Part shown: positions 1 to 64,000 of the stretch, one piece after another
Layout of the letters: every line of letters starts with the position of its first letter
How positions within the stretch are numbered: position 1 is the stretch's first letter
NCBI GenBank assembly: GCA_947385945.1
Contig: CANDMY010000006.1
Location: 1 to 64,000, forward strand
Direction: 5' to 3'
Source of the DNA: an uncultured Clostridia bacterium
Lineage (GTDB): Bacteria; Bacillota; Clostridia; Lachnospirales; Lachnospiraceae
DNA: 64,000 nucleotides
Notes under the pieces: generated by a model
Databases searched by the model: none
Told to the model about the DNA's origin: nothing
The model's input: the letters and a program-made list of their open reading frames with translations, nothing else
Translations under genes and position numbers: made by a program

Positions 1-7554: not shown

Positions 7555-10242
7555 CTACTTTGCATCAAACCAGCTAGTTCCGGTATGCATATCTACTTCT
7601 AACTTTACCTGTAAATCAGCCGCATGCATCATCTCTTCCTCTAAAATTTGACTGACGATATCGACTTCTTCCTGATGTGTCTCAATCAGCAGTTCATCAT
7701 GTACTTGTAAAATCAATCTGGATTTCAGCTTCTGTTCTCTTAACCGCCGCTCCACCCGAATCATAGCAATTTTAATAATATCCGCTGCCGTACCCTGAAT
7801 AGGAGAATTCATAGCAATTCTTTCTCCAAATGACCGCTGCGTATAATTAGAAGAAGTAATCTCCGGCAGCGGTCGCCGTCTTCCAAACATCGTAACCGAA
7901 TACCCCTTTTCTTTTGCCTCTGTCACCAACTGATCCAAAAAACGCTTAATCCCGGGATAAGCCTGAAAATATTGTTCAATATACTCCTGTGCCTCTGTCT
8001 TGGACACGCTTAAATCCTGACTCAACCCAAATGAGCTGATGCCATAGACAATTCCAAAATTGACCGCTTTTGCATTTCTTCGCTGCAGTGGTGTCACTTC
8101 TTCCAAAGGAACATGAAATACTTTGGAAGCAGTTGTACTATGAATATCTTCCGCATCCCGATATGCTTCAATCAGATGCTGATCCCCTGACATATGGGCA
8201 AGCACCCGAAGTTCAATCTGTGAATAATCAGCATCTAAAAAAACATAACCCGGCTCTGGTACAAAAACTTTTCGAATCTCTCTTCCTAACTCCATCCGTA
8301 CCGGAATATTCTGCAAGTTCGGTTCGGTACTGCTGATTCTTCCCGTAGCAGTAATGGTCTGATTAAATTTTCCATGAATTCGTCCGTCCGCTCCAATATA
8401 AGCTGCCAGCCCGTCCGCATAGGTTGACTTTAATTTTGTATACTGCCGATACTCTAAAATCTCCCGCACTACCGGATATTCCGGTGCTAATTTTTCTAAG
8501 ACTTCTGCCGCTGTAGAGTACCCGGTCTTTGTCTTTTTCCCGCCGGAAAGTCCCATTTTCTCAAATAAAATCTCTCCTAACTGCTTCGGTGAATTAATAT
8601 TAAACTGCTCTCCTACCTGTCGGTAAATAGATTCTTCTACCTCTTTAATCTTTATGGCAAGCCGCTTTCCATATTCTTGAAGTTCCTCCTTATTCGCCCG
8701 AATCCCCCACTGCTCCATACGATATAGAGTAAAAATCAAAGGCATTTCCACCGTTTCAAAAAGTTTCTGCATCCCCTGTTTTTCTAACCGTTCTTTTAAA
8801 ACCGGCTGGGCTAAAAACGGAATTAAACTGTTAAAACAGCAGTACTTTAAGAATTCTTCCGGCTTTTCTTCCTGTGCCTGTTTAAGTGACATCTTTCCCA
8901 AAAGTTCACTTCTTCCCGGCACAATCCGATGCAGATAATCCCTTGCCACTTCCTCATACCCATAGGCATCTTTTAATGGATTCAGCAGATACGCTGCAAT
9001 TCCTACATCAAACTTTCGCTCTTCTGTTACTGCAGTTTCTGTTCCTTTCCAGGTATCTGCTCTTTCTAAATAGGGCAGATTTTCTTTTATATTCAGAAAA
9101 ATACTGTTTGGAGAAACTTGAACCAGCCGATGCCAGCACTGCAGCAGATATTCTTCTGTCATAAAAAACTGAATCGGTATAAAATAAGCCTGTCCTTCCG
9201 AAAAAGCAAGCGACAATCCTAATAACATTCCATCCTCTGCAATTCCAGATACCGCTACCCTTTTTTTCTTTTCCGCCTTTCGAAAAATTTCCCCTGCCTC
9301 ACTAAAATCCTCTAAAAGAATAAACTGTTCCGTTCCCTCTTTTGTCAGTTCAGCCTGTTCTGCAGAAAAATCCATTTTGTTAAAATATCGGTAAATCAGA
9401 CTTTTAAATTCTAACTGCTGAAATACTTGATACGTTTCTTTGGTAAAAAAATTTTCTTTTTTGGCGTCCTCTTTTTTATATTCCAATTCACAGTCTGTTT
9501 TAATTGTTGCCAGTACTTTGGAAAGCTGTGCCAAATGATAATGCTCTTTTAACATTTTCTGTGCTTTAGGCAGTTTAATTTCTTCAATATGTGCATAGGC
9601 ATTTTCTATTGAACCAAAACTTTGAATAATCTTGGCGGCTGTTTTTTCTCCAATGCTTGGCACTCCCGGAATATTATCGGAAGAATCTCCCATTAATGCC
9701 TTCATATCAATAAATTGTATGGGAGTTACACCATATTTTGTTTTTACATCCTCTTCATAATAATCCTCTACTTCTGTTACACCCTTTTTCGTCTTTGGGA
9801 TCCGAATCTGAATCTGACTAGATGCCATCTGCAAAAGGTCTCGATCTCCAGACAGTATTACTACTTTCATTCCCTCTGTCTCTGCCTTTTTTGCCAGACT
9901 TCCAAGAATATCGTCTGCTTCCCATCCGGCATGTTCTAAATAAAGAATTTTCATCGCAGCAAGTACTTCCTTAATCCTAGGAAGCTGTTCTGCTAATTCT
10001 TCCGGCATAGGCTTTCGATTTCCTTTATACTCTTCATACATCTCATGCCGAAACGTAGGTTCTTTTCGATCAAACGCTACTGTAATATAATCCGGGGTTT
10101 CCTCTTCCACTACTTTCATAAGAATATGAATAAATCCCAACACTGCATTTGTATGCTGTCCATTGGAATTTGTCATATCCGGTAATCCGTAAAAAGCACG
10201 ATTTAAAATACTGTTTCCGTCAATCAGTAATATTTTTTCCAT
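7555..10242 (-). CDS. polA: DNA polymerase I
   Basis: 895 aa. N-terminal 5'-3' exonuclease ('LLIDGNSILNRAFYG'), and polymerase motifs ('DYSQIELR', 'RRNAKAVNFGIVYG', 'QVHDELL'). Confidence 0.95.
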   Translation of the reverse strand: MEKILLIDGNSILNRAFYGLPDMTNSNGQHTNAVLGFIHILMKVVEEETPDYITVAFDRKEPTFRHEMYEEYKGNRKPMPEELAEQLPRIKEVLAAMKILYLEHAGWEADDILGSLAKKAETEGMKVVILSGDRDLLQMASSQIQIRIPKTKKGVTEVEDYYEEDVKTKYGVTPIQFIDMKALMGDSSDNIPGVPSIGEKTAAKIIQSFGSIENAYAHIEEIKLPKAQKMLKEHYHLAQLSKVLATIKTDCELEYKKEDAKKENFFTKETYQVFQQLEFKSLIYRYFNKMDFSAEQAELTKEGTEQFILLEDFSEAGEIFRKAEKKKRVAVSGIAEDGMLLGLSLAFSEGQAYFIPIQFFMTEEYLLQCWHRLVQVSPNSIFLNIKENLPYLERADTWKGTETAVTEERKFDVGIAAYLLNPLKDAYGYEEVARDYLHRIVPGRSELLGKMSLKQAQEEKPEEFLKYCCFNSLIPFLAQPVLKERLEKQGMQKLFETVEMPLIFTLYRMEQWGIRANKEELQEYGKRLAIKIKEVEESIYRQVGEQFNINSPKQLGEILFEKMGLSGGKKTKTGYSTAAEVLEKLAPEYPVVREILEYRQYTKLKSTYADGLAAYIGADGRIHGKFNQTITATGRISSTEPNLQNIPVRMELGREIRKVFVPEPGYVFLDADYSQIELRVLAHMSGDQHLIEAYRDAEDIHSTTASKVFHVPLEEVTPLQRRNAKAVNFGIVYGISSFGLSQDLSVSKTEAQEYIEQYFQAYPGIKRFLDQLVTEAKEKGYSVTMFGRRRPLPEITSSNYTQRSFGERIAMNSPIQGTAADIIKIAMIRVERRLREQKLKSRLILQVHDELLIETHQEEVDIVSQILEEEMMHAADLQVKLEVDMHTGTSWFDAK

Positions 10243-10284
10243 TTTTTCTCCCGCTTTTATTCCTATTCTTTCCTTTTCTTTATT

Positions 10285-10620
10285 TTATATCCATTTTATT
10301 ATCTGAAATGCAATTCCCAATCCTACAAGAATATGCAAAATAATAATGACCAGCCGGTTAAAAGAGCGAATCTGCCGAATCCGTTCAAAACGAATTTCTT
10401 CTTCTAGTATTTTATTCTCCAACAACTGGCTAAAATTATACGAAATATTTCTTTCTTCTTTTAATTCCTGTAAACCAATAGAAAGCATAAACATAATTTC
10501 TAGCTCTTCATAACAGTCCTCACAGGTTTGTACATGTTGAATAAAGCCTTCCATTTCTTGGTTTTCTAACGTATCATCTAAAAACCCGGGAATCATTCTC
10601 TGCCATTCTTTACATATCAT
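10285..10620 (-). CDS. Putative anti-sigma factor, zinc-finger (zf-HC2-like) with a C-terminal TM helix
   Basis: H-x3-C-x2-C motif 'HVQTCEDC' and a C-terminal hydrophobic segment. No cognate sigma factor is adjacent. Confidence 0.45.
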   Translation of the reverse strand: MICKEWQRMIPGFLDDTLENQEMEGFIQHVQTCEDCYEELEIMFMLSIGLQELKEERNISYNFSQLLENKILEEEIRFERIRQIRSFNRLVIIILHILVGLGIAFQIIKWI

Positions 10621-10728
10621 CTTTTTTCGTCCTTTCTGGCATTTTCCAGTTTAACAGGTTATTGCTTTTATTCTAGCACAAGAATCCTAAGATTGCAAAG
10701 AAAAGATATAGGAATCCTAGTCGAAAAG

Positions 10729-10977
10729 TGGGGGGAGGACGCCAGAGTATGGCATTGCAGTACTGTTTCGCTCTACAGAAAGTAAGAAGCTCTAAGACTT
10801 CTGAATTTAGATGCATCCAACCGGACGGACCGGGGTGCAATTCGCCCGTGCTGCGGGCTAAACACACCCCTTTTTTTGCCATTCAAGAATGGCAAAAAAT
10901 CCTCATGAATCGACAGAAGTCTAAAAGCTTCTAACTTTCCTCCGAAGTCACAGTACTGCAATGCCATACTCTGGCTG
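10729..10977 (-). repeat. F1 structured repeat, copy C (reverse orientation)
   Basis: Reverse complement carries the F1 core. Arms 'tatggcattgcagtact' and 'agtactgcaatgccata' are perfectly complementary. Confidence 0.85.
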
Positions 10978-11070
10978 TCTTTTTCCACAATATAGGTATT
11001 CTTTTTTCTCTTTTTTTGTTTTTTTAATCTATCAAGGAAGTAGCGGAGCGAATTCCGAATTTCCTTTGAC

Positions 11071-11113
11071 TTAATAAAATAAAAGGCAGTTATCTTATCT
11101 TTTGATAACTGCC
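11071..11113 (-). terminator. Intrinsic terminator downstream of tRNA-Leu: hairpin ggcagttatc-aaaagataag-gataactgcc plus a U-tract on the minus strand.
   Basis: Perfect 10-bp stem followed by 'ttttattttatt' on the minus strand. Confidence 0.6.
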
Positions 11114-11299
11114 CAAACTAATGGTGAATAAAATTTGTTATGTTCTTTCTATTTTTATAATCGAGTAGGGAAGGCTGCCTCCTCTACTCGCCGTGCTAAA
11201 TGTCTGTCAGTTCTGCTGACATCGTTCCTTGAGACATCTGTGTACATAAAAAAAATTCCCTGTAAACATTTCGTCTACAGAGAACGCCCCTGCCAAGAG

Positions 11300-11382
11300 T
11301 GCCGCAGGCCGGACTTGAACCGGCACGAGGTCGCCCCCGCTAGATTTTGAGTCTAGTGCGTCTGCCATTCCGCCACTGCGGC
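11300..11382 (-). tRNA. tRNA-Leu (anticodon CAA), type II with a long variable arm. CCA is not encoded.
   Basis: Hand fold: acceptor GCCGCAG/CTGCGGC, 3-bp D-stem, anticodon stem CTAGA/TCTAG with loop CTCAAAA, long variable arm, T-arm GCCGG-TTCAAGT-CCGGC, discriminator A. Confidence 0.8.
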
Positions 11383-11532
11383 AATTCCTTAACACTTGAT
11401 AAGTCTATCATAGAAATAAATCCTTGTCAACTCTTTTTTTACAAATTTCGAAATTTGCTTGATATGGTTTTTTACAAATTTATTGTATCGTTTTTTTGAG
11501 AATTTTTCTGTAACTTTTTTTACAGTTATAAA

Positions 11533-13905
11533 CTACTCTGCTGCCCGCATCTGCTCTATTAGGGATTGTTTTTTCTGCCTATGAATCACCCAAGCGGTCA
11601 GGATAAATTCTATACTAAACAGTCCCAAGATAAACAGTCCCATTTCAAGGGTAGGAAATTGATATGGAACAATTTTGCCGCTAAAAGATCGCTTGCTCAG
11701 TTCCCTGCATACCATAACTGCAATTGGAAGCCCCATAAATAAGACTGTCAAAATAACAAAACAGGTATAACAAAGCCCCTCACAAATATTCATCTGATAT
11801 AGTTGTTTCTTTGTCAGACCAATCGAGCACAAGATGCTGTTTTCCCGTTTTCGAAACATCTGATTGGAAAGTGTCGTATTGATTAAATTAATAACTCCAA
11901 ACAGGAAAATCAACCAAGAAAATGCCTGCATACTCCCGAAAATAAAAGAATTTTGCCATTTCTCATATTCAATATGTGCCTCAATAGTATCCAATCCAAT
12001 ATTGCTGTGGTTAGACAGGATTTTTTGCAGTCCGTTTTCCACGCTCTCTGATTTTTCTGAATCACTGACAATACTCCAAGAATAGTCAAAATTTTTAATT
12101 TCAGGCAGAATCTCTTGAAATAGTGCTTCTGGTGCAAACATAGAAACACTGTCAAGAAAAAGTGCACCATGCCCATTTCCAATCTTAGTTACATCAAATA
12201 AACCACATATCGTAACAGTCGTGGTTTTTTGACCCAAAGACAGTTCCATAACCGCCCCTACCGTCATATCATCATAATGTTTATAATAATTTGTACCCAA
12301 AATAACGCTGTGTGAATCCTTCGGCATCGTACCAGATATCAGTGCAGCTTCTACTGACAAAACATTTTCGTGAGTCAGCATATCGCACATACCTACGGAA
12401 GCATTTTTAGAAGTCCGAAATGCTGCATGTACGGATCTGCGTGTAACCAGCACCTCTGCTACCCCATCCACAGATAAAATTTCCTGCCGCAGCTCTTCAT
12501 TCAGCGGATTATCGATACTCATAATTTCCGTTTCTGACTGCTCCGAAGCCAAATAGATTTTATAATCTCCGTCCGAAAAAAACAGCCTTGCCGCCTGCTC
12601 CGGCGATCGAGTCAGCAGCATAGAAGATACAATTAAAAGAATCATTCCACCCAAACTTAAAGATGCTACAATACTAACCGCCTTTCTGCGATCACGCAGA
12701 AAATTCGCTATCCCCATAGATACAGGATTTAATTTTATATGTTTCTTCCGACTGTATATTTTTTCCTGTCCCATAGAAAAACGCATTGCTTCCAGCGGTG
12801 AAATTCCGGCAGCTATTTTAACTGGTCTGCGAACAGAAACAGCCACCATAAACCAGCAGATCCATACTGTCAGAAAAACAACCATCCCATAAGAAACGAT
12901 ATAAACACCCTTTGGGAATAAAACCAATCCTGCACAGACTCCCAAAAAAACTCCAAACAAAATTCCCATACTGCCAAGCTGTCGGCTCTCTCTCTTTACT
13001 ATGCCCCGAAGCTGTTTTGGCGTTGTGCCAATTGTACGAAGCTGTCCATAACTTCGAATCTTATTATTGACAGAGATGCAAAAAATACTCTGAATAACAA
13101 CATAGCCGCCAATCAGTACAAGAATTGCAGCACCGCCAACTGTAACAAAATCAATCGACCTTGAATAATAAGTGAAATAATTACTATTTATTCCCGCAGG
13201 AGGCAGATCATATTGAGCGGCAATCTCTTTGCAGCGGGCAGTTATAATCTCCTGACCGAGCTGCCGATCATTCTGAAAATGTACATAGGCACGATATCCA
13301 ACCGGATTAAAGCCTGCCCATTCTGTCAATGTCTCCTTTGAAACAACAAAGACACAGATATTTTCCTCTTCCTCACTCATACCCCTCATAATACCAGTCA
13401 CCATATATTCCCCTTGAAAACTTTCCGTATCCAACAGAACCGTTTCACCAATTCCAGCATTAGAGCCATAAGCAGAAAGAAAATATTCGCTGACAACAAC
13501 TTCATTTGCCTGTTTCGGAAGCCGTCCTTTTACCAATTCCATCTGACTGCGGGCAATATACATCATCTCACTGTCACAGTACACATACGATGCATGATAT
13601 CCCCGTTCCGAGTGCTCCTGCCCCAACAGATAATATTCACCCACGCGGGCAAACTCTGGCAAACCTTTTAAAACTGCCACATCCGATTCATCAACACCAG
13701 TAAAAACCGCCTCATAAGTATCAGCCACCTGACGGCGTTGCATCTGTGTAATTGAAACAGATGTAATTCCTGCAAAACAAATCAAAAATGCCGCCAATCC
13801 AACCGCAACCACTACCATCAGATTCCTGCGTCTCTCACTTTTCAGACTCCTTTTTGCTAACTTCTTTACAACAGCACGGGTATCATTTTCAAAAGGCCAA
13901 GTCAT
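11533..13905 (-). CDS. ABC transporter permease, FtsX/MacB-like, with two permease domains (790 aa)
   Basis: An N-terminal TM helix follows the cytoplasmic start. Two 4-TM FtsX-like blocks are separated by large extracytoplasmic regions. No ATPase partner is adjacent. Confidence 0.6.
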   Translation of the reverse strand: MTWPFENDTRAVVKKLAKRSLKSERRRNLMVVVAVGLAAFLICFAGITSVSITQMQRRQVADTYEAVFTGVDESDVAVLKGLPEFARVGEYYLLGQEHSERGYHASYVYCDSEMMYIARSQMELVKGRLPKQANEVVVSEYFLSAYGSNAGIGETVLLDTESFQGEYMVTGIMRGMSEEEENICVFVVSKETLTEWAGFNPVGYRAYVHFQNDRQLGQEIITARCKEIAAQYDLPPAGINSNYFTYYSRSIDFVTVGGAAILVLIGGYVVIQSIFCISVNNKIRSYGQLRTIGTTPKQLRGIVKRESRQLGSMGILFGVFLGVCAGLVLFPKGVYIVSYGMVVFLTVWICWFMVAVSVRRPVKIAAGISPLEAMRFSMGQEKIYSRKKHIKLNPVSMGIANFLRDRRKAVSIVASLSLGGMILLIVSSMLLTRSPEQAARLFFSDGDYKIYLASEQSETEIMSIDNPLNEELRQEILSVDGVAEVLVTRRSVHAAFRTSKNASVGMCDMLTHENVLSVEAALISGTMPKDSHSVILGTNYYKHYDDMTVGAVMELSLGQKTTTVTICGLFDVTKIGNGHGALFLDSVSMFAPEALFQEILPEIKNFDYSWSIVSDSEKSESVENGLQKILSNHSNIGLDTIEAHIEYEKWQNSFIFGSMQAFSWLIFLFGVINLINTTLSNQMFRKRENSILCSIGLTKKQLYQMNICEGLCYTCFVILTVLFMGLPIAVMVCRELSKRSFSGKIVPYQFPTLEMGLFILGLFSIEFILTAWVIHRQKKQSLIEQMRAAE

Positions 13906-14155
13906 AATCCACCGCCTCCTGAACCCAAACTCCTATCCCTCTCAATCCCCACAACCCCCACAATTTACTCCACCGAACAGCACCATCCCGCCATCCCCCA
14001 AAAACATTCCAAACAATCCTCTGCAATACTTTCATCTTAACCTAAGACACTCCTTTCTAAACAATTTACCTTATAGAGCCTATTATAAAATCCAAATATC
14101 ACAGAAATGTCCGAATGAAACCATTCTCGTTTCATTTTTTATGACCCCATTCTTT

Positions 14156-14824
14156 CTATCTTCTATCCTCTATCTTCCCCTTTTCACAAAACGGTTTCTC
14201 GTTTCGTTTCTCACAGGACTGTTTCGAAAAAATACAACCGCAGTAATTCTGCCGATAAAGTCCATACTCCCTTGAAAGTTCAATAGAACGCTGGTATCCA
14301 TTCTTCTTCTTAAAATCAGAAAAAAGATAAGGTACACCATACTCTTCTGAAAGAACCGCACCAATTTCATTTAACTTCTCTGCATTTTTCAAAGGACTAA
14401 TACTCAAAGTAGTTGTAAAATAATCAAATCCCCCCTGTTGTGCCATCCGAGCTGTCTCCTCTAATCTTAACCTATAGCAACGAAAACACCTCTCTCCGCC
14501 TTCCCTTTCCCCTTCTAATCCCTTTACCGCATCAAAAAATCGCTCCTGTCTATACTCTCCCTCCAAAAAATGCACCGGATACCGAAACGGCATAGCAGCA
14601 ATCAACCGCTTCTCCTCCTCTACCCGATACCGATATTCCTTCTCAGGAGAAATATTCGGATTAAAATAAAACACCGTAATTTCAAAATAATTCGATAAAT
14701 ACTCCATTACATAACTAGAACAAGGGGCACAACAACTATGTAAAAGAAGTCTCTTTCCTATCCCCTCCTGTTCCTGCATTTTTTCCAATATCCGTTCCAA
14801 TATCTTCTGATAATTCTCAGCCAT
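14156..14824 (-). CDS. queH: Epoxyqueuosine reductase QueH (DUF208)
   Basis: Signature 'LLLHSCCAPCSS' plus downstream conserved Cys residues (CFRCY, CGC). About 222 aa. Confidence 0.85.
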   Translation of the reverse strand: MAENYQKILERILEKMQEQEGIGKRLLLHSCCAPCSSYVMEYLSNYFEITVFYFNPNISPEKEYRYRVEEEKRLIAAMPFRYPVHFLEGEYRQERFFDAVKGLEGEREGGERCFRCYRLRLEETARMAQQGGFDYFTTTLSISPLKNAEKLNEIGAVLSEEYGVPYLFSDFKKKNGYQRSIELSREYGLYRQNYCGCIFSKQSCEKRNEKPFCEKGKIEDRR

Positions 14825-14965
14825 ACTCCTAAACTACATCCTTCCTAATTCAAAATCCCATCTCTATCCACACACCAAAAAATATCATACCACTCCTCAT
14901 TCCACCAAACCACCCCAAAATTCCCTCCCATTCCCACCTGAATAAAAAATAAAAATCAAATCTAT

Positions 14966-15232
14966 CGCCAGAAAGAACCAGCTGGAGTTTGGAAGCCCTT
15001 TCTCTATGCAGTGACTTCGGAGAAAAGTTAGAAAGTCTTATGCCTCTGTCGATCTCCTAGGATTTTTGCCATCTTCTGATGGCAAAAAAGGGGTGTGTTT
15101 AGCCCGCTGCACGGGCGAATTGCACCCCGGTCCGTCCGGTTGGATATATTTTCATTCAGAGGCATAAGACTTTCTTACTTTTCGGAGAGCGGAACAGCAT
15201 AGAGAAAGGGCTTCCAAACTCCAGCGTCCTCT
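14966..15232 (+). repeat. F1 structured repeat, copy D
   Basis: F1 core with the variant 'gccatcttctgatggc' central hairpin. Its arms 'gtttggaagccctttctctatgca' and 'agcatagagaaagggcttccaaac' are complementary and related to the arms of copy B. Confidence 0.85.
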
Positions 15233-15360
15233 ACACCATCCCCCAGCTTTTCCATCCTAATATCCACACATCATCCCCCAACTTTCCCATCTCAATATCC
15301 ACACCATCCCCCCAACTTTCCCATCTCAGTATCCACACCATTCCCATTCCCCTCAACCTT
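15233..15360. repeat. C-rich tandem repeat of about three copies of a roughly 33-bp unit, 'catcccccaactttcccatctcaatatccacac', appended 3' of F1 copy D.
   Basis: Direct reading. Confidence 0.7.
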
Positions 15361-15372
15361 CACTTTTTTCTA

Positions 15373-16881
15373 TCAAGAAATCCCATACAACTTCTCATAC
15401 TTTTCCGTAAGATACCCCACAAAATAATCAGGATTAAATTCCTCCCCAGTAGCTTCCTTTAAAATCTCCCGTGCCTCCTTAAAAGCACCATACTGGTGCA
15501 CATACCGATGCAAAAACTCCCGTACAGCCCCAATATTTCCCTTAGAAAGCTCCGCCTCCACATCTATCTCACTCTTCATCTTAGCATAAATCTGAGCCGC
15601 AAAAGCATTTCCAAGTGCATAAGAAGGAAAATACCCAATATCCCCCATAGACCAATGTACATCCTGCAAAATCCCCACCGTATCATTCTCTGGTACCACT
15701 CCCAAATACTCCTGATACTTCTCCTTCCAAAGCCGAGGCAGTTCCTCCACCTCCACTTCCCCATTTATCATCAGCTTTTCCAACTCATATCGAACCATAA
15801 TATGCAGACAATACGTCAGCTCATCTGCCTCTGTTCGAATCTCATCTGCCCGAACCCGATTAATTGCCGCTACAAACTGATCCAAAGAAACCTCCCCCAA
15901 CTGTTCTGGAAACGTTTCTACTAACTTTCCATAAATAGGCACCCAAAAAGCCCGGCTCCTTCCAATCATATTTTCCATCAGCCGAGACTGTGACTCATGA
16001 ATCCCACAGGAAGCCCCTTCTCCCAACACGGTCTGCGTATACCGATCCGCAATCCCCTGTTCATAAATCGCATGTCCACTCTCATGAATTGTAGAAAAAA
16101 TTGCCCCTGCCAAATTATCCTCATAATAATGAGTCGTAATCCGCACATCATGATTATGCCAAGCCGTTGTAAAAGGATGTTCACTTTCCGCAATCACTCC
16201 ACGATTCAAATCAAATCCAATATACTCCGCCAAAAACCGATTAAACTCCTTCTGCTTCTCAATATCATACTTCTGATACAAAAAAGAATCCTCAATCTGC
16301 GGCTTCTTTTGAATCTTTCGAAGCAGCGGAAGAATCCCCGCCTTTAGCTTTTCAAAAAATACGTCTAACACTTCCACGGAAAAATCCTCTTCATAATCAT
16401 CTAAAAGCACATCATACCCGTTTAATTTCTCTGTCGCACCATAAGAAGCAAACTTTTTGCAGTATGCGATCACTTCCTTTAAATAAGGAGCAAAGATTGA
16501 AAAATCATTTTCTTTTTTTGCCCTCTGCCATGCCTTCTGCGACTTTGACTTCAGTTCCGCATAAGCCCGCTTCTCCTCCTTAGGAATTGCTTCTGTTTTT
16601 CTCAAATTTTTCTTTATTTTTCGAATAATCGCCTGCTCCGTCTCTTCCTGCTCCTTTGTCTCTTCTGTTTTAGACTCATAGTCCTCTAAAATCTTCTTTA
16701 CCTGCGGATTAGTCAGACACAGAAAATCCTCTTCCGATAAAATCCCGATTACCTTTGCCGTATACTCTCCTGCTTCCTTTGGTGCAAGAGTTGCATCGTC
16801 CCAATCTAATAGGGCAAGTGCTGTCTGTAAAGCCATATGTTTTTCCAAATAAGGCACTAACTGTTCAAAAAGCTGACTCAT
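15373..16881 (-). CDS. Carboxypeptidase Taq-like metallopeptidase (M32 family)
   Basis: About 500 aa with the HExxH motif 'HESGHAIYEQG'. The overall M32 pattern includes 'DVRITTHY' and a C-terminal 'GYL' region. Confidence 0.8.
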   Translation of the reverse strand: MSQLFEQLVPYLEKHMALQTALALLDWDDATLAPKEAGEYTAKVIGILSEEDFLCLTNPQVKKILEDYESKTEETKEQEETEQAIIRKIKKNLRKTEAIPKEEKRAYAELKSKSQKAWQRAKKENDFSIFAPYLKEVIAYCKKFASYGATEKLNGYDVLLDDYEEDFSVEVLDVFFEKLKAGILPLLRKIQKKPQIEDSFLYQKYDIEKQKEFNRFLAEYIGFDLNRGVIAESEHPFTTAWHNHDVRITTHYYEDNLAGAIFSTIHESGHAIYEQGIADRYTQTVLGEGASCGIHESQSRLMENMIGRSRAFWVPIYGKLVETFPEQLGEVSLDQFVAAINRVRADEIRTEADELTYCLHIMVRYELEKLMINGEVEVEELPRLWKEKYQEYLGVVPENDTVGILQDVHWSMGDIGYFPSYALGNAFAAQIYAKMKSEIDVEAELSKGNIGAVREFLHRYVHQYGAFKEAREILKEATGEEFNPDYFVGYLTEKYEKLYGIS

Positions 16882-16948
16882 AATAAACTCCTTTCTTTTT
16901 TAGCAAAACCGGAAAGCAGCCTTTTCTTCTCACTGCTTTCCGGTTATT

Positions 16949-17434
16949 TTAAAAGTATTTCTTACTTCCCCAAAGATTATTCCTTTTTAAATCCAAATAT
17001 TCGTTATAAGCTTTTTCTAAAATCTGCTTTTCATTTGAAAATTTTAATAAGTGGTAAGCCTCATGAAATTTATAATAACCTGAATCCATGAAAAACTCTT
17101 CCCGCTGTGGTTTGCTGTAATAGCTGTCCGACATCATCAGATACCAGTGTACATCTTTCTCTACCATATCAGCAGGAGTTGCAAACGTATATTGGCTCTT
17201 TCCTACATATTTAATTATATTTCCCTTTACTCCTGATTCCTCCAATACTTCACGTAACGCAGTCTCCTTATACTCTTCTCCAGCCTCTACAGTCCCTTTT
17301 GGTAATACCCATCCCTCATATTTATTCTTATAATTTTTATATAAGAGTAAAATCTTACCTCGAAAAATAACCACACCGCCACAGCTCGTTGCTTCAATCA
17401 TTGCAATTCCTCCTGTCCTTTGGTGTGAAACCAA
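16949..17434 (-). CDS. NUDIX hydrolase
   Basis: Nudix box 'GTVEAGEEYKETALREVLEESGV' (GX5EX7REUXEEXGU). Confidence 0.8.
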   Translation of the reverse strand: MVSHQRTGGIAMIEATSCGGVVIFRGKILLLYKNYKNKYEGWVLPKGTVEAGEEYKETALREVLEESGVKGNIIKYVGKSQYTFATPADMVEKDVHWYLMMSDSYYSKPQREEFFMDSGYYKFHEAYHLLKFSNEKQILEKAYNEYLDLKRNNLWGSKKYF

Positions 17435-17511
17435 AACTAGGATAAGTATACCTCAATTGACAGAATTATGCAAGTAAATCCAAAAATATATAGAAATTTT
17501 CTGTTACTATT

Positions 17512-20280
17512 TTAGGATTCTTCCTGATCGAGAGAATACCATGTCCGAAACAGCTTATCTGCTATCGCCGCCGCTTTTGTACTTCCTGCTCCTCCCTCTT
17601 CTACAATCACACTCACTGCAATCTCTGGTTCCTCTGCAGGAGCAAACCCTACAAACCAAGAATGTGCCTCTTTCTTTACATCCCACTCTGCCGTTCCGGT
17701 CTTTCCTGCCACGGTATAATCCTCCGATGCAGCACGGCTTCCGGTTCCTTCTTCAACACACAGCATCATCCATTCTGTCAGTCTCTCTGCTTCTTCCTGG
17801 CTAATTGGTTCTCTGTACTTTTTTGGTCTATATTTCTTTACAGTAAATCCATGTGCATCTGTTATCCGATCTACAAAATAAGGCTTCATCATTACTCCGT
17901 CATTGGCAATCGCTGCTGCTATCATCGCCTGATGAAGCGGCGTCATCTCTGCCGTTCCCTGTCCGATTGCCGTCTGCATCTTCTCCCAGTCAGGTGAATC
18001 CTGCTTCCATTCAAATTGACTCGATACATAAGATAGGGCAATCGGTAAATCCTGATTTAGTAAAAAACTCTCACAAAGATCCGTAAACCGCTCTGCTGAA
18101 AGCTTTGATGCAATACTGGCAAAAGCCCCATTGCAGGATTTCGCAAAAGCCGTTTCAAAGGAAATTGTTCCATGTGCTTTTTTATGATAACACTGAATAA
18201 CAGCCCCCTGATACTCATAGGAACCCTCACAAGTATAGGAAAAATCGGAAATTTCTTCTGGAAATTCTCTGGCATACTCCAATGCCGTTAAAATCTTAAA
18301 TGTAGAACCAGGCGGATAACGCCCCTGCGTAGCACGATTTAATAGATAACTCTGCTCGGTATCAGGATTTTCCGAAAGCGATTCCCAGATCTCTTCTATT
18401 TGATTGGGATTATAATCCGGTTTTGAAACCATTGCAAGCACCTTTCCAGTAGAAGGCTCCATCACTACTACAGCCCCCTTTTCCTCTCCCAATGCTTCCC
18501 AAGCCGCTTTCTGAAGCGGATAATTTAACGTGGTCACAACTTGATTTCCTTTTTCTTTCTCTCCCTTTACTTCAGCCGCTATCTTTTCATAAATCGGAGC
18601 ATCGGAAGTTAAAAGCTGAAAATTATAAATCTTTTCCAGTCCGTCCTTTCCACTCTGTGAATATCCAACCACATGAGAAAACAGATTGCCAAACGGATAC
18701 TCTCTTACCTCTGTCCCATCTGCTTCTATCTTTGTCTCTGCCAAAATCTCTCCGTCCGCTGACAGAATCGATCCCCGCACAACTTTTTTAGCAAACTCTT
18801 CCTGCCTCAGATTATAGGGATTATTTACAACTTCCTTACTCTCCGCTAAAAGAAAATATCCCAGATAACACGGCATCAAAATAAACAATCCGGTAAAAAG
18901 ATACATAACCAGATAGAATTCCCGATTGCTGTTTCTTTTTTTTATTTGTATTTCTAACTCTATACTCTGCCCACAATCTGCCCTTACATCTGAATTTACA
19001 TTTGCATTTGCATCAGAAATATACAGTCCCTGTATAATCCCATACATAATCAGGGAACTCAGCATCGAACTTCCCCCATAACTGACAAACGGAATCGTTA
19101 CTCCAGTAGAAGGAATTAACTTCATCGCCCCGCCAATCGTTAAAAATACTTGGATCCCATATTCACAGGCAAGCCCTAATGCCATATATCGATAAAAACG
19201 GTGATGCATCTGAATTGCTGCATTTAAAATTAGCAAAAGACAGCCCAAGCAGATAAAAATAACACAGATCGCTACTAATCCTCCCATCTCTTCTGCAATT
19301 GCCGAAAAGAAAAAATCTTCCTCTACAACCGGAATCTGTGAAGGAGAGCCCTTATTGAGTCCGACTCCTAACCATCCTCCCGTTCCGATTGCAAAAAGAG
19401 ATTGTGCTATCTGATACCCTTTGCTTTCAATTACAGACCATGGATCTAACCATGCAGTCACTCTGGTCTGAATATGAGAAAATAGCTGATATGCTGTATA
19501 GGAAGCCGCTGCCCCCGCCGCCAGTCCGCCAAACAGATAAATCGGCTTTTTTGTAGCGACATAGACCATAAATACAAAGACCAATGAAAAGATCAATGCA
19601 CTCCCTAAATCAGTTGAAGCAACCAAAATCAAGATATGTATTGCTGCTAAAATTCCTGTTTTTACTACCTGCTTCCAGTCATTTCTTACCTCAAACATAG
19701 CAGCAATAAAAAATACATAGCTGATTTTTACAAATTCGGACGGCTGAAAAGAAACACCCAGCAGTGCAATCGATAACTTTGCACCATAACTGGTCTCTGC
19801 CAAAATTAAAACAACCAAAAGCAGCAGTGCCCCGGCAATTCCATAGAGCCATGCAAATTTTCTCAATGCCTTCCACTTTTTCATAATATAGGGAATTACT
19901 GCCATAAAGACCGTACCCAATGCCAAGATTAAAAACTGCCGATTGGCCTTCCCTATCGAAAGTCTTGCCAGCATAATAAACCCTATCACCATTAACATGC
20001 AAACCAAACTGGTTAAAATCTGCGATCCCTCTGGATAAGCTGTATGGAATAACGTCTCCATTAAAATCAGATAAACTAACTCTGCCCCATATAAAAGAAT
20101 TAAATTTTCATTGCCTGTAGAAAGAAACAAGGATAAAAAACCTAAAAAATGAACAGAAAACAGACAAATATTTAACACCGCCAGCTTTCTTTTTCTATAA
20201 TAGGCAAAAGAATAATACGTATATACCATAATCAGCAGAATAATCAGATATTTTGAAAATTCCTCTATCAGATGAATCAT
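17512..20280 (-). CDS. Fused SEDS glycosyltransferase (FtsW/RodA family) and class B penicillin-binding protein transpeptidase (922 aa)
   Basis: N-terminal part (about 430 aa) is multi-TM with SEDS-like motifs. The C-terminal part has the PBP dimerisation and transpeptidase domain with SxxK 'STFK', SxN 'SCN' and 'KTGT' motifs. Confidence 0.75.
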   Translation of the reverse strand: MIHLIEEFSKYLIILLIMVYTYYSFAYYRKRKLAVLNICLFSVHFLGFLSLFLSTGNENLILLYGAELVYLILMETLFHTAYPEGSQILTSLVCMLMVIGFIMLARLSIGKANRQFLILALGTVFMAVIPYIMKKWKALRKFAWLYGIAGALLLLVVLILAETSYGAKLSIALLGVSFQPSEFVKISYVFFIAAMFEVRNDWKQVVKTGILAAIHILILVASTDLGSALIFSLVFVFMVYVATKKPIYLFGGLAAGAAASYTAYQLFSHIQTRVTAWLDPWSVIESKGYQIAQSLFAIGTGGWLGVGLNKGSPSQIPVVEEDFFFSAIAEEMGGLVAICVIFICLGCLLLILNAAIQMHHRFYRYMALGLACEYGIQVFLTIGGAMKLIPSTGVTIPFVSYGGSSMLSSLIMYGIIQGLYISDANANVNSDVRADCGQSIELEIQIKKRNSNREFYLVMYLFTGLFILMPCYLGYFLLAESKEVVNNPYNLRQEEFAKKVVRGSILSADGEILAETKIEADGTEVREYPFGNLFSHVVGYSQSGKDGLEKIYNFQLLTSDAPIYEKIAAEVKGEKEKGNQVVTTLNYPLQKAAWEALGEEKGAVVVMEPSTGKVLAMVSKPDYNPNQIEEIWESLSENPDTEQSYLLNRATQGRYPPGSTFKILTALEYAREFPEEISDFSYTCEGSYEYQGAVIQCYHKKAHGTISFETAFAKSCNGAFASIASKLSAERFTDLCESFLLNQDLPIALSYVSSQFEWKQDSPDWEKMQTAIGQGTAEMTPLHQAMIAAAIANDGVMMKPYFVDRITDAHGFTVKKYRPKKYREPISQEEAERLTEWMMLCVEEGTGSRAASEDYTVAGKTGTAEWDVKKEAHSWFVGFAPAEEPEIAVSVIVEEGGAGSTKAAAIADKLFRTWYSLDQEES

Positions 20281-20301
20281 ACTCTACTACCTCCCTTGTA
20301 C

Positions 20302-22596
20302 TTACTCAACCCCCCGTTTTAAATGCCCTCTGGTAAATGCAAAAGGTTCTTCTAAAAATATCCTATTCTTCCGATATGCCTGAATAAATTTCGAAAGAAT
20401 TTCCGTCATCTCCGCTACTGACTCCAAAGTAAAATCCAATCGTACCGCAGCAGGTGCAATCCGATCCACTTCTTTTTTTGCACTTAAAAGAGAAAGCGGC
20501 TTACAGTTATAAATTTTATTATAACAAAACTTACATCTGTTTTTTACGATAAATTCATTGTGATAGCGATCCGTCAGTGTTAAAATGCCCGCCTGCTTCT
20601 TACACCCCTTCTTATTTTTCATAATACACTGTGCCGATACCATCATAGGAAGATAGCCATAGACAATCAATTCACTCTTTTGATCGGCTATCTGTGCCAA
20701 TTCCTTTCCGTTTAACTCCAAAGGAAGCGTAATCCACTCTGCTTTCCACTGTTCTTCAAATACCCGCATACTCTCAGAATTAAATCCATAAAGCGTAGAA
20801 TCAAACCGAATCGAAACAGATTCTTTTCTCTCCCTATTCTTCTCCCTAACAAAAGAAAGCTCATCTAAATTTCTTACAACAAATCCGTCTATCCCTGCCT
20901 GCAATAACAGCTCATACTCCTGCTCTAACCACGCCTGCTCCAGATCTCGAAAGACAGGAGGCAGCATACAGTAAAACTGCTTTTTAGGAAACTGTTCCCG
21001 ATAACGTTTTATCTCCGCTGCCGAAAACTCACCGGCGTCCAAATAAATGGCAGAAATCTCCGAAAACGCCGCTGCCGCTGCTACATACTCCTTTTTTTCC
21101 AGATATACATGAATCGGATAAAACGGCTGATCTGTAAAATCCACCTGTTTTTCGGTCTTTTTCCTATGATTTTCTCTGCAGAGTTCCTCTTCCTCACTGC
21201 GGCAATAAGGCTGCAGCAAAAATTTCTGCAGCTGCTCTAATGCCCTTCTTCGCAGTTCATTTAATTCCGTTACACGAATAAAACTTTTCCCGTCTGTCTG
21301 AACAGAAAGCTCCGAAAAATAAAAAGGCGTACCGCCAGTTTTCTCTATCTGTCTGCGAATATTTTCCTGTGTAATTGGCTGTTTTTGTGCCAAAGCCACT
21401 TCTTCTCCCCATACCGTTACCCTATTTCCTTCTTCCTCTACCGTAAGTTCTGCTCTCTCTCCGCACTGCACCACAACCTTTCCGCAGACAGCCTCCTGAA
21501 GCTCTTCAGCAAGAAATTTTTTTCGAATATTTTTTATTAACTCCTGATTTCTGCTTTCATTCTCTCCCTCTTTCCCCTGAAAAAATATCATATCTTTTCC
21601 GTTTCTTTCTACATAATATCCCTTTGTAAATCCACCCCGATTATAGAGATCATATAGAATCTTTTTATCCTTATCCGACACCAAAAAACGCTCTCTTCCA
21701 TACTCCAAATACCAATCTAAATATTTTCGATAGATACTAACTACTCCTGCTGTATACTCTAATTTTTTCATTCTGCCTTCAATTTTAAGAGAATACACTC
21801 CCGCCTCTAAAATATCCGGCAGCAGTTCAATACTGCACAAATCCTTTGGACTTAAAAAATACCGTTCTTCCTTCTGACCTTTCTGTCCTCCCGGTTCACC
21901 AACCTGATAAGGCAGACGGCAGGGCTGTGCACAACGTCCCCTATTTCCGCTTCTTCCTCCTGCCAAACTGCTAAATAAACACTGCCCGGAATAGCAGTAG
22001 CAAAGTGCCCCATGTACAAAGCTCTCTATCTCTAAAGTCTCTAGCCCCTTTGTTCTATGAATCTTTCGAATCTCTTCCAATGAAAGTTCCCGTGCCATTA
22101 CCACCCGGGCAGCCCCCATTTCTTTTAAAAGTTTTGCCCCATAGACTCCCGTCAATGTCATCTGTGTACTAGCGTGAATTGGAAGCTTTGGAAAATTCCT
22201 TTGAATAAAAGAAAATACCCCGATATCCTGCACAATAACGGCGTCTAACCCCTGCCGATAAAAAGGCAGCAGATAAGAGTACAGCTTTTCTTCCATCTCC
22301 TCTTCCTTCAATAAAGTATTCACTGTCAAATACAACTTTCTCTTATGAAGATGCACAAAATCAATTGCTGATAATAAAGCTTCGGTATCTAAATTGTTGG
22401 CATAAGCCCTTGCACCAAATAAATTTCCCCCCAAATAAACGGCATCTGCTCCTGCCAAAACAGCCGCTTCCATCGTCTCATAAGAACCAGCAGGTGCCAG
22501 CAGTTCTGCCCTTTTTGCATGATGCACGTTATATTCCTGTCTTTTCTCTAAATCCATACCTCTTCTAACATACTTCCTTTCTAAAAAGAATGTCAT
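20302..22596 (-). CDS. Peptidase U32 family protein (collagenase-like / RlhA-TrhP-like), long form with a C-terminal extension
   Basis: N-terminal 'ELLAPAGS' and the U32 signature region 'E.F.HGALC..YSGQC..S' are present. A GGAG RBS lies before the ATG at 22596. The further upstream ATG lacks an RBS. Confidence 0.75.
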   Translation of the reverse strand: MTFFLERKYVRRGMDLEKRQEYNVHHAKRAELLAPAGSYETMEAAVLAGADAVYLGGNLFGARAYANNLDTEALLSAIDFVHLHKRKLYLTVNTLLKEEEMEEKLYSYLLPFYRQGLDAVIVQDIGVFSFIQRNFPKLPIHASTQMTLTGVYGAKLLKEMGAARVVMARELSLEEIRKIHRTKGLETLEIESFVHGALCYCYSGQCLFSSLAGGRSGNRGRCAQPCRLPYQVGEPGGQKGQKEERYFLSPKDLCSIELLPDILEAGVYSLKIEGRMKKLEYTAGVVSIYRKYLDWYLEYGRERFLVSDKDKKILYDLYNRGGFTKGYYVERNGKDMIFFQGKEGENESRNQELIKNIRKKFLAEELQEAVCGKVVVQCGERAELTVEEEGNRVTVWGEEVALAQKQPITQENIRRQIEKTGGTPFYFSELSVQTDGKSFIRVTELNELRRRALEQLQKFLLQPYCRSEEEELCRENHRKKTEKQVDFTDQPFYPIHVYLEKKEYVAAAAAFSEISAIYLDAGEFSAAEIKRYREQFPKKQFYCMLPPVFRDLEQAWLEQEYELLLQAGIDGFVVRNLDELSFVREKNRERKESVSIRFDSTLYGFNSESMRVFEEQWKAEWITLPLELNGKELAQIADQKSELIVYGYLPMMVSAQCIMKNKKGCKKQAGILTLTDRYHNEFIVKNRCKFCYNKIYNCKPLSLLSAKKEVDRIAPAAVRLDFTLESVAEMTEILSKFIQAYRKNRIFLEEPFAFTRGHLKRGVE

Positions 22597-22632
22597 GTCT
22601 TTCTCCTGAGAATGACATGACATGTTCTATTC

Positions 22633-23097
22633 TTATTTATCCTGTTTTTCATTCTTATGCTGCCCATCTTTACTTTTCTCTTCCTTTTGTACCGTTTTCG
22701 TATGTGTTGCTTCTGCCTCTAAACGAATAATCGTCTTCTCCTGTTCACTCACTGTCCTTCGAAGAGCTTCCAATTCCAGTTCTTCCTCCTCCATACGAAT
22801 CTTTAATCCTACTAACTCATGTTTTAAATTCGAAATCTCCTTATTGCGATCCTCCAATTCCAAACTTGCTGTATCTGCACTTTTCTTTGCTTTATAATAA
22901 TCATCTGCCACATTTAGATACATTAGGATATTTTGTACCTCTCGGTTCTGACGTTTATATCCCTCTGCCATACGTACCTCAGAAAGTTTCGCATTAATAT
23001 ATGCAGCCACTTTATTTAGATATTCCGGGTCTTCATATCCGCTTAATGTATATACTTTTCCGTCAATAACCACCTGTACATTGTTCTTTAGTGCCAT
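22633..23097 (-). CDS. zapA: Cell division protein ZapA-like with a C-terminal coiled-coil extension
   Basis: N-terminal 'VVIDGKVYTLSGYEDPEYLNKVAAYINAKL' is typical of ZapA. It sits immediately upstream of the U32 peptidase. Confidence 0.7.
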   Translation of the reverse strand: MALKNNVQVVIDGKVYTLSGYEDPEYLNKVAAYINAKLSEVRMAEGYKRQNREVQNILMYLNVADDYYKAKKSADTASLELEDRNKEISNLKHELVGLKIRMEEEELELEALRRTVSEQEKTIIRLEAEATHTKTVQKEEKSKDGQHKNEKQDK

Positions 23098-23217
23098 CCA
23101 GTATCCTCTCCCTGTATCATTCTTCCTCTGTTATTAAACCTTATTATAATCAATTTCAGAAAAAAGCACAAGCACTTTATAAGAGGATTTTCTTTTCCAA
23201 AATTTTCCTTCTCCTTA

Positions 23218-24207
23218 TTATTTTAATCCCAAATGCTGATAAGCCAGATCTGTTACAATTCTTCCGCGAGGTGTCCGCTGCAAAAATCCATTCTGAATCA
23301 GATAAGGCTCAATCACTTCCTCTAAGGTCCCCGCATCCTCTCCCAATGCCGCTGCCAACGTATCCAATCCACAAGGACCTCCTGCGAACTTTTGTATCAA
23401 AGTAAGCAAAAACATCCGATCACTATTATCTAGTCCATACTTATCCACTTCCAGCAAATCCAAAGCAAAATTTGCCACGCTCTCCGTAATCACCCCATTA
23501 TACTTCACCTGTGCAAAATCCCGCACTCTTCTCAACAGCCGATTGGCAAGCCGAGGAGTCCCCCGGCTTCTTCTAGCCATCTCCATTGCCCCTGCCGGCT
23601 CTATCTCCACTTTCAATACCTTAGCTGAGCGAAGTAAAATTGTCTGCAGTTCTTCCGGCGTATAAAATTCCAATCGATGAATCACCCCAAACCGATCCCG
23701 AAGAGGTGCCGTTAAAAGTCCTGCCCTAGTCGTAGCCCCCACCAGAGTAAACTTTGGCAAATCCAGCCGAATCGATCGTGCCGTAGCCCCCTTTCCAATC
23801 ACAATATCAATTGCAAAATCTTCCATTGCCGGATAGAGTACCTCTTCCACCTGCCGGTTTAACCGATGAATTTCATCAATAAACAGCACATCTCCCTCCT
23901 GCAGATTATTTAAAATAGCCGCTATTTCCCCCGGTTTTTCAATCGCAGGACCAGAAGTAATCTTCATATTTGTTCCCATCTCATTGGCAATAATTCCTGC
24001 AAGTGTCGTCTTCCCCAGTCCGGGAGGACCATAAAACAATACATGATCTAATGGCTCTTTTCGGCTCTTTGCAGCCTCAATATATATTTTAAGATTTTCC
24101 TTTGCCTTTGCCTGTCCAATATAGTCCTTTAAAAGCTGTGGTCTAAGATGATTTTCCACACTGCTGTCTTCTTCTGTCAGCTCTGTTGTTATAATTCTCT
24201 TTGCCAT
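23218..24207 (-). CDS. ruvB: Holliday junction branch migration helicase RuvB
   Basis: Walker A 'GPPGLGKTT', 'FIDEIHRL', arginine finger and winged-helix C-terminus. About 329 aa. Confidence 0.95.
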
Positions 24208-24223
24208 ATATAACCCTTCCGTC

Positions 24224-24832
24224 CTACCGACTGATCGTTTTTAAAGAAGCCTTTAGCAACGCTTCTACTGTCATTTCTTCTGTCACTGTTACCGCCCGAA
24301 CCGCACGAAGAGCATCTGTCGGACTATATCCTAAAGCCGTCAATGCCTGCACCGCCTCATTCTGAATCTCTGCAGTCTGTCCCAAGAGCGACTTCTCCTC
24401 ATTTGCTATCTTCTGCTCAAATGCCTCTTCTAACTTTAATTTATCCTTTAATTCAATTACCATCTTCTGTGCTGTCTTGTTTCCGATTCCAGGTGCTTTT
24501 GCAATCGTTTTCGCATCTCCCGCCAATACGGCAAACCGCAGTTCATCTGCAGAAATGGTAGAAAGAATGGCTAAAGCTCCCTTTGGACCTATCCCGCTTA
24601 CCCCTAAAAGAAGCCGAAAAATATTCATGTCATCTCTATTTAAAAATCCATATAAATCCAAAATATCTTCCCTTACATAGAGATATGTAAAAATTTGAAT
24701 TTCACTGCCCACTGCCGGAAGCTTAGCAATAACAGCAGCAGGAACCCGTATTAAATACCCGATTCCATGATTCTCTACAACTGCAAAATCGGTACCAGCT
24801 TCTTTTAATTCCCCTTTAATATAATAAATCAT
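24224..24832 (-). CDS. ruvA: Holliday junction DNA helicase RuvA
   Basis: About 202 aa with HhH motifs '[17 protein letters not shown]' and '[13 protein letters not shown]'. Directly upstream of ruvB. Confidence 0.9.
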
Positions 24833-25026
24833 TGTGGTTCTCCTTACCCATAGTGTTACAAACCTGCTTCGATTAATCGAACATATATACGATTGTAGCA
24901 GATTTTCTATTATCTGACAAGACCTTAATTCGAATCGATCGAATAGTAATCTGATTGTTTATAGTGAGCCAGAAAATTATTTATAGTGAGCCGAATGATT
25001 GTTTATGGCGATCCGGACGATTGCAT

Positions 25027-25150
25027 CTGCTGGTGAATCCCTGCTGGGGCCGTTTGCACTAAGGCTTCCTCGCAGCGGACACATAAGGCACGAAAGTACC
25101 GTGCCTAAGTGCCGGCGGGAAGCAATACCCCTGCAGGGATTCACCAGCAG
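25027..25150 (+). repeat. F2 structured repeat, copy 1. Core is 'tgctggggccgtttgcactaaggcttcctcgcagcggacacataaggcacgaaa..accgtgcctaagtgccggcgggaagcaatacccctgca', closed by the variable stem 'ctgctggtgaatccc/gggattcaccagcag'.
   Basis: Core repeated at 25785, 36195 and 36751(-). An internal hairpin 'aggcacg-aaa..ac-cgtgcct' is visible. Confidence 0.85.
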
Positions 25151-25192
25151 CTACAATCTGTCTATCTCAACGGAATGTTTGATAGAATCGCT

Positions 25193-25459
25193 TTACCAAG
25201 TTGTTTTCTGATCTTTATGTGTATAATGTTTCATCTGTACTAATAAATTGGACAATTTTTCTTGATAATATTCTTTCTGTTTTTCATCCAGTTTATTTGC
25301 ATCAAGATATTCCTGAAAAACCTTTTGAAATTCCTTTAAATTTTCTTGTGCTGCGTCTTTATAATTATTTGACATATTCATTTGTATCTTTTGTAAAATT
25401 GTCTCTAACTGAGCATTTTTCTTTGCTTTATTTTTCAGATCTTTAAAAAATAAAAACAC
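25193..25459 (-). CDS. Hypothetical small Lys/Glu-rich protein (88 aa)
   Basis: Intact ORF between two F2 copies. No recognisable domain. Whether it is coding is uncertain. Confidence 0.35.
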   Translation of the reverse strand: MFLFFKDLKNKAKKNAQLETILQKIQMNMSNNYKDAAQENLKEFQKVFQEYLDANKLDEKQKEYYQEKLSNLLVQMKHYTHKDQKTTW

Positions 25460-25667
25460 GGATTTAATTTAACCTCCTAAATCTTTAAATTAAAAACATA
25501 TCGCCTATTTTATATAAAAATGCGGAGAGAAATCCATATTTTTCCTCTCCGATCTATTTACCATCTCTATTATAAAAGCAGCCTTAAAATTTTTCAACTA
25601 TATTTTATTATAAATATAATATTCCATGTAAAACATAGGAAAATTTTCACTAAAGCATAAAAATCAA

Positions 25668-25770
25668 AGGAAATTCGCAATCCGCTTCACTACTCGCTCA
25701 TAACCTCATAGCCACTATCGCAACTTTTCAATGAAAGTCTAAAGTCTGCACTTCCTTGATGAGGTTAAAA
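25668..25770 (+). repeat. F3 structured repeat, copy 2 (internally deleted)
   Basis: Shares F3 5' part 'ggaaattcgcaatccgct..ctcataacctcatagc..ctatcgca' and 3' end 'cttccttgatgaggttaaa'. Confidence 0.7.
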
Positions 25771-25784
25771 TAAGGTACAAAACA

Positions 25785-25923
25785 GCTCGCCCTAAGGGAT
25801 CTTTCTTTGCTGGGGCCGTTTGCACTAAGGCTTCCTCGCAGCGGACACATAAGGCACGAAAAGACCGTGCCTAAGTGCCGGCGGGAAGCAATACCCCTGC
25901 AAAGAAAGATCCCTTAGGGCGAG
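25785..25923 (+). repeat. F2 structured repeat, copy 2. Closing stem is 'gctcgccctaagggatctttcttt / aagaaagatcccttagggcgagc'.
   Basis: Identical core. A different, perfectly complementary closing stem. Confidence 0.85.
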
Positions 25924-26031
25924 CGTCAGGACTACCCAAAACAATTCTAAATCAAACAATCCCAAACCACTCCAAACAATCGAAACTCTACAATAAATGA
26001 AAAACTTAGTATAAAATATATTATACCTATT

Positions 26032-27459
26032 CTATTTATTCTCCGTCTGAGGCAGACTAATCCGCACAAACCGCCTTAAAAACTCCCGTCCATTAAAAGG
26101 AAACAACGGATACAAATAACTCTTTCCCGAAAGCGTGCGATTCTGACAAATACAAAATACCGCAAACAAAATTCCAAATCCATATCCCCAAACATCCAAT
26201 ATCTGTGTAAGCAGCAAGGTAATCAACCGCATAAACTTAAGTGCAAACCCCAGCTCAAAACTAGGCTGCGAATAATTTGCCAACACCACAAAAGCCATAT
26301 AAAGCATAGACTCCGAATTAAACCACCCCGACTGTACCGCATAATCTCCTAATACTAAACCCGCAATTACGCTTAAAGGCGTACTAAGCATATTAGGTGT
26401 ATTCACAGCCGCAAGCCGCAACCCATCAATCGCAAATTCCAAAATAATCAACTGCCAAATCAAAGGAACCTGTATCTCTTCAGCCGGAAAGATAAACGCA
26501 AGCCATTCTGGAACCCACTCTGGATTTTTCATAAGCAACAGCCAAGTAGGTGTCAAAATCATTGTCAAGATCGTAATAATAAATCGTGACACTCTAAGAT
26601 AAGTCCCTGTAACAGGAGGAAAATAATAATCATCTGCTTCCTCTAAAATATCAAATACCGAACAAGGCAGAATCATAGCGGAAGGAGAATTATCTACTAA
26701 AACCGCAATCCCTCCTTCCAATATCGATGCCGCTGCCGTATCTGGACGCTCGGTATATTTATACTTCGGAAACGGATTCCACCATCCCCTTCTATAGAGA
26801 CATTCCGCCAAACTCTCCTGATTCATAGTCAATGCATCAATATCAATTTTTTTAATTCTCTGAATCAACTCCTTTAAAAATTCAGGATCGACACGATCTC
26901 TCATATAGCAGACAGCTATATCCGTCTTAGAAGAACGCCCCACTGTATAGATCTCATTTGTCAATTCCGTACTTCGAATTCGGCGGCGAATTAATGCCGT
27001 ATTGGATACCATCGTTTCTACAAATCCATCCCTAGAACCACGCATTACCCTATCTTTTTCCGGTTCCTCTACTCCCCTTGACGGATAACTTCTGCAGTCA
27101 ATCAGATAAGCTTCCTGATACCCCTCTACAAACATTGCAACCACACCGGAAAGTACATTTTTTATAATCGTATCCTCTTTTGTCTCTAATTCCACCTCTA
27201 AATAAGACAAATATTTTTTAGAAAATCCTGCTGCATCGGACGGCATATCCTCTTTTTTAATACTAACAAAAGATGCCATTAACTTCTGCATATCGTCATC
27301 TTTTACAAAACCATTTACAAAAAAATAAACTGCATTTCGCTCACCAATCAAAAGTTCTTTATATAAAATATCAAAACTATCCTCTGTCCGCAAAAGCTGC
27401 TGGAACCGTTTTAAGGTATTTTGAAAATTCAGCTGATCTGTCTTATCCATTCCTCCCAC
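26032..27459 (-). CDS. Spore germination protein, GerA-family A subunit / SpoVAF-like
   Basis: About 475 aa. Soluble N-terminal domain, then a C-terminal multi-TM region, with the family-typical 'ILEGGIAVLVDNSPSAMILP' segment. No GerB/GerC partners are adjacent. Confidence 0.7.
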   Translation of the reverse strand: MGGMDKTDQLNFQNTLKRFQQLLRTEDSFDILYKELLIGERNAVYFFVNGFVKDDDMQKLMASFVSIKKEDMPSDAAGFSKKYLSYLEVELETKEDTIIKNVLSGVVAMFVEGYQEAYLIDCRSYPSRGVEEPEKDRVMRGSRDGFVETMVSNTALIRRRIRSTELTNEIYTVGRSSKTDIAVCYMRDRVDPEFLKELIQRIKKIDIDALTMNQESLAECLYRRGWWNPFPKYKYTERPDTAAASILEGGIAVLVDNSPSAMILPCSVFDILEEADDYYFPPVTGTYLRVSRFIITILTMILTPTWLLLMKNPEWVPEWLAFIFPAEEIQVPLIWQLIILEFAIDGLRLAAVNTPNMLSTPLSVIAGLVLGDYAVQSGWFNSESMLYMAFVVLANYSQPSFELGFALKFMRLITLLLTQILDVWGYGFGILFAVFCICQNRTLSGKSYLYPLFPFNGREFLRRFVRISLPQTENK

Positions 27460-27720
27460 CCTCTCCTTATTTTTTATTTTTCTTCAAGATAGTATCTTCT
27501 TAATCTATCCGAAATATACAAAATTTAATAAGGAGATTTTTTCCACTTTCCTATTGGCACAATTCTTTCTCAATCAAATTATAATTATGTTTTAACTTTA
27601 TCACAGTTTCTTTTTTATCAAATTTATCAAAGAAAGAGACTACTGCAATCAGGTATAACATCCTTTACACAATAGTCTCTTTCCTTTTTATTTCTATTCG
27701 AACTCTTTATTTTTATTTCT

Positions 27721-28443
27721 TTATTCTGAGGCAGCGGAATCCGAATGATAACTATAACTATTACTCTCGCCTTCTCCACGCACGGTTAAATCTAAAGTAG
27801 TAATCGTGCCTTCATATTCTGCCGGTATTTGGAAAATTAAAACCGCCTGTTTCGTTTCATTTGCTGCAAATACTTCCTTAAAAGAAGCCAAATCATCCAG
27901 TAACATGGTAAGCTGTGCCCCAAATCGTTCCGTATCATTTACCCGACACCGGTAAGTTCTCTCTTTGGATAAAATATCGCACTCTTTTTCCTCTCCCGTC
28001 CGATTGGTAATATCAAACTTCATAACCAGCAGCCGTTTATTCTGCGTTGCCCTCATTGCAAAATAAGCATCTCCTGTATTCGGATATGTATTCGTCACTT
28101 CATACCCGGCATATTCTACCTCAAATCCTTCCGCTGCAATCCCTACCGCTTCCGAAAGATTCTTTGCCGGTGCCTCCGTAGAAACAGGAAGATTCGGCGA
28201 TATCTGCCCGCCCTGTCCGTTTTGTGATATATCTGCCGGAGCAGTTGGTGTAATATAAATATTCGGAATAGTCTCTATTACTTCGTCCTGCAATTTAGGC
28301 TGATAGGTATTTGAATATTTTAATAATACAGTTGCTGCATACTCTGCTATTAGATCACTTTCACTATCTGTCAATTCCACTGCTCCGCAGCCTGTTAAAA
28401 GTATCGTTGCTGCACATAACACAGTACATAGTCTCTTTTTCAT
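27721..28443 (-). CDS. Putative lipoprotein
   Basis: Signal peptide with lipobox 'LLTGCGA'. Otherwise no recognised domain. Confidence 0.6.
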   Translation of the reverse strand: MKKRLCTVLCAATILLTGCGAVELTDSESDLIAEYAATVLLKYSNTYQPKLQDEVIETIPNIYITPTAPADISQNGQGGQISPNLPVSTEAPAKNLSEAVGIAAEGFEVEYAGYEVTNTYPNTGDAYFAMRATQNKRLLVMKFDITNRTGEEKECDILSKERTYRCRVNDTERFGAQLTMLLDDLASFKEVFAANETKQAVLIFQIPAEYEGTITTLDLTVRGEGESNSYSYHSDSAASE

Positions 28444-28663
28444 CCTTCTTACCTCTCACTCTATTCATAAAATTTACAAAAAATTCCCGTCCTGCTTTCC
28501 TCTCTTCTCCTAATATATCACGAAATCTGCATTTTCACAACCTGATTTTACATTTTCACAATGCAAATTTCCTTTTTCAACCTAACAATACCCATTCCCA
28601 AGCAGCTCCATCTCGCCTTTTATTCTTTTTATCAATAAAAATACAGGAAAAAACAGCCAGAGT

Positions 28664-28916
28664 TGGGAAGCGATTCTTTTTTGCTGTGACTTCGGAGAAA
28701 AGTTAGAACGTCTTATGCCTCTGTCGATCCACTAGGATTTTTTGCCATTTCCAAATGGCAAAAAAAGGCACGTGTTTAGCCTCCTGCAGAGGCGAATTGC
28801 GTGCCGATCCGTCCGGTTAGATGCACCTAAACTCAGAGGCATTAGCCGTTCTTACTTTTCGGAGAGCGGAACAGCAAAAAAGAATCGCTTCCAAACTCTA
28901 GCGTCCCCCTCCCCCC
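28664..28916 (+). repeat. F1 structured repeat, copy E (divergent core with compensatory changes)
   Basis: Core helix 'ggggtgtg..cgaattgcacccc' becomes 'ggcacgtg..cgaattgcgtgcc'. Helix 'gcccgctgcacgggc' becomes 'gcctcctgcagaggc'. Central hairpin 'gccattcccgaatggc' becomes 'gccatttccaaatggc'. Pairing is preserved in all three. Confidence 0.85.
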
Positions 28917-28941
28917 ATTTCCCTACAAAACCCCCATTTCC

Positions 28942-30456
28942 CTACAAAACCCCCGTATCACTATCCACCTCAAACCAAAATTCCACCCCATTTTCCAAAT
29001 TTCGAACCCCATATTCTTTATGATGAGCTTCCATAATTGCCTTTACAATCGACAGCCCAATCCCGCTCCCTCCATACTCTCTTGTCCGTGCCTTATCCAC
29101 CTTATAAAACTTAATCCAAACCTTCCCCAACTCCTCCTCTGGAATCGGATTCCCTGTATTAAAAACAGACACCCTTACCGTATGCTCATTTTTTGTCAAA
29201 GAAACAACGATCTGCTTCTCTCCGCCTGCATAGTGAATCGCATTACTAATATAATTCGTAACCACTTCCTCTAACTGATACTCATCTCCCCATACAAAAA
29301 CCGGCTCCCGCTGCTCGAATAAAACCGTAATCTTGTCCTGCCTGCATAAAATTTCAACCGACTGAATCACACCCAAAATCAATGCCGTCAAATCAAACCG
29401 CTCCATCGTAATCTGTTCCTGTCCAAATTCTAACTGATTTAAAGTCAGCAGTTTCTTTACCATTTTATTCATTTTATCTGCTTCATCTATAATTACTTCA
29501 CAGTAAAACTCCCTGCTTTCTGCATCCTCATTAATCCCTTCTGCAAGCCCCTCCGCATATCCCTGAATCAATGCAATCGGCGTTTTTAATTCATGAGATA
29601 CATTCGATAAAAATTCCTTCCTTATCTCCTCCATCTGAATCTTCTGCTCAATATCCTTTTGCAGTTCATTATTTGCCGACTTTAATTCAGAAATCGTATG
29701 CTCTAACTTTTTGGAAAGTTCATTCATACTCTGCCCTAACACACCGATTTCATCTTTATCGTGCCGCTCATACTTTGCCTCAAAATCTAAATTAGACATT
29801 TTCCCCGATAATTCTGCCAATTCCAACAAAGGTCTAGTCAAACGCCTAGTAATCGTAATCGAAATCATAATAGCTAAAATACTGACAATTCCTCCCACAT
29901 AGGCAACAAAACGATTGGAAATCTCTACACTTTCCTTTATACTTTCCACCGGAATACGAAGCAGCATATATTCTCTGGTATTAGGCTCCACCCCGAATAA
30001 TTCCAAAAAATTAGTCGAATAGCGACTATCTTTATTTCGAAAAATACTATAATCCTCTTCCCTTTTTAAAGTCACCGCACTATTCTCAATTCCAAATAAA
30101 TAAGGCATTACCAAATCCTGCAGGGTCTGTACATTGTGCACATTATAATAGACTGGTTTTAACATTCCTGTATTGGCATCCAAAATAATAAATGTAATAT
30201 TGGATTTTTGGCACAACCCCTCTAACTCCAATGCTACCTCATCCGCCTTTTTATTACTCTGTACCAATTCACACATACTCACATAAGCATTTTCCAATTT
30301 TGTCTGTTTACTAATTAAATAATAATCTTCTAAAAATCGATTATTAATCAATAAAAGCAAAAAAACTGTACCAAAAGTCGCAAATAACATTAATGCTATT
30401 ATTTTGGTTCGAATAGAATATTGTATTTTCCCTACTAAACCTGCTATTTTACTCAT
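28942..30456 (-). CDS. Sensor histidine kinase (TM, HAMP, HisKA, HATPase_c)
   Basis: H-box 'SHELKTP'. N, G1 and G2 boxes 'GGSGIGLSIVKAI'. Two TM helices flank an extracytoplasmic domain. Confidence 0.85.
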   Translation of the reverse strand: MSKIAGLVGKIQYSIRTKIIALMLFATFGTVFLLLLINNRFLEDYYLISKQTKLENAYVSMCELVQSNKKADEVALELEGLCQKSNITFIILDANTGMLKPVYYNVHNVQTLQDLVMPYLFGIENSAVTLKREEDYSIFRNKDSRYSTNFLELFGVEPNTREYMLLRIPVESIKESVEISNRFVAYVGGIVSILAIMISITITRRLTRPLLELAELSGKMSNLDFEAKYERHDKDEIGVLGQSMNELSKKLEHTISELKSANNELQKDIEQKIQMEEIRKEFLSNVSHELKTPIALIQGYAEGLAEGINEDAESREFYCEVIIDEADKMNKMVKKLLTLNQLEFGQEQITMERFDLTALILGVIQSVEILCRQDKITVLFEQREPVFVWGDEYQLEEVVTNYISNAIHYAGGEKQIVVSLTKNEHTVRVSVFNTGNPIPEEELGKVWIKFYKVDKARTREYGGSGIGLSIVKAIMEAHHKEYGVRNLENGVEFWFEVDSDTGVL

Positions 30457-30497
30457 CTCTTTCTCTAATACCTTTCTGCTTTTATCCCTCTGATTCC

Positions 30498-31178
30498 TTA
30501 TTTTCCCGGTTCAAATTTATATCCCATTCCCCATATGGTTTTAATATATTCCCCTTTTTCCCCCATTTTACTCCTTAATTTTTTTACATGTGTATCAATG
30601 GTTCTAGCATCCCCAAAATAATCATAATTCCAAACATGATTTAAAATCTTTTCCCGAGACAACGCCAGCCCCTGATTCTCAATAAAATACGTCAATAACT
30701 CAAACTCTTTAAAACTAAGTTCTACATCCTCTCCATCAATTGTAACTTTATGTGCAGCCTTATCCAGACGAATTCCTCCTATCTCAATCGCTTCATCCAT
30801 GCCAAGCACATTGGTACGGCGTAAAATAGCTTCTACTCTTGCCACTAAAATTTTAGGGCTAAACGGTTTTGAGATATATTCATCCACGCCCAATTCAAAT
30901 CCCAGCAGTTCGTCCCGCTCATCCCCCTTTGCTGTCAGCATAATAATCGGTACCTTTGAATGTTGTCTAATCTCTCTGCAGACTTGCCAGCCGTCCATCT
31001 TCGGCATCATAATATCCAATATTAAAAGTGCAATCTCTTTTTCCTGAAAAAAAATATCAATCGCTTCTTCTCCGTTCTCTGCTTCTAAAACCTCAAAATT
31101 CTTTTTCACCAAAAAATCCCGTACCAATTTTCTCATTCGGCTTTCATCGTCAATCACCAGAATTTTTAACTTTTCCAT
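30498..31178 (-). CDS. OmpR-family response regulator
   Basis: Receiver domain with 'LVIDDE' and a phospho-acceptor Asp context 'LLILDIMMP'. C-terminal winged-helix 'TIWGMGYKF'. Confidence 0.9.
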   Translation of the reverse strand: MEKLKILVIDDESRMRKLVRDFLVKKNFEVLEAENGEEAIDIFFQEKEIALLILDIMMPKMDGWQVCREIRQHSKVPIIMLTAKGDERDELLGFELGVDEYISKPFSPKILVARVEAILRRTNVLGMDEAIEIGGIRLDKAAHKVTIDGEDVELSFKEFELLTYFIENQGLALSREKILNHVWNYDYFGDARTIDTHVKKLRSKMGEKGEYIKTIWGMGYKFEPGK

Positions 31179-31248
31179 TTTATTCCTTCTTTCTTTTCGT
31201 TCTAATCTCTGGATCTTTTTCTATTTTAAAAATTATCATAAAGTTATG

Positions 31249-31863
31249 TTAATTTTGTGAATCTTTCCCGAAAAGTTCCTTTTCTTTTGCCTTTAATTCT
31301 TTTTCCCTTTCTTTTAATTCTGCTTCTTTCTGCTGTAAATCTTTTTCCCATGATATATATTTATTAATCAGTGTATTCTCATAATTTAATATATTGACAT
31401 GATTACTATTTAGTGTAATATAAGCCATAATCAATATAGCAGCAATCAACAAAATATTTAAAATAAGGGCATGATAATATTTCTGCCGATAATAAAGACT
31501 TGTATTTTTTTTATTTTTCTGAGCAATTCGTTCTTCTTTTTCCGCTCTGTCCCTCTCTCTTACCCGCAGCCACTGTTCATCCTCTAACTGAAATCCATAT
31601 ATTCTCTGATTCTCGATCTCTTTTGCCTCTAACAACCGCTCTTTCCATTCCCTTAAAAATTTTGTCCCAACTTCTGTTTTCAATATATTGCGTTCTGCCA
31701 ATTTATTATATACAGCAAGTGCAACCTCCATATTTTCCATATCATTTTGCGACAAAATATACTGTATCCCTTCCCACTCTTTTTTTGCCTTTTTCGCTTC
31801 CACCGGATCTCTGTAAGTAATCCCGTAAATGGTTTCTCCTTTAGCCATACCGCTTTTCTCCAT
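31249..31863 (-). CDS. Hypothetical membrane protein (single TM, coiled-coil C-terminus)
   Basis: ORF with a central hydrophobic helix 'ALILNILLIAAILIMAYITL'. No recognised domain. Confidence 0.5.
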   Translation of the reverse strand: MEKSGMAKGETIYGITYRDPVEAKKAKKEWEGIQYILSQNDMENMEVALAVYNKLAERNILKTEVGTKFLREWKERLLEAKEIENQRIYGFQLEDEQWLRVRERDRAEKEERIAQKNKKNTSLYYRQKYYHALILNILLIAAILIMAYITLNSNHVNILNYENTLINKYISWEKDLQQKEAELKEREKELKAKEKELFGKDSQN

Positions 31864-31873
31864 TTCTTTTAGT

Positions 31874-32036
31874 CAAAGGAAATAAGGAAATTCGGAATCT
31901 GCTCCTTCCTCATAATCCTATGCTGCTATCGCTGCTTGTCAGATGGAACTTGCCCCCAACTGACACAAGGAAGTCCCCCAACCCACCGCTTTCGCCTTCA
32001 CGGCTTAGAAGCAGAGGACCTCCTTGATAGGTTAAA
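31874..32036 (+). repeat. F3 structured repeat, copy 3 (diverged)
   Basis: Shares F3 hairpins 'gctgctatcgctgc' and 'aagtccccc..', and the 3' end 'ccttgataggttaaaa'. Confidence 0.75.
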
Positions 32037-32085
32037 AAACACAAAAGCCCCGGATCTCTCCGGGACTTACTCTGCCGCAAAATCA

Positions 32086-32547
32086 TTAAAAATCAACACG
32101 TCCTGCATTTTTGCCGTTGATCACATAATATACAGCGGCTTCTTCTGGCTTAATATAAATATCTAACTTTTTAATCGATCCGGCACGATGTCCTTCTGAT
32201 TCCCAAGCCTTCTTTACTCTATCTTCAATATCTACTATATTGACTTCTTTATTTGCATATTGAATATAAATCTGTTTTTCCTGACCGTTCTCTTTCTTAA
32301 CAGCTTCCTTCTTTGCAGCCCCTCTTTTCCCTGCTGCTTCTGTTTCTTTCTTTGCTGTTCCTCTCTTTGCCCTTGGTTTTCTCTGCTTTAGAACGGATGT
32401 CTCTCCGTCATTTTCCATAAACAACTCATCCAAAGAAGCCTCTTCCAATTTTGCTTCTGCCGGCTTACTTTCCACTGCTTCCGGCATCACTGCTGATTGA
32501 GTCTTTTCTGCGATTTCATTTTCTGTTCCTTTTTTCCTTCTTGGCAT
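32086..32547 (-). CDS. Hypothetical protein (Lys/Ala/Glu-rich N-terminus, conserved C-terminal about 60 aa)
   Basis: ORF with an RBS-compatible start. No recognised domain. Confidence 0.45.
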   Translation of the reverse strand: MPRRKKGTENEIAEKTQSAVMPEAVESKPAEAKLEEASLDELFMENDGETSVLKQRKPRAKRGTAKKETEAAGKRGAAKKEAVKKENGQEKQIYIQYANKEVNIVDIEDRVKKAWESEGHRAGSIKKLDIYIKPEEAAVYYVINGKNAGRVDF

Positions 32548-32566
32548 ATATATCCCTCCTTCACAA

Positions 32567-32815
32567 TTAACAATCTAAATATGCTGCCATACTCTCCATT
32601 GCCGCATCTTCATCTGCACCATCTGCATATATTGTAACACTCATCCCTTTATGAAGTGTCAGTGCCATCATACCCATGATACTCTTGGCATTTACCTTAC
32701 GTGTTCCATTCTCCAAATAAATAGAGCTTTCATATTGACAAGCAATCTGCACTAGCTTTGCTACCGGATTTAATTCTTCTTCCGCAGGTGCACCAACCAA
32801 AACTGTCTTGCTTTC
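32567..32815 (-). CDS. HPr-like phosphocarrier protein lacking His15 (Crh-like; Ser46 context 'KSIMGMM' retained)
   Basis: HPr fold signature 'LVQIA..', 'GTRKVNAKSIMGMMAL' and 'IYADGADEDAA'. A GAGGAGGAG RBS precedes the ATG at 32815. The longer ORF-track N-terminus overlaps tRNA-Pro and is rejected. Confidence 0.7.
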   Translation of the reverse strand, partial: ESKTVLVGAPAEEELNPVAKLVQIACQYESSIYLENGTRKVNAKSIMGMMALTLHKGMSVTIYADGADEDAAMESMAAYLDC

Positions 32816-32982
32816 CATTCTATACTCCTCCTCTAATTGCATACCAATTCCTTTTTTTCTCTTTTTCGTTCCTTTCGGCACAAATAGCTTTTCGAATATA
32901 CTATATAACACAAACAACCATTTTGGCAAGCACTTTCGAAAAAAAAAATTAGCAGACGCGATCCGCATCTGCTTAAATTCAG

Positions 32983-33056
32983 TCGAGGTGACGTGATTCG
33001 AACACGCGACTTCTACGTCCCGAACGTAGCGCTCTACCAAACTGAGCCACACCTCG
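32983..33056 (-). tRNA. tRNA-Pro (anticodon CGG)
   Basis: Hand fold: acceptor CGAGGTG/CACCTCG, D-arm GCTC-AGTTTGGTA-GAGC, anticodon arm CTACG-TTCGGGA-CGTAG, T-arm GCGTG-TTCGAAT-CACGT, 74 nt. Confidence 0.8.
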
Positions 33057-33082
33057 AACATAACACGGTTACGTTTAACCGA

Positions 33083-33444
33083 TGGAGCTGAGGGGAATCG
33101 AACCCCTGTCCGAAGACTCCTCCATCAAAGCATCTCCCACCACAGTCCCTGTTTTATGCATAGCCTTTTTCTATACGGTTCCCTCTATCGGACACCCATG
33201 GACAGGTTTCCGGCTTTAGTAGCTTCATTTTTCTTTTATACCCTCAAAGCTTTGGATACAAAGTTCCTTACCTCCTTGATGCCGGATTCTTAAGCAGTAA
33301 GCTACCTAAGAGCGACAGCTGCTATTAAGCAGCGAACGCGTAATCTTCGTTTGCGTTTATATTTAATTTTCGGTTTACTAATGCGGTTCCGACCCGCAGG
33401 TGGCTTCTCCAACTTCATAATCCCCGTCGAAACCAGTACAACCC
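33083..33444 (-). ncRNA. ssrA: tmRNA (ssrA) with tag reading frame ANEDYAFAA** (+ coordinates 33325..33354)
   Basis: 5' end 'GGGGTTGTACTGGTTTCGACGGGGATT' and 3' tRNA-like end 'GGACAGGGGTTCGATTCCCCTCAGCTCCA' with a G3:U70 pair. Internal 'gca aac gaa gat tac gcg ttc gct gct taa tag'. About 362 nt. CCA is not encoded. Confidence 0.9.
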
Positions 33445-33700
33445 CGAATTTTTCAATTCTTTCAGTTGAATGGTTCTTACAGAACAATAGTTATTATACT
33501 GATAAAATAATCATTCGTCAAGTATTTTTTTTTATTTTTTAAAAAAAGTCCGATAAAACAAAAAACCTCTTTCCTGCTTTAACTGCCCTTTTCCTCCCAA
33601 TACTTATGTACGCAAAAAAAGACTGCTGCAAAACAATAAATAGTATTATGATTGCCCCTATATTCTGTAAAATTACTATATTTTGCAGCAGCCCCTTTTT

Positions 33701-34009
33701 CTATTTTTCCAATTTTTTCATCTCTAAAATAATTCGATCCAAATCTTCTAACGACTGCTTAATAGAACTATTTACCGCTGCTGAACTGCTTGCCAATTCC
33801 CCGACTTTTGTAGCAACAATCGCAAATCCTTTTCCGGCATCTCCGGCTCGTGCTGCTTCTATTGAAGCATTCAATGCTAAAATTTTTTGCTGACTTTCAA
33901 TTTTATCCAAATTTTTTGTCTTATCTAAAATTTCCCTAATACAATCGTCTGCCCGATCAATACAAGCCTTTAACTCCTCAAATTGAACTCCTGTTTCTTT
34001 CGTCTCCAT
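33701..34009 (-). CDS. Stand-alone mini-protein carrying a methyl-accepting chemotaxis protein signalling-domain core (102 aa)
   Basis: '[34 protein letters not shown]' matches the highly conserved MCP tip '[31 protein letters not shown]'. Confidence 0.55.
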
Positions 34010-34050
34010 AGAATTATTCCTCGCCCTCTCTTCTCTTATTTTCTTTATCC

Positions 34051-34968
34051 TTATTTTAAAAACCCATTTACAATCTGTGCCTCAGCCTCACTCTCTGTTA
34101 GTCCAAGCGTCATTAACTTAATGATCTGTTCTCCAGCAATCTTTCCAATCGCCGCCTCATGAATCAGACTTGCCTCCAGATGATTTGCTGTAATTTCAGG
34201 AATTGCACTAATATTGGCACGATCCATAATAATAGCATCACATTCCGTATGTCCGTTACACTTATTATTCCCATTAATCTTTGAAAAAAAGATCTGTCTA
34301 GAATCATCTTTTGCCACTGCCCTAGAAATCACATTCGTTCCAGAACCTTCCCCATCCAAATCCACCTCAAAGGAAGTCTCTGCTACTTGTTTTCCATGTG
34401 TCATCAGCTTCTCTTTAATCACCAAAGTTGCATAGTCAGCCAGTTTTGCCTTAGTAGAACGCTTAGTAGAATCCACTCCCCGAATCTGAACGGTCTCCAT
34501 CTCCATATAACTGCCTTCTCCTAATTCCACAACCGTCTGCGGATTCATAATCCGTTCTCCTGTTCCTTCCCCGCTTCCATAATGCTTTTCCACATATCGC
34601 ACTTTTGCATTTTTCCCAACAAAAAAACTATGAATTCCATCATGCCGAGTTTCCTTTGCTCCACCATTATGAATTCCGCACCCTGCAACAATTGTAATAT
34701 CGCAGTCATCTCCTATGTAAAAATCATTATACACCATCTCTGTCAGTCCGCTCTGACTAAGCAGCACCGGAATATGCACACTCTCCTTTTTTGTTCCCGG
34801 CTTAATTCGAATATCAATCCCCTGTTTATCCTCTTTTGTTACAATATCAATATTGGCGGTCGTATTCCTCTCCGCACTGACACCATTTGCACGAATATTG
34901 TATGCTCCCTGCGGCACTTCATGAAGTCCTGCTACCTGTTCAAGCAAGGTCTTTTGAATCTCATCCAT
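34051..34968 (-). CDS. SufB/SufD-family Fe-S cluster assembly protein (short form, 305 aa)
   Basis: Beta-helix-type repeats typical of SufBD ('[13 protein letters not shown]', '[20 protein letters not shown]'). Immediately downstream of the sufC-like ATPase. Confidence 0.65.
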
Positions 34969-34970
34969 CT

Positions 34971-35705
34971 CTACACCTCCCTTTTCTGATAATACCTGCA
35001 GGAACTTGTACCAGATAGCAATTCCGGCAAAATCTCATCCTTCTTTCCAATTGCCTGAATGGATCCATTTGCAATCACCACAATCTCATCCGCAATATTC
35101 AAAATCCGCTCCTGATGAGAAATAATCATAATCGAACGTTTCTGTTCCTGATAAAGTCTTTCAAATACATCGATCAAATTACTAAAACTCCACAAATCAA
35201 TCCCCGCTTCCGGCTCATCAAACACAGAGAGTTTCGATGCCCGTGCCATCACAGTCGCTATCTCAATCCGCTTTAATTCCCCGCCGGAAAGACTGCCGTC
35301 CACTTCCCGATTAATATAATCCCTAGCACAAAGCCCCACCTCAGACAAATAATTACAAGCTCCGGCAACCGTCAGCTTCTTTTCTTTTCCTGCCGCCAGC
35401 ATAATCAGATCCTTTACTGTAACCCCCTTAAACCGCACCGGCTGCTGAAAAGCAAAACTAATTCCTGCCTTTGCCCGTTCTGTAATGGTCATCTCTGTAA
35501 TATCCACCCCATCAAATAAAATTCTTCCCATGGTTGGCTTTTCAATTCCGACAATTAACTTAGCAAGCGTTGATTTTCCTCCGCCATTCGGTCCGGTTAC
35601 AGCAATAAACTTTGTATTATCCACAGTTAAACTAATATTCCGTAAAATCTCTTTTTTCTGATTTTCTCCTTCCACTTCAAAGGAAACATTCTGTAATTCC
35701 AGCAT
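34971..35705 (-). CDS. sufC: Fe-S cluster assembly ATPase SufC
   Basis: Walker A 'GPNGGGKST', ABC signature 'LSGGELKR', Walker B 'LSVFDEPEAGID'. 244 aa, typical of SufC. Confidence 0.85.
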   Translation of the reverse strand: MLELQNVSFEVEGENQKKEILRNISLTVDNTKFIAVTGPNGGGKSTLAKLIVGIEKPTMGRILFDGVDITEMTITERAKAGISFAFQQPVRFKGVTVKDLIMLAAGKEKKLTVAGACNYLSEVGLCARDYINREVDGSLSGGELKRIEIATVMARASKLSVFDEPEAGIDLWSFSNLIDVFERLYQEQKRSIMIISHQERILNIADEIVVIANGSIQAIGKKDEILPELLSGTSSCRYYQKREV

Positions 35706-35829
35706 TTTTCTTTATCCCTTTATGCCTTTCTTCCCGATCATTCCACTCGGTAAATAATCCTATCATTTCCAAAATTTTCTATTCCATTTCCAAATGATAT
35801 ACTTATTATAGTTTTTCCTAGCAAAAAAG

Positions 35830-36051
35830 TCAACTATTCTCCTGAGATGCTTTTTCCTCTTGTGCTTTCTTTTTTCGATTCCGTGTCCCAAGAATTCCGC
35901 CGATACGTCCGGTTTCCCGTGCAGAAAGCGTTCCCCATCCCCCTTTCAGCACTTTATCTAACACCCCAATTTCCTCTGCAATTTCTAATTTCATCTCATC
36001 CTCTGGTGTTAAATTCTCTAAATCAATTTCTTTCTTTTTCTTAGTCGGCAT
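35830..36051 (-). CDS. Small acid-soluble spore protein, alpha/beta type
   Basis: 'MKLEIAEEIGV' and 'ARETGRIGGILGTR' match the conserved SASP blocks (KYEIAQEFGV; ANGSVGGEITKR). A GGAGGAG RBS precedes the ATG at 36051. Confidence 0.7.
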   Translation of the reverse strand: MPTKKKKEIDLENLTPEDEMKLEIAEEIGVLDKVLKGGWGTLSARETGRIGGILGTRNRKKKAQEEKASQENS

Positions 36052-36194
36052 TACTCTCTCCTCCAATACTCTAATTTTACCAAGAGTATTTCCCTAATTT
36101 TCAAGGCTTATTCAATTTCTAAAGAAAAGTTATCAGAAAAAAGGAAAACCACTTCAGCAATTATAAACCAGATATTGGTATTGTAGAACCGGAC

Positions 36195-36334
36195 GCAGGT
36201 AGCATAGAGAGATTCTTTGCTGGGGCCGTTTGCACTAAGGCTTCCTCGCAGCGGACACATAAGGCACGAAAAGACCGTGCCTAAGTGCCGGCGGGAAGCA
36301 ATACCCCTGCAAAGAATCTCTCTATGCTACCCGC
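36195..36334 (+). repeat. F2 structured repeat, copy 3. Closing stem is 'gcaggtagcatagagagattcttt / aaagaatctctctatgctacccgc'.
   Basis: Identical F2 core. Confidence 0.85.
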
Positions 36335-36336
36335 TG

Positions 36337-36545
36337 TTTCGTTCCCCCTAGAAATAATGCCTCATAAACATTTTTATTCTACCTGTTGGTTTATTCCTCC
36401 TGGAAACAATACCTCACAAACATTTTTACTCTGCCTATTAACTTGTTCCTCCTGGAAATGATACTTCACAAAAATATTTTATTCGGTCTGCTGGTTTATT
36501 CCTCCTAAAAACAACGCCCCGTAAAAATTCTCTACTCCGACTGTT
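36337..36545. repeat. Tandem repeat of about 3.5 copies of a roughly 60-bp unit ('...ttattcctcctggaaacaatacctcacaaacatttttactctgcctgttgg...')
   Basis: Direct reading. Degenerate periodicity of about 59-62 bp. Confidence 0.75.
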
Positions 36546-36546
36546 G

Positions 36547-36678
36547 GAATTCAAAAGAAATTTGTAATCCTATGCTGCTATCGCAGCTTGTCAAATAGGG
36601 CTTGTACCCCACCTGCCCCCAACCCACCGCTTTCGCCTTGGCGGCTTAGAAGCGGGGGACTTCCTTGATGAGGTTAAA
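36547..36678 (+). repeat. F3 structured repeat, copy 4
   Basis: Contains 'gctgctatcgcagc' and 'cgccttggcggcttagaagcgggggacttccttgatgaggttaaa'. Confidence 0.8.
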
Positions 36679-36750
36679 CTATCTAAAATCACACAAAAAC
36701 GGTTTTAATCAACCAAAATACTGCGACTGTTCCGGTTGGAATATACAGCT

Positions 36751-36884
36751 GACACCACTGGATGAATCTCTGCAGGGGTATTGCTTCCCGCCGGCACTTA
36801 GGCACGGTCTTTTCGTGCCTTATGTGTCCGCTGCGAGGAAGCCTTAGTGCAAACGGCCCCAGCAGAGATTCATCCAGTGGTGTC
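36751..36884 (-). repeat. F2 structured repeat, copy 4 (inverted relative to copy 3). It is followed by a twice-repeated 'gatgtcagcgtccccccaaca'.
   Basis: Reverse complement of the F2 core. Closing stem 'gacaccactggatgaatctct / agagattcatccagtggtgtc'. Confidence 0.85.
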
Positions 36885-36962
36885 AGCGTCCCCCCAACAG
36901 AAAATCACCCAATGATGTCAGCGTCCCCCCAACATATATTCGTTTAAATTCAAATCATTCGC

Positions 36963-39900
36963 TTAAATTCGAATCTCTTTCCCCAATCCAAAAGAATACA
37001 ATATCATCTCCCCAACTTCCTCCCCTGTCATCTGCTCCAATGCCATTTTATAAAGTTCAAACTGCCTCTCATACCGCATCACCAGCACTTCCTCCTGCCC
37101 TTCATAAACTGCATCTGTCTTATAATCCAACAGTACCAACTTCCCCTCCTCTTCAAAATAAACATCAATCACCCCCTGCAGTAAAATTAACTCCTGACTC
37201 TCTGTCTCCCGATATAACTTCCAAGCAGGAATCCCCACTACAAACTGCGTCTCCCGATAAATCTGCCCTCTCTTTTCTGCTTCCCGCATCCGCTTTGCCG
37301 TCTGAGAGGTTAAAAACGCCACAATCCTCTGATTCCAAATCAACTTAGCATTTTCTTTTGAAAGTTTCTTTTCCTCCACTAACTGCCGCTTTAACTGCCC
37401 GATTCGTTTTGAAATCTCGTTCTCTTCCATTCCATCAAATTCTGCTAAATTCATATTTTCCAAAAAAATATGATAGGCGGTTCCTCGTGTTGCTCCTCCC
37501 ACACCTTCTAATTTTCCCTGCATAAATTTCGGCAGAATCTCTTCTTTTTGTTCGATTAATAATGCCGTATCTTCTTCTGCTTCCATTTCTCTTTGATTCA
37601 AACGTTTCTGCTCCGATACGGAAGTTTTTGCATAAAGTGACATTTCTTTCTGATAAGGATACAGATAAGAAAACCTCTTTTCTATCTCTTCTCTTAACTG
37701 AGGATCAAAACATTGCGAAAAATCCAGTTTCTTCTGATAATCGGATAAATCCATATTTTCTTTCTGCCGCAGAATCTCTCCCTCTGCAACTCCCTTTGGT
37801 GTATAAAATGTAACTTCACAACTTTCTTTTGTGATCGCCGGTACAATCCAATCCAGATAGGACTCCGCTTTTGCAAGGGAAGCATAGGACAATGCCGCTC
37901 CTCCGTTTGTTTCTCTCCGCCACTTTTCATATCGTTCTGTCATCTTATCTGTTACACCGGTTAAAATCAGCTTTTCTTTTGCCCTTGTCAGTGCTACATA
38001 TAAAATCCGCAGTTCTTCTCCAAGGTTTTCTAAACGAATACTTTTTTGAATAATTCGCTTGATTAAAACAGGAGCTTTCGTTCTGCGTTCATAATTTACA
38101 AAATCTAATCCCACTCCTAAGTCGGGATGAATCACTGCTTTCTGCATAGCATCCATTTGATTAATCTTTTTTCCCATTCCGGCTACAATAACAATCGGAA
38201 ATTCCAGTCCTTTGCTCTTATGGATACTCATAATCCGAACGGTGTTGTCCTGTTCATTTACAATCGATGCTTCTCCGAAGTCCACCTCATATTGGTTGAG
38301 TTTTTCAATATAGCGGATAAAGTGAAAGACACCCCGATAACTGGTTGCTTCAAAGGCAATCGCTTTTTCTAACAGCATATCTAAATTCATTCTTCGTTTT
38401 GTTCCTGCCGGCATGGAAGCGGCATAATCTCCATAACCTGTTACTTTTAAGACTAATCGTATTAATTCATGAATAGGGGTACATGCTGCTTGATCCCGGA
38501 AATATTCTAACTGTTCTAAAAATGCTTTTACTTTTTTATCTAGTTCTTCTTCTTCAACTGGAGAAAGCAGTGCTTCATAGAGATCTCCCTCTAGATGAGC
38601 CGAACGGATCTTTGCCAGTTCTAAGCTGCTGAAATGTCCAATCGGCGAGTGCAGAACCCCTGCTAATGGAATGTCCTGTCTGGGATTGTCAATAATTCTT
38701 AATAGGTTTAATACCGTCTGTACTTCCAAGGCGGTAAAATATCCGGTCTGGGACTGGGTATGGGCAGGAATTCCTTCTTCCATGCAGATCGTTACAATCG
38801 TCTCTCCCCATCCTGCTACTGTACGCAAAAGGACAACAATATCCCTGTACTGTGCAGTCCGATAGGTACCCGACTTTTTGTCTAGAACTTTCAGACCGGT
38901 ATCTGGATGGGTCAGTCTTCGAATCTGACCGGCTATTACCTTTGCTTCCATTACCAGGGCTGTCATTTCTGCCGTTACCAGATCGGTGGTATCCTCTTCT
39001 TGGGATTTATTGATCAGCAGTAACTCGGTCTTTCGCTCCTGTGCTTCTGAACCGCCTTCTGGAAATGCTGCTCCCGGATAGAGTGCTGCTGCGTTGTCAT
39101 AGGTTACGCCTCCTAATTCTTTCCGCATAATCTGATAAAAGATATCATTTACGCTCTGTAAGACCTCTGGACGGCTGCGGAAGTTTTTATGGAGATCAAT
39201 TTTTTGATAATTGCTTTCTTCTGTGGTATATGTCTGATATTTTTCCACAAAAAGCTCGGGTCTTGCTAAACGAAACTTATAGATGCTTTGTTTTACATCT
39301 CCTACCATAAAGACATTGGGAATTTCTTCCTGATAGCGGGAAACGCTAAATAAAATTGCTTCCTGTACTAAATTGCTGTCCTGATATTCATCGATCATAA
39401 TCTCTGTAAACTGATCCCGATATTCTTTTGCAATCAGTGACGGCACTCTTCCCTCTTTTGTCTGTTCGGTCAGGATATTAAGTGCCAAATGTTCTACATC
39501 CGAAAAATCCATTAAATTGCGTTCCCTTTTTTTTGCCTGATATCTGGTATGAAAGTCTAATGTCAGCCTTACCATTACCGCCATAGTCTTGCTTACATTT
39601 GCCATATTTTCCAGCATCTTATCGATTGGCTGAAAATAGAACTGCTTTCCGATTCCCCGAATTTCCTCTTTGATTCGATCTCGAATCTCTTTGACTCTTG
39701 CCTTTTTTTCAGCATCGATCGAGGAATCTTTTTTTGAGGATAAGCGGATAAAATTTACTTCTTTTAAAGCCTTTCCAAAACTTTGATAGGATTTACACTG
39801 CACCAATTTTTCTAAATAATAGAAATCTGACTCAATAGCTGGAAGATACTGATAGGGACCTCTCTCCTGGCTGCAGATCTGTTTTGCCAGATCCAACTGT

Positions 39901-40643
39901 CTGCAGCAGTCCGTGATGAGTTTTTTTAGATATTCCATTAAAAACTGTACGGATTTAGTCTGCTCTAATGCTTTTCTATAAGCCTGTTCCATTGTTTTTT
40001 GTTCTTCCTGATCCAAAACTTCTTCCTCGGCTTGTTCCTCCATAGGGTATTCATTTAAGCAGCCTTTTAGCCATTCCTCCGGATCGGGATAACTCATTGC
40101 AAATTCATAGAGCCGCAAAATCAAGTCTTCTAATCCGCTGTCATTTTTTCCGGTTGAATAACTCTCTACAAAATGAAAAAACTCCGGATCTGCCTCGCTG
40201 TAGTAATCCTCTAACAGTCCTGCTACTACATCTGATTTTAACAGTTTTCGCTCCCCCTCATCTCCAATTCGAAAAGAGGGATCAAAGTCTAACAGATCAA
40301 AGTGATCTCGAATCACACTCAGACAAAAACTGTCAATTGTCATAATTTGTGCCGTATGAACTAATGTCTGCTGTCTCTGCAAATGGGCATCTTCTGGGGC
40401 ATCTTCTAATGCTCGTTCAATAGCAGAAGTAATTCGTTCTCTCATCTCTGCAGCCGCAGCATTGGTAAATGTAACAATTAAAAGCCGGTCAATATCCACC
40501 GGATTCTCCCGATCTGTAATCATCTGAATAATTCGTTCTACCAAAACGGCTGTTTTTCCTGAACCTGCCGCTGCCGAAACCAAAATTGCCCTATTCCTTA
40601 AATAGATAACCTGTTCCTGTTCCTTTGTCCAATTTACTGCCAC
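36963..40643 (-). CDS. addA: ATP-dependent helicase/nuclease subunit A (AddA)
   Basis: 1226 aa. UvrD-like helicase motifs ('AAAGSGKTAVL', 'DEYQDSN', 'GDVKQSIY') and a C-terminal PD-(D/E)xK nuclease ('GVIDVYF..LLDYKTD'). Confidence 0.95.
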   Translation of the reverse strand: MAVNWTKEQEQVIYLRNRAILVSAAAGSGKTAVLVERIIQMITDRENPVDIDRLLIVTFTNAAAAEMRERITSAIERALEDAPEDAHLQRQQTLVHTAQIMTIDSFCLSVIRDHFDLLDFDPSFRIGDEGERKLLKSDVVAGLLEDYYSEADPEFFHFVESYSTGKNDSGLEDLILRLYEFAMSYPDPEEWLKGCLNEYPMEEQAEEEVLDQEEQKTMEQAYRKALEQTKSVQFLMEYLKKLITDCCRQLDLAKQICSQERGPYQYLPAIESDFYYLEKLVQCKSYQSFGKALKEVNFIRLSSKKDSSIDAEKKARVKEIRDRIKEEIRGIGKQFYFQPIDKMLENMANVSKTMAVMVRLTLDFHTRYQAKKRERNLMDFSDVEHLALNILTEQTKEGRVPSLIAKEYRDQFTEIMIDEYQDSNLVQEAILFSVSRYQEEIPNVFMVGDVKQSIYKFRLARPELFVEKYQTYTTEESNYQKIDLHKNFRSRPEVLQSVNDIFYQIMRKELGGVTYDNAAALYPGAAFPEGGSEAQERKTELLLINKSQEEDTTDLVTAEMTALVMEAKVIAGQIRRLTHPDTGLKVLDKKSGTYRTAQYRDIVVLLRTVAGWGETIVTICMEEGIPAHTQSQTGYFTALEVQTVLNLLRIIDNPRQDIPLAGVLHSPIGHFSSLELAKIRSAHLEGDLYEALLSPVEEEELDKKVKAFLEQLEYFRDQAACTPIHELIRLVLKVTGYGDYAASMPAGTKRRMNLDMLLEKAIAFEATSYRGVFHFIRYIEKLNQYEVDFGEASIVNEQDNTVRIMSIHKSKGLEFPIVIVAGMGKKINQMDAMQKAVIHPDLGVGLDFVNYERRTKAPVLIKRIIQKSIRLENLGEELRILYVALTRAKEKLILTGVTDKMTERYEKWRRETNGGAALSYASLAKAESYLDWIVPAITKESCEVTFYTPKGVAEGEILRQKENMDLSDYQKKLDFSQCFDPQLREEIEKRFSYLYPYQKEMSLYAKTSVSEQKRLNQREMEAEEDTALLIEQKEEILPKFMQGKLEGVGGATRGTAYHIFLENMNLAEFDGMEENEISKRIGQLKRQLVEEKKLSKENAKLIWNQRIVAFLTSQTAKRMREAEKRGQIYRETQFVVGIPAWKLYRETESQELILLQGVIDVYFEEEGKLVLLDYKTDAVYEGQEEVLVMRYERQFELYKMALEQMTGEEVGEMILYSFGLGKEIRI

Positions 40644-43600
40644 TCTTCTCCCTCCTCTATCCGAATCATTTGTCCCGCTGCTTCTTCTACTTCTTTCTGC
40701 ATCTTTTGTAAAATATCCTCATTGTCCATCTCATGCAGTCTTCGGTATTCATATCCTGTACTCTTTTCGTCAAATCCGCAGACCTCCCGAAATTCACAGT
40801 AATCGCATCCGGTTTCGGTTCCTTTCCGATACGGGGCAATCTGTGTATTTCCATCTAATATTTCTGCTCCCATTTGGCGTATCCGATTTCGTACATAAGC
40901 AGACACTGCTTCAAACTGCCTGGTATCGACAGCAGAAGAATTTTTACTTAAACTCCCATCTTTATTATAACTAATCGGAATGACATCAGAATGTTTATCC
41001 ATAGAGGAATCTAAAAGTGCAATTACTTCCGATGCACGGTTGACTAATCCGTTCATCTTTAGCTTAGAAAGCAGTTCCCTTTCAATCTGTTCCTCCCCCA
41101 TCTCTTCTGTCTCTTCAATTACCGGATCTTTAATATTATAATAAAAAATTCCTGCAGGAATCACGGTTTTCTCCACCCGCTTCCGCTGTTCTGTCTCCAT
41201 TGCCGCTTCCATATAAACTACCAGCTGAATCTGCAGACCATAGTAGACCGAGGACAGATTAAATTCAGCAACCCCAGATTTATAATCAATTACTTTAATA
41301 TAGATATGTTCTTCATCCTCATAGAGATCCATCCGATCCAACCGTCCGGCAAGGTACATATTTTCCTGATCCGAAATCGGAATCGTAAGGGCATCTAACT
41401 GATCGGCAGGAGAAAAAAAGACCTCATAATTAACTGGCTCAAACTTTCCTTTCTGCAGCTGTTTCTTCAATGCCCAGACTGTCCGATTTACAATCCTCTC
41501 TAATCGATCAATAAAATAAGCATTTCTTGCCGTACTCTGCAGCACATGATTTCCATAGTCAGCGGACGCCTCCTCCACAGATTCTTTTACCATCTTCTGC
41601 TGATCTTCTGGCGTTACCATACTCCATTTCATCCCGTTTTCCTTTATCTTATTCGAATAACGCTCAATCGAATTATGAAACAGATTTCCCATATCCACCG
41701 CTGCCATTTCAAATTCCTGACGTTTTGCAAGCCGAAGCCCATAGGTTAAAAAATGAGCAAATGCACAGGCAGCATAACGTTCTAACCGAGTTACACTATT
41801 AATCGGCTGCGGTCCATACAGTGCCGCCGCTGCCAGCTTTCCTATTCCGCTTTCGGTATTGTGATAGGAAACCGCTTCAAATAGCTGATCCATTCGCCCC
41901 TTCCAATTTTCTTGTCCCGCATACCAAGAAGTCAGTTCCAAAAAAATGGGATCGGCATTCTGCTGAATCGGATTTTGGCTAAATTCTAACAGCTTCGAAA
42001 TCCAATAGTGTAATGTCCCCTCTGGTGTTGTAATCTGCTGCAGCTCTTTCTCTCTCTTTTCCTCGTCCTCCTGCTCCAGTGCCGGAAATAATTTTTCAAT
42101 CGTATAGACTAAATAAGAGGGACGAATCGCTTCACCTGCCTGCGTATTTCTGCTGTAACTTAAATACAGCCGTTCAGAAGGCTTCGTCAGATTCAGATAC
42201 AAATAGAACTTCTGAATATAAGCATTTTCTTTTTGCGTAGGAGAAAGCGTAATCTTCTCTTCTTTTAGAAACTGCCGCTCCATCTGTGAGAACATCCCGC
42301 CTTTTCCACTGTTCTTAGGAATAATCCCGTCATTTAATCCCAAAAAGAACAAAACCCGAATTTCATTCAGACGAGTCCGCTCCATATCTCCAATTAAAAT
42401 CTGATCGATCGAAGGAGGAATCAATCCCACTTTTAATTCTTCAAATCCCGCATCCAAAATCCCGTTTAACTCCTGTGCCGAAATCTGTTCCTCTCCCAGC
42501 AATCCCACCACTTTATCAAATAATTCCATTACTAACGGATAGACCTGCTTATATTCTTTTTCCTTTGCCAAATGCCCCTGCTCCCGAAATGTACTCTCAT
42601 ATGCTTCCATTTTCTCCTGCAGACCGATTTCCTTTAAAAACCCATATAATGCTTCTATCTTTTCCTTTACGGTTCCTTTTTTCCGCTTCCAGACAGAAGA
42701 AAGGGTTTGAATCGGCAGCAGCACTGCCTCCCGAAGCTGATTCATCCGCTCTAACTCAAGCGGCTCGTCCTTTTTCATACTGCGTACCCAAAGTTTTTCC
42801 CACTGTCTCTGTCCCCGAATCCCCATAGCCAGACAATAATTTTCCAATAAATCTACATCTTCCCGTGCAATCGAAGTCATATTGCTTTTTAAATAACGAA
42901 AAACACTCTCATAAGAAAAATTATCTGCTATCATCTCCAATGTACTGCGAATAAACTCCACACAAGGATTTCCCATCATTCCCTTTTTCTGATCGACAAA
43001 ATAAGGAAGCTGATTTTCATTTAACACTTCCTCTAAACTATCCCGATATCCTTCCAAATCCCCTGCTATAATTGCAATATCTCGATAGCGGTACCCCCGT
43101 TCCCGTACTAAATTGACAATCTCTCTGGCAACATATGCCGCCTCTTTTGCCGGATTCCCCGCTACATGAATCGATACTGCCTCCTGCTTTTTCTTATAAG
43201 CCAGATAGGGATAACGAAATAAATTCCTCTCCAGCCAAAAAAGTGCCTCTGCCTGCCGGAATCGGTGATGTTCCTCCCCTGTCAGTACAATATCCTTCTC
43301 TTTAGGAATCTGCCGCTCCTCCGCCAAACGGATCAGATGGGAGATCATCTCTTTACTCATATGAAATAATTCCTGCTCCCCGCCAATCCGATAGGGATTT
43401 TCCCGTGCATCTATTGTAACTGTCAGAGTTACTTTAGGAGAAAGCATCAATAACAATCCAATCAACTGATACTGAATCGGTGTAAAACCAGTAAAACCAT
43501 CCAGCCAGACACTGCTTCTCTTTACCATATTAGACTCTGGTATCACTCGGCAGAGCACATCTAACTGCTCCTCTTTTGTAATATAATGCTCCTTTGTAAA

Positions 43601-44104
43601 CCGTTCAAATTCCTGTATAATAACCTGCATATCGTTTAACTTTGCATAAAGCATCGGTTTCTTTTTCGCACATGCCAGCATTTTCTCCTGCTCTTCTTCC
43701 CGAATTCCATACTGATAAAATTCCGATACAACCGATTTTATCTCACTTACCATCCCCGGTGTATGCCGTTTCTGTCCATAAAGTTTTAACTCTTCCTTCT
43801 TATTCTCCAGCACCTTCCGAAGCAGCAGATTTTTTCCGGTATCATCCAAAACAGGAAGCTGTGCCGCCCCCACTTCCGATAAAACCCGATAGGAAAGCCG
43901 CCCAAAACTTAAAATATCAATATTCATCACGCCATGTCTGGGATGAAGTTCTACAATATCCTTCTGTGTTTGCATAGAAAATTGTTCTGGTACAATTAAT
44001 AGAAAATTTTTCTCTGGATGTTCCATAGACTCCCGAATTAATTCCTGATATAAATATCTCGATTTTCCCGAACCAGAACCGCCTAAAATCAGTTGTAATG
44101 ACAT
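40634..44104 (-). CDS. addB: ATP-dependent helicase/nuclease subunit B (AddB)
   Basis: 1156 aa. N-terminal Walker A 'GGSGSGKS'. C-terminal nuclease and Fe-S Cys cluster ('CDYCEFREVC'). 10-nt overlap with addA. Confidence 0.9.
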   Translation of the reverse strand: MSLQLILGGSGSGKSRYLYQELIRESMEHPEKNFLLIVPEQFSMQTQKDIVELHPRHGVMNIDILSFGRLSYRVLSEVGAAQLPVLDDTGKNLLLRKVLENKKEELKLYGQKRHTPGMVSEIKSVVSEFYQYGIREEEQEKMLACAKKKPMLYAKLNDMQVIIQEFERFTKEHYITKEEQLDVLCRVIPESNMVKRSSVWLDGFTGFTPIQYQLIGLLLMLSPKVTLTVTIDARENPYRIGGEQELFHMSKEMISHLIRLAEERQIPKEKDIVLTGEEHHRFRQAEALFWLERNLFRYPYLAYKKKQEAVSIHVAGNPAKEAAYVAREIVNLVRERGYRYRDIAIIAGDLEGYRDSLEEVLNENQLPYFVDQKKGMMGNPCVEFIRSTLEMIADNFSYESVFRYLKSNMTSIAREDVDLLENYCLAMGIRGQRQWEKLWVRSMKKDEPLELERMNQLREAVLLPIQTLSSVWKRKKGTVKEKIEALYGFLKEIGLQEKMEAYESTFREQGHLAKEKEYKQVYPLVMELFDKVVGLLGEEQISAQELNGILDAGFEELKVGLIPPSIDQILIGDMERTRLNEIRVLFFLGLNDGIIPKNSGKGGMFSQMERQFLKEEKITLSPTQKENAYIQKFYLYLNLTKPSERLYLSYSRNTQAGEAIRPSYLVYTIEKLFPALEQEDEEKREKELQQITTPEGTLHYWISKLLEFSQNPIQQNADPIFLELTSWYAGQENWKGRMDQLFEAVSYHNTESGIGKLAAAALYGPQPINSVTRLERYAACAFAHFLTYGLRLAKRQEFEMAAVDMGNLFHNSIERYSNKIKENGMKWSMVTPEDQQKMVKESVEEASADYGNHVLQSTARNAYFIDRLERIVNRTVWALKKQLQKGKFEPVNYEVFFSPADQLDALTIPISDQENMYLAGRLDRMDLYEDEEHIYIKVIDYKSGVAEFNLSSVYYGLQIQLVVYMEAAMETEQRKRVEKTVIPAGIFYYNIKDPVIEETEEMGEEQIERELLSKLKMNGLVNRASEVIALLDSSMDKHSDVIPISYNKDGSLSKNSSAVDTRQFEAVSAYVRNRIRQMGAEILDGNTQIAPYRKGTETGCDYCEFREVCGFDEKSTGYEYRRLHEMDNEDILQKMQKEVEEAAGQMIRIEEGEEWQ

Positions 44105-44227
44105 GAAATCCCTCCTTTGTTTATTCCAGTCAGCTATAAAAATTCTTATTTTCTATTATAACATACCATCTAAAAAGATACCACCTTTTCAGACAGCAGA
44201 AGAAACTCATATCCAAAAAAATTCCCC

Positions 44228-44470
44228 GGAAATAACGCCAGAGTACTTGAAAGGGAACTGTTCCGCTCTCCGAAAAGCAGAAGCTCTAAGACTTCTGAAT
44301 CTAGGCATATCCAACCGGACGGATCGGGGTGCAATTCGCCCGTACAGCGGGCTAAACACACCCCTTTTTTTGCCATTCGAGAATGGCAAAAAATCCTAGT
44401 GGATTGACAGAAGTCTAAGAGCTTCTAACTTTCCTCCGAAGTCACAGTTCCCTTTCAAGTACTCTGGCTG
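44228..44470 (-). repeat. F1 structured repeat, copy F (reverse orientation)
   Basis: Reverse complement carries the F1 core. Arms 'tacttgaaagggaact' and 'agttccctttcaagta' are complementary. Confidence 0.85.
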
Positions 44471-44965
44471 TATTGTCTCACAATCTACTTTTTTTCTCTT
44501 TGCTCCATTATATTCTTATTCTTTTTTGTTAAATTTCCTTCTTTCTTTTTTTATTAAAAATAATTTTAGAATTTTTGCATTGGTCAAAGCGGATTGCGAA
44601 TATCCGATTTGACTATCCCTATCAGACATTTCTCTATATCAGCCGTAATCATTTTATGCTTGTATTTTACACACCAAACAATATGATATTGGATGGAATA
44701 TACCTATCCACGTCCATGAGTCACTTCCATATAGAATCACCTCGTTATACAAACGATAATAGATGTATGTTGTTATATCAATTATTTTTAGCATTATTAC
44801 TTGAAATTTAATTAACATATGTGAGCAATTCATCCCACGACTAAATGCTCATGTACGGTAAAGAAACAAGAAACCGAAAACAAGAGATAGACCTCCAGCA
44901 CCACACTATTCCGAACCAAAGACCAAAAGACAAGCATGATGGAATCCCTCTCTCATTCCTTTATG

Positions 44966-45313
44966 TCAAAAAGATTTTCCGCTGTTTTCCGTTCCCCATT
45001 GACACATACTTTCCATAATGGGGAGGAGGGAACGTCCTTTATTTGAAAGACTATACTCAACTTTTGGCGGTATCTGCGGATATTCTTTACGGATAATAAG
45101 CCCGTCTGCTTCCAATGCCTTTAACTCTGTACTTAATGTTTTGTAGGTGATTGTTCCGATTTTTCGTTGTAGTTCGTTAAAACGTATTGTGTCGTATTCA
45201 ACGAGCCAATAGAGAATAACCAGCCGCCATTTTCCACCAATCATAGATAATGTATAGCCAAAAGGAGTATCAGTCAAAGAAACAATTCTCTTTTCAAATT
45301 TTTCCATGCTCAT
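44966..45313 (-). CDS. HxlR-family (MarR-like) transcriptional regulator
   Basis: 'GGKWRLVILYWL..RFNEL...ITYKTLSTELKALEADGLIIRKEYPQIPPKVEYSLS'. An AAGGAAAG RBS precedes the ATG at 45313. Confidence 0.8.
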   Translation of the reverse strand: MSMEKFEKRIVSLTDTPFGYTLSMIGGKWRLVILYWLVEYDTIRFNELQRKIGTITYKTLSTELKALEADGLIIRKEYPQIPPKVEYSLSNKGRSLLPIMESMCQWGTENSGKSF

Positions 45314-45424
45314 ATAGGTACTTTCCTTAAAGATAGTATTTGTCAAAAAAGTGCGTACTTGTCTTTTTGACATTGCGAATATAGAATAGCATAAAGAACG
45401 ATATTTAGCAAGGGAGTAAAAAGC

Positions 45425-46006
45425 ATGAAAAGAATAATGGTTATTTTAGGCGGCGGGCGTGTCAATGGAAATACGTCACAGTTAGCAGAAGCATTTATGA
45501 ACGGAGCTAAAGAAGCCGGACACCAAGTAGAGATGGTATCATTGAACAAACTGAATGTGAATGGCTGCATAGGCTGTAATGCCTGTCGCTATGGTAAATC
45601 TTGTGTACAAAAAGATGATTTTAATTCACTTGTTCCAAAGATAAAAACGGCGGATTTAATCGTATTTGCGTCACCTTTATATTTCTGGACTGTATCATCA
45701 AAAATTAAAGCATTTATTGAACGTTTTTACTGTATAGCAGAAAAAGACGAGAATCCACCTTTGGGACGATATGAGAAATATCCCATACATGATTGTGCTT
45801 TGCTTATGACTTCCGCTGATAACTTTTTTTGGACGTTTGAGCAGGCTGTTTCTTACTACAAGTTTACATTGATAAACTATATCGGTTTTCACAATAAAGG
45901 TATGTTGCTTGCTGGTGGTTGTGGTGAAACAAACGGGAAACCTCAGATTTCAAAAACCACTCATTTAAGGGAAGCATATGAATTTGGAAAAGCAATTTAC
46001 GAATAA
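45425..46006 (+). CDS. NAD(P)H-dependent FMN reductase / flavodoxin-like oxidoreductase
   Basis: 'MKRIMVILGGGRVNGNTSQLAEAF' and 'ADLIVFASPLYFW'. Divergently transcribed from the HxlR regulator, a classic pairing. Confidence 0.7.
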   Translation: MKRIMVILGGGRVNGNTSQLAEAFMNGAKEAGHQVEMVSLNKLNVNGCIGCNACRYGKSCVQKDDFNSLVPKIKTADLIVFASPLYFWTVSSKIKAFIERFYCIAEKDENPPLGRYEKYPIHDCALLMTSADNFFWTFEQAVSYYKFTLINYIGFHNKGMLLAGGCGETNGKPQISKTTHLREAYEFGKAIYE

Positions 46007-46026
46007 ATGAAAAGGGGCTTTGAAAA

Positions 46027-46344
46027 ATGATGAAGAAATGTAAATTAACTATCTTGAAAACAACGCTTCAAGAAGATTTAGCAAAGGAATATGGCGTTCC
46101 CAATTTAAGCATATGTCCTTTGATGAAAGAAGGACAGGTATTCTATGCCGACTATGCGAAGCCAGAGGGCTTTTGTGACGAAGCATGGAAAGCTATCTAT
46201 CAGTATGTATTTGCATTGGCAAATGGTGCAGAGGGTTGGTACTCTGATGATTGGATTGACCCCAAGCATAAAGATGTGGCAATTTGTTCATGCAATGACG
46301 GATTAAGACCTGTAATTATCAAAGTTGAGCGAGTTAATGAATAA
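46027..46344 (+). CDS. Hypothetical small Cys-rich protein (105 aa), co-directional with the flavoreductase
   Basis: ORF 20 bp downstream of the preceding gene. No confidently recognised domain. Confidence 0.5.
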   Translation: MMKKCKLTILKTTLQEDLAKEYGVPNLSICPLMKEGQVFYADYAKPEGFCDEAWKAIYQYVFALANGAEGWYSDDWIDPKHKDVAICSCNDGLRPVIIKVERVNE

Positions 46345-46412
46345 TCGGAAGATTATATAAATGCAACCGTAAACCATGCAACGCCCTATGTGGAAGAAAG
46401 AGGGAATCGTTT

Positions 46413-46961
46413 ATGCCCTGCACAGAAGCATACAGAAAACACATCATGTATACGTTCAATAGCTATTGCAAGACCGTTATACGCTTTGCGGCTATTAACG
46501 CATGGCGTGACAGGAGCAGACGGCGGCAAAAGGAAATATCCCTTGAATACCTCACAGAAGAAAAGTTTTACCCTTTAGGCACAACAGACGAATATTTTGA
46601 AGCACCCTATAAAGAATACCCCGTTACGATATGCGGTCAAACTTGTATTGCGGGAGCTGCCGCCAGCTTCAAAGACCGTAACGAATATATCTCCCGCCTT
46701 TGCAGCTTCCCCTTGCTTATCCTTGATGATTTCGGCATGGAGCGTGGCACGGAATACGGCTTAGAGCAAATCTATAACGTGGTTGACAGCCGATACCGCA
46801 GCGGCAAGCCGTTAATCGTGACAACGAACCTCACGCTGGAAGAATTGCAGAACCCGGAGGACACCGCCCACGCCCGCATTTATGACCGCCTTACAGAAAT
46901 GTGCTGCCCCGTCTGCATTACCGGGGAGAATTTCAGAAAAACCAAAGCACAGGCGGACTAA
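46413..46961 (+). pseudogene. Mobile-element relic: IstB/DnaC-like ATPase C-terminal fragment fused to an unrelated N-terminal stretch
   Basis: 'PLLILDDFGMERGTEYGLEQIYNVVDSRYRSGKPLIVTTNLTLEEL' is the Walker B and sensor region of IstB/DnaC helper ATPases. No Walker A is present. The locus is GC-rich. Confidence 0.55.
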
Positions 46962-46988
46962 AAACACATTACCCGGCGTGAGCTGAAA

Positions 46989-47561
46989 TTATTTTCGTCC
47001 AAAATACCTTCGGACTTTGCTTTTGTAGGCGTTGTACTCTGCCCCAAATGCCTTTGACAAGAACTTTTCTTCTTGTAGTATTTGCAGATGAAGCATTGTC
47101 ATGGCAAAAACAGAAAACACCAGCAAAACCCAGTTAAAGGCTATAAGCAGCAGACCTATATAAACACAATCAAAGGCTAAAAAGGCGGGATTTCTGCTTA
47201 TGCGGTAAATCCCGCCGGTAATGATTTCTGTTTTATCGTTTTCTGCTATGCCAGCCCGCCAACTGTCTTTCATTGTTACGACTGATACAGTAAAAAGAAT
47301 ATCTCCAATAAATCCAAGAACCACACCAACAGCAACAAGCGTTTGCGGCAGAAATGGAGGTGCAAAGAACAGGCTGAGGACTTCCGCCACAACCACGGAA
47401 TAAGTAGCTATTTTCATAGCCAGCTCAATGTAGAATACCTTTGTTTTCTGCTTGCCTTTTGCTATCTGGTCTGTCTGTATGCCTTTTCTTTTTTGCAATA
47501 TCATCTTGCTGATGTAGACTGCATAAAACACGGCAAGTATCAGTAATCCTATAATTTTCAT
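46989..47561 (-). CDS. Isoprenylcysteine carboxyl methyltransferase (ICMT) family membrane methyltransferase
   Basis: Multi-TM protein with the C-terminal motif 'GGIYRISRNPAFLAF' and 'E..FG..Y..Y'. Confidence 0.7.
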   Translation of the reverse strand: MKIIGLLILAVFYAVYISKMILQKRKGIQTDQIAKGKQKTKVFYIELAMKIATYSVVVAEVLSLFFAPPFLPQTLVAVGVVLGFIGDILFTVSVVTMKDSWRAGIAENDKTEIITGGIYRISRNPAFLAFDCVYIGLLLIAFNWVLLVFSVFAMTMLHLQILQEEKFLSKAFGAEYNAYKSKVRRYFGRK

Positions 47562-47650
47562 TATGTTTCCTTTCTCATGGGAACAGTGTTTTTTAATAAG
47601 ACCAGTATATCACACAAAAGCAGATTTTTCCACATTAGATAGCCCGTGTC

Positions 47651-48319
47651 TTGACGGAACAGCAGACCCCCACGCCGGGGACGCTGGAATACCGCCGGAC
47701 GGGAAGCACACGCCGCTACCACCCCGGCTATGAGTGCAAGTGGGCGACAAACACCGTGGCGCATATCCTTGAAAACCGGGAATACACGGGCTGCCTTGTG
47801 AACTTCAAGACCGAGAAAGTGTCCTACAAGGTAAAGCAGAGCATGGAGAACCCCGAAGAAAAACAGGCAGTCTTTGAGAACCACCACGAGCCTATCATAG
47901 ACCGTGACACATGGGAGCGTGTGCAGGAGCTACGCAAGCAGCGCAAACGCCCTAACCGCTATGATGAAGTGGGCTTGTTCTCCGGCATACTCTTTTGTGC
48001 CGACTGCGGCAGCGTCATGTACCAGCAGAGGTATCAAACGGACAAGCGGCGGCAGGACTGCTACATATGCGGCAGCTACAAGAGGCACACCCGTGACTGT
48101 ACGGTGCACTTTATCCGCACCGACCTCTTGACCGTGGGAATGACCGAGAACCTACGGAAAGTCACCAGCTACGCCGCCAAGCACGAAGCACGGTTTATGA
48201 AGCTGTTGACCGAGCAGACCGAGGACGGGAGCAAACACCGGAACGCCGCCAAGAAGAAAGAGCTGGAAGCGGCAGAAAAGCGGATTGCGGAACTCTCCGC
48301 TATCTTCAAGCGGCTGTAG
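47651..48319 (+). pseudogene. C-terminal fragment of a large serine recombinase (recombinase domain, zinc beta-ribbon, coiled coil). The N-terminal catalytic resolvase domain is absent.
   Basis: 'TVAHILENREYTGCLV', Zn ribbon 'CADCGSVMY...CYICGSYKRHTRDC' and a C-terminal coiled coil. No catalytic Ser domain upstream. Local GC is markedly higher than in the flanks. Confidence 0.65.
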
Positions 48320-48682
48320 GAGGACAGCGTGGCGGGACACATATCGGACGAGCGTTTCACAGAGCTTTCGGCAGGCTACGAAGCCGAGCAAAAGTATATA
48401 TAAAATCCATATTTTCATCAAAGTTAAGCTGATACATTCTGAAGATAACCGGGAAATCTTTTGGCTGCCATTGTTCTTCATAGGAATAGCAGTATTTCAT
48501 TCCTACCCGATTATATCAACCAGCTTTTTTCCGATTCCCTGTCTTCTGTATTCTTTCTTAACCGTTGCGTGATAGATAAAACCTTTGTGCCTGTCATGTC
48601 TATCCATTATGTATCCATAAATCCTATATTTTTTCAAAATCTTTCATATCCATATTGTCATTATTACCGTTCTTCTTATGCT

Positions 48683-49183
48683 CTATTTATTCATTTTAAA
48701 TTTTTCCAGCCGATAATGCTGCTCATCATCCAATTCTTTTATTCCGTTTTTATATTCATACCCCTTTTTCCGATAAAATTCTACTGCAGTAATAGATGCG
48801 GGAATTTCTATTCTCTCTGCCCTTAAAAATAATTCATCGGATTCAAGAGTATCAATAATATAACTACCGATCCCCTGCCTATGAATTTCCGGCAGCACAA
48901 AAATAGTAAGCAAAATACTTTCTGTAAGGCTTCCCCAAAAACTTGATATAGAACCAACACCCACAATGTTATTTTCATTCCAAAATACATACACATGTGC
49001 ATGTTCTGCCACACCCTTAAACCAATTTACATCATGCGTAGCAGAGAGTATATCCACCGCTCTTTCCCCGTAATCTTTCACGTTGACTTCCTTGAAATTT
49101 CTATGAATCAGCTTGACAATTTCTTCCGCATCTTCTTCACGATAAGGCTTAGCAATAACCTCTGTTCCATTTGATAATTTCAT
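48683..49183 (-). CDS. GNAT-family N-acetyltransferase
   Basis: Acetyl-CoA binding motif A 'HRQGIGSYII'. A GAAAGGAG RBS precedes the ATG at 49183. Confidence 0.75.
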   Translation of the reverse strand: MKLSNGTEVIAKPYREEDAEEIVKLIHRNFKEVNVKDYGERAVDILSATHDVNWFKGVAEHAHVYVFWNENNIVGVGSISSFWGSLTESILLTIFVLPEIHRQGIGSYIIDTLESDELFLRAERIEIPASITAVEFYRKKGYEYKNGIKELDDEQHYRLEKFKMNK

Positions 49184-49563
49184 AAAAAACTCCTTTCCAA
49201 ACAAAAAAACACTAAACATACAATATGTCCAGTGCACTTCTAAAACCATCGGCTATTGCAAATATAATTACAACTTACACCTACTAATTTATATGCACAG
49301 ACATATCAGACCTACCTGCGTAACTGTGCATCCAATCAAAAACACAATTACTTCTAAGTACGTCTGTCATACATGTACATATCATTCATTGTAAAATGTA
49401 AGTTCTGCATTTTCACGTTCTCCTAAACTTTTTTAATAACTTACCATAATTCTATTTATATGTCAAGAAATATTTCTGAAACGAACCATATAACTTTATT
49501 TTTGATTTTAAAATATATATCATTCATTCCATATCAACCCCAAACCAACAGTCAAATCGGATA

Positions 49564-49716
49564 TTCGCAATCCGCTTTGCTACTTGCTCATAACCTCATA
49601 GCTTCTATCGCAGCTTTTCAGTGGGAGTCTGCACTCCCACTGAAACAAAGAAGTCCCAACCCACCGCTTTCGCCTTGGCGGTTTAGAAGCGGGGGACTTC
49701 CTTGATGAGGTTAAAC
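49564..49716 (+). repeat. F3 structured repeat, copy 5 (near-identical to copy 1)
   Basis: 'aatcggatattcgcaatccgctttgctacttgctcataacctcatagc...cttgatgaggttaaa'. Confidence 0.85.
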
Positions 49717-49866
49717 AACCCTTTACCTGCCTAATACCAAACTTCAAAGAAAATAATCCTATTCCAAAAAACCAAATAAACTTTTACACTATCTTTGAAA
49801 AAAGAAAAGCAAAGTAACAAAGAAGACATTCTCTTTCCCCTCTGCATTTCTTACCTTTAAAATATC

Positions 49867-49946
49867 AAAGGAAATTCGGAATCCGCTCCGCTGCCTCCTC
49901 ATAATCCTATCCTGCGTCAAATAGGACTTCCTTAATAGATTAAAAA
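49867..49946 (+). repeat. F3 structured repeat, copy 6 (short or deleted form)
   Basis: 'ggaaattcggaatccgctccgct..ctcataatcctatcctgcg...cttccttaatagattaaaa'. Confidence 0.6.
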
Positions 49947-49999
49947 CAAAAAACTCTACAGATGAATGAATCAACTCTAACCTTACAGGCAGGAAAAGA

Positions 50000-50256
50000 C
50001 AGCCAGAGTGGGAAAGCCATTTCTTCCCGCTGTGACTTCGGAGGAAAGTTAGAATGTCTTATGCTTCTGTCGATCCACTAGGATTTTTTGCCATTCTCGA
50101 ATGGCAAAAAAAGGGGTGTGTTTAGCCCGCAGCACGGGCGAATTGCACCCCGGTCCGTCCGGCTGGATGCACCTATCCCCAGAAGCATTAGACATTCTTA
50201 CTTTCCGCAGAGCGGAACAGCGGGAAGAAATGGCTTTCCCACTCTAGCGTCCTCCC
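50000..50256 (+). repeat. F1 structured repeat, copy G
   Basis: F1 core. Arms 'tgggaaagccatttcttcccgct' and 'agcgggaagaaatggctttccca' are complementary. Confidence 0.85.
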
Positions 50257-50345
50257 CTTCCCCACTCTAGCGTCCTCCCCTTCCCCACTCCAGCGTTCTC
50301 CCCTTCCCCGCTCCAACATCCTCCCCCCAATCCCCTCACTCTCAC
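50241..50345. repeat. C-rich tandem repeat, '(c)cactctagcgtcctccccttcc' in 3-4 copies, extending the 3' terminus of F1 copy G
   Basis: Direct reading. Confidence 0.75.
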
Positions 50346-50474
50346 ACCCAAACTTTTCCCTCACCAGTCATATTTTCCCCTCCCCCTACATACCTTGTAA
50401 CAAAACTTAAATTTTTGTGTACTGACCGACGCATAAATCAGGCAGTACACTTATCTGCAAAGGGGATCTCAAAT

Positions 50475-50942
50475 ATGAGTGCAAAGACCAAAATTGTTGT
50501 ATTACATATGAGGGAAGTCATTTATACTGCTATTTTTGTAGCCCTCGGTATCTTCCTTGTCCTGCTTTTTATCTATATGTTTCTGCCTGATGATGCTTCC
50601 GATAAGCAAATCCTACCAGAAACAGCTCCTACCTTTTTAGCAGGCATTTATACCTCTTCTGTTGATGCAGGAAATCAAGCCATGCAGATTGAGGTCATTG
50701 TTGACAAAAACCATATCAATTCCATTCGTTTAGTCAATTTAGACCAAACCGCAGATGTCAGCAATCCTCTAATGGAAACAACCTTAAACAACCTGTCTGC
50801 ACAGATACTAAGCAACCAGTCATTAGAAGGCATCACCTGCTCCGATGTCAATCGCTATACCGCTCAAACACTCTATGACGCCATTAAGCGTGCCGTTAAA
50901 AAAGCCTCTACTGTCTCAGGCAATGGAGTCACCGCAAACTAA
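50475..50942 (+). CDS. Hypothetical membrane-anchored protein (N-terminal TM helix, about 110-aa extracytoplasmic domain)
   Basis: An RBS 'AAAGGGGA' precedes the ATG at 50475. It has a TM segment 'VIYTAIFVALGIFLVLLFIYMFL'. The longer ORF-track start lacks an RBS. Confidence 0.5.
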   Translation: MSAKTKIVVLHMREVIYTAIFVALGIFLVLLFIYMFLPDDASDKQILPETAPTFLAGIYTSSVDAGNQAMQIEVIVDKNHINSIRLVNLDQTADVSNPLMETTLNNLSAQILSNQSLEGITCSDVNRYTAQTLYDAIKRAVKKASTVSGNGVTAN

Positions 50943-51017
50943 CCGCAAAAAAGGGAGAGCCTTCCCAAACGAACACTCTCCCTAACCCAAATCTTTTATA
51001 ATTATATAAAATCTCCC

Positions 51018-52937
51018 CTATTCCATCCTTTCCAGCTCCTCCATCCAAATCCGAACACAAGCATCACTTGGCATCCGAAGATCCCCTCTAGGCGACACAG
51101 CCACCGATCCCACCTTCGGTCCATCCGGCAGACAAGACCGTTTAAACTGCTGAGAAAAAAACCTCCGATAAAAAGTCTTCATCCACTTTACAATCTCTTC
51201 TCTCTGATAAACCCCCTCAAATGCTTTTTCTGCCAAAAAGCATATTTTCTTCGGTGTATACCCAAACCGAAGCATATAATATAAATAAAAATCATGTAGC
51301 TCATAAGGTCCGACAATATCCTCTGTCTTCTGAGCAATCTCTCCGTCTTTAGGCGGCAGCAGTTCTGGACTCACTGGAGTATCCAGTACATCCAGCAGTA
51401 CATTTGACAGTTCCTGATCCTGACAGGTATCCGCATAATACCGCACCAAATGTCTTACCAACGTTTTTGGCACGGATGCATTTACCCCATACATTGACAT
51501 ATGATCTCCATTATAAGTCGCCCATCCAAGTGCCAATTCTGACATATCCCCGGTTCCAACCACCATGGAATTCCCCTGATTGGCAAAATCCATCAGTACC
51601 TGCGTCCGCTCCCGTGCCTGTGCATTTTCATAAGTGACATCCTGTAAACTGGGATCTTGTCCAATATCTTGAAAATGACGCAGCACTGCTTCCCGAATAT
51701 CCACTTCCTTTAATTTTGCTCCCAGCCGCTCTGTCAGCCGTATCGAATTTTGATACGTTCGATCCGTAGTTCCAAAACAAGGCATGGTAACAGCCATAAT
51801 CTGCTTTCGCTCCAGCCCCAGCAAATCAAATGCCCGTGCTGTAACCAAAAGTGCCAATGTCGAATCCAACCCGCCGGAAATACCAATAACCGCCGAATTA
51901 CAACCAGTATGCTCTAACCGCTTCTTTAACCCCATTGCCTGAATTGACAAAATCTCCTCGCATCGCTTATCCCGATCCGCCTTTTCACTTGGAACAAATG
52001 GTGCTGGATCGACATACCGATAAAATCCTTCCGCTTCTTTTGCTTCCTTTATAGAAAAATATATGGTTTGATAAACTCCTTCTGCTGCCCCAAATGTCTT
52101 CATTCTTCGTCTTTCACTGTGTATCCGCTCCAGATCCAAATCTGCCGTTATCATCTGATTTTGAAACCGCACTGCTTCCGCTAACAGCGTTCCATTTTCT
52201 GCTATGATATGATGTGCTGCAAAAACCAGATCGGTACTCGATTCTCCCTCTCCGGCATCTGCATAAAGATAGCCGCAAACCAACCGTGCCGACTGGCTTT
52301 CTACCAACTGTCTGCGATAGCGATCTTTCCCCGTTGTCTCATCACTTGCAGAAAGATTGATCATTACCGTAGCCCCCGCTAAGGCATGGCGAGTACTAGG
52401 AGGACAAGGCACCCAAAGATCCTCACAAATTTCTGCAGCCAGTGTAAATCCTGCTATTGTTTCACACTGAAACAAGAGATTCGTTCCCATAAAGACCCGC
52501 TCTCCTCCAAATATAATCTCAACCGGTTCCTCCATTCCTTCTTTAAAATGTCTTGCTTCATAAAATTCGGAATAATTCGGGATAGCACGCTTTGGCACAA
52601 GTCCTAATACTTTTCCGTCAAATAAGATCGCAGCAAGATTATAGAGACCTCCCTTCCATTCCATAGGAAATCCCACTGCCACCACAATATTCTTTCCTTT
52701 TGTATAATCCCGAAGTAAAATCACCTGTTCTTTTGCTAGACGCAATAAACTGTTCTGCAGAAATAAATCCCCGCAGGTATAACCAGTTATTCCTAATTCT
52801 GGCAAAACCAAAAGTTTTACCTGCATCGTTACCGCCTGATCGATTATCTTTTCTGTCTGTTCTCTATTGTAAATACAATCAGCAACCTTTATCTTTGGTG
52901 CTGCCGCCGACACACGCAAAAACCCGTTTGATATCAT
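51018..52937 (-). CDS. nadE: Glutamine-dependent NAD(+) synthetase (N-terminal nitrilase/CN-hydrolase domain plus NAD synthetase domain)
   Basis: 639 aa. CN-hydrolase catalytic region 'AAEICEDLW'. P-loop-like 'GISGGLDS' of the NAD synthetase / N-type ATP pyrophosphatase. Confidence 0.9.
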   Translation of the reverse strand: MISNGFLRVSAAAPKIKVADCIYNREQTEKIIDQAVTMQVKLLVLPELGITGYTCGDLFLQNSLLRLAKEQVILLRDYTKGKNIVVAVGFPMEWKGGLYNLAAILFDGKVLGLVPKRAIPNYSEFYEARHFKEGMEEPVEIIFGGERVFMGTNLLFQCETIAGFTLAAEICEDLWVPCPPSTRHALAGATVMINLSASDETTGKDRYRRQLVESQSARLVCGYLYADAGEGESSTDLVFAAHHIIAENGTLLAEAVRFQNQMITADLDLERIHSERRRMKTFGAAEGVYQTIYFSIKEAKEAEGFYRYVDPAPFVPSEKADRDKRCEEILSIQAMGLKKRLEHTGCNSAVIGISGGLDSTLALLVTARAFDLLGLERKQIMAVTMPCFGTTDRTYQNSIRLTERLGAKLKEVDIREAVLRHFQDIGQDPSLQDVTYENAQARERTQVLMDFANQGNSMVVGTGDMSELALGWATYNGDHMSMYGVNASVPKTLVRHLVRYYADTCQDQELSNVLLDVLDTPVSPELLPPKDGEIAQKTEDIVGPYELHDFYLYYMLRFGYTPKKICFLAEKAFEGVYQREEIVKWMKTFYRRFFSQQFKRSCLPDGPKVGSVAVSPRGDLRMPSDACVRIWMEELERME

Positions 52938-52978
52938 AGTTCTCTTCCTTTCTTTTCTAACCTAAGTTTAAAAATTTT

Positions 52979-54169
52979 TTATGCTCCTGTCAAAATCACC
53001 CGTGCATATTCTGGATTGATCTCCGCCAGTTTTTTCTTCTCGGTCTCCGCCATTTCTAAAAATGCACGATTTCCTTCCATATTTTGCCGAAGCATTTTTC
53101 GGCGTCCATTTAGATCATGCCGAACTTCCACCATCTCTCTTGCATCTAACAATGCCGTAGCATATCCCACCCAAAATCTAGGCTGTTCTACCATATATTC
53201 AGTAAGAACTCCAACCACTTCCATCTCTGCTTTATGCAGCTGATCTGAGCTGGCCCGATATTTTTCCCGATTCTTCTTTTCCTCTAAATATAAACCCCAG
53301 ATAAAATTCAATTCATACGCACTGCTCACTTCATATTTGGCATACTGATACTGAATACTATTAATGATCATAACATATCGTGCCTTTACACGGTTTAAAA
53401 GCAAGATGGCTTTTTTTAGCTTTCGATCCGCCAGCCGCAGCTCTTTTGCAGCTTTTTGAAATATCAAAAAAGTAATCGTTAAAAGCACCCCGACTACTCC
53501 CAGCATAACATAAAGAAAATTTTCATAGTCTTCTTTCAGCAGTATCATACAGACCAGATAAAATACAATACTAATCCCCAACAATACGACCGACCATTCT
53601 ACTGCTTTTTTTGCAATGATTTTTTTGGAATATAATTCGTCTTTTTCATAGCGGATAGAGGTCTTCTCTGCCTCTAAATGCCGCATATCCTGTTCCAAGG
53701 TATGTGCATATTTTTCATCTTCATCTAGCTGTGCCATCATAGAACGGATTCCTTCTCCATATTCCTCCATCTTCTGATACTGCTTTTCACTAATCTTGCT
53801 TTCTGTACTTTGAAATTTTTTTCGCTCTTTATTAATCTCTTCTATCCGCATAGCGGCATCAAAAAGTTCCTGCTTATCTTTTTGTTCCATTCCTTCAATT
53901 TTCTGCACATCATTTAATATACTGCCGATTCTTCCATACTCCTCTTTCAATTCGGAAAGCTGCCGCTTAGCTGCCTGCTTCTGTTCATTTAAATGCTTGA
54001 TATATTCAAAACACTCCTCCTCACTGTTCATTCGATAGGCCTTTTGTACCTCCAGTTTGCCGTAACCGTTTTTTCCTGTTCCGTCTTCTCCTAGGTATTC
54101 CTGTATCGTCTGTTTGCCTTCTAAAGAATGTTTTTCTTTTCTCTTAAAAAGTTTTTTCCAAAATCCCAT
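52979..54169 (-). CDS. Hypothetical membrane protein (N-terminal coiled coil, two central TM helices, C-terminal coiled coil). It is the last gene of a three-gene operon.
   Basis: TM helices 'VVLLGISIVFYLVCMILL' and 'VMLGVVGVLLTITFLIF'. An 8-bp gap separates it from the upstream ORF. Confidence 0.55.
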   Translation of the reverse strand: MGFWKKLFKRKEKHSLEGKQTIQEYLGEDGTGKNGYGKLEVQKAYRMNSEEECFEYIKHLNEQKQAAKRQLSELKEEYGRIGSILNDVQKIEGMEQKDKQELFDAAMRIEEINKERKKFQSTESKISEKQYQKMEEYGEGIRSMMAQLDEDEKYAHTLEQDMRHLEAEKTSIRYEKDELYSKKIIAKKAVEWSVVLLGISIVFYLVCMILLKEDYENFLYVMLGVVGVLLTITFLIFQKAAKELRLADRKLKKAILLLNRVKARYVMIINSIQYQYAKYEVSSAYELNFIWGLYLEEKKNREKYRASSDQLHKAEMEVVGVLTEYMVEQPRFWVGYATALLDAREMVEVRHDLNGRRKMLRQNMEGNRAFLEMAETEKKKLAEINPEYARVILTGA

Positions 54170-54176
54170 ATTTTAA

Positions 54177-56327
54177 TCAACCTTCCATCTCATACCGATA
54201 TGCTTCCATCCACTCCTGAAGCTGCTTTTTGGCATACTCCTCAAACTGTCCTAACTTTCCCTGCTTTCTGCTGTGAAATGCCTCTGCCGCCAAATAATTT
54301 CTGTCATCCTCTATAGCTCCACTTTCCAATACTTTCCACTCCCGCTCCCACTCCATTACCTGTTCTGCATCTGTCCGCTTTTTCCACTCGGCATAATCGA
54401 CTTCCATTCCCGCCAAGTGCAGCGTCAGCAAAAGTTTTTTTAAAATTTCATCCTGTGGTACATACTCATAAGCCTTTTTAAAAAAACCGGAGGCTTCTTC
54501 AAAATAAAACATTTCCATATAGAGTACCCCGATATTGTGATAAACAAAGCCAAAGAATTCCTTGGGTTCTTCGGAAGTTTCTTCCATTTTTAATAATAAT
54601 TGATATTGGTTTCTTGCCTGAATATATCTGCACTCTGTCAAATACATATCTCCCAACAGCTTCAGCCGCTCCTCCCGGCTCTGTGTTCCAAAATAGGCAA
54701 GTTTTTCTAAAATCCTCTTCCACTCCGCTTCCCTATAATATCCGGTACTCTCCATCACTGCTGCAATATATTCTCCCAGAGGTGCTTCTTTCTTTTTTGC
54801 ATACTCCAATTGATCTGCCAGCCGTTTCATATCCAGGTTATCTCGAATAAAATCAATCAATTTTGTATCAAAGAATTCCGGCTCCAGAAGATAGCAATTA
54901 TGATAAAGATAATAGCAAATCTCATCAATCGAATACAGTGCCTGTCTGCTCTCTTCTGCTTCATAGGGGGAACGGCTTCTTCTGCTGCCGCATAATAAAA
55001 ACTGTCCCCCCTCTTGTACTGCCTCTTCTTTCTTTTCTCCAATCTCAGAAAATAGTTCAAAAAGTTCTAATTTCTTTTGTATTACCGTCCCGCTGCTCTC
55101 TGCATACTGCCCAAATCCCAGATCGGCTACATGGAGAACTGCTTCTCCCTCCGATAAAAAAGAAAGAGAAACTTCTACTCGTGTCATCTTAGGTTCCCGA
55201 TAGGGAAATGCCGAAAGAGGCAGCCGATATTCTAGTTTCCCTGAAACTCCCTGTCGTGTGATTACAAAAAAAAGTTCTGCCGCACCGTCTAAAATTCCTT
55301 CCATCTGTGCTTTTGCATGATACCAATTTTTCCCTTCCTTTACCAGATTGAGCAGATGCCTTCCTCCCTTTCGATAGACACGAACTCCTATACTGACAGG
55401 AATACAGCCCTTCATCCGCATTGTTACCGTATCCATCAAGCCTTTCGAGATATGATCATATGCACTTAAACTGGCTCCCTTTGTGTATAAATTCATTCCC
55501 AAAAAGACCCGTTTCCTGCTGCATAGATATTTTAATGCAGAAACTGCCCAGTTTTCTTTTTGACAAAATCCCTCTCCTATTAGATAGACACAGCTAACCG
55601 GTGGTCTTATAATCTGCTGCATCAGCAATTCCAAGAAATTTTGATCCGCCCTTTGCCTGCCTTCTTCTGTCTCTAACAACGCAATTTTAAAATAATCCGA
55701 ATAATCGGTTTCTATCAATTCTAACAGCAGTTCTCCTGCCTTTTGATCCCGATGAAGTCTTCTGCATAAAAAGTGCTCTTCGGTAAAATCAAAAAACAGC
55801 ACATCTAGCTTCCACAATTCTTTCGGTCTGCTCAATGCATAACATACTGCACTTTCCTGCTCACTCATCGCAAAAAGATTGTTCTCCTTGATTCCTAACC
55901 GCATCAGACAGCGAAAGATCACATCCAATAAAAATCCGCTCTGTTCCCAAAGAGAAATCGCTACTGCATCGATTTCTCTTCCAATCATCTCTACTCCTGG
56001 AATAAAAAGCAGCGTCTCTCTTAGAAAAATTTCCAAAAGTTCTTCTGCCGAATATCCGTTTAACACTTCCATTTCCTGATGGAGTACCCGTAGAATTAGC
56101 TGGTCTACCAATATCCCCTTATGCTGAAGATGTGCCTCCCATGCCTCTTTTCCAATTACCCATCCCTCTTCGGTCTGTGCAATCAGACAGGGAATCTCAT
56201 AGCCAGATCGATCCGAAAGCGGACCCACCGACTCTGCATCCTCTCGATCCTCAATATAAAAACTCAGCTGTATTTTATCTTTTTGGATATCATAACCTGC
56301 TACCAGTTTCTTTTCCAATTTTTCCAC
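54177..56327 (-). CDS. Hypothetical large protein (716 aa) with a TPR-like C-terminal region. It is the middle gene of the three-gene operon.
   Basis: Long intact ORF. Its start lies 2 bp after the upstream stop. No recognised catalytic motif. Confidence 0.55.
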   Translation of the reverse strand: MEKLEKKLVAGYDIQKDKIQLSFYIEDREDAESVGPLSDRSGYEIPCLIAQTEEGWVIGKEAWEAHLQHKGILVDQLILRVLHQEMEVLNGYSAEELLEIFLRETLLFIPGVEMIGREIDAVAISLWEQSGFLLDVIFRCLMRLGIKENNLFAMSEQESAVCYALSRPKELWKLDVLFFDFTEEHFLCRRLHRDQKAGELLLELIETDYSDYFKIALLETEEGRQRADQNFLELLMQQIIRPPVSCVYLIGEGFCQKENWAVSALKYLCSRKRVFLGMNLYTKGASLSAYDHISKGLMDTVTMRMKGCIPVSIGVRVYRKGGRHLLNLVKEGKNWYHAKAQMEGILDGAAELFFVITRQGVSGKLEYRLPLSAFPYREPKMTRVEVSLSFLSEGEAVLHVADLGFGQYAESSGTVIQKKLELFELFSEIGEKKEEAVQEGGQFLLCGSRRSRSPYEAEESRQALYSIDEICYYLYHNCYLLEPEFFDTKLIDFIRDNLDMKRLADQLEYAKKKEAPLGEYIAAVMESTGYYREAEWKRILEKLAYFGTQSREERLKLLGDMYLTECRYIQARNQYQLLLKMEETSEEPKEFFGFVYHNIGVLYMEMFYFEEASGFFKKAYEYVPQDEILKKLLLTLHLAGMEVDYAEWKKRTDAEQVMEWEREWKVLESGAIEDDRNYLAAEAFHSRKQGKLGQFEEYAKKQLQEWMEAYRYEMEG

Positions 56328-56328
56328 C

Positions 56329-59300
56329 TCACATTAGTGTACTGTTTTTCTCCACCAACTTCTGCTTTTTTAGATACTGTTCCATCAGCTCCGCTAATGT
56401 CTGCTCATCCTGCATCTCAACCGAAACACACATATCATTCAGCATATCATAACGACTGTCTCTGCCGATACTGTTCCAATGGCTAATCGAAACTGCATCA
56501 CTTTCTGTCAGCCCTGTTCCGCTTTCATTTTCTTCTGAAATATAATACTGCAGCTTCTCTCCATAGAATAAAATCATCTGTTTTCCATAGATTCCTTCAT
56601 AGATATGCTCCATCTTTTCAATCCGATATTCCAACTGTTCTTTCTCTTCTGTATCCAAACTATAGTGCAGAAAAACCTTGCTGCCAGGTTCTGTCCGATA
56701 TTCCAATATCGTCTTATCCCGCAGAGCAAACGGCAGCAGAATCCGATCAGCAAGCCTTTGATAAAATGAAAAATATTTTCCGTTTAAAGAAAGAACTTCT
56801 AATAATTGTTCTGCAATCTTTTTCTCTGCTTCGGTATTTCTCTCTTTTTTTGCCAGCCAGGAAAGCAGTGCCATCTGATTAATCGGCAGCAGTGTTTTTT
56901 GAAATTGGTATTCTCTTGCCAAATATTGAAAAATCTTTTCATCAATTATCATATCCTGTACAAAATACTGATAAGACTGATAGGCAAGATAAGCCTCCTT
57001 TACCATCTGGCTTCTGCCGTCCCTATAATAAGAAGAAAAAATCTCTTCCATATCGGGAACAAATGCCCCGGTAAATAAAATCTGCACCAAAATCCGTTCC
57101 TCTAATTCCGCCGTTGCAATTTCAAAATCTACTGCAGATTTCCAAAGACGACACATCTCCTTGGTTGTATTATTATAATACTGTACCAGATATTCCAAAA
57201 TGGTTTCTTCGTATTTTCCCTTTCGATAGACACTTGCACACGCCTTTAACAGCATCTCATCTTCTGCCATCTGCAGCTGCCCAATCTGATAAATACAAAG
57301 CCGCAGCAGCCGATTCGGCGAAATTCCCTCCACTTTACAGCTATCTAACATTTCCCATGCATCTTCATACATGGTTCGAACAATTAACAGCTCTATCACC
57401 TGTATACTCTCCCCTGCTTCTAACTGTTCCTTATAGATCGAATCCAAATAGGATTCTAACTGTTCTCCCTCGCAGTGTTCTAAATAATAGTCCAAAATAT
57501 GCTGTACTATCATACTTCGATAGGATTTCTTTAAAAGAGAAAAAGCTGCCGTCTGTTTAAACAGCTTCATTCTATCATTTTCCTCTGGCAAATAGATCAT
57601 CTCATGTTCACACAGATAAAGCCATACCCAGATATCCCCTTCCGAAAGCCGCTGACACTCCCGAATCAATTTTCTGTCTTTTATCAAATCTTCAATCTGA
57701 TACTCGGTATGCTCCCAAAACCGTCTTCCCTGCCTATCTTCAAATACCACTGCACAGTCTGAAGTAAAGACAGGAAAATAGACCTCCCCCTGCTCTAGCG
57801 GCAGTTTCCACTCACAGTCTAACTCCTTATGCCGAATAATGACATGGGATACTTTGGGATTTTGGCAGCACAACCGCTTTGTAAGAAGTATTGCCGGCAG
57901 CTTTTCCGCCACCGTCTCATCAATCATTGCTGAAGAAAGCACTCCCAGATAGATTCGTGCAAGCCTCTTACTGATATGCCCTTTTCTTAGCTGATCTTCT
58001 GCAAACTGTTCTATCGCAGGCAGATAATTCCTCAGCATAGCCGGATTCTCCGATCCATACATCATAATATTGCTGTAGAGCAGTTCCTTCCGTTCCTCAT
58101 CCAATGTCTGATCATAGATAAAATAAAGCTGTATCGATTTAGGAAGTTCCCCGTAAAAATAATAAGGAAGTGTATTCATATACGCTTCATAGAGTCCCGT
58201 CATTGTAATCTGCCGCTGTACTCCCTCCTGAAACCAGGCAAAGTTTTCCTGTTCCATACGAAAGTTTCGAATTAACTGCGACAACAAAGCTTCTAATGCC
58301 GTTCGATTTTGATACGTTTGATAAATCTCTTTTAAAATCCGAATTAACAGCGGATAGTACCGCTGTTCTGTCAATGCCTGTTCTGCAATCTGTGCTGCAG
58401 CCCTTTCATTTAATATCCCATGTACAATTCCCCACCAAGCTGTACGCAGTTCAAACAGATCCAATACTCGGATAAGTATCGGCATTTCATTCATTACCAT
58501 ACACGCTTCATAATATAAAAATGAACTATTGCTGCCGATTAAAAATTGTTCCTTAATTCGAGCCAAGCGAAGGCTTTTATTTACGGCACATTCTTCATCT
58601 AAATATAAGATTACCCAGAGCATCCTGTCATCTTTCGGATGTTTCTCATACAACTCTTTTACCTGTGCAGCAGCATCTCTGGCAAATAGAGCATCTCTTG
58701 TTAAAAGAGTATAGACATATAAATAATAGCTGTATAAAAAAGGTTCTTCCTCCCGATTCGGAACAATCCACTCTGCAAGTACAGCCAATCTTCCCGCTGC
58801 CTCTTTGGTCTTTCGCATCGTGATCCATACCTGAACCTCCAAAAGCTGAATAAAGCTGTCCTCTAAATGCAGCCGCTTCATTCTTGTAATCGTCTCCAAA
58901 GAATCCCGGCACCAGATATCCGTTGTAATCTTATGCAGCCGAAAAGCAAAGTATAATTGGGAAAGCCGAAAAAGCCCCTTTTTCTGCTCCAAAGTATGCT
59001 TCTCCTTTTCTGTATAACGATAGACCAAAATTTCATATTCCAAATTTTGATATGGCGTCTCAAGATAAATCTTTCCAAAATTATAGCCGGCATGTACCCT
59101 GCTCTCTTCTATCTGATAATACAGGGCAAAACTATTTCCGGCAAATTCTTCTGTGGTAAACCGGCGGCGATCCATTCGGATAAAGTCCCCATCTACCTCG
59201 ATCTCAACCTCCATATAGCCCCAAGTGTCTTTTTTTATAACAAAACTATCTCCAATGGTCTCTGTAAAGTCTAAATATTCCTGCCTTTCCTGTTCCAGCA

Positions 59301-64000: not shown

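Follow-up and report, generated by a model that had tools for sequence, protein, structure and literature searches.

A tandem array rich in C stands directly behind a long hairpin repeat in the genome of an uncultured Lachnospiraceae bacterium, and the question is how it came to be there. The window, a stretch of 64,000 nt (contig CANDMY010000006.1 of assembly GCA_947385945.1), contains several copies of this repeat, which we call F1, and of a shorter one, F2. A sequence-only reading of the window had proposed that C-rich arrays are appended to the 3' terminus of F1, that they grow by iterative terminal duplication, through replication slippage or a rolling-hairpin mechanism, and that they are a possible clue to how the elements propagate. 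This interpretation as a whole is partly supported.

Anatomy of the F1 and F2 elements

F1 is a structured palindromic repeat of ~270-290 nt and F2 one of ~140 nt. Both are interspersed and intergenic, and elements occur in the genome at about one per 9 kb. Read on its canonical strand, F1 starts with an optional left module (CCTCTAYGGATGAATGAATCAAC) and a leader, which is CAGGAAAAGACA in a-type and AGATTGTGAGACAATACA in b-type copies. These are followed by an outer stem of 32 bp (GCCAGAG.../...CTCTRGC), a conserved internal loop that is asymmetric and carries TTCGGAG on either side, a second stem of 20 bp and a core of ~110 nt with three hairpins. The tail is GTCC, to which a-type copies add CCTCCCC. 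The conserved left module (CCTCTATGGATGAATGAATCAAC) was inspected by eye for a promoter, and no convincing -35/-10 pair was seen on either strand.

The predicted minimum folding energy of F1 is about -146 to -151 kcal/mol (z -12 to -13), and covariation in its stems is massive: all four Watson-Crick pairs occur at many positions, with 94-100% pairing. When each copy was compared with its nearest relative, 461 stem pairs had changed on both sides and 295 on one side. A sub-lineage of ~20 copies carries compensatory double changes in the core hairpins. The median identity to the nearest relative is 0.90; judged by this divergence the copies are old, and nothing points to recent activity. Taken alone, the 32-nt arms are only weakly palindromic (MFE -6.35 vs -5.06 when shuffled; 53 of 78 fall below their own shuffle mean). 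The ratio of G·T to A·C mismatches is 97:5 where the canonical strand is the G-rich strand of the genome and 55:41 where it is the C-rich strand. This G·T excess hints that folding of the canonical strand may be favoured, a comparison that mutation bias confounds.

At least 15 F2 copies were found in the surveyed loci. Their core is unrelated to that of F1, and the two families have a common foot, 5' (G)ACAG-stem ... stem-CGTCC 3', which in F2 carries a bulged A. Neither family matched an Rfam 15 model at gathering score (in the window only the tmRNA and two tRNAs pass), and permissive scans of F1 and F2 returned generic hairpin and miRNA noise. A literature search on Lachnospiraceae MITEs gave nothing relevant and no description of F1.

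Distribution and placement of F1

A core pattern of 20 specified bases matched at least 120 F1 loci. The matches listed come almost only from CAJUEI01, a metagenome-assembled genome (MAG) of an uncultured mouse-gut Lachnospiraceae bacterium that is ~99% identical to the window where they overlap and is thus conspecific; among the matches listed, one further Lachnospiraceae MAG carries F1. With nhmmer we collected at least 110 full-length copies from 113 8-kb blocks of CAJUEI01 and the window, a survey of about a quarter of the genome. F1 is rare in a metagenome contig collection (9 matches), and no match was obtained in viral contigs. Strains that are 99% identical showed no presence/absence polymorphism of F1.

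Every F1 copy in the window and in the CAJUEI01 blocks lies between ORFs. By crude ORF calls, 100 of the 110 copies have a gene no further than 600 nt from the GCGTCC tail, and the head faces the interior of the intergenic region. The median distance from the tail is ~45 nt where the gene presents its stop codon and ~120-170 nt where it presents its start codon. The a-type copies are mostly found after stop codons in antisense orientation and the b-type copies mostly before starts in sense orientation. Their strand biases are opposite, with a-type copies on the C-rich strand 57:19 and b-type copies on the G-rich strand 21:7.

Arrays and elements in the window

The + strand of the window is strongly C-rich. 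For most of the 64 kb its GC skew lies between -0.1 and -0.46, and it approaches 0 only across ~44-48 kb, and the - strand holds almost all genes. Seven F1 copies are present; the canonical strand is + in five and - in two (C and F).

F1 copy D (14961..15231, + strand; repeat families D2/D4, inverted pair I4, nhmmer 292.7 bits) is a long hairpin element with the 3' end ...CTCCAGCGTCC. Its arms are 97% complementary, and its predicted MFE is -151 kcal/mol (z -13.3). The array behind it (15233..15345, + strand) was resolved by TRF as 3.3 copies with a period of 34 nt, 84% match and a score of 152. This array is 48% C and lies between the tail of copy D and the stop codon of an M32 peptidase gene (15373).

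Two further F1 copies on the + strand are followed by arrays in the same way. Copy E (28644..28911; repeat families, inverted pair, nhmmer) shows compensatory changes in both stems of the core hairpin. Its array (28912..28954, + strand; TRF) consists of 2.3 copies of the 19-nt unit CCCCCATTTCCCTACAAAA with 100% match and overlaps the stop codon of a histidine kinase gene (28942). Copy G (49990..50257; repeat families, inverted pair, nhmmer 315.6 bits) has an array of 4.0 copies (50234..50326, + strand; family D11; TRF period 23 nt, 90% match). The unit of array G, CTTCCCCACTCTAGCGTCCTCCC, starts 18 nt inside the 3' arm and is made of the final 18 nt of copy G plus TCCCC, so the duplicated terminus that had been read there is confirmed. 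The same is true of F2 copy 4 (36748..36887, + strand; inverted pair I8, core pattern, nhmmer 177.6 bits), a hairpin element of 140 nt with the terminus ...GGTGTCAGCGTCC: TGTCAGCGTCCCCCCAACA is present twice, 35 nt apart, in a duplication that spans the junction (36857..36934, + strand; TRF period 35 nt, 2.2 copies). Thus TRF found all the arrays reported after copies D, E and G directly adjoining the GCGTCC end, and all four arrays (D, E, G and that of F2 copy 4) start inside the ...AGCGTCC end of their element or a few bases from it.

Other arrays in the window lie on the other side of the elements, those of F1 copy A and F2 copy 1 at the 5' end. A 66-nt tandem array (1-177/198; TRF) is on the head side of F1 copy A (185..452, + strand; direct/inverted repeat families, nhmmer), a layout that recurs at the MAG locus L051. 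A 22-nt array (24952-25023; TRF) adjoins F2 copy 1 (25019..25158, - strand; inverted pair, nhmmer), and a 52-nt array (36342-36514; TRF) adjoins F2 copy 3 (36195..36334, - strand; family D8, inverted pair, nhmmer). F1 copy B (4814..5083, + strand; repeat families, inverted pair, nhmmer) has no adjoining array. The two b-type copies are copy C (10728..10994, - strand; nhmmer), whose canonical strand is the G-rich strand and whose tail is 108 nt upstream of a gene start, and copy F (44226..44485, - strand; inverted pair, nhmmer), which has the degenerate tail GGCGTTA.

Random 40-nt intergenic zones touch an array in ~4.5% of cases. Three of the five F1 copies in the same orientation are followed by an array (binomial p ~1e-3), so chance is an unlikely explanation. 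The arrays are not assembly artefacts, because D, E and G were found again in assemblies made independently from other samples.

Association of arrays with both F1 ends

The earlier claim had been staked on a genome-wide association between F1 3' ends and C-rich arrays. Among the 110 F1 copies, the 40-nt zone touches an array on the tail side in 16 and on the head side in 14, against a permutation null of 4.9±2.1 for random zones of intergenic-like DNA (maximum 12 in 2000 draws). Array density is 3.7 per kb on the tail side and 3.2 per kb on the head side, compared with 0.39 per kb in other intergenic-like DNA. For the 91 copies that have 200 nt of flank on both sides, an array lies within 25 nt of the tail in 13-16 and of the head in 14-28, according to the score threshold. 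Any array at all is present in ~15-25% of the copies, and fifteen further arrays were found beside F1 ends in the MAG. The association is therefore real, amounts to about three-fold and is not confined to the 3' end. The placement of arrays at the 3' terminus is confirmed, with the correction that arrays are also found at the 5' end, in 14 of 110 copies.

The copy's own last 16 nt recur within 150 nt downstream (at least 12 of 16 matches) in 8 of 94 F1 copies; 0.8 were expected after shuffling, and 1 was seen in the left flank. Arrays that bear the terminus begin 2-30 nt inside the 3' arm, with periods of 15-67 nt. Over all arrays, unit lengths vary from 13 to 67 nt, and the breakpoints are scattered between 30 nt inside and 21 nt outside the arm, which argues against a fixed nick site. 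The longest unit, 67 nt at L060, includes ~30 nt of the arm. Arrays on the head side often take in the left leader or the left module, and their composition is unlike that of tail-side arrays. In the units of arrays D and E the F1 terminus is not recognisable. Array D was also considered as a decayed F1 terminus, and this was dropped as the similarity is too weak.

Composition and strand dependence of the arrays

The arrays are indeed C-rich, at 48-58% C compared with 25% C in the intergenic DNA of the window. However, the C-richness depends on orientation and is no property of the F1 end: the flank from 10 to 100 nt is 34% C if the canonical strand is C-rich and 10% C if it is G-rich. Since C-richness varies with orientation, it can be put down to strand skew plus the CCTCCCC tail of a-type copies. 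The GC skew of the genome is extreme, and the C-rich strand is the canonical strand in most F1 copies.

The side on which an array is found also changes with the strand. Tail-side arrays are present at 14 of 61 copies whose canonical strand is C-rich and at 1 of 30 whose canonical strand is G-rich (p=0.017). The trend is reversed for head-side arrays, with 9 of 61 and 10 of 30, respectively. Read along the G-rich strand, 24 of the 91 copies have an array upstream of the hairpin and 10 have one downstream (p=0.016), and arrays that span the junction are upstream in 8 cases and downstream in 1. The arrays thus prefer a side that follows the G-rich strand of the genome and not the polarity of the element itself, at p≈0.02 in tests that are confounded with subfamily (a vs b) and gene context.

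Unit decay and strain variation

In most junction-spanning arrays, a unit matches the resident terminus less well the further it lies from the element. Moving outward, the identity is 0.96, 0.87 and 0.78 in array G, 0.93 and 0.83 at L119, and 0.83 and 0.61 at L042; it is flat at L087 (0.81, 0.81) and reversed at L048 (0.73, 0.87). In the outer units it is mostly the GCG of GCGTCC that is lost, by change to GCA, ACG or ACA. From this outward decay it follows that new units arise beside the element, or else that selection keeps only the resident terminus.

The comparison of copy number between strains and assemblies that the earlier reading had called for bore out variation in one array. Two units of array E are present in the window and in ERZ13404108, and only one is present in GCA_947089095.1; a gap of exactly 19 nt interrupts an alignment of 560 nt that is near-identical elsewhere. 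This is the one polymorphic array found. Array D is identical in four other assemblies and array G in the assemblies that span it, all of these being near-identical strains selected by an identical protein. In the region of F2, the strain comparison showed SNP clusters and no change in unit number. The arrays therefore have two features of slippage-type (VNTR-like) loci, namely head-to-tail units and, in array E, a strain difference of a whole unit.

Probable replication slippage at the hairpin

The arrays are probably local, minisatellite-like tandem duplications that arise when replication slips at the foot of a very stable hairpin repeat. In Firmicutes the G-rich strand is generally the leading strand, and here the leading strand is assumed from the skew and the gene orientation. 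A fork that copies along the G-rich strand would meet the hairpin and stall at or just inside the outer stem, possibly aided by G-runs. The nascent 3' end would then unpair and re-anneal a few tens of bases back on a microhomology of C-runs or G-runs, for example TCCCC...TCCCC flanking ACTCTAGCGTCC. Copying the stretch again would add one unit beside the element, on the side from which the fork arrives. With repeated slips, the newest unit would stand at the element while the older, outer units decay, mainly by the GCG to GCA, ACG or ACA changes. We infer the stalling of the fork, the slippage on microhomology and the role of the G-rich strand as leading strand.

This account would explain the enrichment at both ends, the variable units that cross the junction, the growth next to the element, the polymorphism of a whole unit and the dependence of the side on the strand. 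Slippage, as one of the two proposed forms of iterative terminal duplication, is supported by the recurrence of the terminus in 8 of 94 copies, the outward decay in most arrays and the 19-nt strain difference. Arrays D and E, whose units have no demonstrable terminus, could both predate their element. In Pseudomonas fluorescens SBW25, tandem repeats of a REPIN plus its flank are the commonest higher-order arrangement (PMC3116915), and palindromic REP dimers have been discussed as a cause of replication stalling (PMC3733652).

Transposition as a possible source of the arrays

The other proposed form, a rolling hairpin, is not supported: the 5' end is equally enriched, units and breakpoints are variable, the side tracks the G-rich strand and F1 shows no flip-flop. 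Among 104 F1 copies with a recognisable GCGTCC-like tail, the tail is always at the same end of the core. The idea that the arrays are a clue to the propagation of the elements is not supported either, on the same counts of both ends, variable breakpoints and the strand rule.

These observations weigh against any account in which the arrays are a by-product of transposition. In such an account, an HUH enzyme (Y1, IS200/RAYT-like) or another end-recognising enzyme would nick 3' of the CGTCC foot, and re-initiation, aborted strand transfer or fold-back priming would add copies of the terminus. It would fit with the foot (ACAG/CGTCC) that the otherwise unrelated F1 and F2 have in common, with the GCGTCC that is usually inside the duplicated units, with the appearance of new units beside the element, and with the core that is flipped relative to the foot in 1 of ~15 F2 copies. 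A fragment of an IS200-like Y1 transposase pseudogene (44605..44730, - strand; tblastn, translation) also lies close to F1 copy F, at ~120 nt from its head. The fragment covers the N-terminal ~40 codons with an internal stop and matches the Pfam family PF01797 (Y1_Tnp) at 28.1 bits (E 2.4e-6; cutoff 23). No target site duplication (TSD) was found, as is expected of IS200/IS605-type elements: no pair of fixed boundaries shows a direct repeat of a k-mer (k = 4-8), and the highest count was 9 of 85 at k=4.

However, the 5' end is as rich in arrays and its units are unrelated, the variable breakpoints and periods leave no fixed nick site, and the array side tracks the genome strand instead of the element end. 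This fragment was the sole match, with no intact Y1 transposase, when ~800 kb of the species was searched by tblastn with sequences of the IS608 and IS200 TnpA proteins. The lack of flip-flop in the 104 tailed F1 copies and the age of F1 (median nearest identity 0.90) also speak against this route. Partial matches to F1 were examined for an autonomous partner; almost all are truncated at contig ends or belong to a variant with a larger core, and none has an ORF. We therefore consider a transposition by-product unlikely.

A broader proposal is that F1 and F2 are two cargo-less families of an undescribed Firmicutes REPIN-like system, in which the common foot 5' GAC[A]G / CGTC 3' and the C-rich tail are recognised by one enzyme specific for this structure, which might be a domesticated Y1/HUH transposase. 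The tandem copies of the GCGTCC terminus, growing next to the element, would then be scars of repeated nicking or abortive strand transfer. This is unlikely; if true, the arrays would record the cleavage site and the activity of the element.

A possible selected function of the arrays

The G-rich strand of the tail-side flanks is ~20-fold enriched for G-quadruplex (G4) motifs. They are present in 9 of 63 flanks with loops of 1-7 and in 18 of 63 with loops of 1-12, compared with 1 of 63 on the head side and an intergenic background of 0.7-1.4%. This suggests that G-run repeats on the sense (G-rich) strand, as potential G-quadruplexes or protein sites just upstream of a large hairpin at gene 3' ends, might be selected for termination or mRNA stabilisation. 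The a-type copies, at a median of ~45 nt past stop codons, are placed accordingly.

Locus D points the same way. The spacer between the M32 peptidase gene and QueH is 548 nt here with F1, and 131, 130 and 0 nt without F1 in species whose flanking protein is 86%, 75% and 63% identical. The species with the 131-nt spacer (M32 peptidase 86% identical) has an ordinary intrinsic terminator where our genome has the block of F1 plus array, and it has neither F1 nor array. As the block is absent at this locus in the sister species, it is lineage-specific. Synteny is kept and the spacers cannot be aligned, so the boundaries of the insertion are undefined.

On the other hand, the outer units decay freely, G-runs included, array D is without a G4 motif, only ~15-25% of copies have any array, and the strain variation by one unit suggests neutrality. 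A selected function is thus quite unlikely as the origin of the arrays. The G4 motifs of the tail flanks could still be selected, or could act as the stalling agent in place of the hairpin.

Possible insertion into pre-existing arrays and serial insertion

The arrays might also have come first, if F1 prefers to insert at C-rich/G-rich low-complexity tandem tracts near gene ends. The units of arrays D and E, which hold no recognisable F1 sequence, the presence of a gene no further than 600 nt from the tail in 100 of 110 copies, a hint of site preference, and the unusually C-rich tail-side flank (34% vs 25%) would all agree with this. Eight or nine arrays, however, contain the copy's own specific terminus and so must postdate the insertion. 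The head-side arrays are quite different in composition, and the F1-less locus of the sister species has an ordinary terminator and no array. We regard this order of events as very unlikely.

Least of all do we favour serial insertion of F1 into a target recreated by its own C-rich tail, followed by deletion of the palindrome to leave tandem 3' stubs: long palindromes are prone to deletion (discussed in PMC3733652), the stubs carry the terminal 15-30 nt plus the tail, and the 67-nt unit of L060 with its ~30 nt of arm would fit, but the exact periodicity demands repeated precise deletions with identical end points, the stubs match the variable arm of the resident copy and not those of other copies, and the 26 close F1 pairs are all head-to-head with no head-to-tail tandem among them (0/26), which makes it highly improbable.

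Comparison with known repeat systems

Taken as slippage products, the arrays are of an ordinary kind, and it is their setting that is new. They resemble VNTRs or minisatellites in their head-to-tail units of 13-67 nt, in the whole-unit difference between strains and in the low-complexity microhomology at their borders. They differ in that they are anchored to the foot of a long hairpin, often include the last 7-30 nt of the element and show a directional age gradient. The likeness to parvovirus-type rolling-hairpin replication is limited to the terminal hairpins, at which terminal duplication by fold-back priming is conceivable. In contrast, F1 and F2 are chromosomal and interspersed, no Rep/NS1 gene was found, the F1 core shows no flip/flop, and the arrays occur at both ends with variable units. 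The arrays illustrate how very stable hairpin repeats may destabilise their surroundings and enlarge intergenic DNA, and they may be used as variable-number strain markers for uncultured mouse-gut Lachnospiraceae. The F1 and F2 elements are of more interest than the arrays.

Among small mobile repeats, MITEs, the IS200/IS605-derived PATEs, ERIC, Correia and bcr1 elements are the natural set for comparison. Like MITE, PATE and ERIC-type elements, F1 and F2 are non-coding, hairpin-forming and intergenic and exist in dozens to hundreds of copies. They share with MITEs and PATEs a lineage-specific presence, locus D being empty in the sister species. The lack of a TSD is common to F1 and the IS200/IS605 derivatives. 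Unlike classical MITEs, F1 has no TSD and no fixed terminal inverted repeat sequence, and its arms covary between copies instead of being conserved. Terminal inverted repeats that are conserved and common to an autonomous IS were not seen either, and the search found no autonomous partner whose ends are those of F1, which separates it from MITEs and IS elements. The opposite orientation biases of the F1 subfamilies also differ from the single-strand bias of IS200/IS605 elements.

The closest likeness is to REP and REPIN sequences. A REP is an imperfect palindrome of 20-40 nt with an unpaired, conserved tetranucleotide head, GTAG or CGTC, and a CGTC-tagged REP superfamily has been described for which the transposase is not known (PMC3733652). 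Like REPs and REPINs (PMC3116915, PMC3733652), F1 and F2 are high-copy, strictly extragenic palindromes that fold into hairpins. They have a short conserved motif at one end (CGTCC here) and frequent inverted pairs, lie mostly just downstream of genes, persist as old, diverged copies, and form tandem repeats of element plus flank, a known higher-order arrangement.

F1 and F2 are therefore REP-like in copy number and extragenic position and stand apart in size and in lacking an unpaired head. REP stems are 8-20 bp, whereas F1 has 270-290 nt with outer arms of 32 bp, a second stem and a multi-hairpin core of ~110 nt. The CGTC(C) of F1 and F2 is 3'-terminal and base-paired with 5' GAC(A)G, and that of REPs is an unpaired 5' head. 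F1 pairs are 43-1100 nt apart with the tagged ends outward, unlike those of REPs and REPINs. F1 and F2 belong to a Firmicute and most REPs to proteobacteria, and in place of the RAYT of REP/REPIN systems, a Y1 transposase pseudogene fragment was found in the ~800 kb searched. It thus appears that F1 and F2 form a variant of REPIN-like repeats that is undescribed and unusual in its size and degree of structure. If a cognate enzyme is found, REPIN/RAYT-type biology would extend to the Clostridia, with larger and more structured units.

Orientation of F1 copies and their flanks

The F1 elements are hairpins of ~270-290 nt with a GCGTCC tail and an opposite head. In the loci taken from the metagenome-assembled genomes (MAGs), copies less than 1.5 kb apart were arranged head-to-head with their GCGTCC tails outward in 26 of 26 close pairs, for example at L064 3194-3950, L084 36-563 and L024 6831-7610. 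Such pairs are usually made up of one a-type and one b-type copy, the two F1 subfamilies. A flanking gene lay at most 600 nt from the tail in 100 of 110 copies.

On the G-rich strand, G-quadruplex-type motifs occur in 14-29% of the tail-side flanks of a-type F1, compared with ~1.6% on the head side; the background in intergenic windows is ~1%. Examples on the minus strand are found at 28909-28960 and 50255-50400. Strand asymmetry is very strong across the window: in 2-kb windows, GC skew runs from about -0.1 to -0.46 except in the island at 44-48 kb. The skew extends to intergenic DNA, where the plus strand has 11.6% G vs 25% C.

Variants of the F1 and F2 cores

F1 and the ~140-nt F2 hairpins have unrelated cores and a common ACAG/CGTCC foot. 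The F1 core contains CGTCCGGTTGGA; one example is at 15108-15125, where the minus strand reads CCAACCGGACGGACCGG. CGTCCGGTTGGA equals the 3′ end of F2 (CGTCCGG) fused to that family's 5′ leader (CCGGTTGGA), and it could be either a protein-binding motif common to F1 and F2 or a junction-like sequence.

Compared with ~14 other F2 copies, F2 copy 2 (25774-25937) has its conserved core flipped relative to the foot, apparently through inversion between its 31-nt arms. An F1 variant with ~55 extra nt in mid-core, which splits the nhmmer match in two, is present at L023, L040, L081 and L083 and is the F1 form of a second Lachnospiraceae species (CBFFYP01).

Neighboring repeats

Besides F1 and F2, the window holds a third interspersed repeat family of ~110-190 nt, at 2028-2189, 25659-25767, 31857-32038, 36565-36679, 49549-49716 and 49841-49904. 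Its members carry the hairpin GGAAGTCCCC...GGGGGACTTCC, finish in CTTGATGAGGTTAAA and are frequently sited at the head side of an F1 element. A weak match to Rfam Clostridiales-1 at 49559-49595 stayed below threshold (17.6 bits, where the gathering score is 48).

F1 copy A is abutted at its head by a 66-nt tandem repeat (1-198; 2.7 or more copies, cut by the window start) that recurs in the MAG locus L051. When the window was compared with L137, a ~1.3-kb spacer had 24 SNPs, 5 of them inside 7 nt. Strain SNPs clustered within the F2 copy 4 duplication (36860-36900) and a 52-nt array (36370-36410), which hints that the repeats undergo conversion or mutate recurrently.

Probable mobile element remnants

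On the minus strand, 44605-44730 holds a fragment of the N-terminal region of an IS200-like Y1 transposase (VYSIQYHIVWCVKYKHKMITADIEKCL); ~120 nt separate it from the F1 copy F head. It has an in-frame stop immediately upstream and is cut short at the start of a D10-type repeat fragment (GTCAAATCGGATATTCGCAATCCGC).

The region at ~44500-49300 forms an island where GC skew is close to zero and GC is raised. It carries an IstB-like ATPase fragment (46413-46961) and fragments of one large serine recombinase with Recombinase and Zn-ribbon domains (47651-48319), and appears to be an integrated mobile element that has decayed.

F1 at the M32 peptidase/QueH spacer

After the a-type hairpin, the sense strand reads TGTCTTTTCC. 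The M32 peptidase gene is separated from the QueH gene by a spacer (14825-15372) that contains an F1 and an array. In a sister species, whose M32 protein is 86% identical, the corresponding spacer is 131 nt (L131 4495-4625). The sister spacer holds a classical intrinsic terminator, GGAATCTTTGT...ACAAAGATTCC TTTTTT, and F1 may have taken the terminator's place in this genome.

Follow-up and report, generated by a model that had tools for sequence, protein, structure and literature searches.

Can a single open reading frame of a Lachnospiraceae genome supply both a SEDS glycan polymerase and its partner, a penicillin-binding protein of class B (bPBP), and if so, which process of cell wall synthesis would such a protein serve? 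SEDS-bPBP complexes are central antibiotic targets. The question arises from a 64,000-nucleotide stretch of DNA from an uncultured Clostridia bacterium (contig CANDMY010000006.1), referred to here as the window, for which the original prediction proposed that one 922-aa ORF encodes both proteins. An ORF scan, a clean minus-strand translation, and the Pfam domains found within it all bear this out. The reading frame and its ribosome-binding site are placed as follows.

17512 to 20280, minus strand: the whole fused ORF, FtsW-type SEDS plus PbpA-type class B PBP, 922 codons plus stop, ATG start
20290 to 20295, minus strand: Shine-Dalgarno sequence GGGAGG, 9 nt 5' of the ATG, in the 21 nt that separate the U32 gene from the fusion

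Both strands of 17512 to 20280 were translated, and while the minus strand is clean, the plus strand is riddled with stops; the strand had gone unmentioned in the original prediction. When the evidence is placed into genomic and phylogenetic context, the reading that we consider likely is that the product of this gene is a working peptidoglycan synthase in one chain, with a PbpB(P1)-type PBP, recurrently fused in this family and most probably septal, with activity and division role both argued from comparison with related proteins and loci.

It could be suspected that such a frame is an artefact, in which a 1-nt assembly or sequencing error has merged two overlapping genes. A split, overlapping pair is present in 63 of 78 related genomes, so that one indel error could mimic a fusion, and the linker of the window gene contains an A8 run. 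Against this, the identical 922-aa protein (NCBI MCX4268585.1) is found on 20 independent contigs from the NCBI, ENA, and Logan assemblies, and its 90%-identity cluster has other 922-aa members on 11, 8, and 4 contigs. The two alternative frames of the linker region are both closed by many stops, and a hidden second ORF start is thus absent there, while relatives at 55-87% identity are also fused and vary in linker length, with in-frame indels separating the linkers of those at 74-87%. An error of this kind, which the original prediction had itself named as a way in which it might fail, is hardly credible on these grounds, and the ORF is confirmed as a true SEDS-bPBP fusion, natural in origin and recovered from assembly to assembly. 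At E<=1e-10, 1610 database proteins match the fusion, a signal far above chance, and the three-domain architecture is common to all of the best 120 of these 1610 matches.

The division of the protein into its parts, with the codons of the SEDS catalytic residues, is given here in order from the N terminus.

20026 to 20280, minus strand: N-terminal extension, residues 1-85 (AF2 pLDDT 82-96, hydropathy, conservation)
18988 to 20025, minus strand: SEDS glycosyltransferase core, residues 86-431 (Pfam PF01098, PDB sequence matches, AF2 helices)
19735 to 19737, minus strand: codon of E182, aligned with E. coli RodA E114
19726 to 19728, minus strand: codon of K185, aligned with E. coli RodA K117
19609 to 19611, minus strand: codon of D224, aligned with E. 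coli RodA D159
19315 to 19317, minus strand: codon of D322, the catalytic Asp, aligned with D262 of the E. coli and D255 of the T. thermophilus RodA
18925 to 18987, minus strand: cytoplasmic linker, residues 432-452 (AF2, family alignment)
18826 to 18924, minus strand: bPBP membrane anchor helix, residues 453-485, running in to out (hydropathy, AF2)
18481 to 18825, minus strand: PbpA-type pedestal, residues 486-600 (Pfam PF21922; Foldseek to 4mnr and 3un7)
17536 to 18480, minus strand: D,D-transpeptidase domain, residues 601-915 (Pfam PF00905, motifs, Foldseek)

The multi-TM SEDS part, predicted to span about 430 aa, occupies residues 1-431. Its core matches PF01098 (FTSW_RODA_SPOVE) over residues 91-417 (E 1.9e-57, 195.3 bits versus a gathering cut-off of 26.4), and PDB sequence matches are to FtsW (8bh1) and RodA (8tj3_B and 6bar) at E ~1e-25; the SEDS fold is judged here by these sequence matches, as the top 50 Foldseek hits fall in the PBP half and include no SEDS superposition. 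The core comprises ten TM helices within residues 87-431, with both ends cytoplasmic according to the AF2 model and positive-inside charges, and TM7 and TM8 are joined by a large extracytoplasmic loop (ECL4, approximately residues 267-333 in AF2) that bears the catalytic Asp. Ahead of SEDS TM1 lies the extension of residues 1-85, which has no Pfam family match and contains three predicted TM helices (2-30, 33-55, and 59-81); within it, Y82 is invariant, and at least 90% of homologues keep Y11, Y20, and Y64.

The pedestal and transpeptidase that were proposed to follow are also in place. PBP_dimer_2 (PF21922) covers residues 502-581 (E 4e-11, 43.5 bits versus a cut-off of 27) and the transpeptidase family PF00905 covers residues 602-911 (E 7.4e-64, 216.3 bits), and in stand-alone relatives the anchor helix before them has the N-terminal TM as its aligned counterpart. 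The three expected active-site motifs are S659-T-F-K662 (S659 codon at 18304-18306), S715-C-N717, and K860-T-G862. In Foldseek comparisons, where TMt is the TM-score normalized to the target, the periplasmic part superposes on 4mnr with a TMt of 0.90 and an rmsd of 2.3 A and on M. tuberculosis PbpA with a TMt of ~0.85.

The AF2 model of the whole fusion has a pLDDT of 88.9 and a pTM of 0.77, and the topology for which the original prediction had called was drawn from it. There are 14 predicted TM helices, whose order fits the positive-inside rule and leaves both active sites outside. It can be envisaged that the SEDS part would polymerize lipid II on the outer membrane face, with D322 as catalytic Asp, and that the tethered transpeptidase, acting through S659, would then cross-link the nascent strand. 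The topology permits both steps without rearrangement because TM10 of the SEDS part terminates on the cytoplasmic side and the PBP anchor runs from inside to outside; the anchor would be predicted to pack against SEDS TM8-9.

Missing SEDS catalytic residues would have spoken against the prediction, but all are present. E182, K185, D224, and D322, mapped through alignments counted by hand and with their codons checked, are conserved in 105/105 homologues, as are the three PBP motifs. These counts also bear on whether one domain might be catalytically dead and the protein a scaffold or regulator. Nothing specific favors such a role beyond the failure to reach equivalog cut-offs described below, and it is opposed both by the invariance of the catalytic residues of the two domains and by the distribution of identity to the window protein across the family, which is ~50-55% for both enzyme domains versus 15% for the K/E-rich linker of 11-110 aa. 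We regard a dead domain as very improbable, and by the same sequence comparisons the fusion is probably an active enzyme.

The gene neighborhood offers a first indication of the process that this synthase could serve. The genes around the fusion are listed here in order of position, together with one more distant gene.

16949 to 17434, minus strand: NUDIX hydrolase gene, downstream of the fusion, in 61/80 loci
20302 to 22623, minus strand: U32 peptidase/DUF3656 gene, 773 aa, the upstream neighbor, 21 nt from the fusion
22633 to 23097, minus strand: zapA, whose product associates with the Z-ring; 9 nt upstream of the U32 gene
23218 to 24207, minus strand: ruvB, part of the conserved string
24224 to 24832, minus strand: ruvA, heading the conserved gene string
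24920 to 24892, minus strand: best promoter-like site on this strand in a promoter scan
26032 to 27459: GerA spore gene

The order ruvA-ruvB-zapA-U32-[SEDS/PBP]-nudix is kept across Lachnospiraceae (80 loci). The U32 gene adjoins the SEDS/PBP pair in 77/80 of them, and zapA is retained two genes upstream of the pair in 71/80. Judged purely by the gene spacing of 9-21 nt, these genes may form an operon; the scan for promoters and terminators gave counts near shuffle expectation. The adjacency of zapA is circumstantial with respect to a division role, and the ruvAB, U32, and nudix genes of the same string are not division genes.

Assignment to a subfamily is less direct than assignment of the domains. 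The SEDS part scores best with the NCBIfam ftsW model (207.9; equivalog cut-off 337.5), followed by rodA (180.9; 336.7) and spoVE (149.8; 448.8), and the PBP part scores best with pbp2_mrdA (290; cut-off 455), with spoVD at 185.8 (688). As neither part reaches any NCBIfam equivalog cut-off, the subfamily assignment rests on synteny and on published phylogeny (PMC8136486). In that work, Garcia et al. (2021, Mol Biol Evol) describe an FtsW/PbpB(P1) gene pair of Clostridia, "even fused in Lachnoclostridium phytofermentans," and place the partner SEDS within the FtsW family, with RodA-PbpB5 as a pair apart, located in the clostridial mre/min cluster. As at the window locus, a SEDS gene in the published pair is directly followed by a non-canonical class B PBP, although the published fusion is a different species' copy. 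In our set the L. phytofermentans orthologue (L015) is likewise fused: its ORF of 973 aa shares the three Pfam domains and the neighboring genes, at ~43% identity, and through this orthologue, rather than through the sequence set of Garcia et al., the window PBP can probably be equated with PbpB(P1). The most likely cellular role of the fusion would accordingly be septal wall synthesis, in cell division.

It is possible, though we hold it only as a tentative alternative, that the same single-chain synthase acts instead in elongation or shape maintenance as a pair of RodA-PbpA type. In Actinobacteria the homologous pair is named RodA-PbpA and is tied to elongation or shape. The pedestal of the PBP part is of PbpA type (PF21922) and its best model is pbp2_mrdA, the solved structures nearest to it are those of M. 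tuberculosis PbpA and of the homologues from Eggerthella and Atopobium, and a Coriobacteriales fused homologue (L049; 35% identity over 855 aa) is encoded in an actinobacterial FHA-FHA-PP2C-[RodA/PbpA]-PknB operon and not beside zapA. These points are countered by the published placement of the SEDS partner in the FtsW family, apart from the RodA-PbpB5 pair (PMC8136486), by the position of zapA, and by the higher score of the ftsW model over the rodA model. Additionally, no mreBCD genes were found near the fusion. The window gene also lies outside any fhaA-fhaB-pstP-rodA-pbpA-pknB string, the operon seen around the Coriobacteriales homologue; the actinobacterial RodA-PbpA pair belongs to a Ser/Thr kinase operon whereas the window gene belongs to the zapA string, and regulation probably differs accordingly.

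A sporulation-specific, SpoVE-SpoVD-like cortex synthase was the other role that had been raised. The organism does have spore genes, as the GerA gene illustrates, and a synthetic SpoVE-SpoVD fusion construct has served in B. subtilis sporulation assays (PMC10449877). Nevertheless, the spoVD and spoVE scores are far under their cut-offs and below those of the pbp2 and ftsW models, no PASTA domain is present among the Pfam matches, and the pair sits in a family-wide housekeeping string beside zapA. Coriobacteriales, in which a fused homologue is present, are not known to sporulate. A sporulation role is consequently distinctly improbable, and septal synthesis is retained as the preferred role.

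The check on distribution that accompanied the original prediction places the fusion in perspective. Among species-level genomes, the pair is fused in 15/78 and split in 63/78, such that about one fifth of the sampled species carry the fused form, and the split form consists of two overlapping ORFs that are out of frame with one another. One split locus (L082) has synteny identical to that of the window locus. A search with the junction (residues 381-560) returned, among its best 150 matches, ~37 full-length fused proteins and ~20 stand-alone PBPs, counts that are rough and by eye, as metagenomic fragments are mixed with full-length proteins. Relatives thus carry this gene pair in either of two interchangeable arrangements, and fusion is one of them rather than a special invention.

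Fused states are scattered over the NJ tree, a pattern that implies that fusion or fission took place more than once. One non-3n indel within the overlap, which is purine-rich and stop-free, would suffice to fuse the split ORFs, and this seems to have occurred repeatedly. Whether the pair has switched between a probably coupled, overlapping form and a fused form many times independently within one family is, to us, evenly balanced. Were it so, the family would constitute a natural replicated experiment indicating that selection is nearly neutral toward a covalent link between the polymerase and the transpeptidase, or favors it conditionally, and structural studies could draw on its set of natural linkers.

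The split loci themselves look, from the arrangement of their overlaps, as though translation of the two genes may be coupled. A start codon is present upstream of the anchor in 52/53 scorable split loci (45 ATG, and 7 GTG or TTG with an RBS-like site), the nearest ATG lies 1-32 nt ahead of the SEDS stop in ~20 of the split loci, and GAGGAGG-like sites occur within several overlaps. A more exotic variant, in which frameshifting would yield a share of fused protein even in split species, finds no support. Long homopolymer runs are absent from the split overlaps, where A-runs are mostly <=6 with a maximum of 8, and plausible start codons are present instead; given the short A-runs, the starts, and the RBS-like sites, programmed frameshifting or transcriptional slippage in the split relatives was rejected.

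The novelty attached to the fusion in the original prediction was overrated. The fusion principle and this gene family are already known, and the window gene adds only another member. Beside the Lachnospiraceae fusion of PMC8136486, natural SEDS-bPBP fusions are described by Nygaard 2023 (PMC10449877), where Rhodococcus RHA1 is a cited example, and in a Microlife 2025 survey (PMC12516126). The survey's 'bifunctional class B' fusions resemble the window protein in length (~900-950 aa) and in the order GTase-pedestal-TPase, and its Senegalimassilia faecalis example has exactly the window architecture, FtsW/RodA/SpoVE plus PBPA_dimer (PF21922) plus TPase; it covers 117 InterPro proteins, and Lachnospiraceae are absent from its main text. 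PMC8136486 is without fusion prevalence, zapA/U32 context, structural analysis, or experiments. New here are the family-wide conserved zapA-linked locus, the scattered fused forms, and the conserved three-helix N-terminal extension, which is shorter in the Coriobacteriales homologue. In the literature searched, experimental characterization of any natural fusion was not apparent.

Engineered fusions give the closest experimental parallel. [quoted passage not shown] According to Fay et al. 2010, as cited in PMC10449877, deletions of the two genes are complemented by synthetic SEDS-PBP fusions. Unlike the natural K/E-rich linkers of the window family, the engineered linker is the artificial TSGSGSGS; the engineered proteins also use canonical PBP2, PBP3, or SpoVD, whose PF03717 pedestal is large, in contrast to the small PbpA-type pedestal of the window protein, whose three extra N-terminal helices further set it apart. 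The fused RodA-PBP2 of E. coli was built for expression, cryo-EM, and interface studies, and a natural single-chain version modeled with high confidence could be handy for the same reason.

The comparison extends to other enzymes. Class A PBPs likewise combine a glycan polymerase and a transpeptidase in one polypeptide, but their polymerase is GT51, for which the window protein has no Pfam match, whereas that of the window protein is a polytopic SEDS. In Mycobacterium, RodA and PbpA are separate proteins. The periplasmic fold and pedestal type of the window protein are nonetheless those of M. tuberculosis PbpA (3un7 and 3lo7) and of the Eggerthella and Atopobium structures (4mnr, 4jbf, and related entries), with a Foldseek TMt of 0.84-0.90 and 30-36% identity to these PbpA-type structures. 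Homologue transpeptidase domains from Eggerthella and Atopobium (class Coriobacteriia) stand in the PDB under a glycosyltransferase name. The title of 4mnr, 'D,D-transpeptidase domain of peptidoglycan glycosyltransferase from Eggerthella lenta', indicates a domain excised from a protein that bore a glycosyltransferase annotation, and the homologous Atopobium domain has, by its PDB titles, been crystallized with penicillins.

The SEDS polymerase and the class B PBP (bPBP) are encoded by one reading frame, and both halves retain their catalytic residues. The original prediction of a single frame at 17512-20280 proved exact, the strand being minus; this strand is open throughout, and the plus-strand translation is full of stops. 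The features of the gene and its product are as follows.

17512..20280, minus strand: fused SEDS/PBP ORF, 922 aa, ATG start (ORF listing and clean translation)
20290-20295, minus strand: Shine-Dalgarno GGGAGG, 9 nt 5' of the fusion ATG
Fusion residues 2-30, 33-55 and 59-81: three N-terminal helices (AlphaFold2 and hydropathy)
Fusion residues 87-431: ten SEDS helices (AlphaFold2 and hydropathy)
Fusion residues 91-417: FTSW_RODA_SPOVE domain (Pfam, E 1.9e-57)
Fusion residues 162-178 and 267-333: beta-hairpin and large outer loop, respectively, inside the SEDS part (AlphaFold2)
Fusion residues 432-452: cytoplasmic linker (AlphaFold2 and hydropathy)
Fusion residues 453-485: PBP anchor helix (AlphaFold2 and hydropathy)
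Fusion residues 502-581: PBP_dimer_2, the PbpA-type pedestal (Pfam, E 4e-11)
Fusion residues 602-911: Transpeptidase domain (Pfam, E 7.4e-64)

The three PBP motifs claimed originally are all present, SxxK as S659-T-F-K662, SxN as S715-C-N717 and KTG as K860-T-G862. The SEDS catalytic residues are likewise in place: phmmer alignments to solved SEDS structures match D322 with D262 of E. coli RodA and D255 of T. thermophilus RodA, E182 and K185 with E114 and K117, and D224 with D159. All 105 of 105 homologues keep these four residues along with the PBP motifs. Mean identity to the window protein falls from 55% (SEDS core) and 50% (pedestal plus transpeptidase) through 39% (anchor) and 35% (N-terminal extension) to just 15% for the linker, which is K/E-rich and spans 11 to 110 residues across homologues.

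An assembly artefact as the source of the fusion can be excluded for practical purposes. The exact 922-aa sequence is NCBI MCX4268585.1 ('penicillin-binding transpeptidase domain-containing protein [Lachnospiraceae bacterium]') and occurs on 20 contigs, with other 922-aa proteins of its 90%-identity cluster on 11, 8 and 4 contigs. Single ORFs also occur in relatives that are 74-87% identical, whose linkers vary by in-frame indels. Within the window, no frameshift or stop interrupts the ORF, and many stop codons close both alternative frames over the linker, leaving no hidden second gene start.

An AlphaFold2 model built from 105 homologues (mean pLDDT 88.9, pTM 0.77) and hydropathy together predict 14 transmembrane helices, with an N-out topology that follows from the three-helix N-terminal extension. 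The positive-inside rule holds for RKRK 29-32, KKWKALRK 134-141, KK 244-245, HHR 358-360 and the basic linker, so that both catalytic centers are predicted to face outward. The extension (residues 1-85; 20026-20280, minus strand) precedes SEDS TM1, is conserved, is modeled at pLDDT 82-96 and matches no Pfam family; Y11, Y20 and Y64 are each kept by at least 90% of homologues and Y82 by all. A SEDS protein encoded separately from its PBP (L081) has at least the last helix of the extension and the YP motif, and the extension is shorter in a Coriobacteriales homologue. The periplasmic half of the model superposes on PDB 4mnr ('D,D-transpeptidase domain of peptidoglycan glycosyltransferase from Eggerthella lenta') with a target-normalised TM-score of 0.90 and an rmsd of 2.3 A, and also on Atopobium parvulum beta-lactam complexes and M. 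tuberculosis PbpA. Entries 4mnr, 4jbf, 4n1x, 4r23 and related ones are named 'peptidoglycan glycosyltransferase', and their chains of ~410-480 residues comprise the transpeptidase half only; the label, which misleads database users, presumably derives from Eggerthella and Atopobium parent genes that encode SEDS-PBP fusions.

The three-domain architecture recurs in all of the best 120 of 1610 database matches at E<=1e-10 (those 120 at 43-100% identity, ~900-1000 aa), the named ones being 'FtsW/RodA/SpoVE family cell cycle protein' from Agathobacter. Scanning one genome per GTDB species gave at least 599 loci, of which 80 were retained, mostly labelled as Lachnospiraceae or as one of its genera (Roseburia, Acetatifactor, Dorea, Herbinix, Lachnoclostridium, Jingyaoa, Lacrimispora and Hungatella) and one from Coriobacteriales. 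A tblastn search of the window neighbors against these 80 loci revealed the conserved order ruvA-ruvB-zapA-U32 peptidase-[SEDS/PBP]-nudix (U32 in 77, ZapA in 71, RuvB in 68, RuvA in 67 and NUDIX in 61).

20302-22623, minus strand: U32 'peptidase'/DUF3656 protein, 773 aa, between zapA and SEDS/PBP

Gaps of 9 nt (zapA-U32) and 21 nt (U32-fusion) suggest that zapA, U32 and the fusion are co-transcribed; a promoter and terminator scan was uninformative. The top NCBIfam matches of the U32 protein are the O2-independent hydroxylases TrhP and UbiU, despite its tight linkage to cell-wall genes.

The predicted natural fusion stands for the window gene; its distribution among relatives is uneven. Reading frames were checked in the 80 loci, and among the 78 complete ones a single ORF is found in only 15, whereas 63 carry separate SEDS and PBP ORFs in different frames, the PBP in the +1 frame in 54. 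The stop-to-stop overlaps of these split loci have a median of 77 nt and are 72% purine, and are therefore open in several frames; some called overlaps run to tens of codons, long for coupled genes. Upstream of the anchor helix, 45 of 53 scorable split loci have an ATG and 7 a GTG or TTG with an RBS-like site. The nearest ATG lies 1-32 nt ahead of the SEDS stop in ~20 split loci, and Glu codons of the SEDS tail create GAGGAGG-like sites in several overlaps. These starts and sites fit ordinary translational coupling. Neither programmed frameshifting nor transcriptional slippage finds support in the split species, as A-runs are mostly <=6 (maximum 8) and start codons are present. Two metagenomic split loci illustrate the arrangement: L082 has ruvA-ruvB-zapA-U32-SEDS(435 aa)-PBP(499 aa), the last two overlapping at their ends, and L083 has a spacer of 85 nt. 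Stand-alone PBPs start with a K/R-rich tail equivalent to the linker in fused proteins.

On a simple neighbor-joining tree (p-distances of conserved blocks; many of the loci come from MAGs, and sampling of the 80 was not random), fused states are scattered: the window is sister to split L014, fused L002 is sister to split L076, and fused L001, L004 and L015 each fall within split loci. This conserved gene pair may therefore become fused repeatedly and with ease; just one non-3n indel in the overlap could suffice. The window gene is one data point in this polymorphism, which may merit proper phylogenetic treatment.

The two active sites are preserved and constrained, the predicted topology poses no obstacle and the gene pair is conserved. 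The SEDS part would polymerise lipid II, and the tethered transpeptidase would cross-link the product. As to cellular role, we lean towards septal synthesis, because the FtsW assignment is published and Clostridia have a separate elongation pair (Garcia et al. 2021, PMC8136486), because zapA is conserved two genes upstream, because the ftsW model outscores rodA and spoVE for the SEDS part, and because no mre genes lie near the fusion in the window. Garcia et al. place RodA-PbpB5 in the mre/min cluster. Elongation is a serious if less likely rival, given the PbpA/PBP2-like PBP half and the Coriobacteriales homologue (912 aa, fused; 35% identity over 855 contiguous residues across the junction), which lies within an actinobacterial FHA-FHA-PP2C-[RodA/PbpA]-PknB(PASTA) operon, in contrast to the ruvA-ruvB-zapA-U32 ... 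nudix string here. A sporulation-specific role is unlikely, as spoVD and spoVE scores are low and the fusion has no PASTA domain.

The prediction holds and was interpreted correctly, but the protein type and its presence in Lachnospiraceae are already published. Garcia et al. describe a Clostridial FtsW/PbpB(P1) gene pair that is fused in Lachnoclostridium phytofermentans, and the L. phytofermentans locus among the 80 (L015) encodes a fused orthologue of 973 aa with domains and neighbors as in the window. Nygaard et al. 2023 (PMC10449877) note natural single-ORF SEDS-PBP fusions, citing Rhodococcus RHA1, and refer to previous studies where synthetic fusions made up for the loss of both genes; they show activity for a RodA-PBP2 fusion engineered from the E. 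coli proteins. A 2025 Microlife survey (PMC12516126) counts 117 'bifunctional bPBPs', including a Senegalimassilia protein with exactly the three-domain architecture of the window protein. The searchable literature yielded nothing on fusion prevalence and repeated origin, on zapA/U32 synteny, on the three extra N-terminal helices, or on experiments with any natural SEDS-PBP fusion. The protein is of value mainly as a natural single-chain SEDS-bPBP that lends itself to structural or biochemical study.

Elsewhere in the window, an 812-aa protein (2304-4742, minus strand) carries the major-vault-protein domains MVP_shoulder (E 1e-22) and Vault_3 (E 7e-7) and adjoins a 595-aa PilM/FtsA/MreB-like actin-fold protein (5140-6927, minus strand); vault-like proteins are uncommon among bacteria. 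Three large adjoining genes of unassigned function occupy 52979-59892 (minus strand), encoding a 396-aa protein with no Pfam match, a 716-aa protein with DUF5716_C and TPR, and a 1187-aa protein with DUF5717_N and DUF5717 (E 1.7e-265). A 102-aa ORF (33701-34009, minus strand) holds nothing but a partial MCP signaling domain and looks like a truncated chemoreceptor or gene fragment. An IstB-like ATPase fragment (46413-46961, plus strand), matching only the C-terminal part of the profile, and an XerC/D-type tyrosine recombinase (59990-60832, minus strand) may be mobile-element remnants.

Follow-up and report, generated by a model that had tools for sequence, protein, structure and literature searches.

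A family of long hairpin repeats with a near-constant core and copy-specific, complementary arms in a mouse-gut Lachnospiraceae genome

The window analysed here, the first 64,000 nucleotides of contig CANDMY010000006.1 (assembly GCA_947385945.1, an uncultured Clostridia bacterium of the Lachnospiraceae), carries four copies of a repeat, F2, arranged as two tail-to-tail pairs, c1 with c2 and c3 with c4, together with copies of a longer repeat, F1 (Table 1). F2 c1 lies between the stop codon of an 88-aa gene (25193) and the promoter-like site of ruvA (24920-24892), and c2 follows the stop codon of GerA (26032) by ~100 nt. The head of c3 adjoins the promoter-like site (36187-36160, minus strand) of the SASP gene at 35830-36066, and c4 stands in sense orientation 70 nt past the stop of a 1226-aa AddA-like gene (36963-40643). 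Assignment of the 1226-aa and 1156-aa genes as rpoC and rpoB was ruled out: the 1226-aa protein is an AddA-type UvrD-helicase/PD-(D/E)XK nuclease, and its 1156-aa neighbour (40634-44104) is AddB-like, by position only. The F1 copies at 187..451 and 4824..5085 are in sense orientation, ~27 nt past the stop of 479-1972 and ~55 nt past that of 5140-6927 respectively, and in the copy at 49992..50256 head and arm start recur after the head as three 23-nt tandem repeats (50247-50320). A tandem array begins in the tail of c3, and L024, L021, L008 and L004 have similar arrays starting in F2 tails of their own.

Table 1. Coordinates of the F2 and F1 repeats and of associated tandem repeats in the window
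Feature	Position	Strand	Basis and remarks
F2 c1, whole unit	25013..25183	+	covariance model match 25009-25191, 191.6 bits; sequence; fold
F2 c1, head (CCGGACGA)	25013-25020	+	
F2 c1, 5' arm	25020-25042	+	
F2 c1, core	25043-25134	+	
F2 c1, 3' arm	25135-25157	+	
F2 c1, stem base and T-rich tail	25158-25183	+	
F2 c2	25760..25930	-	head 25923-25930 and tail 25760-25785, both minus strand
F2 c3	36189..36359	+	covariance model, 198.8 bits
F2 c3, parts	head 36189-36196; 5' arm 36196-36218; core 36219-36310; 3' arm 36311-36333; tail 36334-36359	+	
Four tandem 53-nt repeats	36320..36529	+	repeat family D8; starting in c3 tail
F2 c4	36723..36893	-	covariance model, 203.1 bits
F2 c4, parts	head 36886-36893; 5' arm 36864-36886; core 36772-36863; 3' arm 36749-36771; tail 36723-36748	-	
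Solo duplicate of c4 head and 5' arm, 35-nt tandem unit	36892..36926	-	repeat family D13 and direct reading
F1 copy (approximate limits)	187..451	-	family I20; head GGACGC, tail GGCTG..TCC
F1 copy (approximate limits)	4824..5085	-	family I17; tail GGCTGTTTTTTCC
F1 copy (approximate limits)	10733..10985	+	head faces start of minus-strand gene 10285-10620
F1 copy (approximate limits)	14971..15233	-	family I18; sense, after M32 peptidase gene 15373-16881
F1 copy (approximate limits)	28646..28910	-	family I24; sense, ~31 nt past histidine-kinase gene stop (28942-30456)
F1 copy (approximate limits)	44232..44480	+	families D7 and I3; degenerate head AATAACGC, facing start of AddB-like gene 40634-44104
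F1 copy (approximate limits)	49992..50256	-	family I19

The sequence-only reading had described F2 as four copies of an element of about 125 nt, with an invariant core and hypervariable, perfectly complementary closing stems. All four copies are present, a 40-nt core probe matching exactly at 25043, 25809 and 36219 (+) and at 36824-36863 (-) with 0 matches expected by chance, and the core and the four stem pairs that it quoted can be read directly in the window. The family is genuine, but the unit is larger than had been proposed (~170 nt), having a conserved head, CCGGACGC, outside the 5' arm and a conserved tail, GCTGTNTATTCCAACCRGAAC, outside the 3' arm. In order, an F2 unit consists of the unpaired head, a 5' arm, the core, the complementary arm and a T-rich tail (GCTGTNTATTCC...). 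The arms form a stem of 23 bp that is fixed in length and free in sequence, the outer stem as a whole measures 26-31 bp, and the 92-nt core, nearly invariant, is itself a bulged hairpin. Bulges at U62, A66-G67 and A71 and a T.T mismatch are conserved in F2. The fold of each of the four window copies is a single long hairpin (z-scores of -10 to -12.5 relative to shuffles), and 35 full copies align without gaps, the arm length being identical in all 35. Pairing of the closing stems is near-perfect rather than perfect: non-Watson-Crick cells in the 26-bp outer helix number none in 6 of 43 copies and one in 23 of 43, and some of the T.T cells at columns 29/132 may be artefacts of metagenome assembly, since the window copies are perfect at those columns. 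Likewise, the core is near-invariant (1.4% pairwise difference outside the probe), its apical hairpin varying with compensation. F2 is a real, undescribed family of hairpin repeats in the genome of a mouse-gut Lachnospiraceae, in which a near-constant core is enclosed by variable arms that stay complementary.

Sampling 311 kb of this species and of one sister species gave ~57 F2 copies, all intergenic and many of them at contig ends; the other DNA scanned had none. A search with a second 20-mer from the core gave 0 matches in viral contigs and 3 in JGI metagenome contigs, the latter attributable to chance and not matched by the covariance model. Comparison with Rfam, which the sequence-only reading had named as a possible source of refutation, yielded no known family for F2: at gathering thresholds Rfam 15 reported only tmRNA and two tRNAs in the window, and a local E-value scan of F2 gave a best E of 1.5. 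A further repeat, F3, unrelated to F2, has a weak and partial match to Clostridiales-1 in Rfam.

F2 had been regarded as independent of F1, a view that did not survive comparison of their ends. Both families carry the head GGACGC and the tail GCTGTNT(T/A)TTCC, and the F2 covariance model also matches F1 copies, although the F1 core (~190 nt) differs from that of F2. In the DNA sampled, head and tail occur in two size classes only, with spacings of 124 nt and 219-232 nt, and no longer or autonomous element bearing them was found.

Pairing in F2 is maintained while the paired sequences change. Over 54 pairs, 97.6% of cells are paired, with double changes in 29 of the 54, and the covariation score is 0.398, compared to 0.119 for shuffles and at most 0.087 when partners are slid. 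Covariation extends to the 7-bp apical stem and, between subfamilies (F2b), to helix 2; selection on structure explains these two cases as easily as template switching. To call the arms hypervariable, as was done initially, is an overstatement: pairwise difference among copies is 0.45 for the arms, close to 0.48 for the unpaired tail and below ~0.68 for random flanks, against 0.014 for the core, and the arms of an orthologous pair differ at about the rate of flanking DNA. Because of this, the arms look free in sequence and constrained in pairing, not specially mutated. In that orthologous pair, L016/L017 from the two species, 4 of 23 arm positions differ, all of them compensated, as do 4 of 92 core positions, and the core consensus is identical in the two species despite the changed arms. 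Within the window, 7 of 25 positions separate the solo duplicate of the c4 head and 5' arm from the working 5' arm, whose pairing with the 3' arm has stayed perfect. The arms gave no matches outside the elements in the 363 kb searched for other loci that they might address or guide. Mismatches on the sense strand are G.U in 5 of 1050 cells and C.A in 32, a bias found in both orientation classes, which makes pure RNA-level selection on the transcribed strand doubtful; the excess of C.A would be easier to reconcile with control of pairing on the opposite strand or in DNA than with a function of the sense RNA. In F1, a T.G is conserved at the equivalent position of the sense strand.

According to published descriptions, template switching between inverted repeats homogenises their arms and inverts spacers (PMC8604942), and hairpins are both created and maintained by it (PMC8794818). 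An inverted spacer is seen in c2, whose 92-nt core (25809-25900) is in plus orientation and so inverted relative to its own head and tail: a 140-nt segment is reversed but 100% identical relative to L042, and the core is canonical in five other assemblies (L002, L042, L043, L044 and L046), the inversion resting on the one assembly that is the window. Partners of a pair are no more alike than random pairs in their arms and tails, and an origin of the pairs by inverted duplication was rejected on that account, but they are more alike in the apical/core region (0.118 versus 0.187, p about 0.012), and a rare GGCGTT variant was found only in both partners of L036.

With respect to genes, 24 of 43 full F2 copies are in sense orientation past a stop codon and 17 face a gene start. 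Sense copies mostly lie 11-122 nt from the stop, tens of nt being typical, with three outliers (-23, 305 and 529), and the verifiable unpaired copies are all sense (11 of 11, at 11-112 nt past the stop; p about 0.0005 under random orientation). Every one of the 13-14 pairs has the tail-to-tail arrangement; their spacers, 92-650 nt long, are heterogeneous and unrelated in sequence, and so are the partner arms unrelated. At least five T in the 8 nt right after the stem are present in 27 of 43 copies read forward (16 fail) and in 0 of 43 read in reverse; the F2 tail amounts to an interrupted U-tract (UGUNUAUU), and F1 tails read TGTTTTTTCC. None of the six window genes with a sense F1 or F2 downstream has a canonical terminator before the element, whereas window genes and tRNAs that lack an F element do have one. 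In sister species with the same gene order, F1/F2 are absent at four orthologous sites, two of which, after GerA and after the M32 peptidase gene, carry classic terminators instead; the latter site corresponds in L058 to F1 14971..15233, and F1 28646..28910 is absent from the orthologous site in L057. No promoter lies upstream of the head in sense copies, in which G-rich spacers directly follow the stop codons. F2 stands apparently where ordinary terminators would be, and position, tail composition and the absence of other terminators together suggest a role in termination.

The closing stems are not the target-site duplications of an ordinary MITE, a possibility that the sequence-only reading had itself raised, being inverted, constant in length and inside conserved termini. 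No direct repeat of 3-8 bp flanks the element in any boundary combination over 36 copies, the only signal being an internal CGGA motif in head and tail, and no conserved terminal inverted repeats were found among copies. In a comparison with possible empty sites for c1 and c2, the elements proved absent from these sites in sister species, but the intergenic DNA is too diverged to fix their boundaries. At L017, 15 nt of head and arm persist at the "empty" site, which a deletion between GTTTTT repeats explains better than a clean empty site would, and at some loci copies have decayed or been deleted. Presence/absence polymorphism within the species was not seen in five assemblies at about 98-99% identity. 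As to a mobilising enzyme, Pfam analysis of 28 window and locus ORFs and tblastn with an IS200 TnpA sequence as query revealed no intact transposase, either in the window or in the ~0.4 Mb of loci covered; the single match was a 25-aa pseudogene fragment of an IS200-like TnpA (L035 6733-6807), which adjoins F3 and not F1/F2. The tail-to-tail pairs were also considered as composite transposons with cargo, and this was rejected: the spacers of different pairs are unrelated to one another and enclose genes of ordinary kinds (GNAT, ScpB, SASP and the conserved 88-aa protein), with no transposase.

Our best reading, which as a whole we judge about equally apt to prove right or wrong, is that F2, together with F1, is a lineage-specific, high-copy intergenic palindromic element resembling REPs and BIMEs that acts as a 3'-end or terminator hairpin, its arms drifting and being re-matched. 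The long co-transcribed hairpin with its U-rich tail would form the 3' end of the upstream transcript or terminate it, and the F2 or F1 hairpin would stand in for the canonical intrinsic terminator found at these sites in sister species. The arms, constrained for pairing alone, would drift at a roughly neutral rate, each mutation being either lost again or transferred to the opposite arm. This matching is most likely the work of template switching within a strand, or of gene conversion, between the two arms; the same process would invert spacers as in c2, and selection for a stable hairpin probably contributes. Constancy of the core would stem from purifying selection, presumably on the binding site of a putative protein (a host factor or a mobilising enzyme), and may be aided by gene conversion between nearby copies. 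The family probably spread in the common ancestor of the two species by a mechanism that leaves no target-site duplication.

Other readings explain part of these data. It is unlikely that F2 is primarily a functional structured RNA, either a multi-copy cis element or a protein-bound sRNA, with all helices kept by compensatory selection at the RNA level and no templating at the DNA level. Covariation in the outer stem, the apical stem and, between subfamilies, helix 2 speaks for it, the conserved bulges and T.T mismatch suggest a specific three-dimensional shape or a protein site, and one core consensus has been kept in two species although the arms changed. However, F2 matches no Rfam family, occurs in both orientations to local transcription (24 sense versus 17 facing gene starts), lacks a promoter upstream of the head in sense copies, is decayed or deleted at some loci, and has very few sense-strand G.U cells though wobble should be harmless in a 26-bp stem. 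Several features recall instead non-autonomous mobile elements: a high copy number limited to one lineage, four orthologous sister-species sites without elements, absence of target-site duplication, and a conserved unpaired head and tail beside a hairpin whose extrahelical bases recall the substrates of REP/RAYT and IS200/IS605. Here, a structure-specific enzyme (of HUH/Y1 type, for example a RAYT or IS200-like TnpA, or another) would recognise head, tail and core and move F2 and F1 in the form of single-stranded DNA hairpins; the core would be invariant because transposition requires it intact, and the arms would diversify during copying or shortly afterwards. One head and tail are shared by two different cores, and the genome does contain the TnpA pseudogene fragment. 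We nevertheless consider this improbable, given that the fragment is attached to F3, that the search turned up neither an intact transposase (in the ~0.4 Mb sampled) nor any larger element bearing the head and tail of F1/F2, that no insertion polymorphism was seen among the five assemblies, and that orthologous copies persist across species. The arms, moreover, look related by descent (0.45 versus 0.68 for random flanks) and not made afresh, and the orientations of the window copies do not follow one replication strand.

Two further readings are far less probable. The variable stems could be host sequence, if a mobile core inserted into the loops of existing hairpins such as intrinsic terminators; copies do stand at expected terminator positions from which canonical terminators are missing, and the stem of an L058 terminator (GGAATCTTTGT/ACAAAGATTCC) resembles the inner F2 arm consensus. 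Yet arm length is identical in 35 of 35 aligned copies, head and tail are conserved outside the arms, arm sequences are mutually related, the terminator stems of sister species at the sites of c2 and F1 bear no relation to the arms present today, and the window has no empty hairpins with head and tail, so that this very improbable reading is already largely refuted. Programmed invertible switches (invertons), in which a recombinase flips the segment between perfect inverted repeats and so changes expression, come to mind from the inversion of c2 between strains and from inverted repeats around about 80-90 nt, which are what inverton finders detect, but are hardly credible here. An inverton needs both orientations, a shared repeat recognised by a recombinase and an internal promoter, whereas in F2 one of ~57 copies is flipped, the repeats differ in every copy and offer no sequence-specific recombinase site, the GC-rich core has no promoter-like site, and the adjacent genes include no recombinase, the window having a single recombinase-like ORF, a fragment 10 kb away.

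If F2 is indeed a REP/BIME-like terminator hairpin, one lineage of gut Lachnospiraceae would have most of its larger intergenic regions filled with giant REP-like hairpins, and a repeat family would have taken over a basic gene-boundary function, its hairpins standing at the terminator positions of relatives. F2 also offers a natural experiment, comprising dozens of paralogous hairpins with stems 45% diverged yet paired, orthologues in a second species and one inversion caught, and such material could separate selection through intermediates from one-step template switching in compensatory hairpin evolution. The near-constant bulged core points to a putative binding partner. On the practical side, F2 elements break metagenome assemblies, and tools based on inverted repeats would flag them as false "invertons". 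A bolder version, which we put forward as rather improbable speculation, is that F1 and F2 are two "cartridges" of one undescribed modular system: a shared head-stem-tail frame with interchangeable protein-binding cores, copied as a single-stranded hairpin by a structure-specific enzyme, would have taken over termination and insulation genome-wide in one Lachnospiraceae lineage. In such a system the copy-specific stem of fixed length might serve as a self-address, forcing each copy to fold on itself and not to pair with dozens of others.

Among known systems, intrinsic (Rho-independent) terminators share with F2 a GC-closed stem, a T-rich tract, sense orientation and a place 11-120 nt past the stop, but their stems are 5-15 bp with 3-8-nt loops, whereas the F2 hairpin is far larger (~140 nt, with bulges), its U-tract is interrupted, and many copies (the 17 of 43 that face a gene start) cannot terminate that gene. 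Integron attC sites, similar in size to F2, are likewise imperfect palindromes; part of each is variable yet self-complementary, and they are recognised as folded single strands via structure and extrahelical bases rather than sequence. That variable part is central in attC, and in F2 the centre is conserved and the stem variable; moreover, R''/R' sites (RYYYAAC/GTTRRRY) are not visible at the F2 ends in our alignment, and F2 is dispersed, in inverted pairs and without an integrase, unlike the same-orientation cassette arrays of attC next to intI. Palindrome-associated elements derived from IS200/IS605 leave no duplication, and neither does F2, but they have subterminal hairpins at both ends and insert 3' of a fixed tetranucleotide, whereas F2 is a single hairpin for which no fixed flanking tetranucleotide was seen.

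Correia repeat-enclosed elements of Neisseria and other bacterial MITEs are, like F2, intergenic, 100-170 bp long and built of inverted-repeat arms and a conserved core (PMC2649163; RUP/BOX of pneumococcus, PMC3049150). They are co-transcribed with neighbouring genes, and in RNA they form long hairpins that can serve as substrates of RNase III and influence expression (PMC2649163; PMC3049150). The terminal inverted repeats of MITEs are, however, conserved among copies, and the copies are flanked by a target-site duplication (TA for Correia); F2 arms are 45% different and lie inside conserved termini, with no duplication of 3-8 bp. We know of no parent IS for F2. bcr1 of the Bacillus cereus group is also counted among bacterial MITEs. 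Template-switch (quasipalindrome) mutagenesis predicts both signatures of F2, namely double changes that seem to occur at once and keep the arms perfectly complementary, and spacers that are occasionally inverted (PMC8604942, PMC8794818). It is a mutational process, not an element family, and leaves the constancy of the core unexplained. To our knowledge, no description of it extends to the upkeep of a single element in dozens of dispersed copies.

REPs, as portrayed in the part of Di Nocera et al. 2013 (PMC3733652) drawn on here, differ from F2 in size, tag and host. They are 20-40 bp long with an 8-9-bp stem and a 4-5-nt loop, and F2, at ~170 nt with its 26-31-bp outer stem and 92-nt structured core, is about five times larger (PMC3733652). 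The F2 head, CCGGACGC, is not GTAG or CGTC (PMC3733652); it holds GACG, the reverse complement of CGTC, which on the CGTC strand would be 3' of the hairpin, the wrong side. The REP hosts named in that part are gamma- and alpha-Proteobacteria, Cyanobacteria and Planctomycetes, and the F2 host belongs to the Lachnospiraceae (Firmicutes); the gene for a RAYT (Y1 transposase) flanked by repeats, a feature of REPs and BIMEs (PMC3733652), was not found for F2 in the window or in ~0.4 Mb of loci. In its other traits F2 follows the REP/BIME pattern given there: both are high-copy extragenic palindromes whose stems vary by copy yet stay paired and which leave no target-site duplication, with an unpaired head and a short tail. 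Both lie near the 3' end of the upstream ORF at a variable distance from the next, and the inverted tail-to-tail dimers of REPs, with variable spacers and heterodimers of different stems (PMC3733652), have their counterpart in F2. REP singletons can be remnants of dimers, and for REPs and BIMEs, the GTAG- and CGTC-tagged superfamilies included, the proposed roles are termination and mRNA stabilisation (PMC3733652).

F2 is a real and robust finding, and the element is undescribed. A 40-nt core probe matched exactly at 25043, 25809, 36219 (+) and 36824-36863 (-), with 0 matches expected by chance, placing the four copies where the sequence-only reading had put them; the core and four stem pairs that it quoted are readable straight from the sequence. 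Every window copy folds as a single long hairpin, with an energy 10-12.5 SD under shuffled controls. The unit is longer than the ~125 nt first assigned, since 35 full copies aligned with zero gaps and gave ~170 nt (Table). The covariance-model search proposed there, using a model built from this alignment, found ~57 copies in 311 kb. Diverged copies are included in this count, as is F2b, a subfamily whose lower core differs and which occurs in both F2-bearing species. The proposed Rfam comparison, run at both gathering and permissive thresholds, returned no known RNA family: at gathering thresholds the whole window yielded the tmRNA and two tRNAs only, and F2 was again without a match in the permissive local scan. 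The tmRNA gene (tag ANEDYAFAA) lies directly upstream of tRNA-Pro(CGG), and the two have one common classic terminator.

A 20-mer from the F2 core, scanned against one genome per species in 185,579 species, identified only two F2-bearing genomes: MGBC128194, a mouse-gut Lachnospiraceae MAG of the window's own species (~98-99% identity), and CBFFYP01, a second Lachnospiraceae MAG. The same scan also gave two chance matches in GC-rich genomes. With a second core 20-mer, there were zero matches in viral contigs and chance matches only in JGI metagenomes.

Features of the F2 family and its surroundings (window positions unless a locus from another assembly, L-number, is named)
Feature	Location	Strand	Detail
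F2 copy c1	25013..25183	+	
F2 copy c2	25760..25930	-	
F2 copy c3	36189..36359	+	
F2 copy c4	36723..36893	-	
F2 head			conserved, CCGGACGC
F2 5' arm			23 nt, free sequence; inner end semi-conserved RATTCTYT
F2 core			92 nt, GCTGGGG...CCCCTGCA
F2 3' arm			complement of 5' arm
F2 tail			conserved, GCTGTNTATTCCAACCRGAAC
F2b	L004 4132-4313; L025 3622-3805		lower core ATTCCGGGCCCGCTCTCGCTTAGAATTTCC...GGGAAATATGACCCT
Tandem repeats inside or adjoining F1/F2 heads or tails	1-198; 15240-15342; 28911-28960; 36320-36529; 36857-36926; 50247-50320		23-66 nt
Tandem repeats at F1/F2 heads or tails, other loci	L024; L021; L008; L004; L012		
F3	2028-2189; 25659-25767; 31857-32038; 36565-36679; 49549-49716; 49841-49904	+	
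F3	11035-11078; 44585-44614	-	
F3	L035 6733-6880		
Terminator after M32 peptidase gene, sister species	L058 19924-19976		stem GGAATCTTTGT/ACAAAGATTCC
812-aa protein gene	2304-4742	-	
Terminator after 812-aa gene	2277-2248		strong, classic
tmRNA gene	32983-33445	-	
Terminator of tmRNA and tRNA-Pro(CGG)	32973-32951		classic
IstB (IS21 helper) fragment	46413-46961	+	C-terminal
Large serine recombinase fragment	47651-48319	+	without catalytic N-terminus

All F2 copies are intergenic. In the set of 43 full copies, 24 follow a stop codon in sense, with typically tens of nt between stop and head; in 17 the head points at the start of a divergently transcribed gene, as a rule a short way upstream of that gene's promoter-like site. 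Unpaired copies with complete context are all in sense after a stop (11/11, p ~0.0005), the four apparent exceptions among unpaired copies coming down to contig ends or a decayed partner. The 13-14 pairs, in which c3/c4 are counted and c1/c2 are counted by head and tail, are all tail-to-tail, with unrelated spacers of 92-650 nt that now and then hold an ordinary small gene. Tandem duplications often begin at the tail or head of F2 or of F1, the related family with a longer core. G-runs (GGGG ahead of the head and again where the core starts) bound those on the head side, an arrangement that suggests slippage at replication stalled beside the hairpin.

RNAalifold assigned 54 pairs in three helices to F2. 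Standard pairs fill 97.6% of cells in 35 copies (82.8% in shuffles), and both sides have changed in 29 pairs. The covariation score is 0.398; shuffles give 0.119, and sliding the partners by 1-3 columns gives no more than 0.087. Covarying pairs are in the outer stem (24/30) and the apical 7-bp stem (5/7). The middle helix, whose columns 55-74 are fixed by the search probe and columns 101-126 free of it, is invariant; its bulges lie at U62, A66-G67 and A71, and columns 37/124 hold a T.T mismatch. Outside the probe and apical stem, pairwise difference is 1.4%. The stems, earlier called perfect, are nearly so: in the 26-bp outer helix of 43 copies, non-Watson-Crick cells number none in 6, one in 23 and two in 8. 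At columns 29/132, c1 (25037) and c3 (36316) have perfect pairs in the window and T.T in metagenome assemblies of the same loci (L038, L039, L043-L046), which may be real polymorphism or k-mer collapse beside the repeated core; if the latter, the true copies are still closer to perfect than counted.

Pairwise difference between copies is 45% in the arms, 48% in the unpaired tail and ~68% in random flanks; the arms are thus related by descent and have diverged like an unconstrained part of the element, and on these comparisons are free in sequence, not specially mutable. Arm distance correlates with neither tail distance (r = 0.09) nor apical distance (r = -0.03), and hence the parts of the element have had separate histories. 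Pair partners are no closer than random pairs in arms (0.463 versus 0.465) or tails, but are closer in the apical/core part (0.118 versus 0.187, permutation p ~0.012), and a rare apical variant, GGCGTT/AACGCC, occurs in both partners at L036 and only there, which suggests that gene conversion is limited to the core and that the unrelated arms are barriers to it. Arms and flanks have shifted between the two species but the core consensus has not, which indicates purifying selection on the core.

Complementarity of the arms is actively maintained, since a solo duplicate of head and 5' arm beside c4 (36892-36926) is off the working arm at 7/25 positions while that arm still matches its own 3' arm perfectly. 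In the orthologous copies L016 and L017 from the two species, whose loci are 91.8% identical over 4.7 kb, 4/23 arm positions have changed and 4/4 are compensated on the opposite arm; 4/92 core positions have changed, and flanking intergenic DNA differs by ~15%. One clue to what maintains the match comes from outer-stem mismatches (columns 12-36/125-149), which on the GGACGC strand comprise 32 C.A or A.C versus 5 G.T/G.U or T.G in 1050 cells. A wobble pair in a 26-bp RNA stem should do no harm, so RNA-level selection on this strand fails to explain the near-absence of G.U. The asymmetry is present in copies both sense and antisense to neighbour genes; F1 shows the opposite at one conserved position, where its arm begins with T.G on that strand. 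Moreover, the head and tail of c2 run one way in the window and its core the other; in five further assemblies (L002, L042, L043, L044, L046) the orthologous copy has the canonical arrangement, and the inverted 140-nt segment is 100% identical to L042 in reverse. Mismatch asymmetry and inversion together point to a DNA-level process. Template switching between inverted repeats is described as homogenising arms and inverting the spacer (PMC8604942), exactly the two signatures seen in F2, and as creating and maintaining RNA hairpins (PMC8794818). Speaking against a purely mutational account of the pairing, the short apical stem also has compensated changes, as does the middle helix when F2 is compared with F2b (helix 2; G56-C115 to A-T, C57-G114 to T-A). 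Selection on structure probably acts too. A programmed switch was rejected, as 1 of ~57 copies is flipped and the repeats differ in every copy.

Downstream of the stem, the forward sequence is TGTNTATT in F2 and TGTTTTTTCC in F1, and at least 5 T within 8 nt after the stem were found in 27/43 F2 copies forward and 0/43 reverse. Six window genes have a sense F1 or F2 behind them, and in no case does a canonical terminator intervene; good terminators are present at tRNA genes and at genes that lack an F element (2304-4742, 32086-32547). The gene at 2304-4742 encodes an 812-aa protein that matches the shoulder and repeat domains of eukaryote-type Major Vault Protein and an SPFH/Band 7 domain. Sister species, found via homologues (78% and 69% identical) of the 88-aa protein sited between c1 and c2, have the same gene order as the window and short intergenic regions. 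In the comparison with empty sites in relatives, proposed earlier, F1 and F2 proved absent at four orthologous sister-species positions. In those species, GerA and the M32 peptidase gene are each followed by a classic terminator, neither of which the window has. These observations are the chief, circumstantial evidence that F2 may have a 3'-end or terminator function. The L058 terminator stem nearly equals the inner F2 arm consensus (GAATCTTTG...CAAAGATTC), probably by coincidence of composition; it is the sole hint of F2 arms deriving from a terminator.

F2 was earlier considered independent of F1, wrongly: in the same reading direction F1 is GGACGC-TAGAGT-(variable 18 nt)-core of ~190 nt-(complement)-ACTCTGGCTGTTTTTTCC, and the F2 model picks up F1 copies because head and tail are common to both. 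A search for head-arm...arm-tail structures gave two size classes only, F1 and F2. A CGGAC motif recurs in the F2 head, core (GCGGACAC) and tail, there as CCGGAAC (model columns 6-10, 68-72 and ~164-168); counting CGGAAC in the tail, it occurs three times per F2 unit and twice in F1 (core CCGGACGGAC), and may be a repeated protein-recognition site. The third repeat family, F3 (...GGAAATTCGCAATCCGCT...GGAAGTCCCCC..GGGGGACTTCCTTGATGAGGTTAAA), often adjoins F1/F2 tails. An IS200-like TnpA pseudogene fragment in the same genome is attached to F3, and since at L035 the terminal hairpin directly follows this 25-aa fragment (NMKYKYGN*HFWCRGYYAD), F3 probably derives from the end of an IS200/IS605 element; the left part of F3 gives a weak, non-significant hit to Rfam Clostridiales-1 (E = 0.42). 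Truncated IstB and serine recombinase genes sit within ~44.5-50.4 kb, a small island of plus-strand genes surrounded by housekeeping genes on the minus strand.

Target-site duplications were looked for at F2 copies and none exists. An ordinary MITE with stems as such duplications, the reading set against F2 at the outset, is ruled out, F2 having neither conserved terminal repeats nor duplication. F2 also does not belong with attC sites, invertons or any known RNA family. It is very probably a dispersed palindromic repeat of the general REP/BIME-like kind. For the full account, in which the hairpin would act as a gene 3' end or terminator, the arms would be held complementary mainly via templated correction and the core would be kept by selection for a putative partner, we put the chances at even. 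A RAYT gene was not found in the window and ~0.4 Mb of loci. The closest known kind is the REP/BIME palindromic unit. Unlike the REPs surveyed by Di Nocera et al. (PMC3733652), which are 20-40 bp and have a GTAG or CGTC head, F2 is ~170 nt with a structured core and has the head CCGGACGC. Other REP traits described in that survey nevertheless recur in F2: the head tag is unpaired and the tail short, tail-to-tail dimers have spacers of variable length, heterodimers occur, singletons can be what is left of a dimer, and copies sit close behind the preceding ORF.

Follow-up and report, generated by a model that had tools for sequence, protein, structure and literature searches.

The window analyzed in this study, which is the whole 64,000-nucleotide stretch of contig CANDMY010000006.1, contained seven copies (A–G) of a structured repeat, all of which were intergenic. 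Their positions and those of the other features are listed in Table 1. Copy E was found between a sensor-kinase gene that reads toward it and the next gene, whose promoter-like sites were beyond copy E, at 28580–28512. The stop codon of the sensor-kinase gene was 33 nt from the 3′ end of copy E, and no other terminator-like site was found in the intergenic region of copy E. The tandem repeat directly 3′ of copy E had two units in the window and one unit in three other strains. Four other assemblies also carried copy E at this position, with three substitutions. The preliminary description had placed the element at 28664–28916, which was slightly off. With the seven-copy seed HMM, nhmmer matched copy E over model positions 2–261 (E = 7e-84), and its actual extent is given in Table 1.

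Nearly all genes of the window were on the minus strand and the plus-strand GC skew was about -0.35. The skew was about zero at 44–48 kb, where plus-strand genes form a block that may be an acquired or inverted segment. Around the locus of copy E, four of five assemblies (L108–L111, ~3724–6700) carried an extra N6/N4 DNA methyltransferase gene and an extra 293-aa gene between the gene for a 240-aa protein and the GerA gene (compare 27460–27720 of the window). Both extra genes were missing from the strain of the window and from the assembly L112, and this difference is probably a strain-variable restriction-modification insertion.

Table 1. Positions of the repeat copies, the parts and neighbours of copy E, and associated features in the window.
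Feature	Position	Strand	Basis or remark
Copy A, long class	191..449	+	HMM
F2 repeat	2020-2200, 31850-32045, 36555-36690, 49540-49725		starts GAGTCAAATCGGATATTCGCAATCCGC, ends GGGGGACTTCCTTGATGAGGTTAAA
Copy B, long class	4828..5084	+	HMM; RF01731 match 4868-5042(+)
Copy C, short class	10734..10981	-	HMM; RF01731 match 10771-10946(-)
F2 fragments	11035-11078, 44585-44614, 49841-49904		
Copy D, long class	14975..15232	+	HMM
F3 structured repeat	25005-25180, 25785-25935, 36185-36345, 36730-36900		invariant core ~86 nt
Copy E, long class, 260 nt, very probably TwoAYGGAY-class	28650..28909	+	nhmmer and RNA fold
Copy E, elongated basal (outer) stem, 5′ arm	28656..28687	+	pairs with 28871-28902
Copy E, inner domain, CTTCGGAG to CGGAGAGC	28690..28867	+	homologous to the RF01731-matched stretch of copies B and C
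Copy E, hairpin H7, TTTTTTGCCATTT-CC-AAATGGCAAAAAAA	28738..28766	+	fold and family alignment
Copy E, contiguous 39-nt E-type module, H8 enclosing H9	28767..28805	+	H8, 28767-28774 with 28798-28805; H9, 28779-28793
Copy E, basal stem, 3′ arm	28871..28902	+	followed by conserved tail GCGTCC
21-nt tandem repeat directly 3′ of copy E	28906..28950	+	two units
HAMP/HisKA/HATPase sensor kinase gene, upstream gene of copy E	28942..30456	-	reads toward copy E
Copy F, short class, altered 3′ tail	44240..44473	-	HMM
tnpA remnant, 31 codons (VYSIQYHIVWCVKYKHKMITADIEKCLIGIV)	44605-44703	-	resembles N-terminus of IS200/IS605 Y1 TnpA
Copy G, long class	49996..50255	+	HMM; 3′ terminus tandemly repeated at 50234-50325

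Folded as RNA (-124.6 kcal/mol, z = -10.9), copy E was predicted to form a rod with a branched tip, the ends of which pair over ~32 nt, and the opposite strand folded about equally well. The GCGTCC tail of copy E (28901–28906) overlaps the last two bases of the 3′ arm of the basal stem and was nearly invariant in the alignment of 117 copies, while the sequence of the basal stem differed strongly between copies.

It had been reported previously for this locus that three core helices of copy E change in sequence and keep their pairing. All helix strings quoted were found in the window, and the changed helices of copy E stay complementary. In H8 of copy E, GGCACGTG (28767–28774) pairs with TGCGTGCC (28798–28805), and the corresponding arms elsewhere in other copies are GGGGTGTG/TGCACCCC. 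H9 is GCCTC-CTGCA-GAGGC (28779–28793) in copy E and GCCCG-CTGCA-CGGGC elsewhere, and H7 is GCCATTT-CC-AAATGGC (28744–28759) in copy E and GCCATTC-CCG-GAATGGC in copy A. The pseudo-ORF that overlaps these helices also changes as described, with FSLLQRRIACRS in copy E vs. FSPLHGRIAPRS in copy A. Compared with the family consensus, 13 of the 67 predicted pairs differed in copy E; 11 of the 13 still pair, 10 of them by two-sided change, and the two broken pairs are both in the outer stem.

The changes had been described as those of this copy. They are indeed present in copy E but are not private to it and are common to other copies. E-type H8 and E-type H9 were each found in 19 of the 117 copies, the two together form a contiguous 39-nt block that ~19 copies have in common, and E-type H7 was common to several other copies in the same alignment. 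In ~23 copies H7 was replaced by a hairpin of the GGGCAC/GTGCCC type. As the E-type variants are common to many copies, they record few independent events, and the core changes of copy E are not independent events because they were inherited as one contiguous block. The E-type three-helix change is thus a common variant module that was spread by descent or gene conversion between copies.

Ten H8 variants and four H9 variants were seen, and all were fully complementary except for two singletons; an H8 mismatch occurred in two singleton copies only. Among the variants were the paired intermediates GCCCC/GGGGC and GGTACG/CGTACC, the further compensated H8 forms GGCGTG/CACGCC, GGGATG/CATCCC, and GGGGGGC/GCCCCCC, and one recombinant (L049) in which E-type H9 is combined with standard H8. 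More compensated H8 forms, GGTGCG/CGCACC, GGAGCG/CGCTCC, and GGGGCG/CGCCCC, were identified from a second species. Both hairpins are expanded in this species, H9 by an insertion of ~60 nt, and the helices stay compensated. Variable peripheral stems are typical of structured RNAs, and the hairpin expansion in the second species fits this pattern.

The fold of the family was assessed with an alignment of 117 distinct copies, in which the pairs were predicted by RNAalifold. Across the copies, a long basal stem closes two hairpins. On the forward strand (5′ ACAGCC...GCGTCC 3′), a basal stem of ~30 bp is followed by a second long helix and then by the two-hairpin junction. Compensatory double changes were found in 39 of the 67 predicted pairs. 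Of the pair cells in the alignment, 98.6% held standard pairs, vs. 86.3% in column shuffles, none of which reached the observed value (0/500), and 39–47% when partners were slid by 1–3 columns as a control. The covariation score was 0.363, compared with at most 0.071 in the slid controls. In this larger alignment the pairing was therefore far beyond chance by both controls. Helices 1–5 were 97–99% paired, with two-sided change in 8 of the 10 pairs of helix 1, and the outer stem was highly variable in sequence and length, yet 97% paired. Helix 7 had double changes in 5 of 8 pairs and was 98.5% paired, and helices 8 and 9 were 99.8–100% paired. The basal stem that closes the two sequential hairpins was supported by covariation (helices 6–9). 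Moreover, the column pairs with the highest mutual information were those of the predicted helices, and no pseudoknot pairs beyond these helices were found by mutual information in the copy alignment.

Many of the unpaired columns were invariant and others, such as columns 183–199, varied freely. Given that invariant unpaired columns lie beside freely varying ones, the conservation is selective and does not merely reflect a recent origin. GGA motifs were kept at five unpaired sites in 62–98% of copies, i.e., UUCGGAG twice, CUAGGAU, YUGGAU, and GCGGAAC. A role as a guide complementary to the flanks was sought for the hypervariable single-stranded segment (columns 183–199) and for the outer arm, for which a copy's own flanks scored no better than the flanks of other copies; the exception was a doublet partner that carries the same segment.

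The pairing pattern had been proposed to reflect selection for secondary structure and not for coding. This proposal was supported by stop codons in every frame of every window copy, by the compensated variants, by the second species, and by the match to an Rfam model presented below. Length-changing indels between copies were also not multiples of three. Given the compensated variants, their intermediates, and the forms of the second species, the inference of selection for pairing holds. Much of the covariation signal, however, stems from variants that subfamilies inherited and not from independent changes, and the pairing data by themselves do not tell folding as RNA apart from folding as single-stranded DNA.

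A search of a species-representative genome collection with a conserved 21-mer recovered 107 stretches. Nearly all were from MGBC128194, a Lachnospiraceae MAG from the mouse gut with contigs of ~99% identity to the window, and three were from a second Lachnospiraceae MAG. The seven-copy HMM gave 187 non-overlapping matches and 119 distinct full-length copies, and the genome has ~170 copies. No match to the family was found in plasmid and phage collections, and the single match from a scan of viral contigs contained no family match by nhmmer. In a metagenome scan, true homologs were limited to six contigs, all from ERZ7796xx assemblies, and the other 36 matches were chance ones.

The copies fell into a long class of 252–265 nt and a short class of 238–248 nt, which differ in outer-stem length. 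The 5′ leader and the 3′ trailer are conserved within each class and distinct between the two. Relative to GC skew, genomic orientation was 55:12 for the long class and 10:32 for the short class. The long class was mostly antisense to the flanking genes, and the short class was mostly sense (32:10). The 3′ end of the long class had a median distance of 52 nt to the nearest gene end, i.e., the stop codon of a gene that runs toward the copy, and copy E follows this placement rule, as it is 33 nt from the sensor-kinase stop. The short class preceded a start codon in the same sense by ~190 nt. Neighbouring copies within 3 kb were divergent in 52 of 53 pairs, with gaps of 68–1780 nt. Along the direction of transcription, the order in a doublet is upstream gene, long copy, spacer, short copy, and downstream gene, where the long copy is read as its reverse complement and ends in UGUUUUUUCC. 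The second species had the same divergent arrangement, but none of its copies was found at a site orthologous to one in the first species. In many copies of the short class, the leader resembles an extended -10 element (TGTGGnACAAT) and the trailer is T-rich, which together suggest the anatomy of a small RNA gene. A sigma-70 promoter scan found no convincing promoter ahead of the long class.

The modules of the element, i.e., outer-stem class, helix-6 variants, H7 type, and H8/H9 type, occurred in many combinations, which points to recombination or gene conversion between copies, and doublet partners often had the same otherwise hypervariable segment. Tandem repeats at the 3′ side were common and often copied the element's own terminus; such repeats were also found beside copies D and G. 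Intergenic tandem repeats of 21–66 nt adjoined structured repeats at 1–198, 15240–15342, 28906–28950, 36320–36529, and 50234–50325 of the window, and their unit number varied between strains at the loci of copies E and D.

With permissive filters, three copies were found to match the Rfam model RF01731 (TwoAYGGAY RNA; gathering score, 43 bits) over all of its 168 positions. They were copy C at 66.5 bits, copy B at 63.7 bits, and the copy L092 from a related MAG at 55.4 bits (5246–5419, minus strand). All three matches are on the forward strand of the element and span the inner domain from CUUCGGAG to CGGAGAGC. Copy E had no match to RF01731 at E ≤ 10 when 28500–29050 and 28640–28925 were searched with speed filters on. 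Copy E is, however, ~80% matched to copy C over 191 nt. As a homolog of copies B and C, it therefore belongs to the family in a diverged form, which the RF01731 model or its filters miss. A gathering-threshold Rfam scan of the window with default filters detected none of the seven copies. The default speed filters miss copies B and C, though both score at least 20 bits above the gathering threshold. As all seven window copies were missed in this way, such elements will be under-annotated in gut Bacillota. Judged by the model matches of copies B, C, and L092, the repeat family is TwoAYGGAY RNA, i.e., a known, catalogued structured RNA family and not a new one. The subfamily is a lineage-specific, highly amplified Bacillota form with an elongated basal stem, and its host is a mouse-gut Lachnospiraceae species. 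Copy E is very probably an element of the TwoAYGGAY class in which selection maintains the pairing of the helices.

In 2010, TwoAYGGAY was reported from the human gut, gamma-Proteobacteria, and Clostridiales and was considered to be probably an RNA, without a cis-regulatory role (Weinberg et al., 2010; PMC2864571). Binding of CsrA was proposed as its role in 2015 (PMC4333381). Genomes of Pseudomonas contain multiple copies of TwoAYGGAY (up to 202), with an enrichment of doublets; 68.4% of the doublets are divergent, and their median gap is 249 bp (Li et al., 2026 preprint, bioRxiv 10.64898/2026.09.22.753630). The Pseudomonas copies are flanked by repeat arrays, with REP arrays at a fixed neighbouring position; Bacillota copies have an elongated basal stem, two AYGGAY motifs are described in the hairpin terminal loops, and a mobile-element-like expansion was suggested by the authors (10.64898/2026.09.22.753630).

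Similar to these descriptions, the repeat studied here has full-length, forward-strand model matches (copies B, C, and L092), a basal stem that closes two sequential hairpins, a Clostridia-class gut host, many copies, an excess of divergent doublets, flanking tandem repeats, and the elongated basal stem of Bacillota. H7 and H8/H9 are aligned by cmscan to the two hairpins of the RF01731 model. UUCGGAG occurs twice in the internal loop of the basal stem, and cmscan aligns the 5′ one to UAUGGAAG of the model. Different from the published descriptions, the GGA motifs of copy E are in internal loops and junctions, and its hairpin loops, CC and CUGCA, contain neither AYGGAY nor GGA. Moreover, the Rfam model fails to recognize copy E and most of the long class, the doublets are almost all divergent (52/53) vs. 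68% in Pseudomonas, there are two classes with distinct leaders and trailers and a fixed placement to the flanking genes, and the copy number of ~170 belongs to a Lachnospiraceae genome. Since 2010, TwoAYGGAY has remained an orphan among the structured RNAs, for which a Lachnospiraceae genome with ~170 copies is a dense natural dataset. The two gene-anchored classes of this genome, its nearly purely divergent doublets, and a sibling family with the same termini could help decide whether TwoAYGGAY acts as a regulatory RNA, moves as a hairpin, or does both.

In 107 of 119 copies, the better fold was that of the forward strand and not of its complement. Because this difference partly reflects orientation-linked mutation bias, the copies were split by orientation. 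In the inner helices, forward-strand G.U was then 7–10 times commoner than A.C in both groups (33/2156 vs. 7/3185; 15/3185 vs. 1/2156). The outer stem was strand-symmetric and had no strand preference. Both the G.U bias and the strand on which Rfam matched point to an RNA from the forward strand, with the reservation that G.T in single-stranded DNA could mimic the bias. RNA would then be made from the forward strand of the element, and its conserved unpaired GGA motifs, several in number, might be shown to a binding protein, such as a CsrA-type regulator. The family may have spread by a mobile-element-like process. For the long class, the opposite strand would probably, with its hairpin and U-tract, also terminate the transcript of the upstream gene. 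As a working model, of which we are much less sure than of the structure, the element is a protein-binding RNA with GGA motifs (a CsrA-type decoy) that spread like a mobile element. Similar to CsrB and RsmZ, multiple conserved GGA motifs are presented here on a structured scaffold. However, the known sponges show GGA in hairpin loops and have one or few genes per genome, and CsrA binding is only predicted here. Searches by tblastn with CsrA and FliW found neither csrA nor fliW in ~1 Mb of sequence, which is part of the genome.

It is possible, though we think it unlikely, that the element is instead a DNA hairpin of the REPIN or IS200/IS605-PATE type, of which the folded single-stranded form is the substrate of a Y1/HUH transposase and the RNA is incidental. 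Pairing would then be kept by the propagation of foldable copies or by template-switching correction of quasi-palindromes. The high copy number, the strictly divergent doublets, and the variable segments that partner copies have in common fit such a hairpin. So do the mismatches of the outer stem, which are strand-symmetric and follow replication/skew orientation, and the orientation bias relative to GC skew, although the opposite biases of the two classes speak against it. Target-site duplications are not expected for Y1 elements, and no k-mer duplication above the null was found at any offset in 106 copies. A tnpA(Y1) remnant is beside copy F, and a family with an unrelated core, F3, has the same termini (ACAGC...GCGTCC). 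Furthermore, Pseudomonas REP arrays are found at a fixed position beside TwoAYGGAY (10.64898/2026.09.22.753630) and REPIN hairpins are known for compensatory changes (PMC3116915). Against a DNA hairpin, the inner helices accept forward G.U and not A.C, even where mutation bias favours A.C (as noted, G.T could mimic this), and the unpaired motifs are conserved well past the needs of a hairpin substrate. In addition, ~1 Mb of sequence contained no intact Y1 transposase. Insertion polymorphism was also not seen: the five strains compared all carry copy E at the same site, and no empty site was found at the loci of copies E, D, and G in any strain assembly retrieved.

REPINs/BIMEs, which are REP doublets mobilised by RAYT Y1 transposases, are likewise intergenic, occur in hundreds of copies, form inverted doublets of two unit types with a spacer, have no target-site duplications, and consist of hairpin-forming units in which compensatory changes are common (PMC3116915). 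The units here, however, are ~250 nt with a branched core vs. 20–40 nt in REPINs (PMC3116915), each unit is a complete hairpin, and no RAYT was identified in ~1 Mb. bcr1 of the Bacillus cereus group and Correia/ERIC-type MITEs are also interspersed intergenic repeats of 100–300 nt, and bcr1 is transcribed and keeps its RNA structure by compensatory changes (PMC3184786). bcr1 differs in having 5-bp direct repeats and a strain-variable distribution (PMC3184786), whereas here duplications were not found and the insertions were fixed among the strains compared. The element did not fit a classical MITE either: target-site duplications were not found (106 copies), and an autonomous partner IS with the same terminal inverted repeats was not seen in the sequence examined.

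The reverse complement of the element forms a giant hairpin followed by UGUUUUUUCC, which raises the question of whether the element is mainly a repeated factor-independent terminator or insulator, with pairing selected for ending the upstream transcript alone, as in SPRITE-like elements. We regard this as rather doubtful. In 26 of 42 long-class copies, a gene runs toward the 3′ end and stops at a median of 52–83 nt from it, and the conserved A-rich 5′ leader GGAAAAAACAGC is a U-tract on the other strand. The position of the next gene's promoter-like sites beyond copy E and the lack of another terminator-like site in its intergenic region also agree with a terminator. This function nevertheless leaves the invariant unpaired motifs, the two internal hairpins, and the forward-strand G.U bias of the inner helices unexplained. 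The RF01731 matches are on the forward strand, and the short class has the opposite orientation and its own T-rich trailer. Similar to SPRITE, a rho-independent-terminator-like repeat of pneumococci, the repeat follows genes and has a hairpin and a U-tract; different from SPRITE, it resembles a terminator on the strand opposite to that of the conserved RNA fold, and its size is much greater.

The pattern of copy E could also be a single ancestral block that was copied by gene conversion, without ongoing selection and with little information content. The contiguous 39-nt H8/H9 variant in ~19 copies of differing backgrounds and the free recombination of modules between copies fit this possibility, but several independent compensated variants with stepwise intermediates, and three more in the second species, make it improbable, as do helix halves 120–230 nt apart that covary despite the shuffling of interior modules. 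Finally, that the region encodes a small protein, for which a 93-aa ORF overlapping copy E is listed at 28742–29023, can be dismissed, as at least one stop codon interrupts every frame of every window copy, indels do not keep the frame, and substitutions track base pairs and not codons.

TwoAYGGAY was accompanied in the window by two further repeat families, F2 and F3. In F3, a basal stem of 20–30 bp that is hypervariable and perfectly complementary encloses the core. Except for the copy at 25005–25180, F3 mostly has the same termini as TwoAYGGAY (ACAGC-stem...stem-GCGTCC). In the copy at 25785–25935, which was also found in another strain, the core is inverted relative to the termini. The F3 core gave 15 BLAST matches, some of them partial, in the window and the other loci examined, and F3 had no match in Rfam. 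Conceivably, TwoAYGGAY and F3 are cargo hairpins that have a mobility or processing module in common, made up of ACAGC...GCGTCC and a basal stem free in sequence, on which a Y1/HUH enzyme would act in folded single-stranded DNA; we hold this to be quite unlikely. The enzyme may be IS200/IS605 or RAYT-like, and the different structured-RNA cores may be its payload. If true, cargo hairpins would explain the divergent doublets, the repeated 3′ termini, the link to the Pseudomonas REP arrays, and the IS200-derived remnants found here.

F2 was predicted to form several hairpins and was often just upstream of the 5′ leaders of TwoAYGGAY. Its Rfam matches were weak and below threshold (ohsC and RAGATH-25). 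Some 130 nt separate the tnpA remnant from copy F, which is downstream of it. A stop codon precedes the remnant, and the initial 30 nt of an F2 repeat follow it directly. In one metagenomic contig (L124; ERZ779633.2101), a TwoAYGGAY copy was split into 410–538 and 2135–2216 by an insertion of ~1.6 kb with terminal inverted repeats (CATAGGTGAGAACTTAAG...) and a duplicated TGTTTAGCCC. The insertion therefore resembles an IS element that has inserted into the core.

Follow-up and report, generated by a model that had tools for sequence, protein, structure and literature searches.

Three hairpin-forming repeat families fill the intergenic gap between addA and a spore protein gene in a mouse-gut Lachnospiraceae bacterium

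Introduction

The pneumococcal SPRITE is an interspersed repeat in which an 18-bp duplex is combined with a U-rich tract and which is enriched at the 3' ends of genes (PMC3049150), and its co-option as a terminator has been suggested. BOX elements, composed of boxA, a variable number of boxB and boxC, and the BIMEs of E. coli are modular mosaics of palindromic units in alternating orientation, with a tandem module that varies in copy number or sequence between strains (PMC3049150). The REP sequences and REPINs mobilised by RAYT transposases, described chiefly from Proteobacteria, are extragenic hairpins present in tens to hundreds of copies, which occur in inverted arrangements and leave no target-site duplication, each REPIN being a pair of short REPs in inverted orientation, in which the stems are conserved and the loops vary more (PMC3116915); their stems carry mismatches, and the population within a genome evolves whilst the structure is kept. 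Template switching is known to homogenise the arms of inverted repeats and to invert the spacers between them (PMC8604942), and to create and maintain perfect RNA hairpins (PMC8794818).

Here we describe a locus within a 64,000-nt stretch of DNA (the window) from a mouse-gut Lachnospiraceae bacterium; the metagenome-assembled genome (MAG) MGBC128194, with 98-99% identity on three contigs, belongs to the same species. Separating addA from a gene for a small acid-soluble spore protein (SASP) is a gap of 860 bp made up of three repeat families which are non-coding, hairpin-forming and confined to this bacterial lineage. One of these, F2, is a new family of structured repeats of ~165 nt, documented here as abundant and previously undescribed in uncultured mouse-gut Lachnospiraceae.

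F2 is closest in kind to the pneumococcal SPRITE and BOX elements and to REPINs, with an unusual 'conserved core, free stem' design. Like SPRITE, it is an interspersed non-coding Firmicute repeat with a long duplex followed by a U-rich tract, it lies near gene 3' ends and exceeds the normal length of a terminator, and for both termination is a candidate role; however, the F2 stem is variable rather than conserved and encloses an invariant, asymmetric core of ~90 nt, both flanks carry motifs, copies form tail-to-tail pairs, and the sequences are unrelated. All the REPIN features listed above that concern placement, copy number, hairpins, mismatched stems and a within-genome population keeping its structure recur in F2, but the design is reversed, with one hairpin of ~140 nt, and no RAYT gene was found here (432 kb). 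The locus resembles BOX and BIMEs as a mosaic with a variable tandem module, but that module is an amplified F2 flank and not an independent box, the units are unrelated, and F3, another of the families, is nested inside. Finally, the F2 arms and the core of one copy, F2d, recall quasipalindrome template switching in their homogenised arms, one-step compensation and inverted spacers (PMC8604942, PMC8794818, PMC7202029), although template switching is a mutational process rather than a family of elements, we deduce its action on F2 from patterns, and the inverted F2 spacer of ~80-90 nt is far longer than published examples.

Genomic setting of the locus

According to the list of open reading frames and Pfam, addB, addA, the SASP gene and then sufC- and sufD-like genes all lie on the minus strand around the locus (Table 1), and an identical SASP protein with the same neighbours recurs in other assemblies. 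Since addB and addA are both on the minus strand, the locus starts right after the addA stop codon, with the SASP gene downstream, and the statement of the earlier note that the repeats lie immediately upstream of addAB, where they could affect its transcription, is a strand error. The gap measures 911 nt from the addA stop codon to the SASP start codon. A candidate SASP promoter motif, which in our own reading may be of the forespore-sigma type, is located between F2a and the start codon, and is kept in the two closest related species compared (L168 and L170), both of which lack the repeats. The annotation is thus corrected: the repeats follow addBA and leave the SASP promoter free, and do not form an addAB regulatory region.

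Table 1. Positions of genes, repeats and motifs at the locus and of a second F2 pair in the window.
Feature	Positions	Strand	Details
addB-addA operon	36963..44104	-	addB 40634-44104, addA 36963-40643; repeats at operon 3' end
SASP gene (alpha/beta-type small acid-soluble spore protein, 73 aa)	35830..36051	-	ATG at 36051; Pfam SASP match
Candidate SASP promoter motif	36084..36115	-	TTGAATAAGCC, 11-nt spacer, GGAAATACTC; putative
F2a, full unit	36189..36356	+	5' flank motif CCGGACGC 36189-36196; hairpin 36195-36334; core 36220-36309; 3' flank motif 36333-36356
52-nt tandem array, 4 units and a partial fifth	36334..36545	+	each unit opens with a copy of the F2 3'-flank motif, TGTnTATTCCnnCnGGAAACA
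F3 copy, internally shortened	36550..36679	+	paralogues within the window
F2b, full unit	36728..36895	-	3' flank motif 36728-36749; hairpin 36748-36887; core 36773-36862; 5' flank GGGGGGACGC 36886-36895
Degenerate tandem duplicate of F2b 5' flank and outer arm	36892..36930	-	TRF period 35, 2.2 copies (array 36857-36934); direct-repeat family D2
19-nt x2 duplication across addA stop codon	36938..36975		TRF; missing in related species
Second tail-to-tail F2 pair in the window	25014..25924		F2c 25014-25172, +; F2d 25786-25924, flanks minus, core inverted

Composition of the repeat block

The pieces that the earlier note described are all present and chance explains none of them: F2a and F2b lie in inverted orientation, bracketing a tandem array and an F3 copy, and the locus holds no credible open reading frame, the only ones being of at most 61 aa and every one inside repeats. 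The same architecture is found in the independent assemblies L162 and L164 and is therefore not an assembly artefact. As inverted repeats, F2a and F2b (36191-36337 and 36745-36891) have arms of 147 nt that are 85% complementary, and their inner 108 nt are 96% identical. Each folds as a hairpin of ~140 nt with 31-nt arms, with RNA folding energies of -85 and -94 kcal/mol for F2a and F2b respectively (z = -10.6 and -12.6; 0 of 200 shuffles as stable), and the hairpins are also very stable under DNA parameters (z = -9.8 and -11.3).

The tandem array is real, with a period of 52 nt in place of the ~60 bp first reported: TRF placed 3.3 copies with 75% matches at 36342-36514, and copies are in register across 36323-36531. 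Its units align to the 3' flanks of five other F2 copies, and the F2 3'-flank motif with which each unit begins shows the array to be an amplified F2a flank, with slippage beside the hairpin as the simplest explanation.

The F3 copy matches 31913-32036, 49655-49716 and 2134-2188, and F3 has paralogues at four other window sites. Full-length F3 (e.g. 2020-2195, minus strand) has an 8-bp closing stem around three hairpins (z = -10.9); the shortened copy at the locus has z = -2.4.

The F2 family

Searching with a 20-mer of the F2 core recovered 39 MGBC128194 loci and two from another Lachnospiraceae MAG. A profile search put the number of full or partial copies at 50 in those 39 loci, with a further 3 in the second MAG and 4 in the window. 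Copies are also present in two sister species. The family breaks short-read assemblies, and many copies sit at MAG contig ends, so that the real copy number is higher than counted.

The anatomy of F2 was derived from an ungapped alignment of 39 full copies with the core set in one fixed orientation, in which the core is invariant and the arms are variable. The 5' flank motif, (G)ATCCGGACGC, is followed by a stem of 26-29 bp whose outer ~18 bp vary among copies and whose inner arms are semi-conserved (GAnTCTYTGC-T-GGGG, with an invariant T.T mismatch). Within the enclosed core a 15-bp helix and the internal loops are invariant, the apical 7-bp stem has eight haplotypes, all fully compensated, and the 3' flank, CTGTnTATTCCAACCGGAACA, consists of the U-rich tail TGTnTATT and then CCAACCGGAACA. 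No flank motifs stand alone within the window, so these motifs belong to F2. Across the 51 pairs tested, 97.8% of cells were paired on the fixed-orientation strand and 99.0% on the other, compared with only 37-48% in controls with slid partner columns; both sides had changed in 29 of the 51, and 0 of 500 shuffles matched the observed values.

Rfam covariance models run against F2, F3 and the locus gave nothing at gathering score, and in E-value mode only generic long-hairpin miRNA models (e.g. mir-786, 34 bits against a threshold of 93), a result that makes a ribozyme, riboswitch or omega RNA of a known kind improbable. Neither F2 nor F3 occurred in viral contigs or among phage and plasmid records, and strings of the F2 core sequence occurred nowhere in the full text of papers. 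A metagenome scan with the 17-mer TTCCTCGYAGCGGRCAC returned 120 chance matches from unrelated environments and no true F2, this pattern being too short; a longer one spanning both F2 subfamilies combines CTAAGTGCCGRCGGGAA and CTCGYAGCGGRCAC at fixed spacing. A coding role for the core was rejected: there is one open frame, but its variation is compensatory for structure and it has no start codon or ribosome-binding site.

Insertion history and strain variation

The gene order addB-addA-SASP-sufC is kept in species whose AddA is 90, 85 and 75% identical, and their addA-SASP spacers, of 160, 58 and 166 nt respectively, are without F2 or F3. Such compact, repeat-free spacers in related species show that the ~750-bp block is a lineage-specific insertion. 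Among the four assemblies with an identical SASP protein and the window itself, F3 is absent at the locus from L163, present once in L162, L164 and the window, and present twice in L165. The comparison therefore turned up both outcomes that the earlier note had envisaged, an empty site and different cargo. The sequence of the array also differs among strains, whilst F2a and F2b are fixed in all four assemblies; the block was therefore built by several events and not by one. F3 is a separate structured repeat, polymorphic and demonstrably still changing at this site. Elsewhere, a species with 84% identical RuvA lacks F2c and F2d, and L017 lacks the second F2 of the pair at L016.

Change of F2 over time

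Orthologous F2 copies of two species (L016 and L017) differ by five fully compensated double changes in the arms and one base change in the core, and the adjoining spacer differs by ~15%, from which the arms would evolve at about the neutral rate whilst the core appears to be constrained or homogenised. F2 paralogues share on average 47% of their arm positions, the distribution tailing off continuously to as many as 16 of 18, a spread that fits a family duplicating over a long period. In the covarying apical stem, wobble intermediates occur in 0 of 39 copies, and between strains that are ~99% identical F2 differs at this locus only in the central base of GANTC, which flips between A and T in each arm. 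The core of F2d is inverted in the window and in the independent assembly L166 and canonical in L176 (mid-contig) and L002 (MAG), with identical arms; F2d thus has the segment between its inverted repeats in both orientations, as an inverton does, and is the only one of ~58 copies in which core orientation differs, F2a, F2b and F2c being constant in 5-6 assemblies. Because perfect arms, one-step compensation and spacer inversion match known products of template switching, we infer that this process maintains F2.

Proposed origin of the locus

The reading that we prefer, with moderate confidence, is that the locus is a lineage-specific mosaic of three structure-maintained interspersed repeats, in which F2 is a mobile, terminator-like element of the SPRITE, REPIN and BOX kind. 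It sets out from direct observations, namely the anatomy, covariation, gene context, empty sites, F3 copy-number differences, core inversion and lack of target-site duplication. The repeats would have piled up in the stretch from the addA stop codon to the SASP promoter, with F2 spreading, now or in the past, to intergenic sites without target-site duplication and with its 5' end toward the nearest gene, landing either singly past a co-oriented stop codon or as tail-to-tail pairs. The arms would then diverge almost neutrally, with replication template switching between them (quasipalindrome correction) restoring complementarity and, now and then, inverting the core. Hairpin-induced slippage may in turn have produced tandem duplications of flank plus arm, the 52-nt array included. 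The sense transcript would carry a very stable hairpin and a U-rich tail, so that F2 most probably serves the gene upstream of it, addBA in this case, in the manner of a terminator or by protecting the 3' end, like the pneumococcal SPRITE.

Against this reading, the near-identical cores across copies and species require purifying selection or gene conversion, neither of which a purely selfish element supplies in any obvious way, and searches of 432 kb of DNA from the clade, with IS200, IS608 and RAYT proteins as queries, revealed no transposase or recombinase that could be its partner.

Mobility and the search for a transposase

No target-site duplication was detected at F2, the longest string shared between the two flanks of a copy averaging 4.13 nt, against 4.13 +/- 0.14 nt when flanks were shuffled between copies. 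For this reason, and given that the outer arms are only ~47% identical between copies, F2 does not fit the pattern of a MITE derived from a DDE-transposase insertion sequence. Neither the 432 kb nor plasmids or phages yielded an insertion sequence with F2-like ends. A REP system comprises a single-copy cognate RAYT (Y1) gene bracketed by its repeats; tblastn with the queries named above revealed no intact Y1 or RAYT gene in the 432 kb, but only a dead IS605 remnant at 44614-44845 (Pfam Y1_Tnp, E = 3e-6). This remnant is 92% identical to the left end and tnpA start of an element elsewhere, of which tnpA is frameshifted and tnpB full-length. The hairpin CACGACTTTAGTCGTG is found at the left and right ends both of the remnant and of its relative, L181, and blastn of these end hairpins against F2 and F3 found no similarity, so that F2 lacks the end hairpins expected of a PATE derived from IS200/IS605. 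F2 is no classic REP or REPIN unit either, being a single hairpin with a conserved core and variable stem instead of imperfect 20-40-nt palindromes whose stem is conserved and which bear a 5' tetranucleotide and commonly form inverted doublets. The TnpA homology stops exactly where the 30-nt 5' motif of F3 starts; a derivation of F3 from IS200 tnpA was rejected, F3 abutting or truncating a dead insertion sequence, in what looks like nesting rather than ancestry. A second apparent TnpA match, in L035, was not confirmed by Pfam.

We regard it as unlikely that F2 serves a strand-specific single-stranded DNA transposase (RAYT or an IS200/IS605-type HUH enzyme), encoded elsewhere in the genome, as a giant non-autonomous substrate akin to REPINs or PATEs. 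In that case recognition and cleavage would be signalled by the core, the T.T mismatches and the flank motifs, and nothing but the folded hairpin would be required. The lack of target-site duplication and the strict maintenance of the hairpin fit such a substrate, as do conserved motifs at both feet of the hairpin, strand asymmetries (T.T mismatches and a wobble bias on the element's own strand) and the orientation bias of single copies, and the Y1 remnant indicates that the enzyme family was once in the lineage. However, no intact gene of the family was found in the 432 kb, the hairpins at the IS605 left and right ends are unrelated to F2, the conservation of REP units (20-40 nt, with conserved stems) is the opposite of that of F2, and the pairs contain both orientations.

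Strand, gene context and possible function

The 5' flank of F2 always points to the nearest gene. Where both flanks of a single copy are resolved, the copy lies 12-120 nt past a co-oriented stop codon in every case; F2b lies 72 nt past that of addA. Within the 8 nt past the stem there are on average 4.8 T on the sense strand versus 2.1 on the reverse, with T152, T154, T156 and T158 nearly invariant. A consensus scan found no canonical terminator between addA and the SASP gene and made no terminator call for F2, the loop of which is far above 8 nt. The related species have no canonical terminator past addA either, so F2b replaced none, and since they also lack F2, a termination function is unnecessary at this site. 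For a Firmicute terminator the U-rich tail of F2 is weak, and the hairpin is much larger than any canonical one.

The position past stop codons, the U-rich tail and the T.T mismatches (one invariant, and one polymorphic but never A.A) suggest that F2 acts on the sense strand. Interior G.U-compatible mismatches number 12 on the strand antisense to the upstream gene versus 2, a bias which follows the element's own strand whatever the orientation of a copy to genes, and which argues against a role as sense-strand RNA.

That F2 copies are structured RNAs, whether sRNA genes or cis-regulatory, made from the strand antisense to the upstream gene, with a core binding a protein or ligand and the stem as scaffold, seems to us quite improbable. 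A core invariant in ~50 copies and across species beside almost neutral arms, the strong covariation and the higher pairing on the reverse strand that G.U-compatible mismatches allow would all suit such RNAs, but the reverse-strand unit has no conserved promoter or terminator around it, and F2 is missing at orthologous sites in close relatives. The apical stem, without wobble intermediates, fits correction at the DNA level better than RNA compensation; furthermore, dozens of near-identical copies per genome are atypical of regulatory RNA, and Rfam offers no match.

There is likewise a slim chance that F2 is the substrate of an undescribed strand-specific system, with a flippable core as protein-recognition module, a stem free to vary and two T.T mismatches marking the active strand. 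If so, F2 would, according to the enzyme involved, be a Firmicute counterpart of REPIN-RAYT with a giant substrate of a new kind, or a population of dozens of switches at gene ends that flip back and forth as RNA or DNA.

Paired copies and core inversion

At least 13 tail-to-tail pairs of F2 occupy intergenic regions, and two of these enclose small ordinary genes (a GNAT acetyltransferase and an 88-aa ORF), whilst the pair spacers have no sequence relationship to one another. None of the genes inside pairs proved to be a transposase, the candidates being the GNAT acetyltransferase, an ORF without Pfam match and a weak, sub-threshold match to DUF4230. Arm identity between pair members is no closer than between random copies (0.477 vs 0.475), which rules out recent inverted duplication as the origin of the pairs; pair members share core variants slightly more often (0.961 vs 0.940, p about 0.02).

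This sharing of core variants could also speak for a role of F2 at the DNA level, as a switch that works by recombination or inversion or as the binding site of a nucleoid or topology protein, with a core that flips between the arms, and so could the inverted core of F2d between identical arms, the A/T flips at the central N of GANTC in both arms and the BIME-like mosaic of alternating orientations. BIME sites bind gyrase and IHF. We nevertheless hold this reading to be very improbable: no copy of F2 has an invertase gene beside it, the neighbours being housekeeping genes, the core contains no promoter-like site, core orientation differs in only one copy, a spacer of ~80 bp is short for site-specific inversion, and rare spacer inversions are explicable by template switching alone (PMC8604942).

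The earlier note was right that repeat families nest here. Its other suggestion, a composite element, is hardly credible if it means that the whole block (F2b, F3, array, F2a) arrived in a single insertion as one foldback-type transposon with F2 as long terminal inverted repeats, for although two outward-facing F2 5' ends bound the block, three related species lack it whole and tail-to-tail pairs abound elsewhere, the arms of paired copies are unrelated, F3 is gained and lost independently of F2, L016 and L017 have a pair in one species and a single copy in the other, pair spacers are unrelated with two holding ordinary genes, and there is no target-site duplication.

Implications and minor features

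The F2 family enlarges otherwise compact intergenic spacers by three- to fifteen-fold. F2 is also an unusually clean natural long hairpin, the stem of which appears to diverge almost neutrally whilst staying perfectly paired around a loop that can invert. The evolution of hairpins by template switching could be studied with it, as could the question of whether terminator-like structures are able to spread as mobile DNA in Clostridia.

Two small features at the addA end of the gap had been overlooked previously, the 35-nt duplicate of F2b flank and arm and the 19-nt x2 duplication (Table 1). Duplicates of flank plus outer arm of the same kind adjoin F2 copies in L014, L028, L029, L009 and L035.

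Inversion and arm variation in the F2 and F3 repeats

The orientation of the asymmetric core of the hairpin repeat F2 is polymorphic between strains, as seen in the window copy F2d, where the core of ~90 nt is inverted in the window and in L166, another assembly covering the locus, with arms that are identical. Two other sequences have the core in its canonical orientation, the MAG contig L002 and a further assembly, L176, in which the copy lies mid-contig. A comparison of hairpin 1 of the structured repeat F3 between a locus from another assembly (L035, 6800-6870) and the window (36616-36680) showed that the L035 copy has its loop turned round with respect to the closing stem, and therefore loop inversion occurs in the F3 family also.

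The F2 arms vary at the central N of GANTC, which in four arms (window positions 36213, 36316, 36766 and 36869) is A in some strains and T in others, the strains being ~99% identical apart from this. Read in the orientation of the core, the position is paired or gives a T.T mismatch, and never A.A. A second F2 subfamily, found at two loci outside the window (L004, 4137-4293; L025, 3641-3799), carries compensated changes within the otherwise invariant helix, GCTTCC/GGAAGC becoming ATTTCC/GGAAAT, and appears to be relatively commoner in the sister-species MAG.

Genomic surroundings of the repeats

The small ORF of 88 aa lying between F2d and F2c had no Pfam match. It is kept in the relative with a RuvA of 84% identity, from which both F2 copies are missing, which shows that an ordinary small gene can be enclosed by a pair of F2 copies.

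The final 19 nt of addA, stop codon included, are duplicated in tandem on the margin of the inserted block of repeats, a duplication absent from related species. In L169, a contig of a related species with an 88% identical AddA, the 5' and 3' flank motifs of F2 (CCGGACGCCAG...CTGCTGTTTCCGTCTCTAGAAAAC) follow directly past the addA stop codon (6640-6700), separated by ~26 nt with no hairpin in between, the contig ending ~75 nt beyond them. These paired motifs could be a hairpin-less relic of F2 or its precursor.

The tnpA part of the dead IS605-family remnant comprises the first ~42 codons and matches Pfam Y1_Tnp (E = 3e-6). Over 232 nt the remnant is 92% identical to a tnpA-tnpB element from another assembly (L181), in a stretch made up of that element's left end and the beginning of its tnpA, a gene that is itself frameshifted. 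The window remnant is cut short precisely at a motif of 30 nt, which matches the 5' end of F3 copies at every base.

Features of the window, with positions and, where given, strand
Feature	Position	Strand	Remark
F2d	25786-25924
88-aa ORF	~25190-25456	minus
addA-end duplication	36938-36975
IS605-family remnant	44583-44845	minus	upstream of addB; left end and tnpA start
F3 5' ends identical to the 30-nt motif	2029-2058; 49550-49579
tmRNA gene	33080-33445
tRNA genes	32983-33056; 11300-11382
Further repeat sites	185-452, 28644-28911, 49990-50257
Further repeat sites	10778-10954, 44272-44448
Further repeat sites	4814-5029, 14961-15176
Further repeat sites	1-198
Further repeat sites	50234-50325

Some repeat is present in most intergenic regions of the window. 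Additional interspersed families of 268 nt, 177 nt and 216 nt occur there, together with a 75-nt module (five copies), and are adjoined by tandem arrays of 66 nt x3 and 23 nt x4. The plus strand of the whole window is strongly skewed (G 14.4%, C 26.5%), and the minus strand carries nearly all of the long ORFs.
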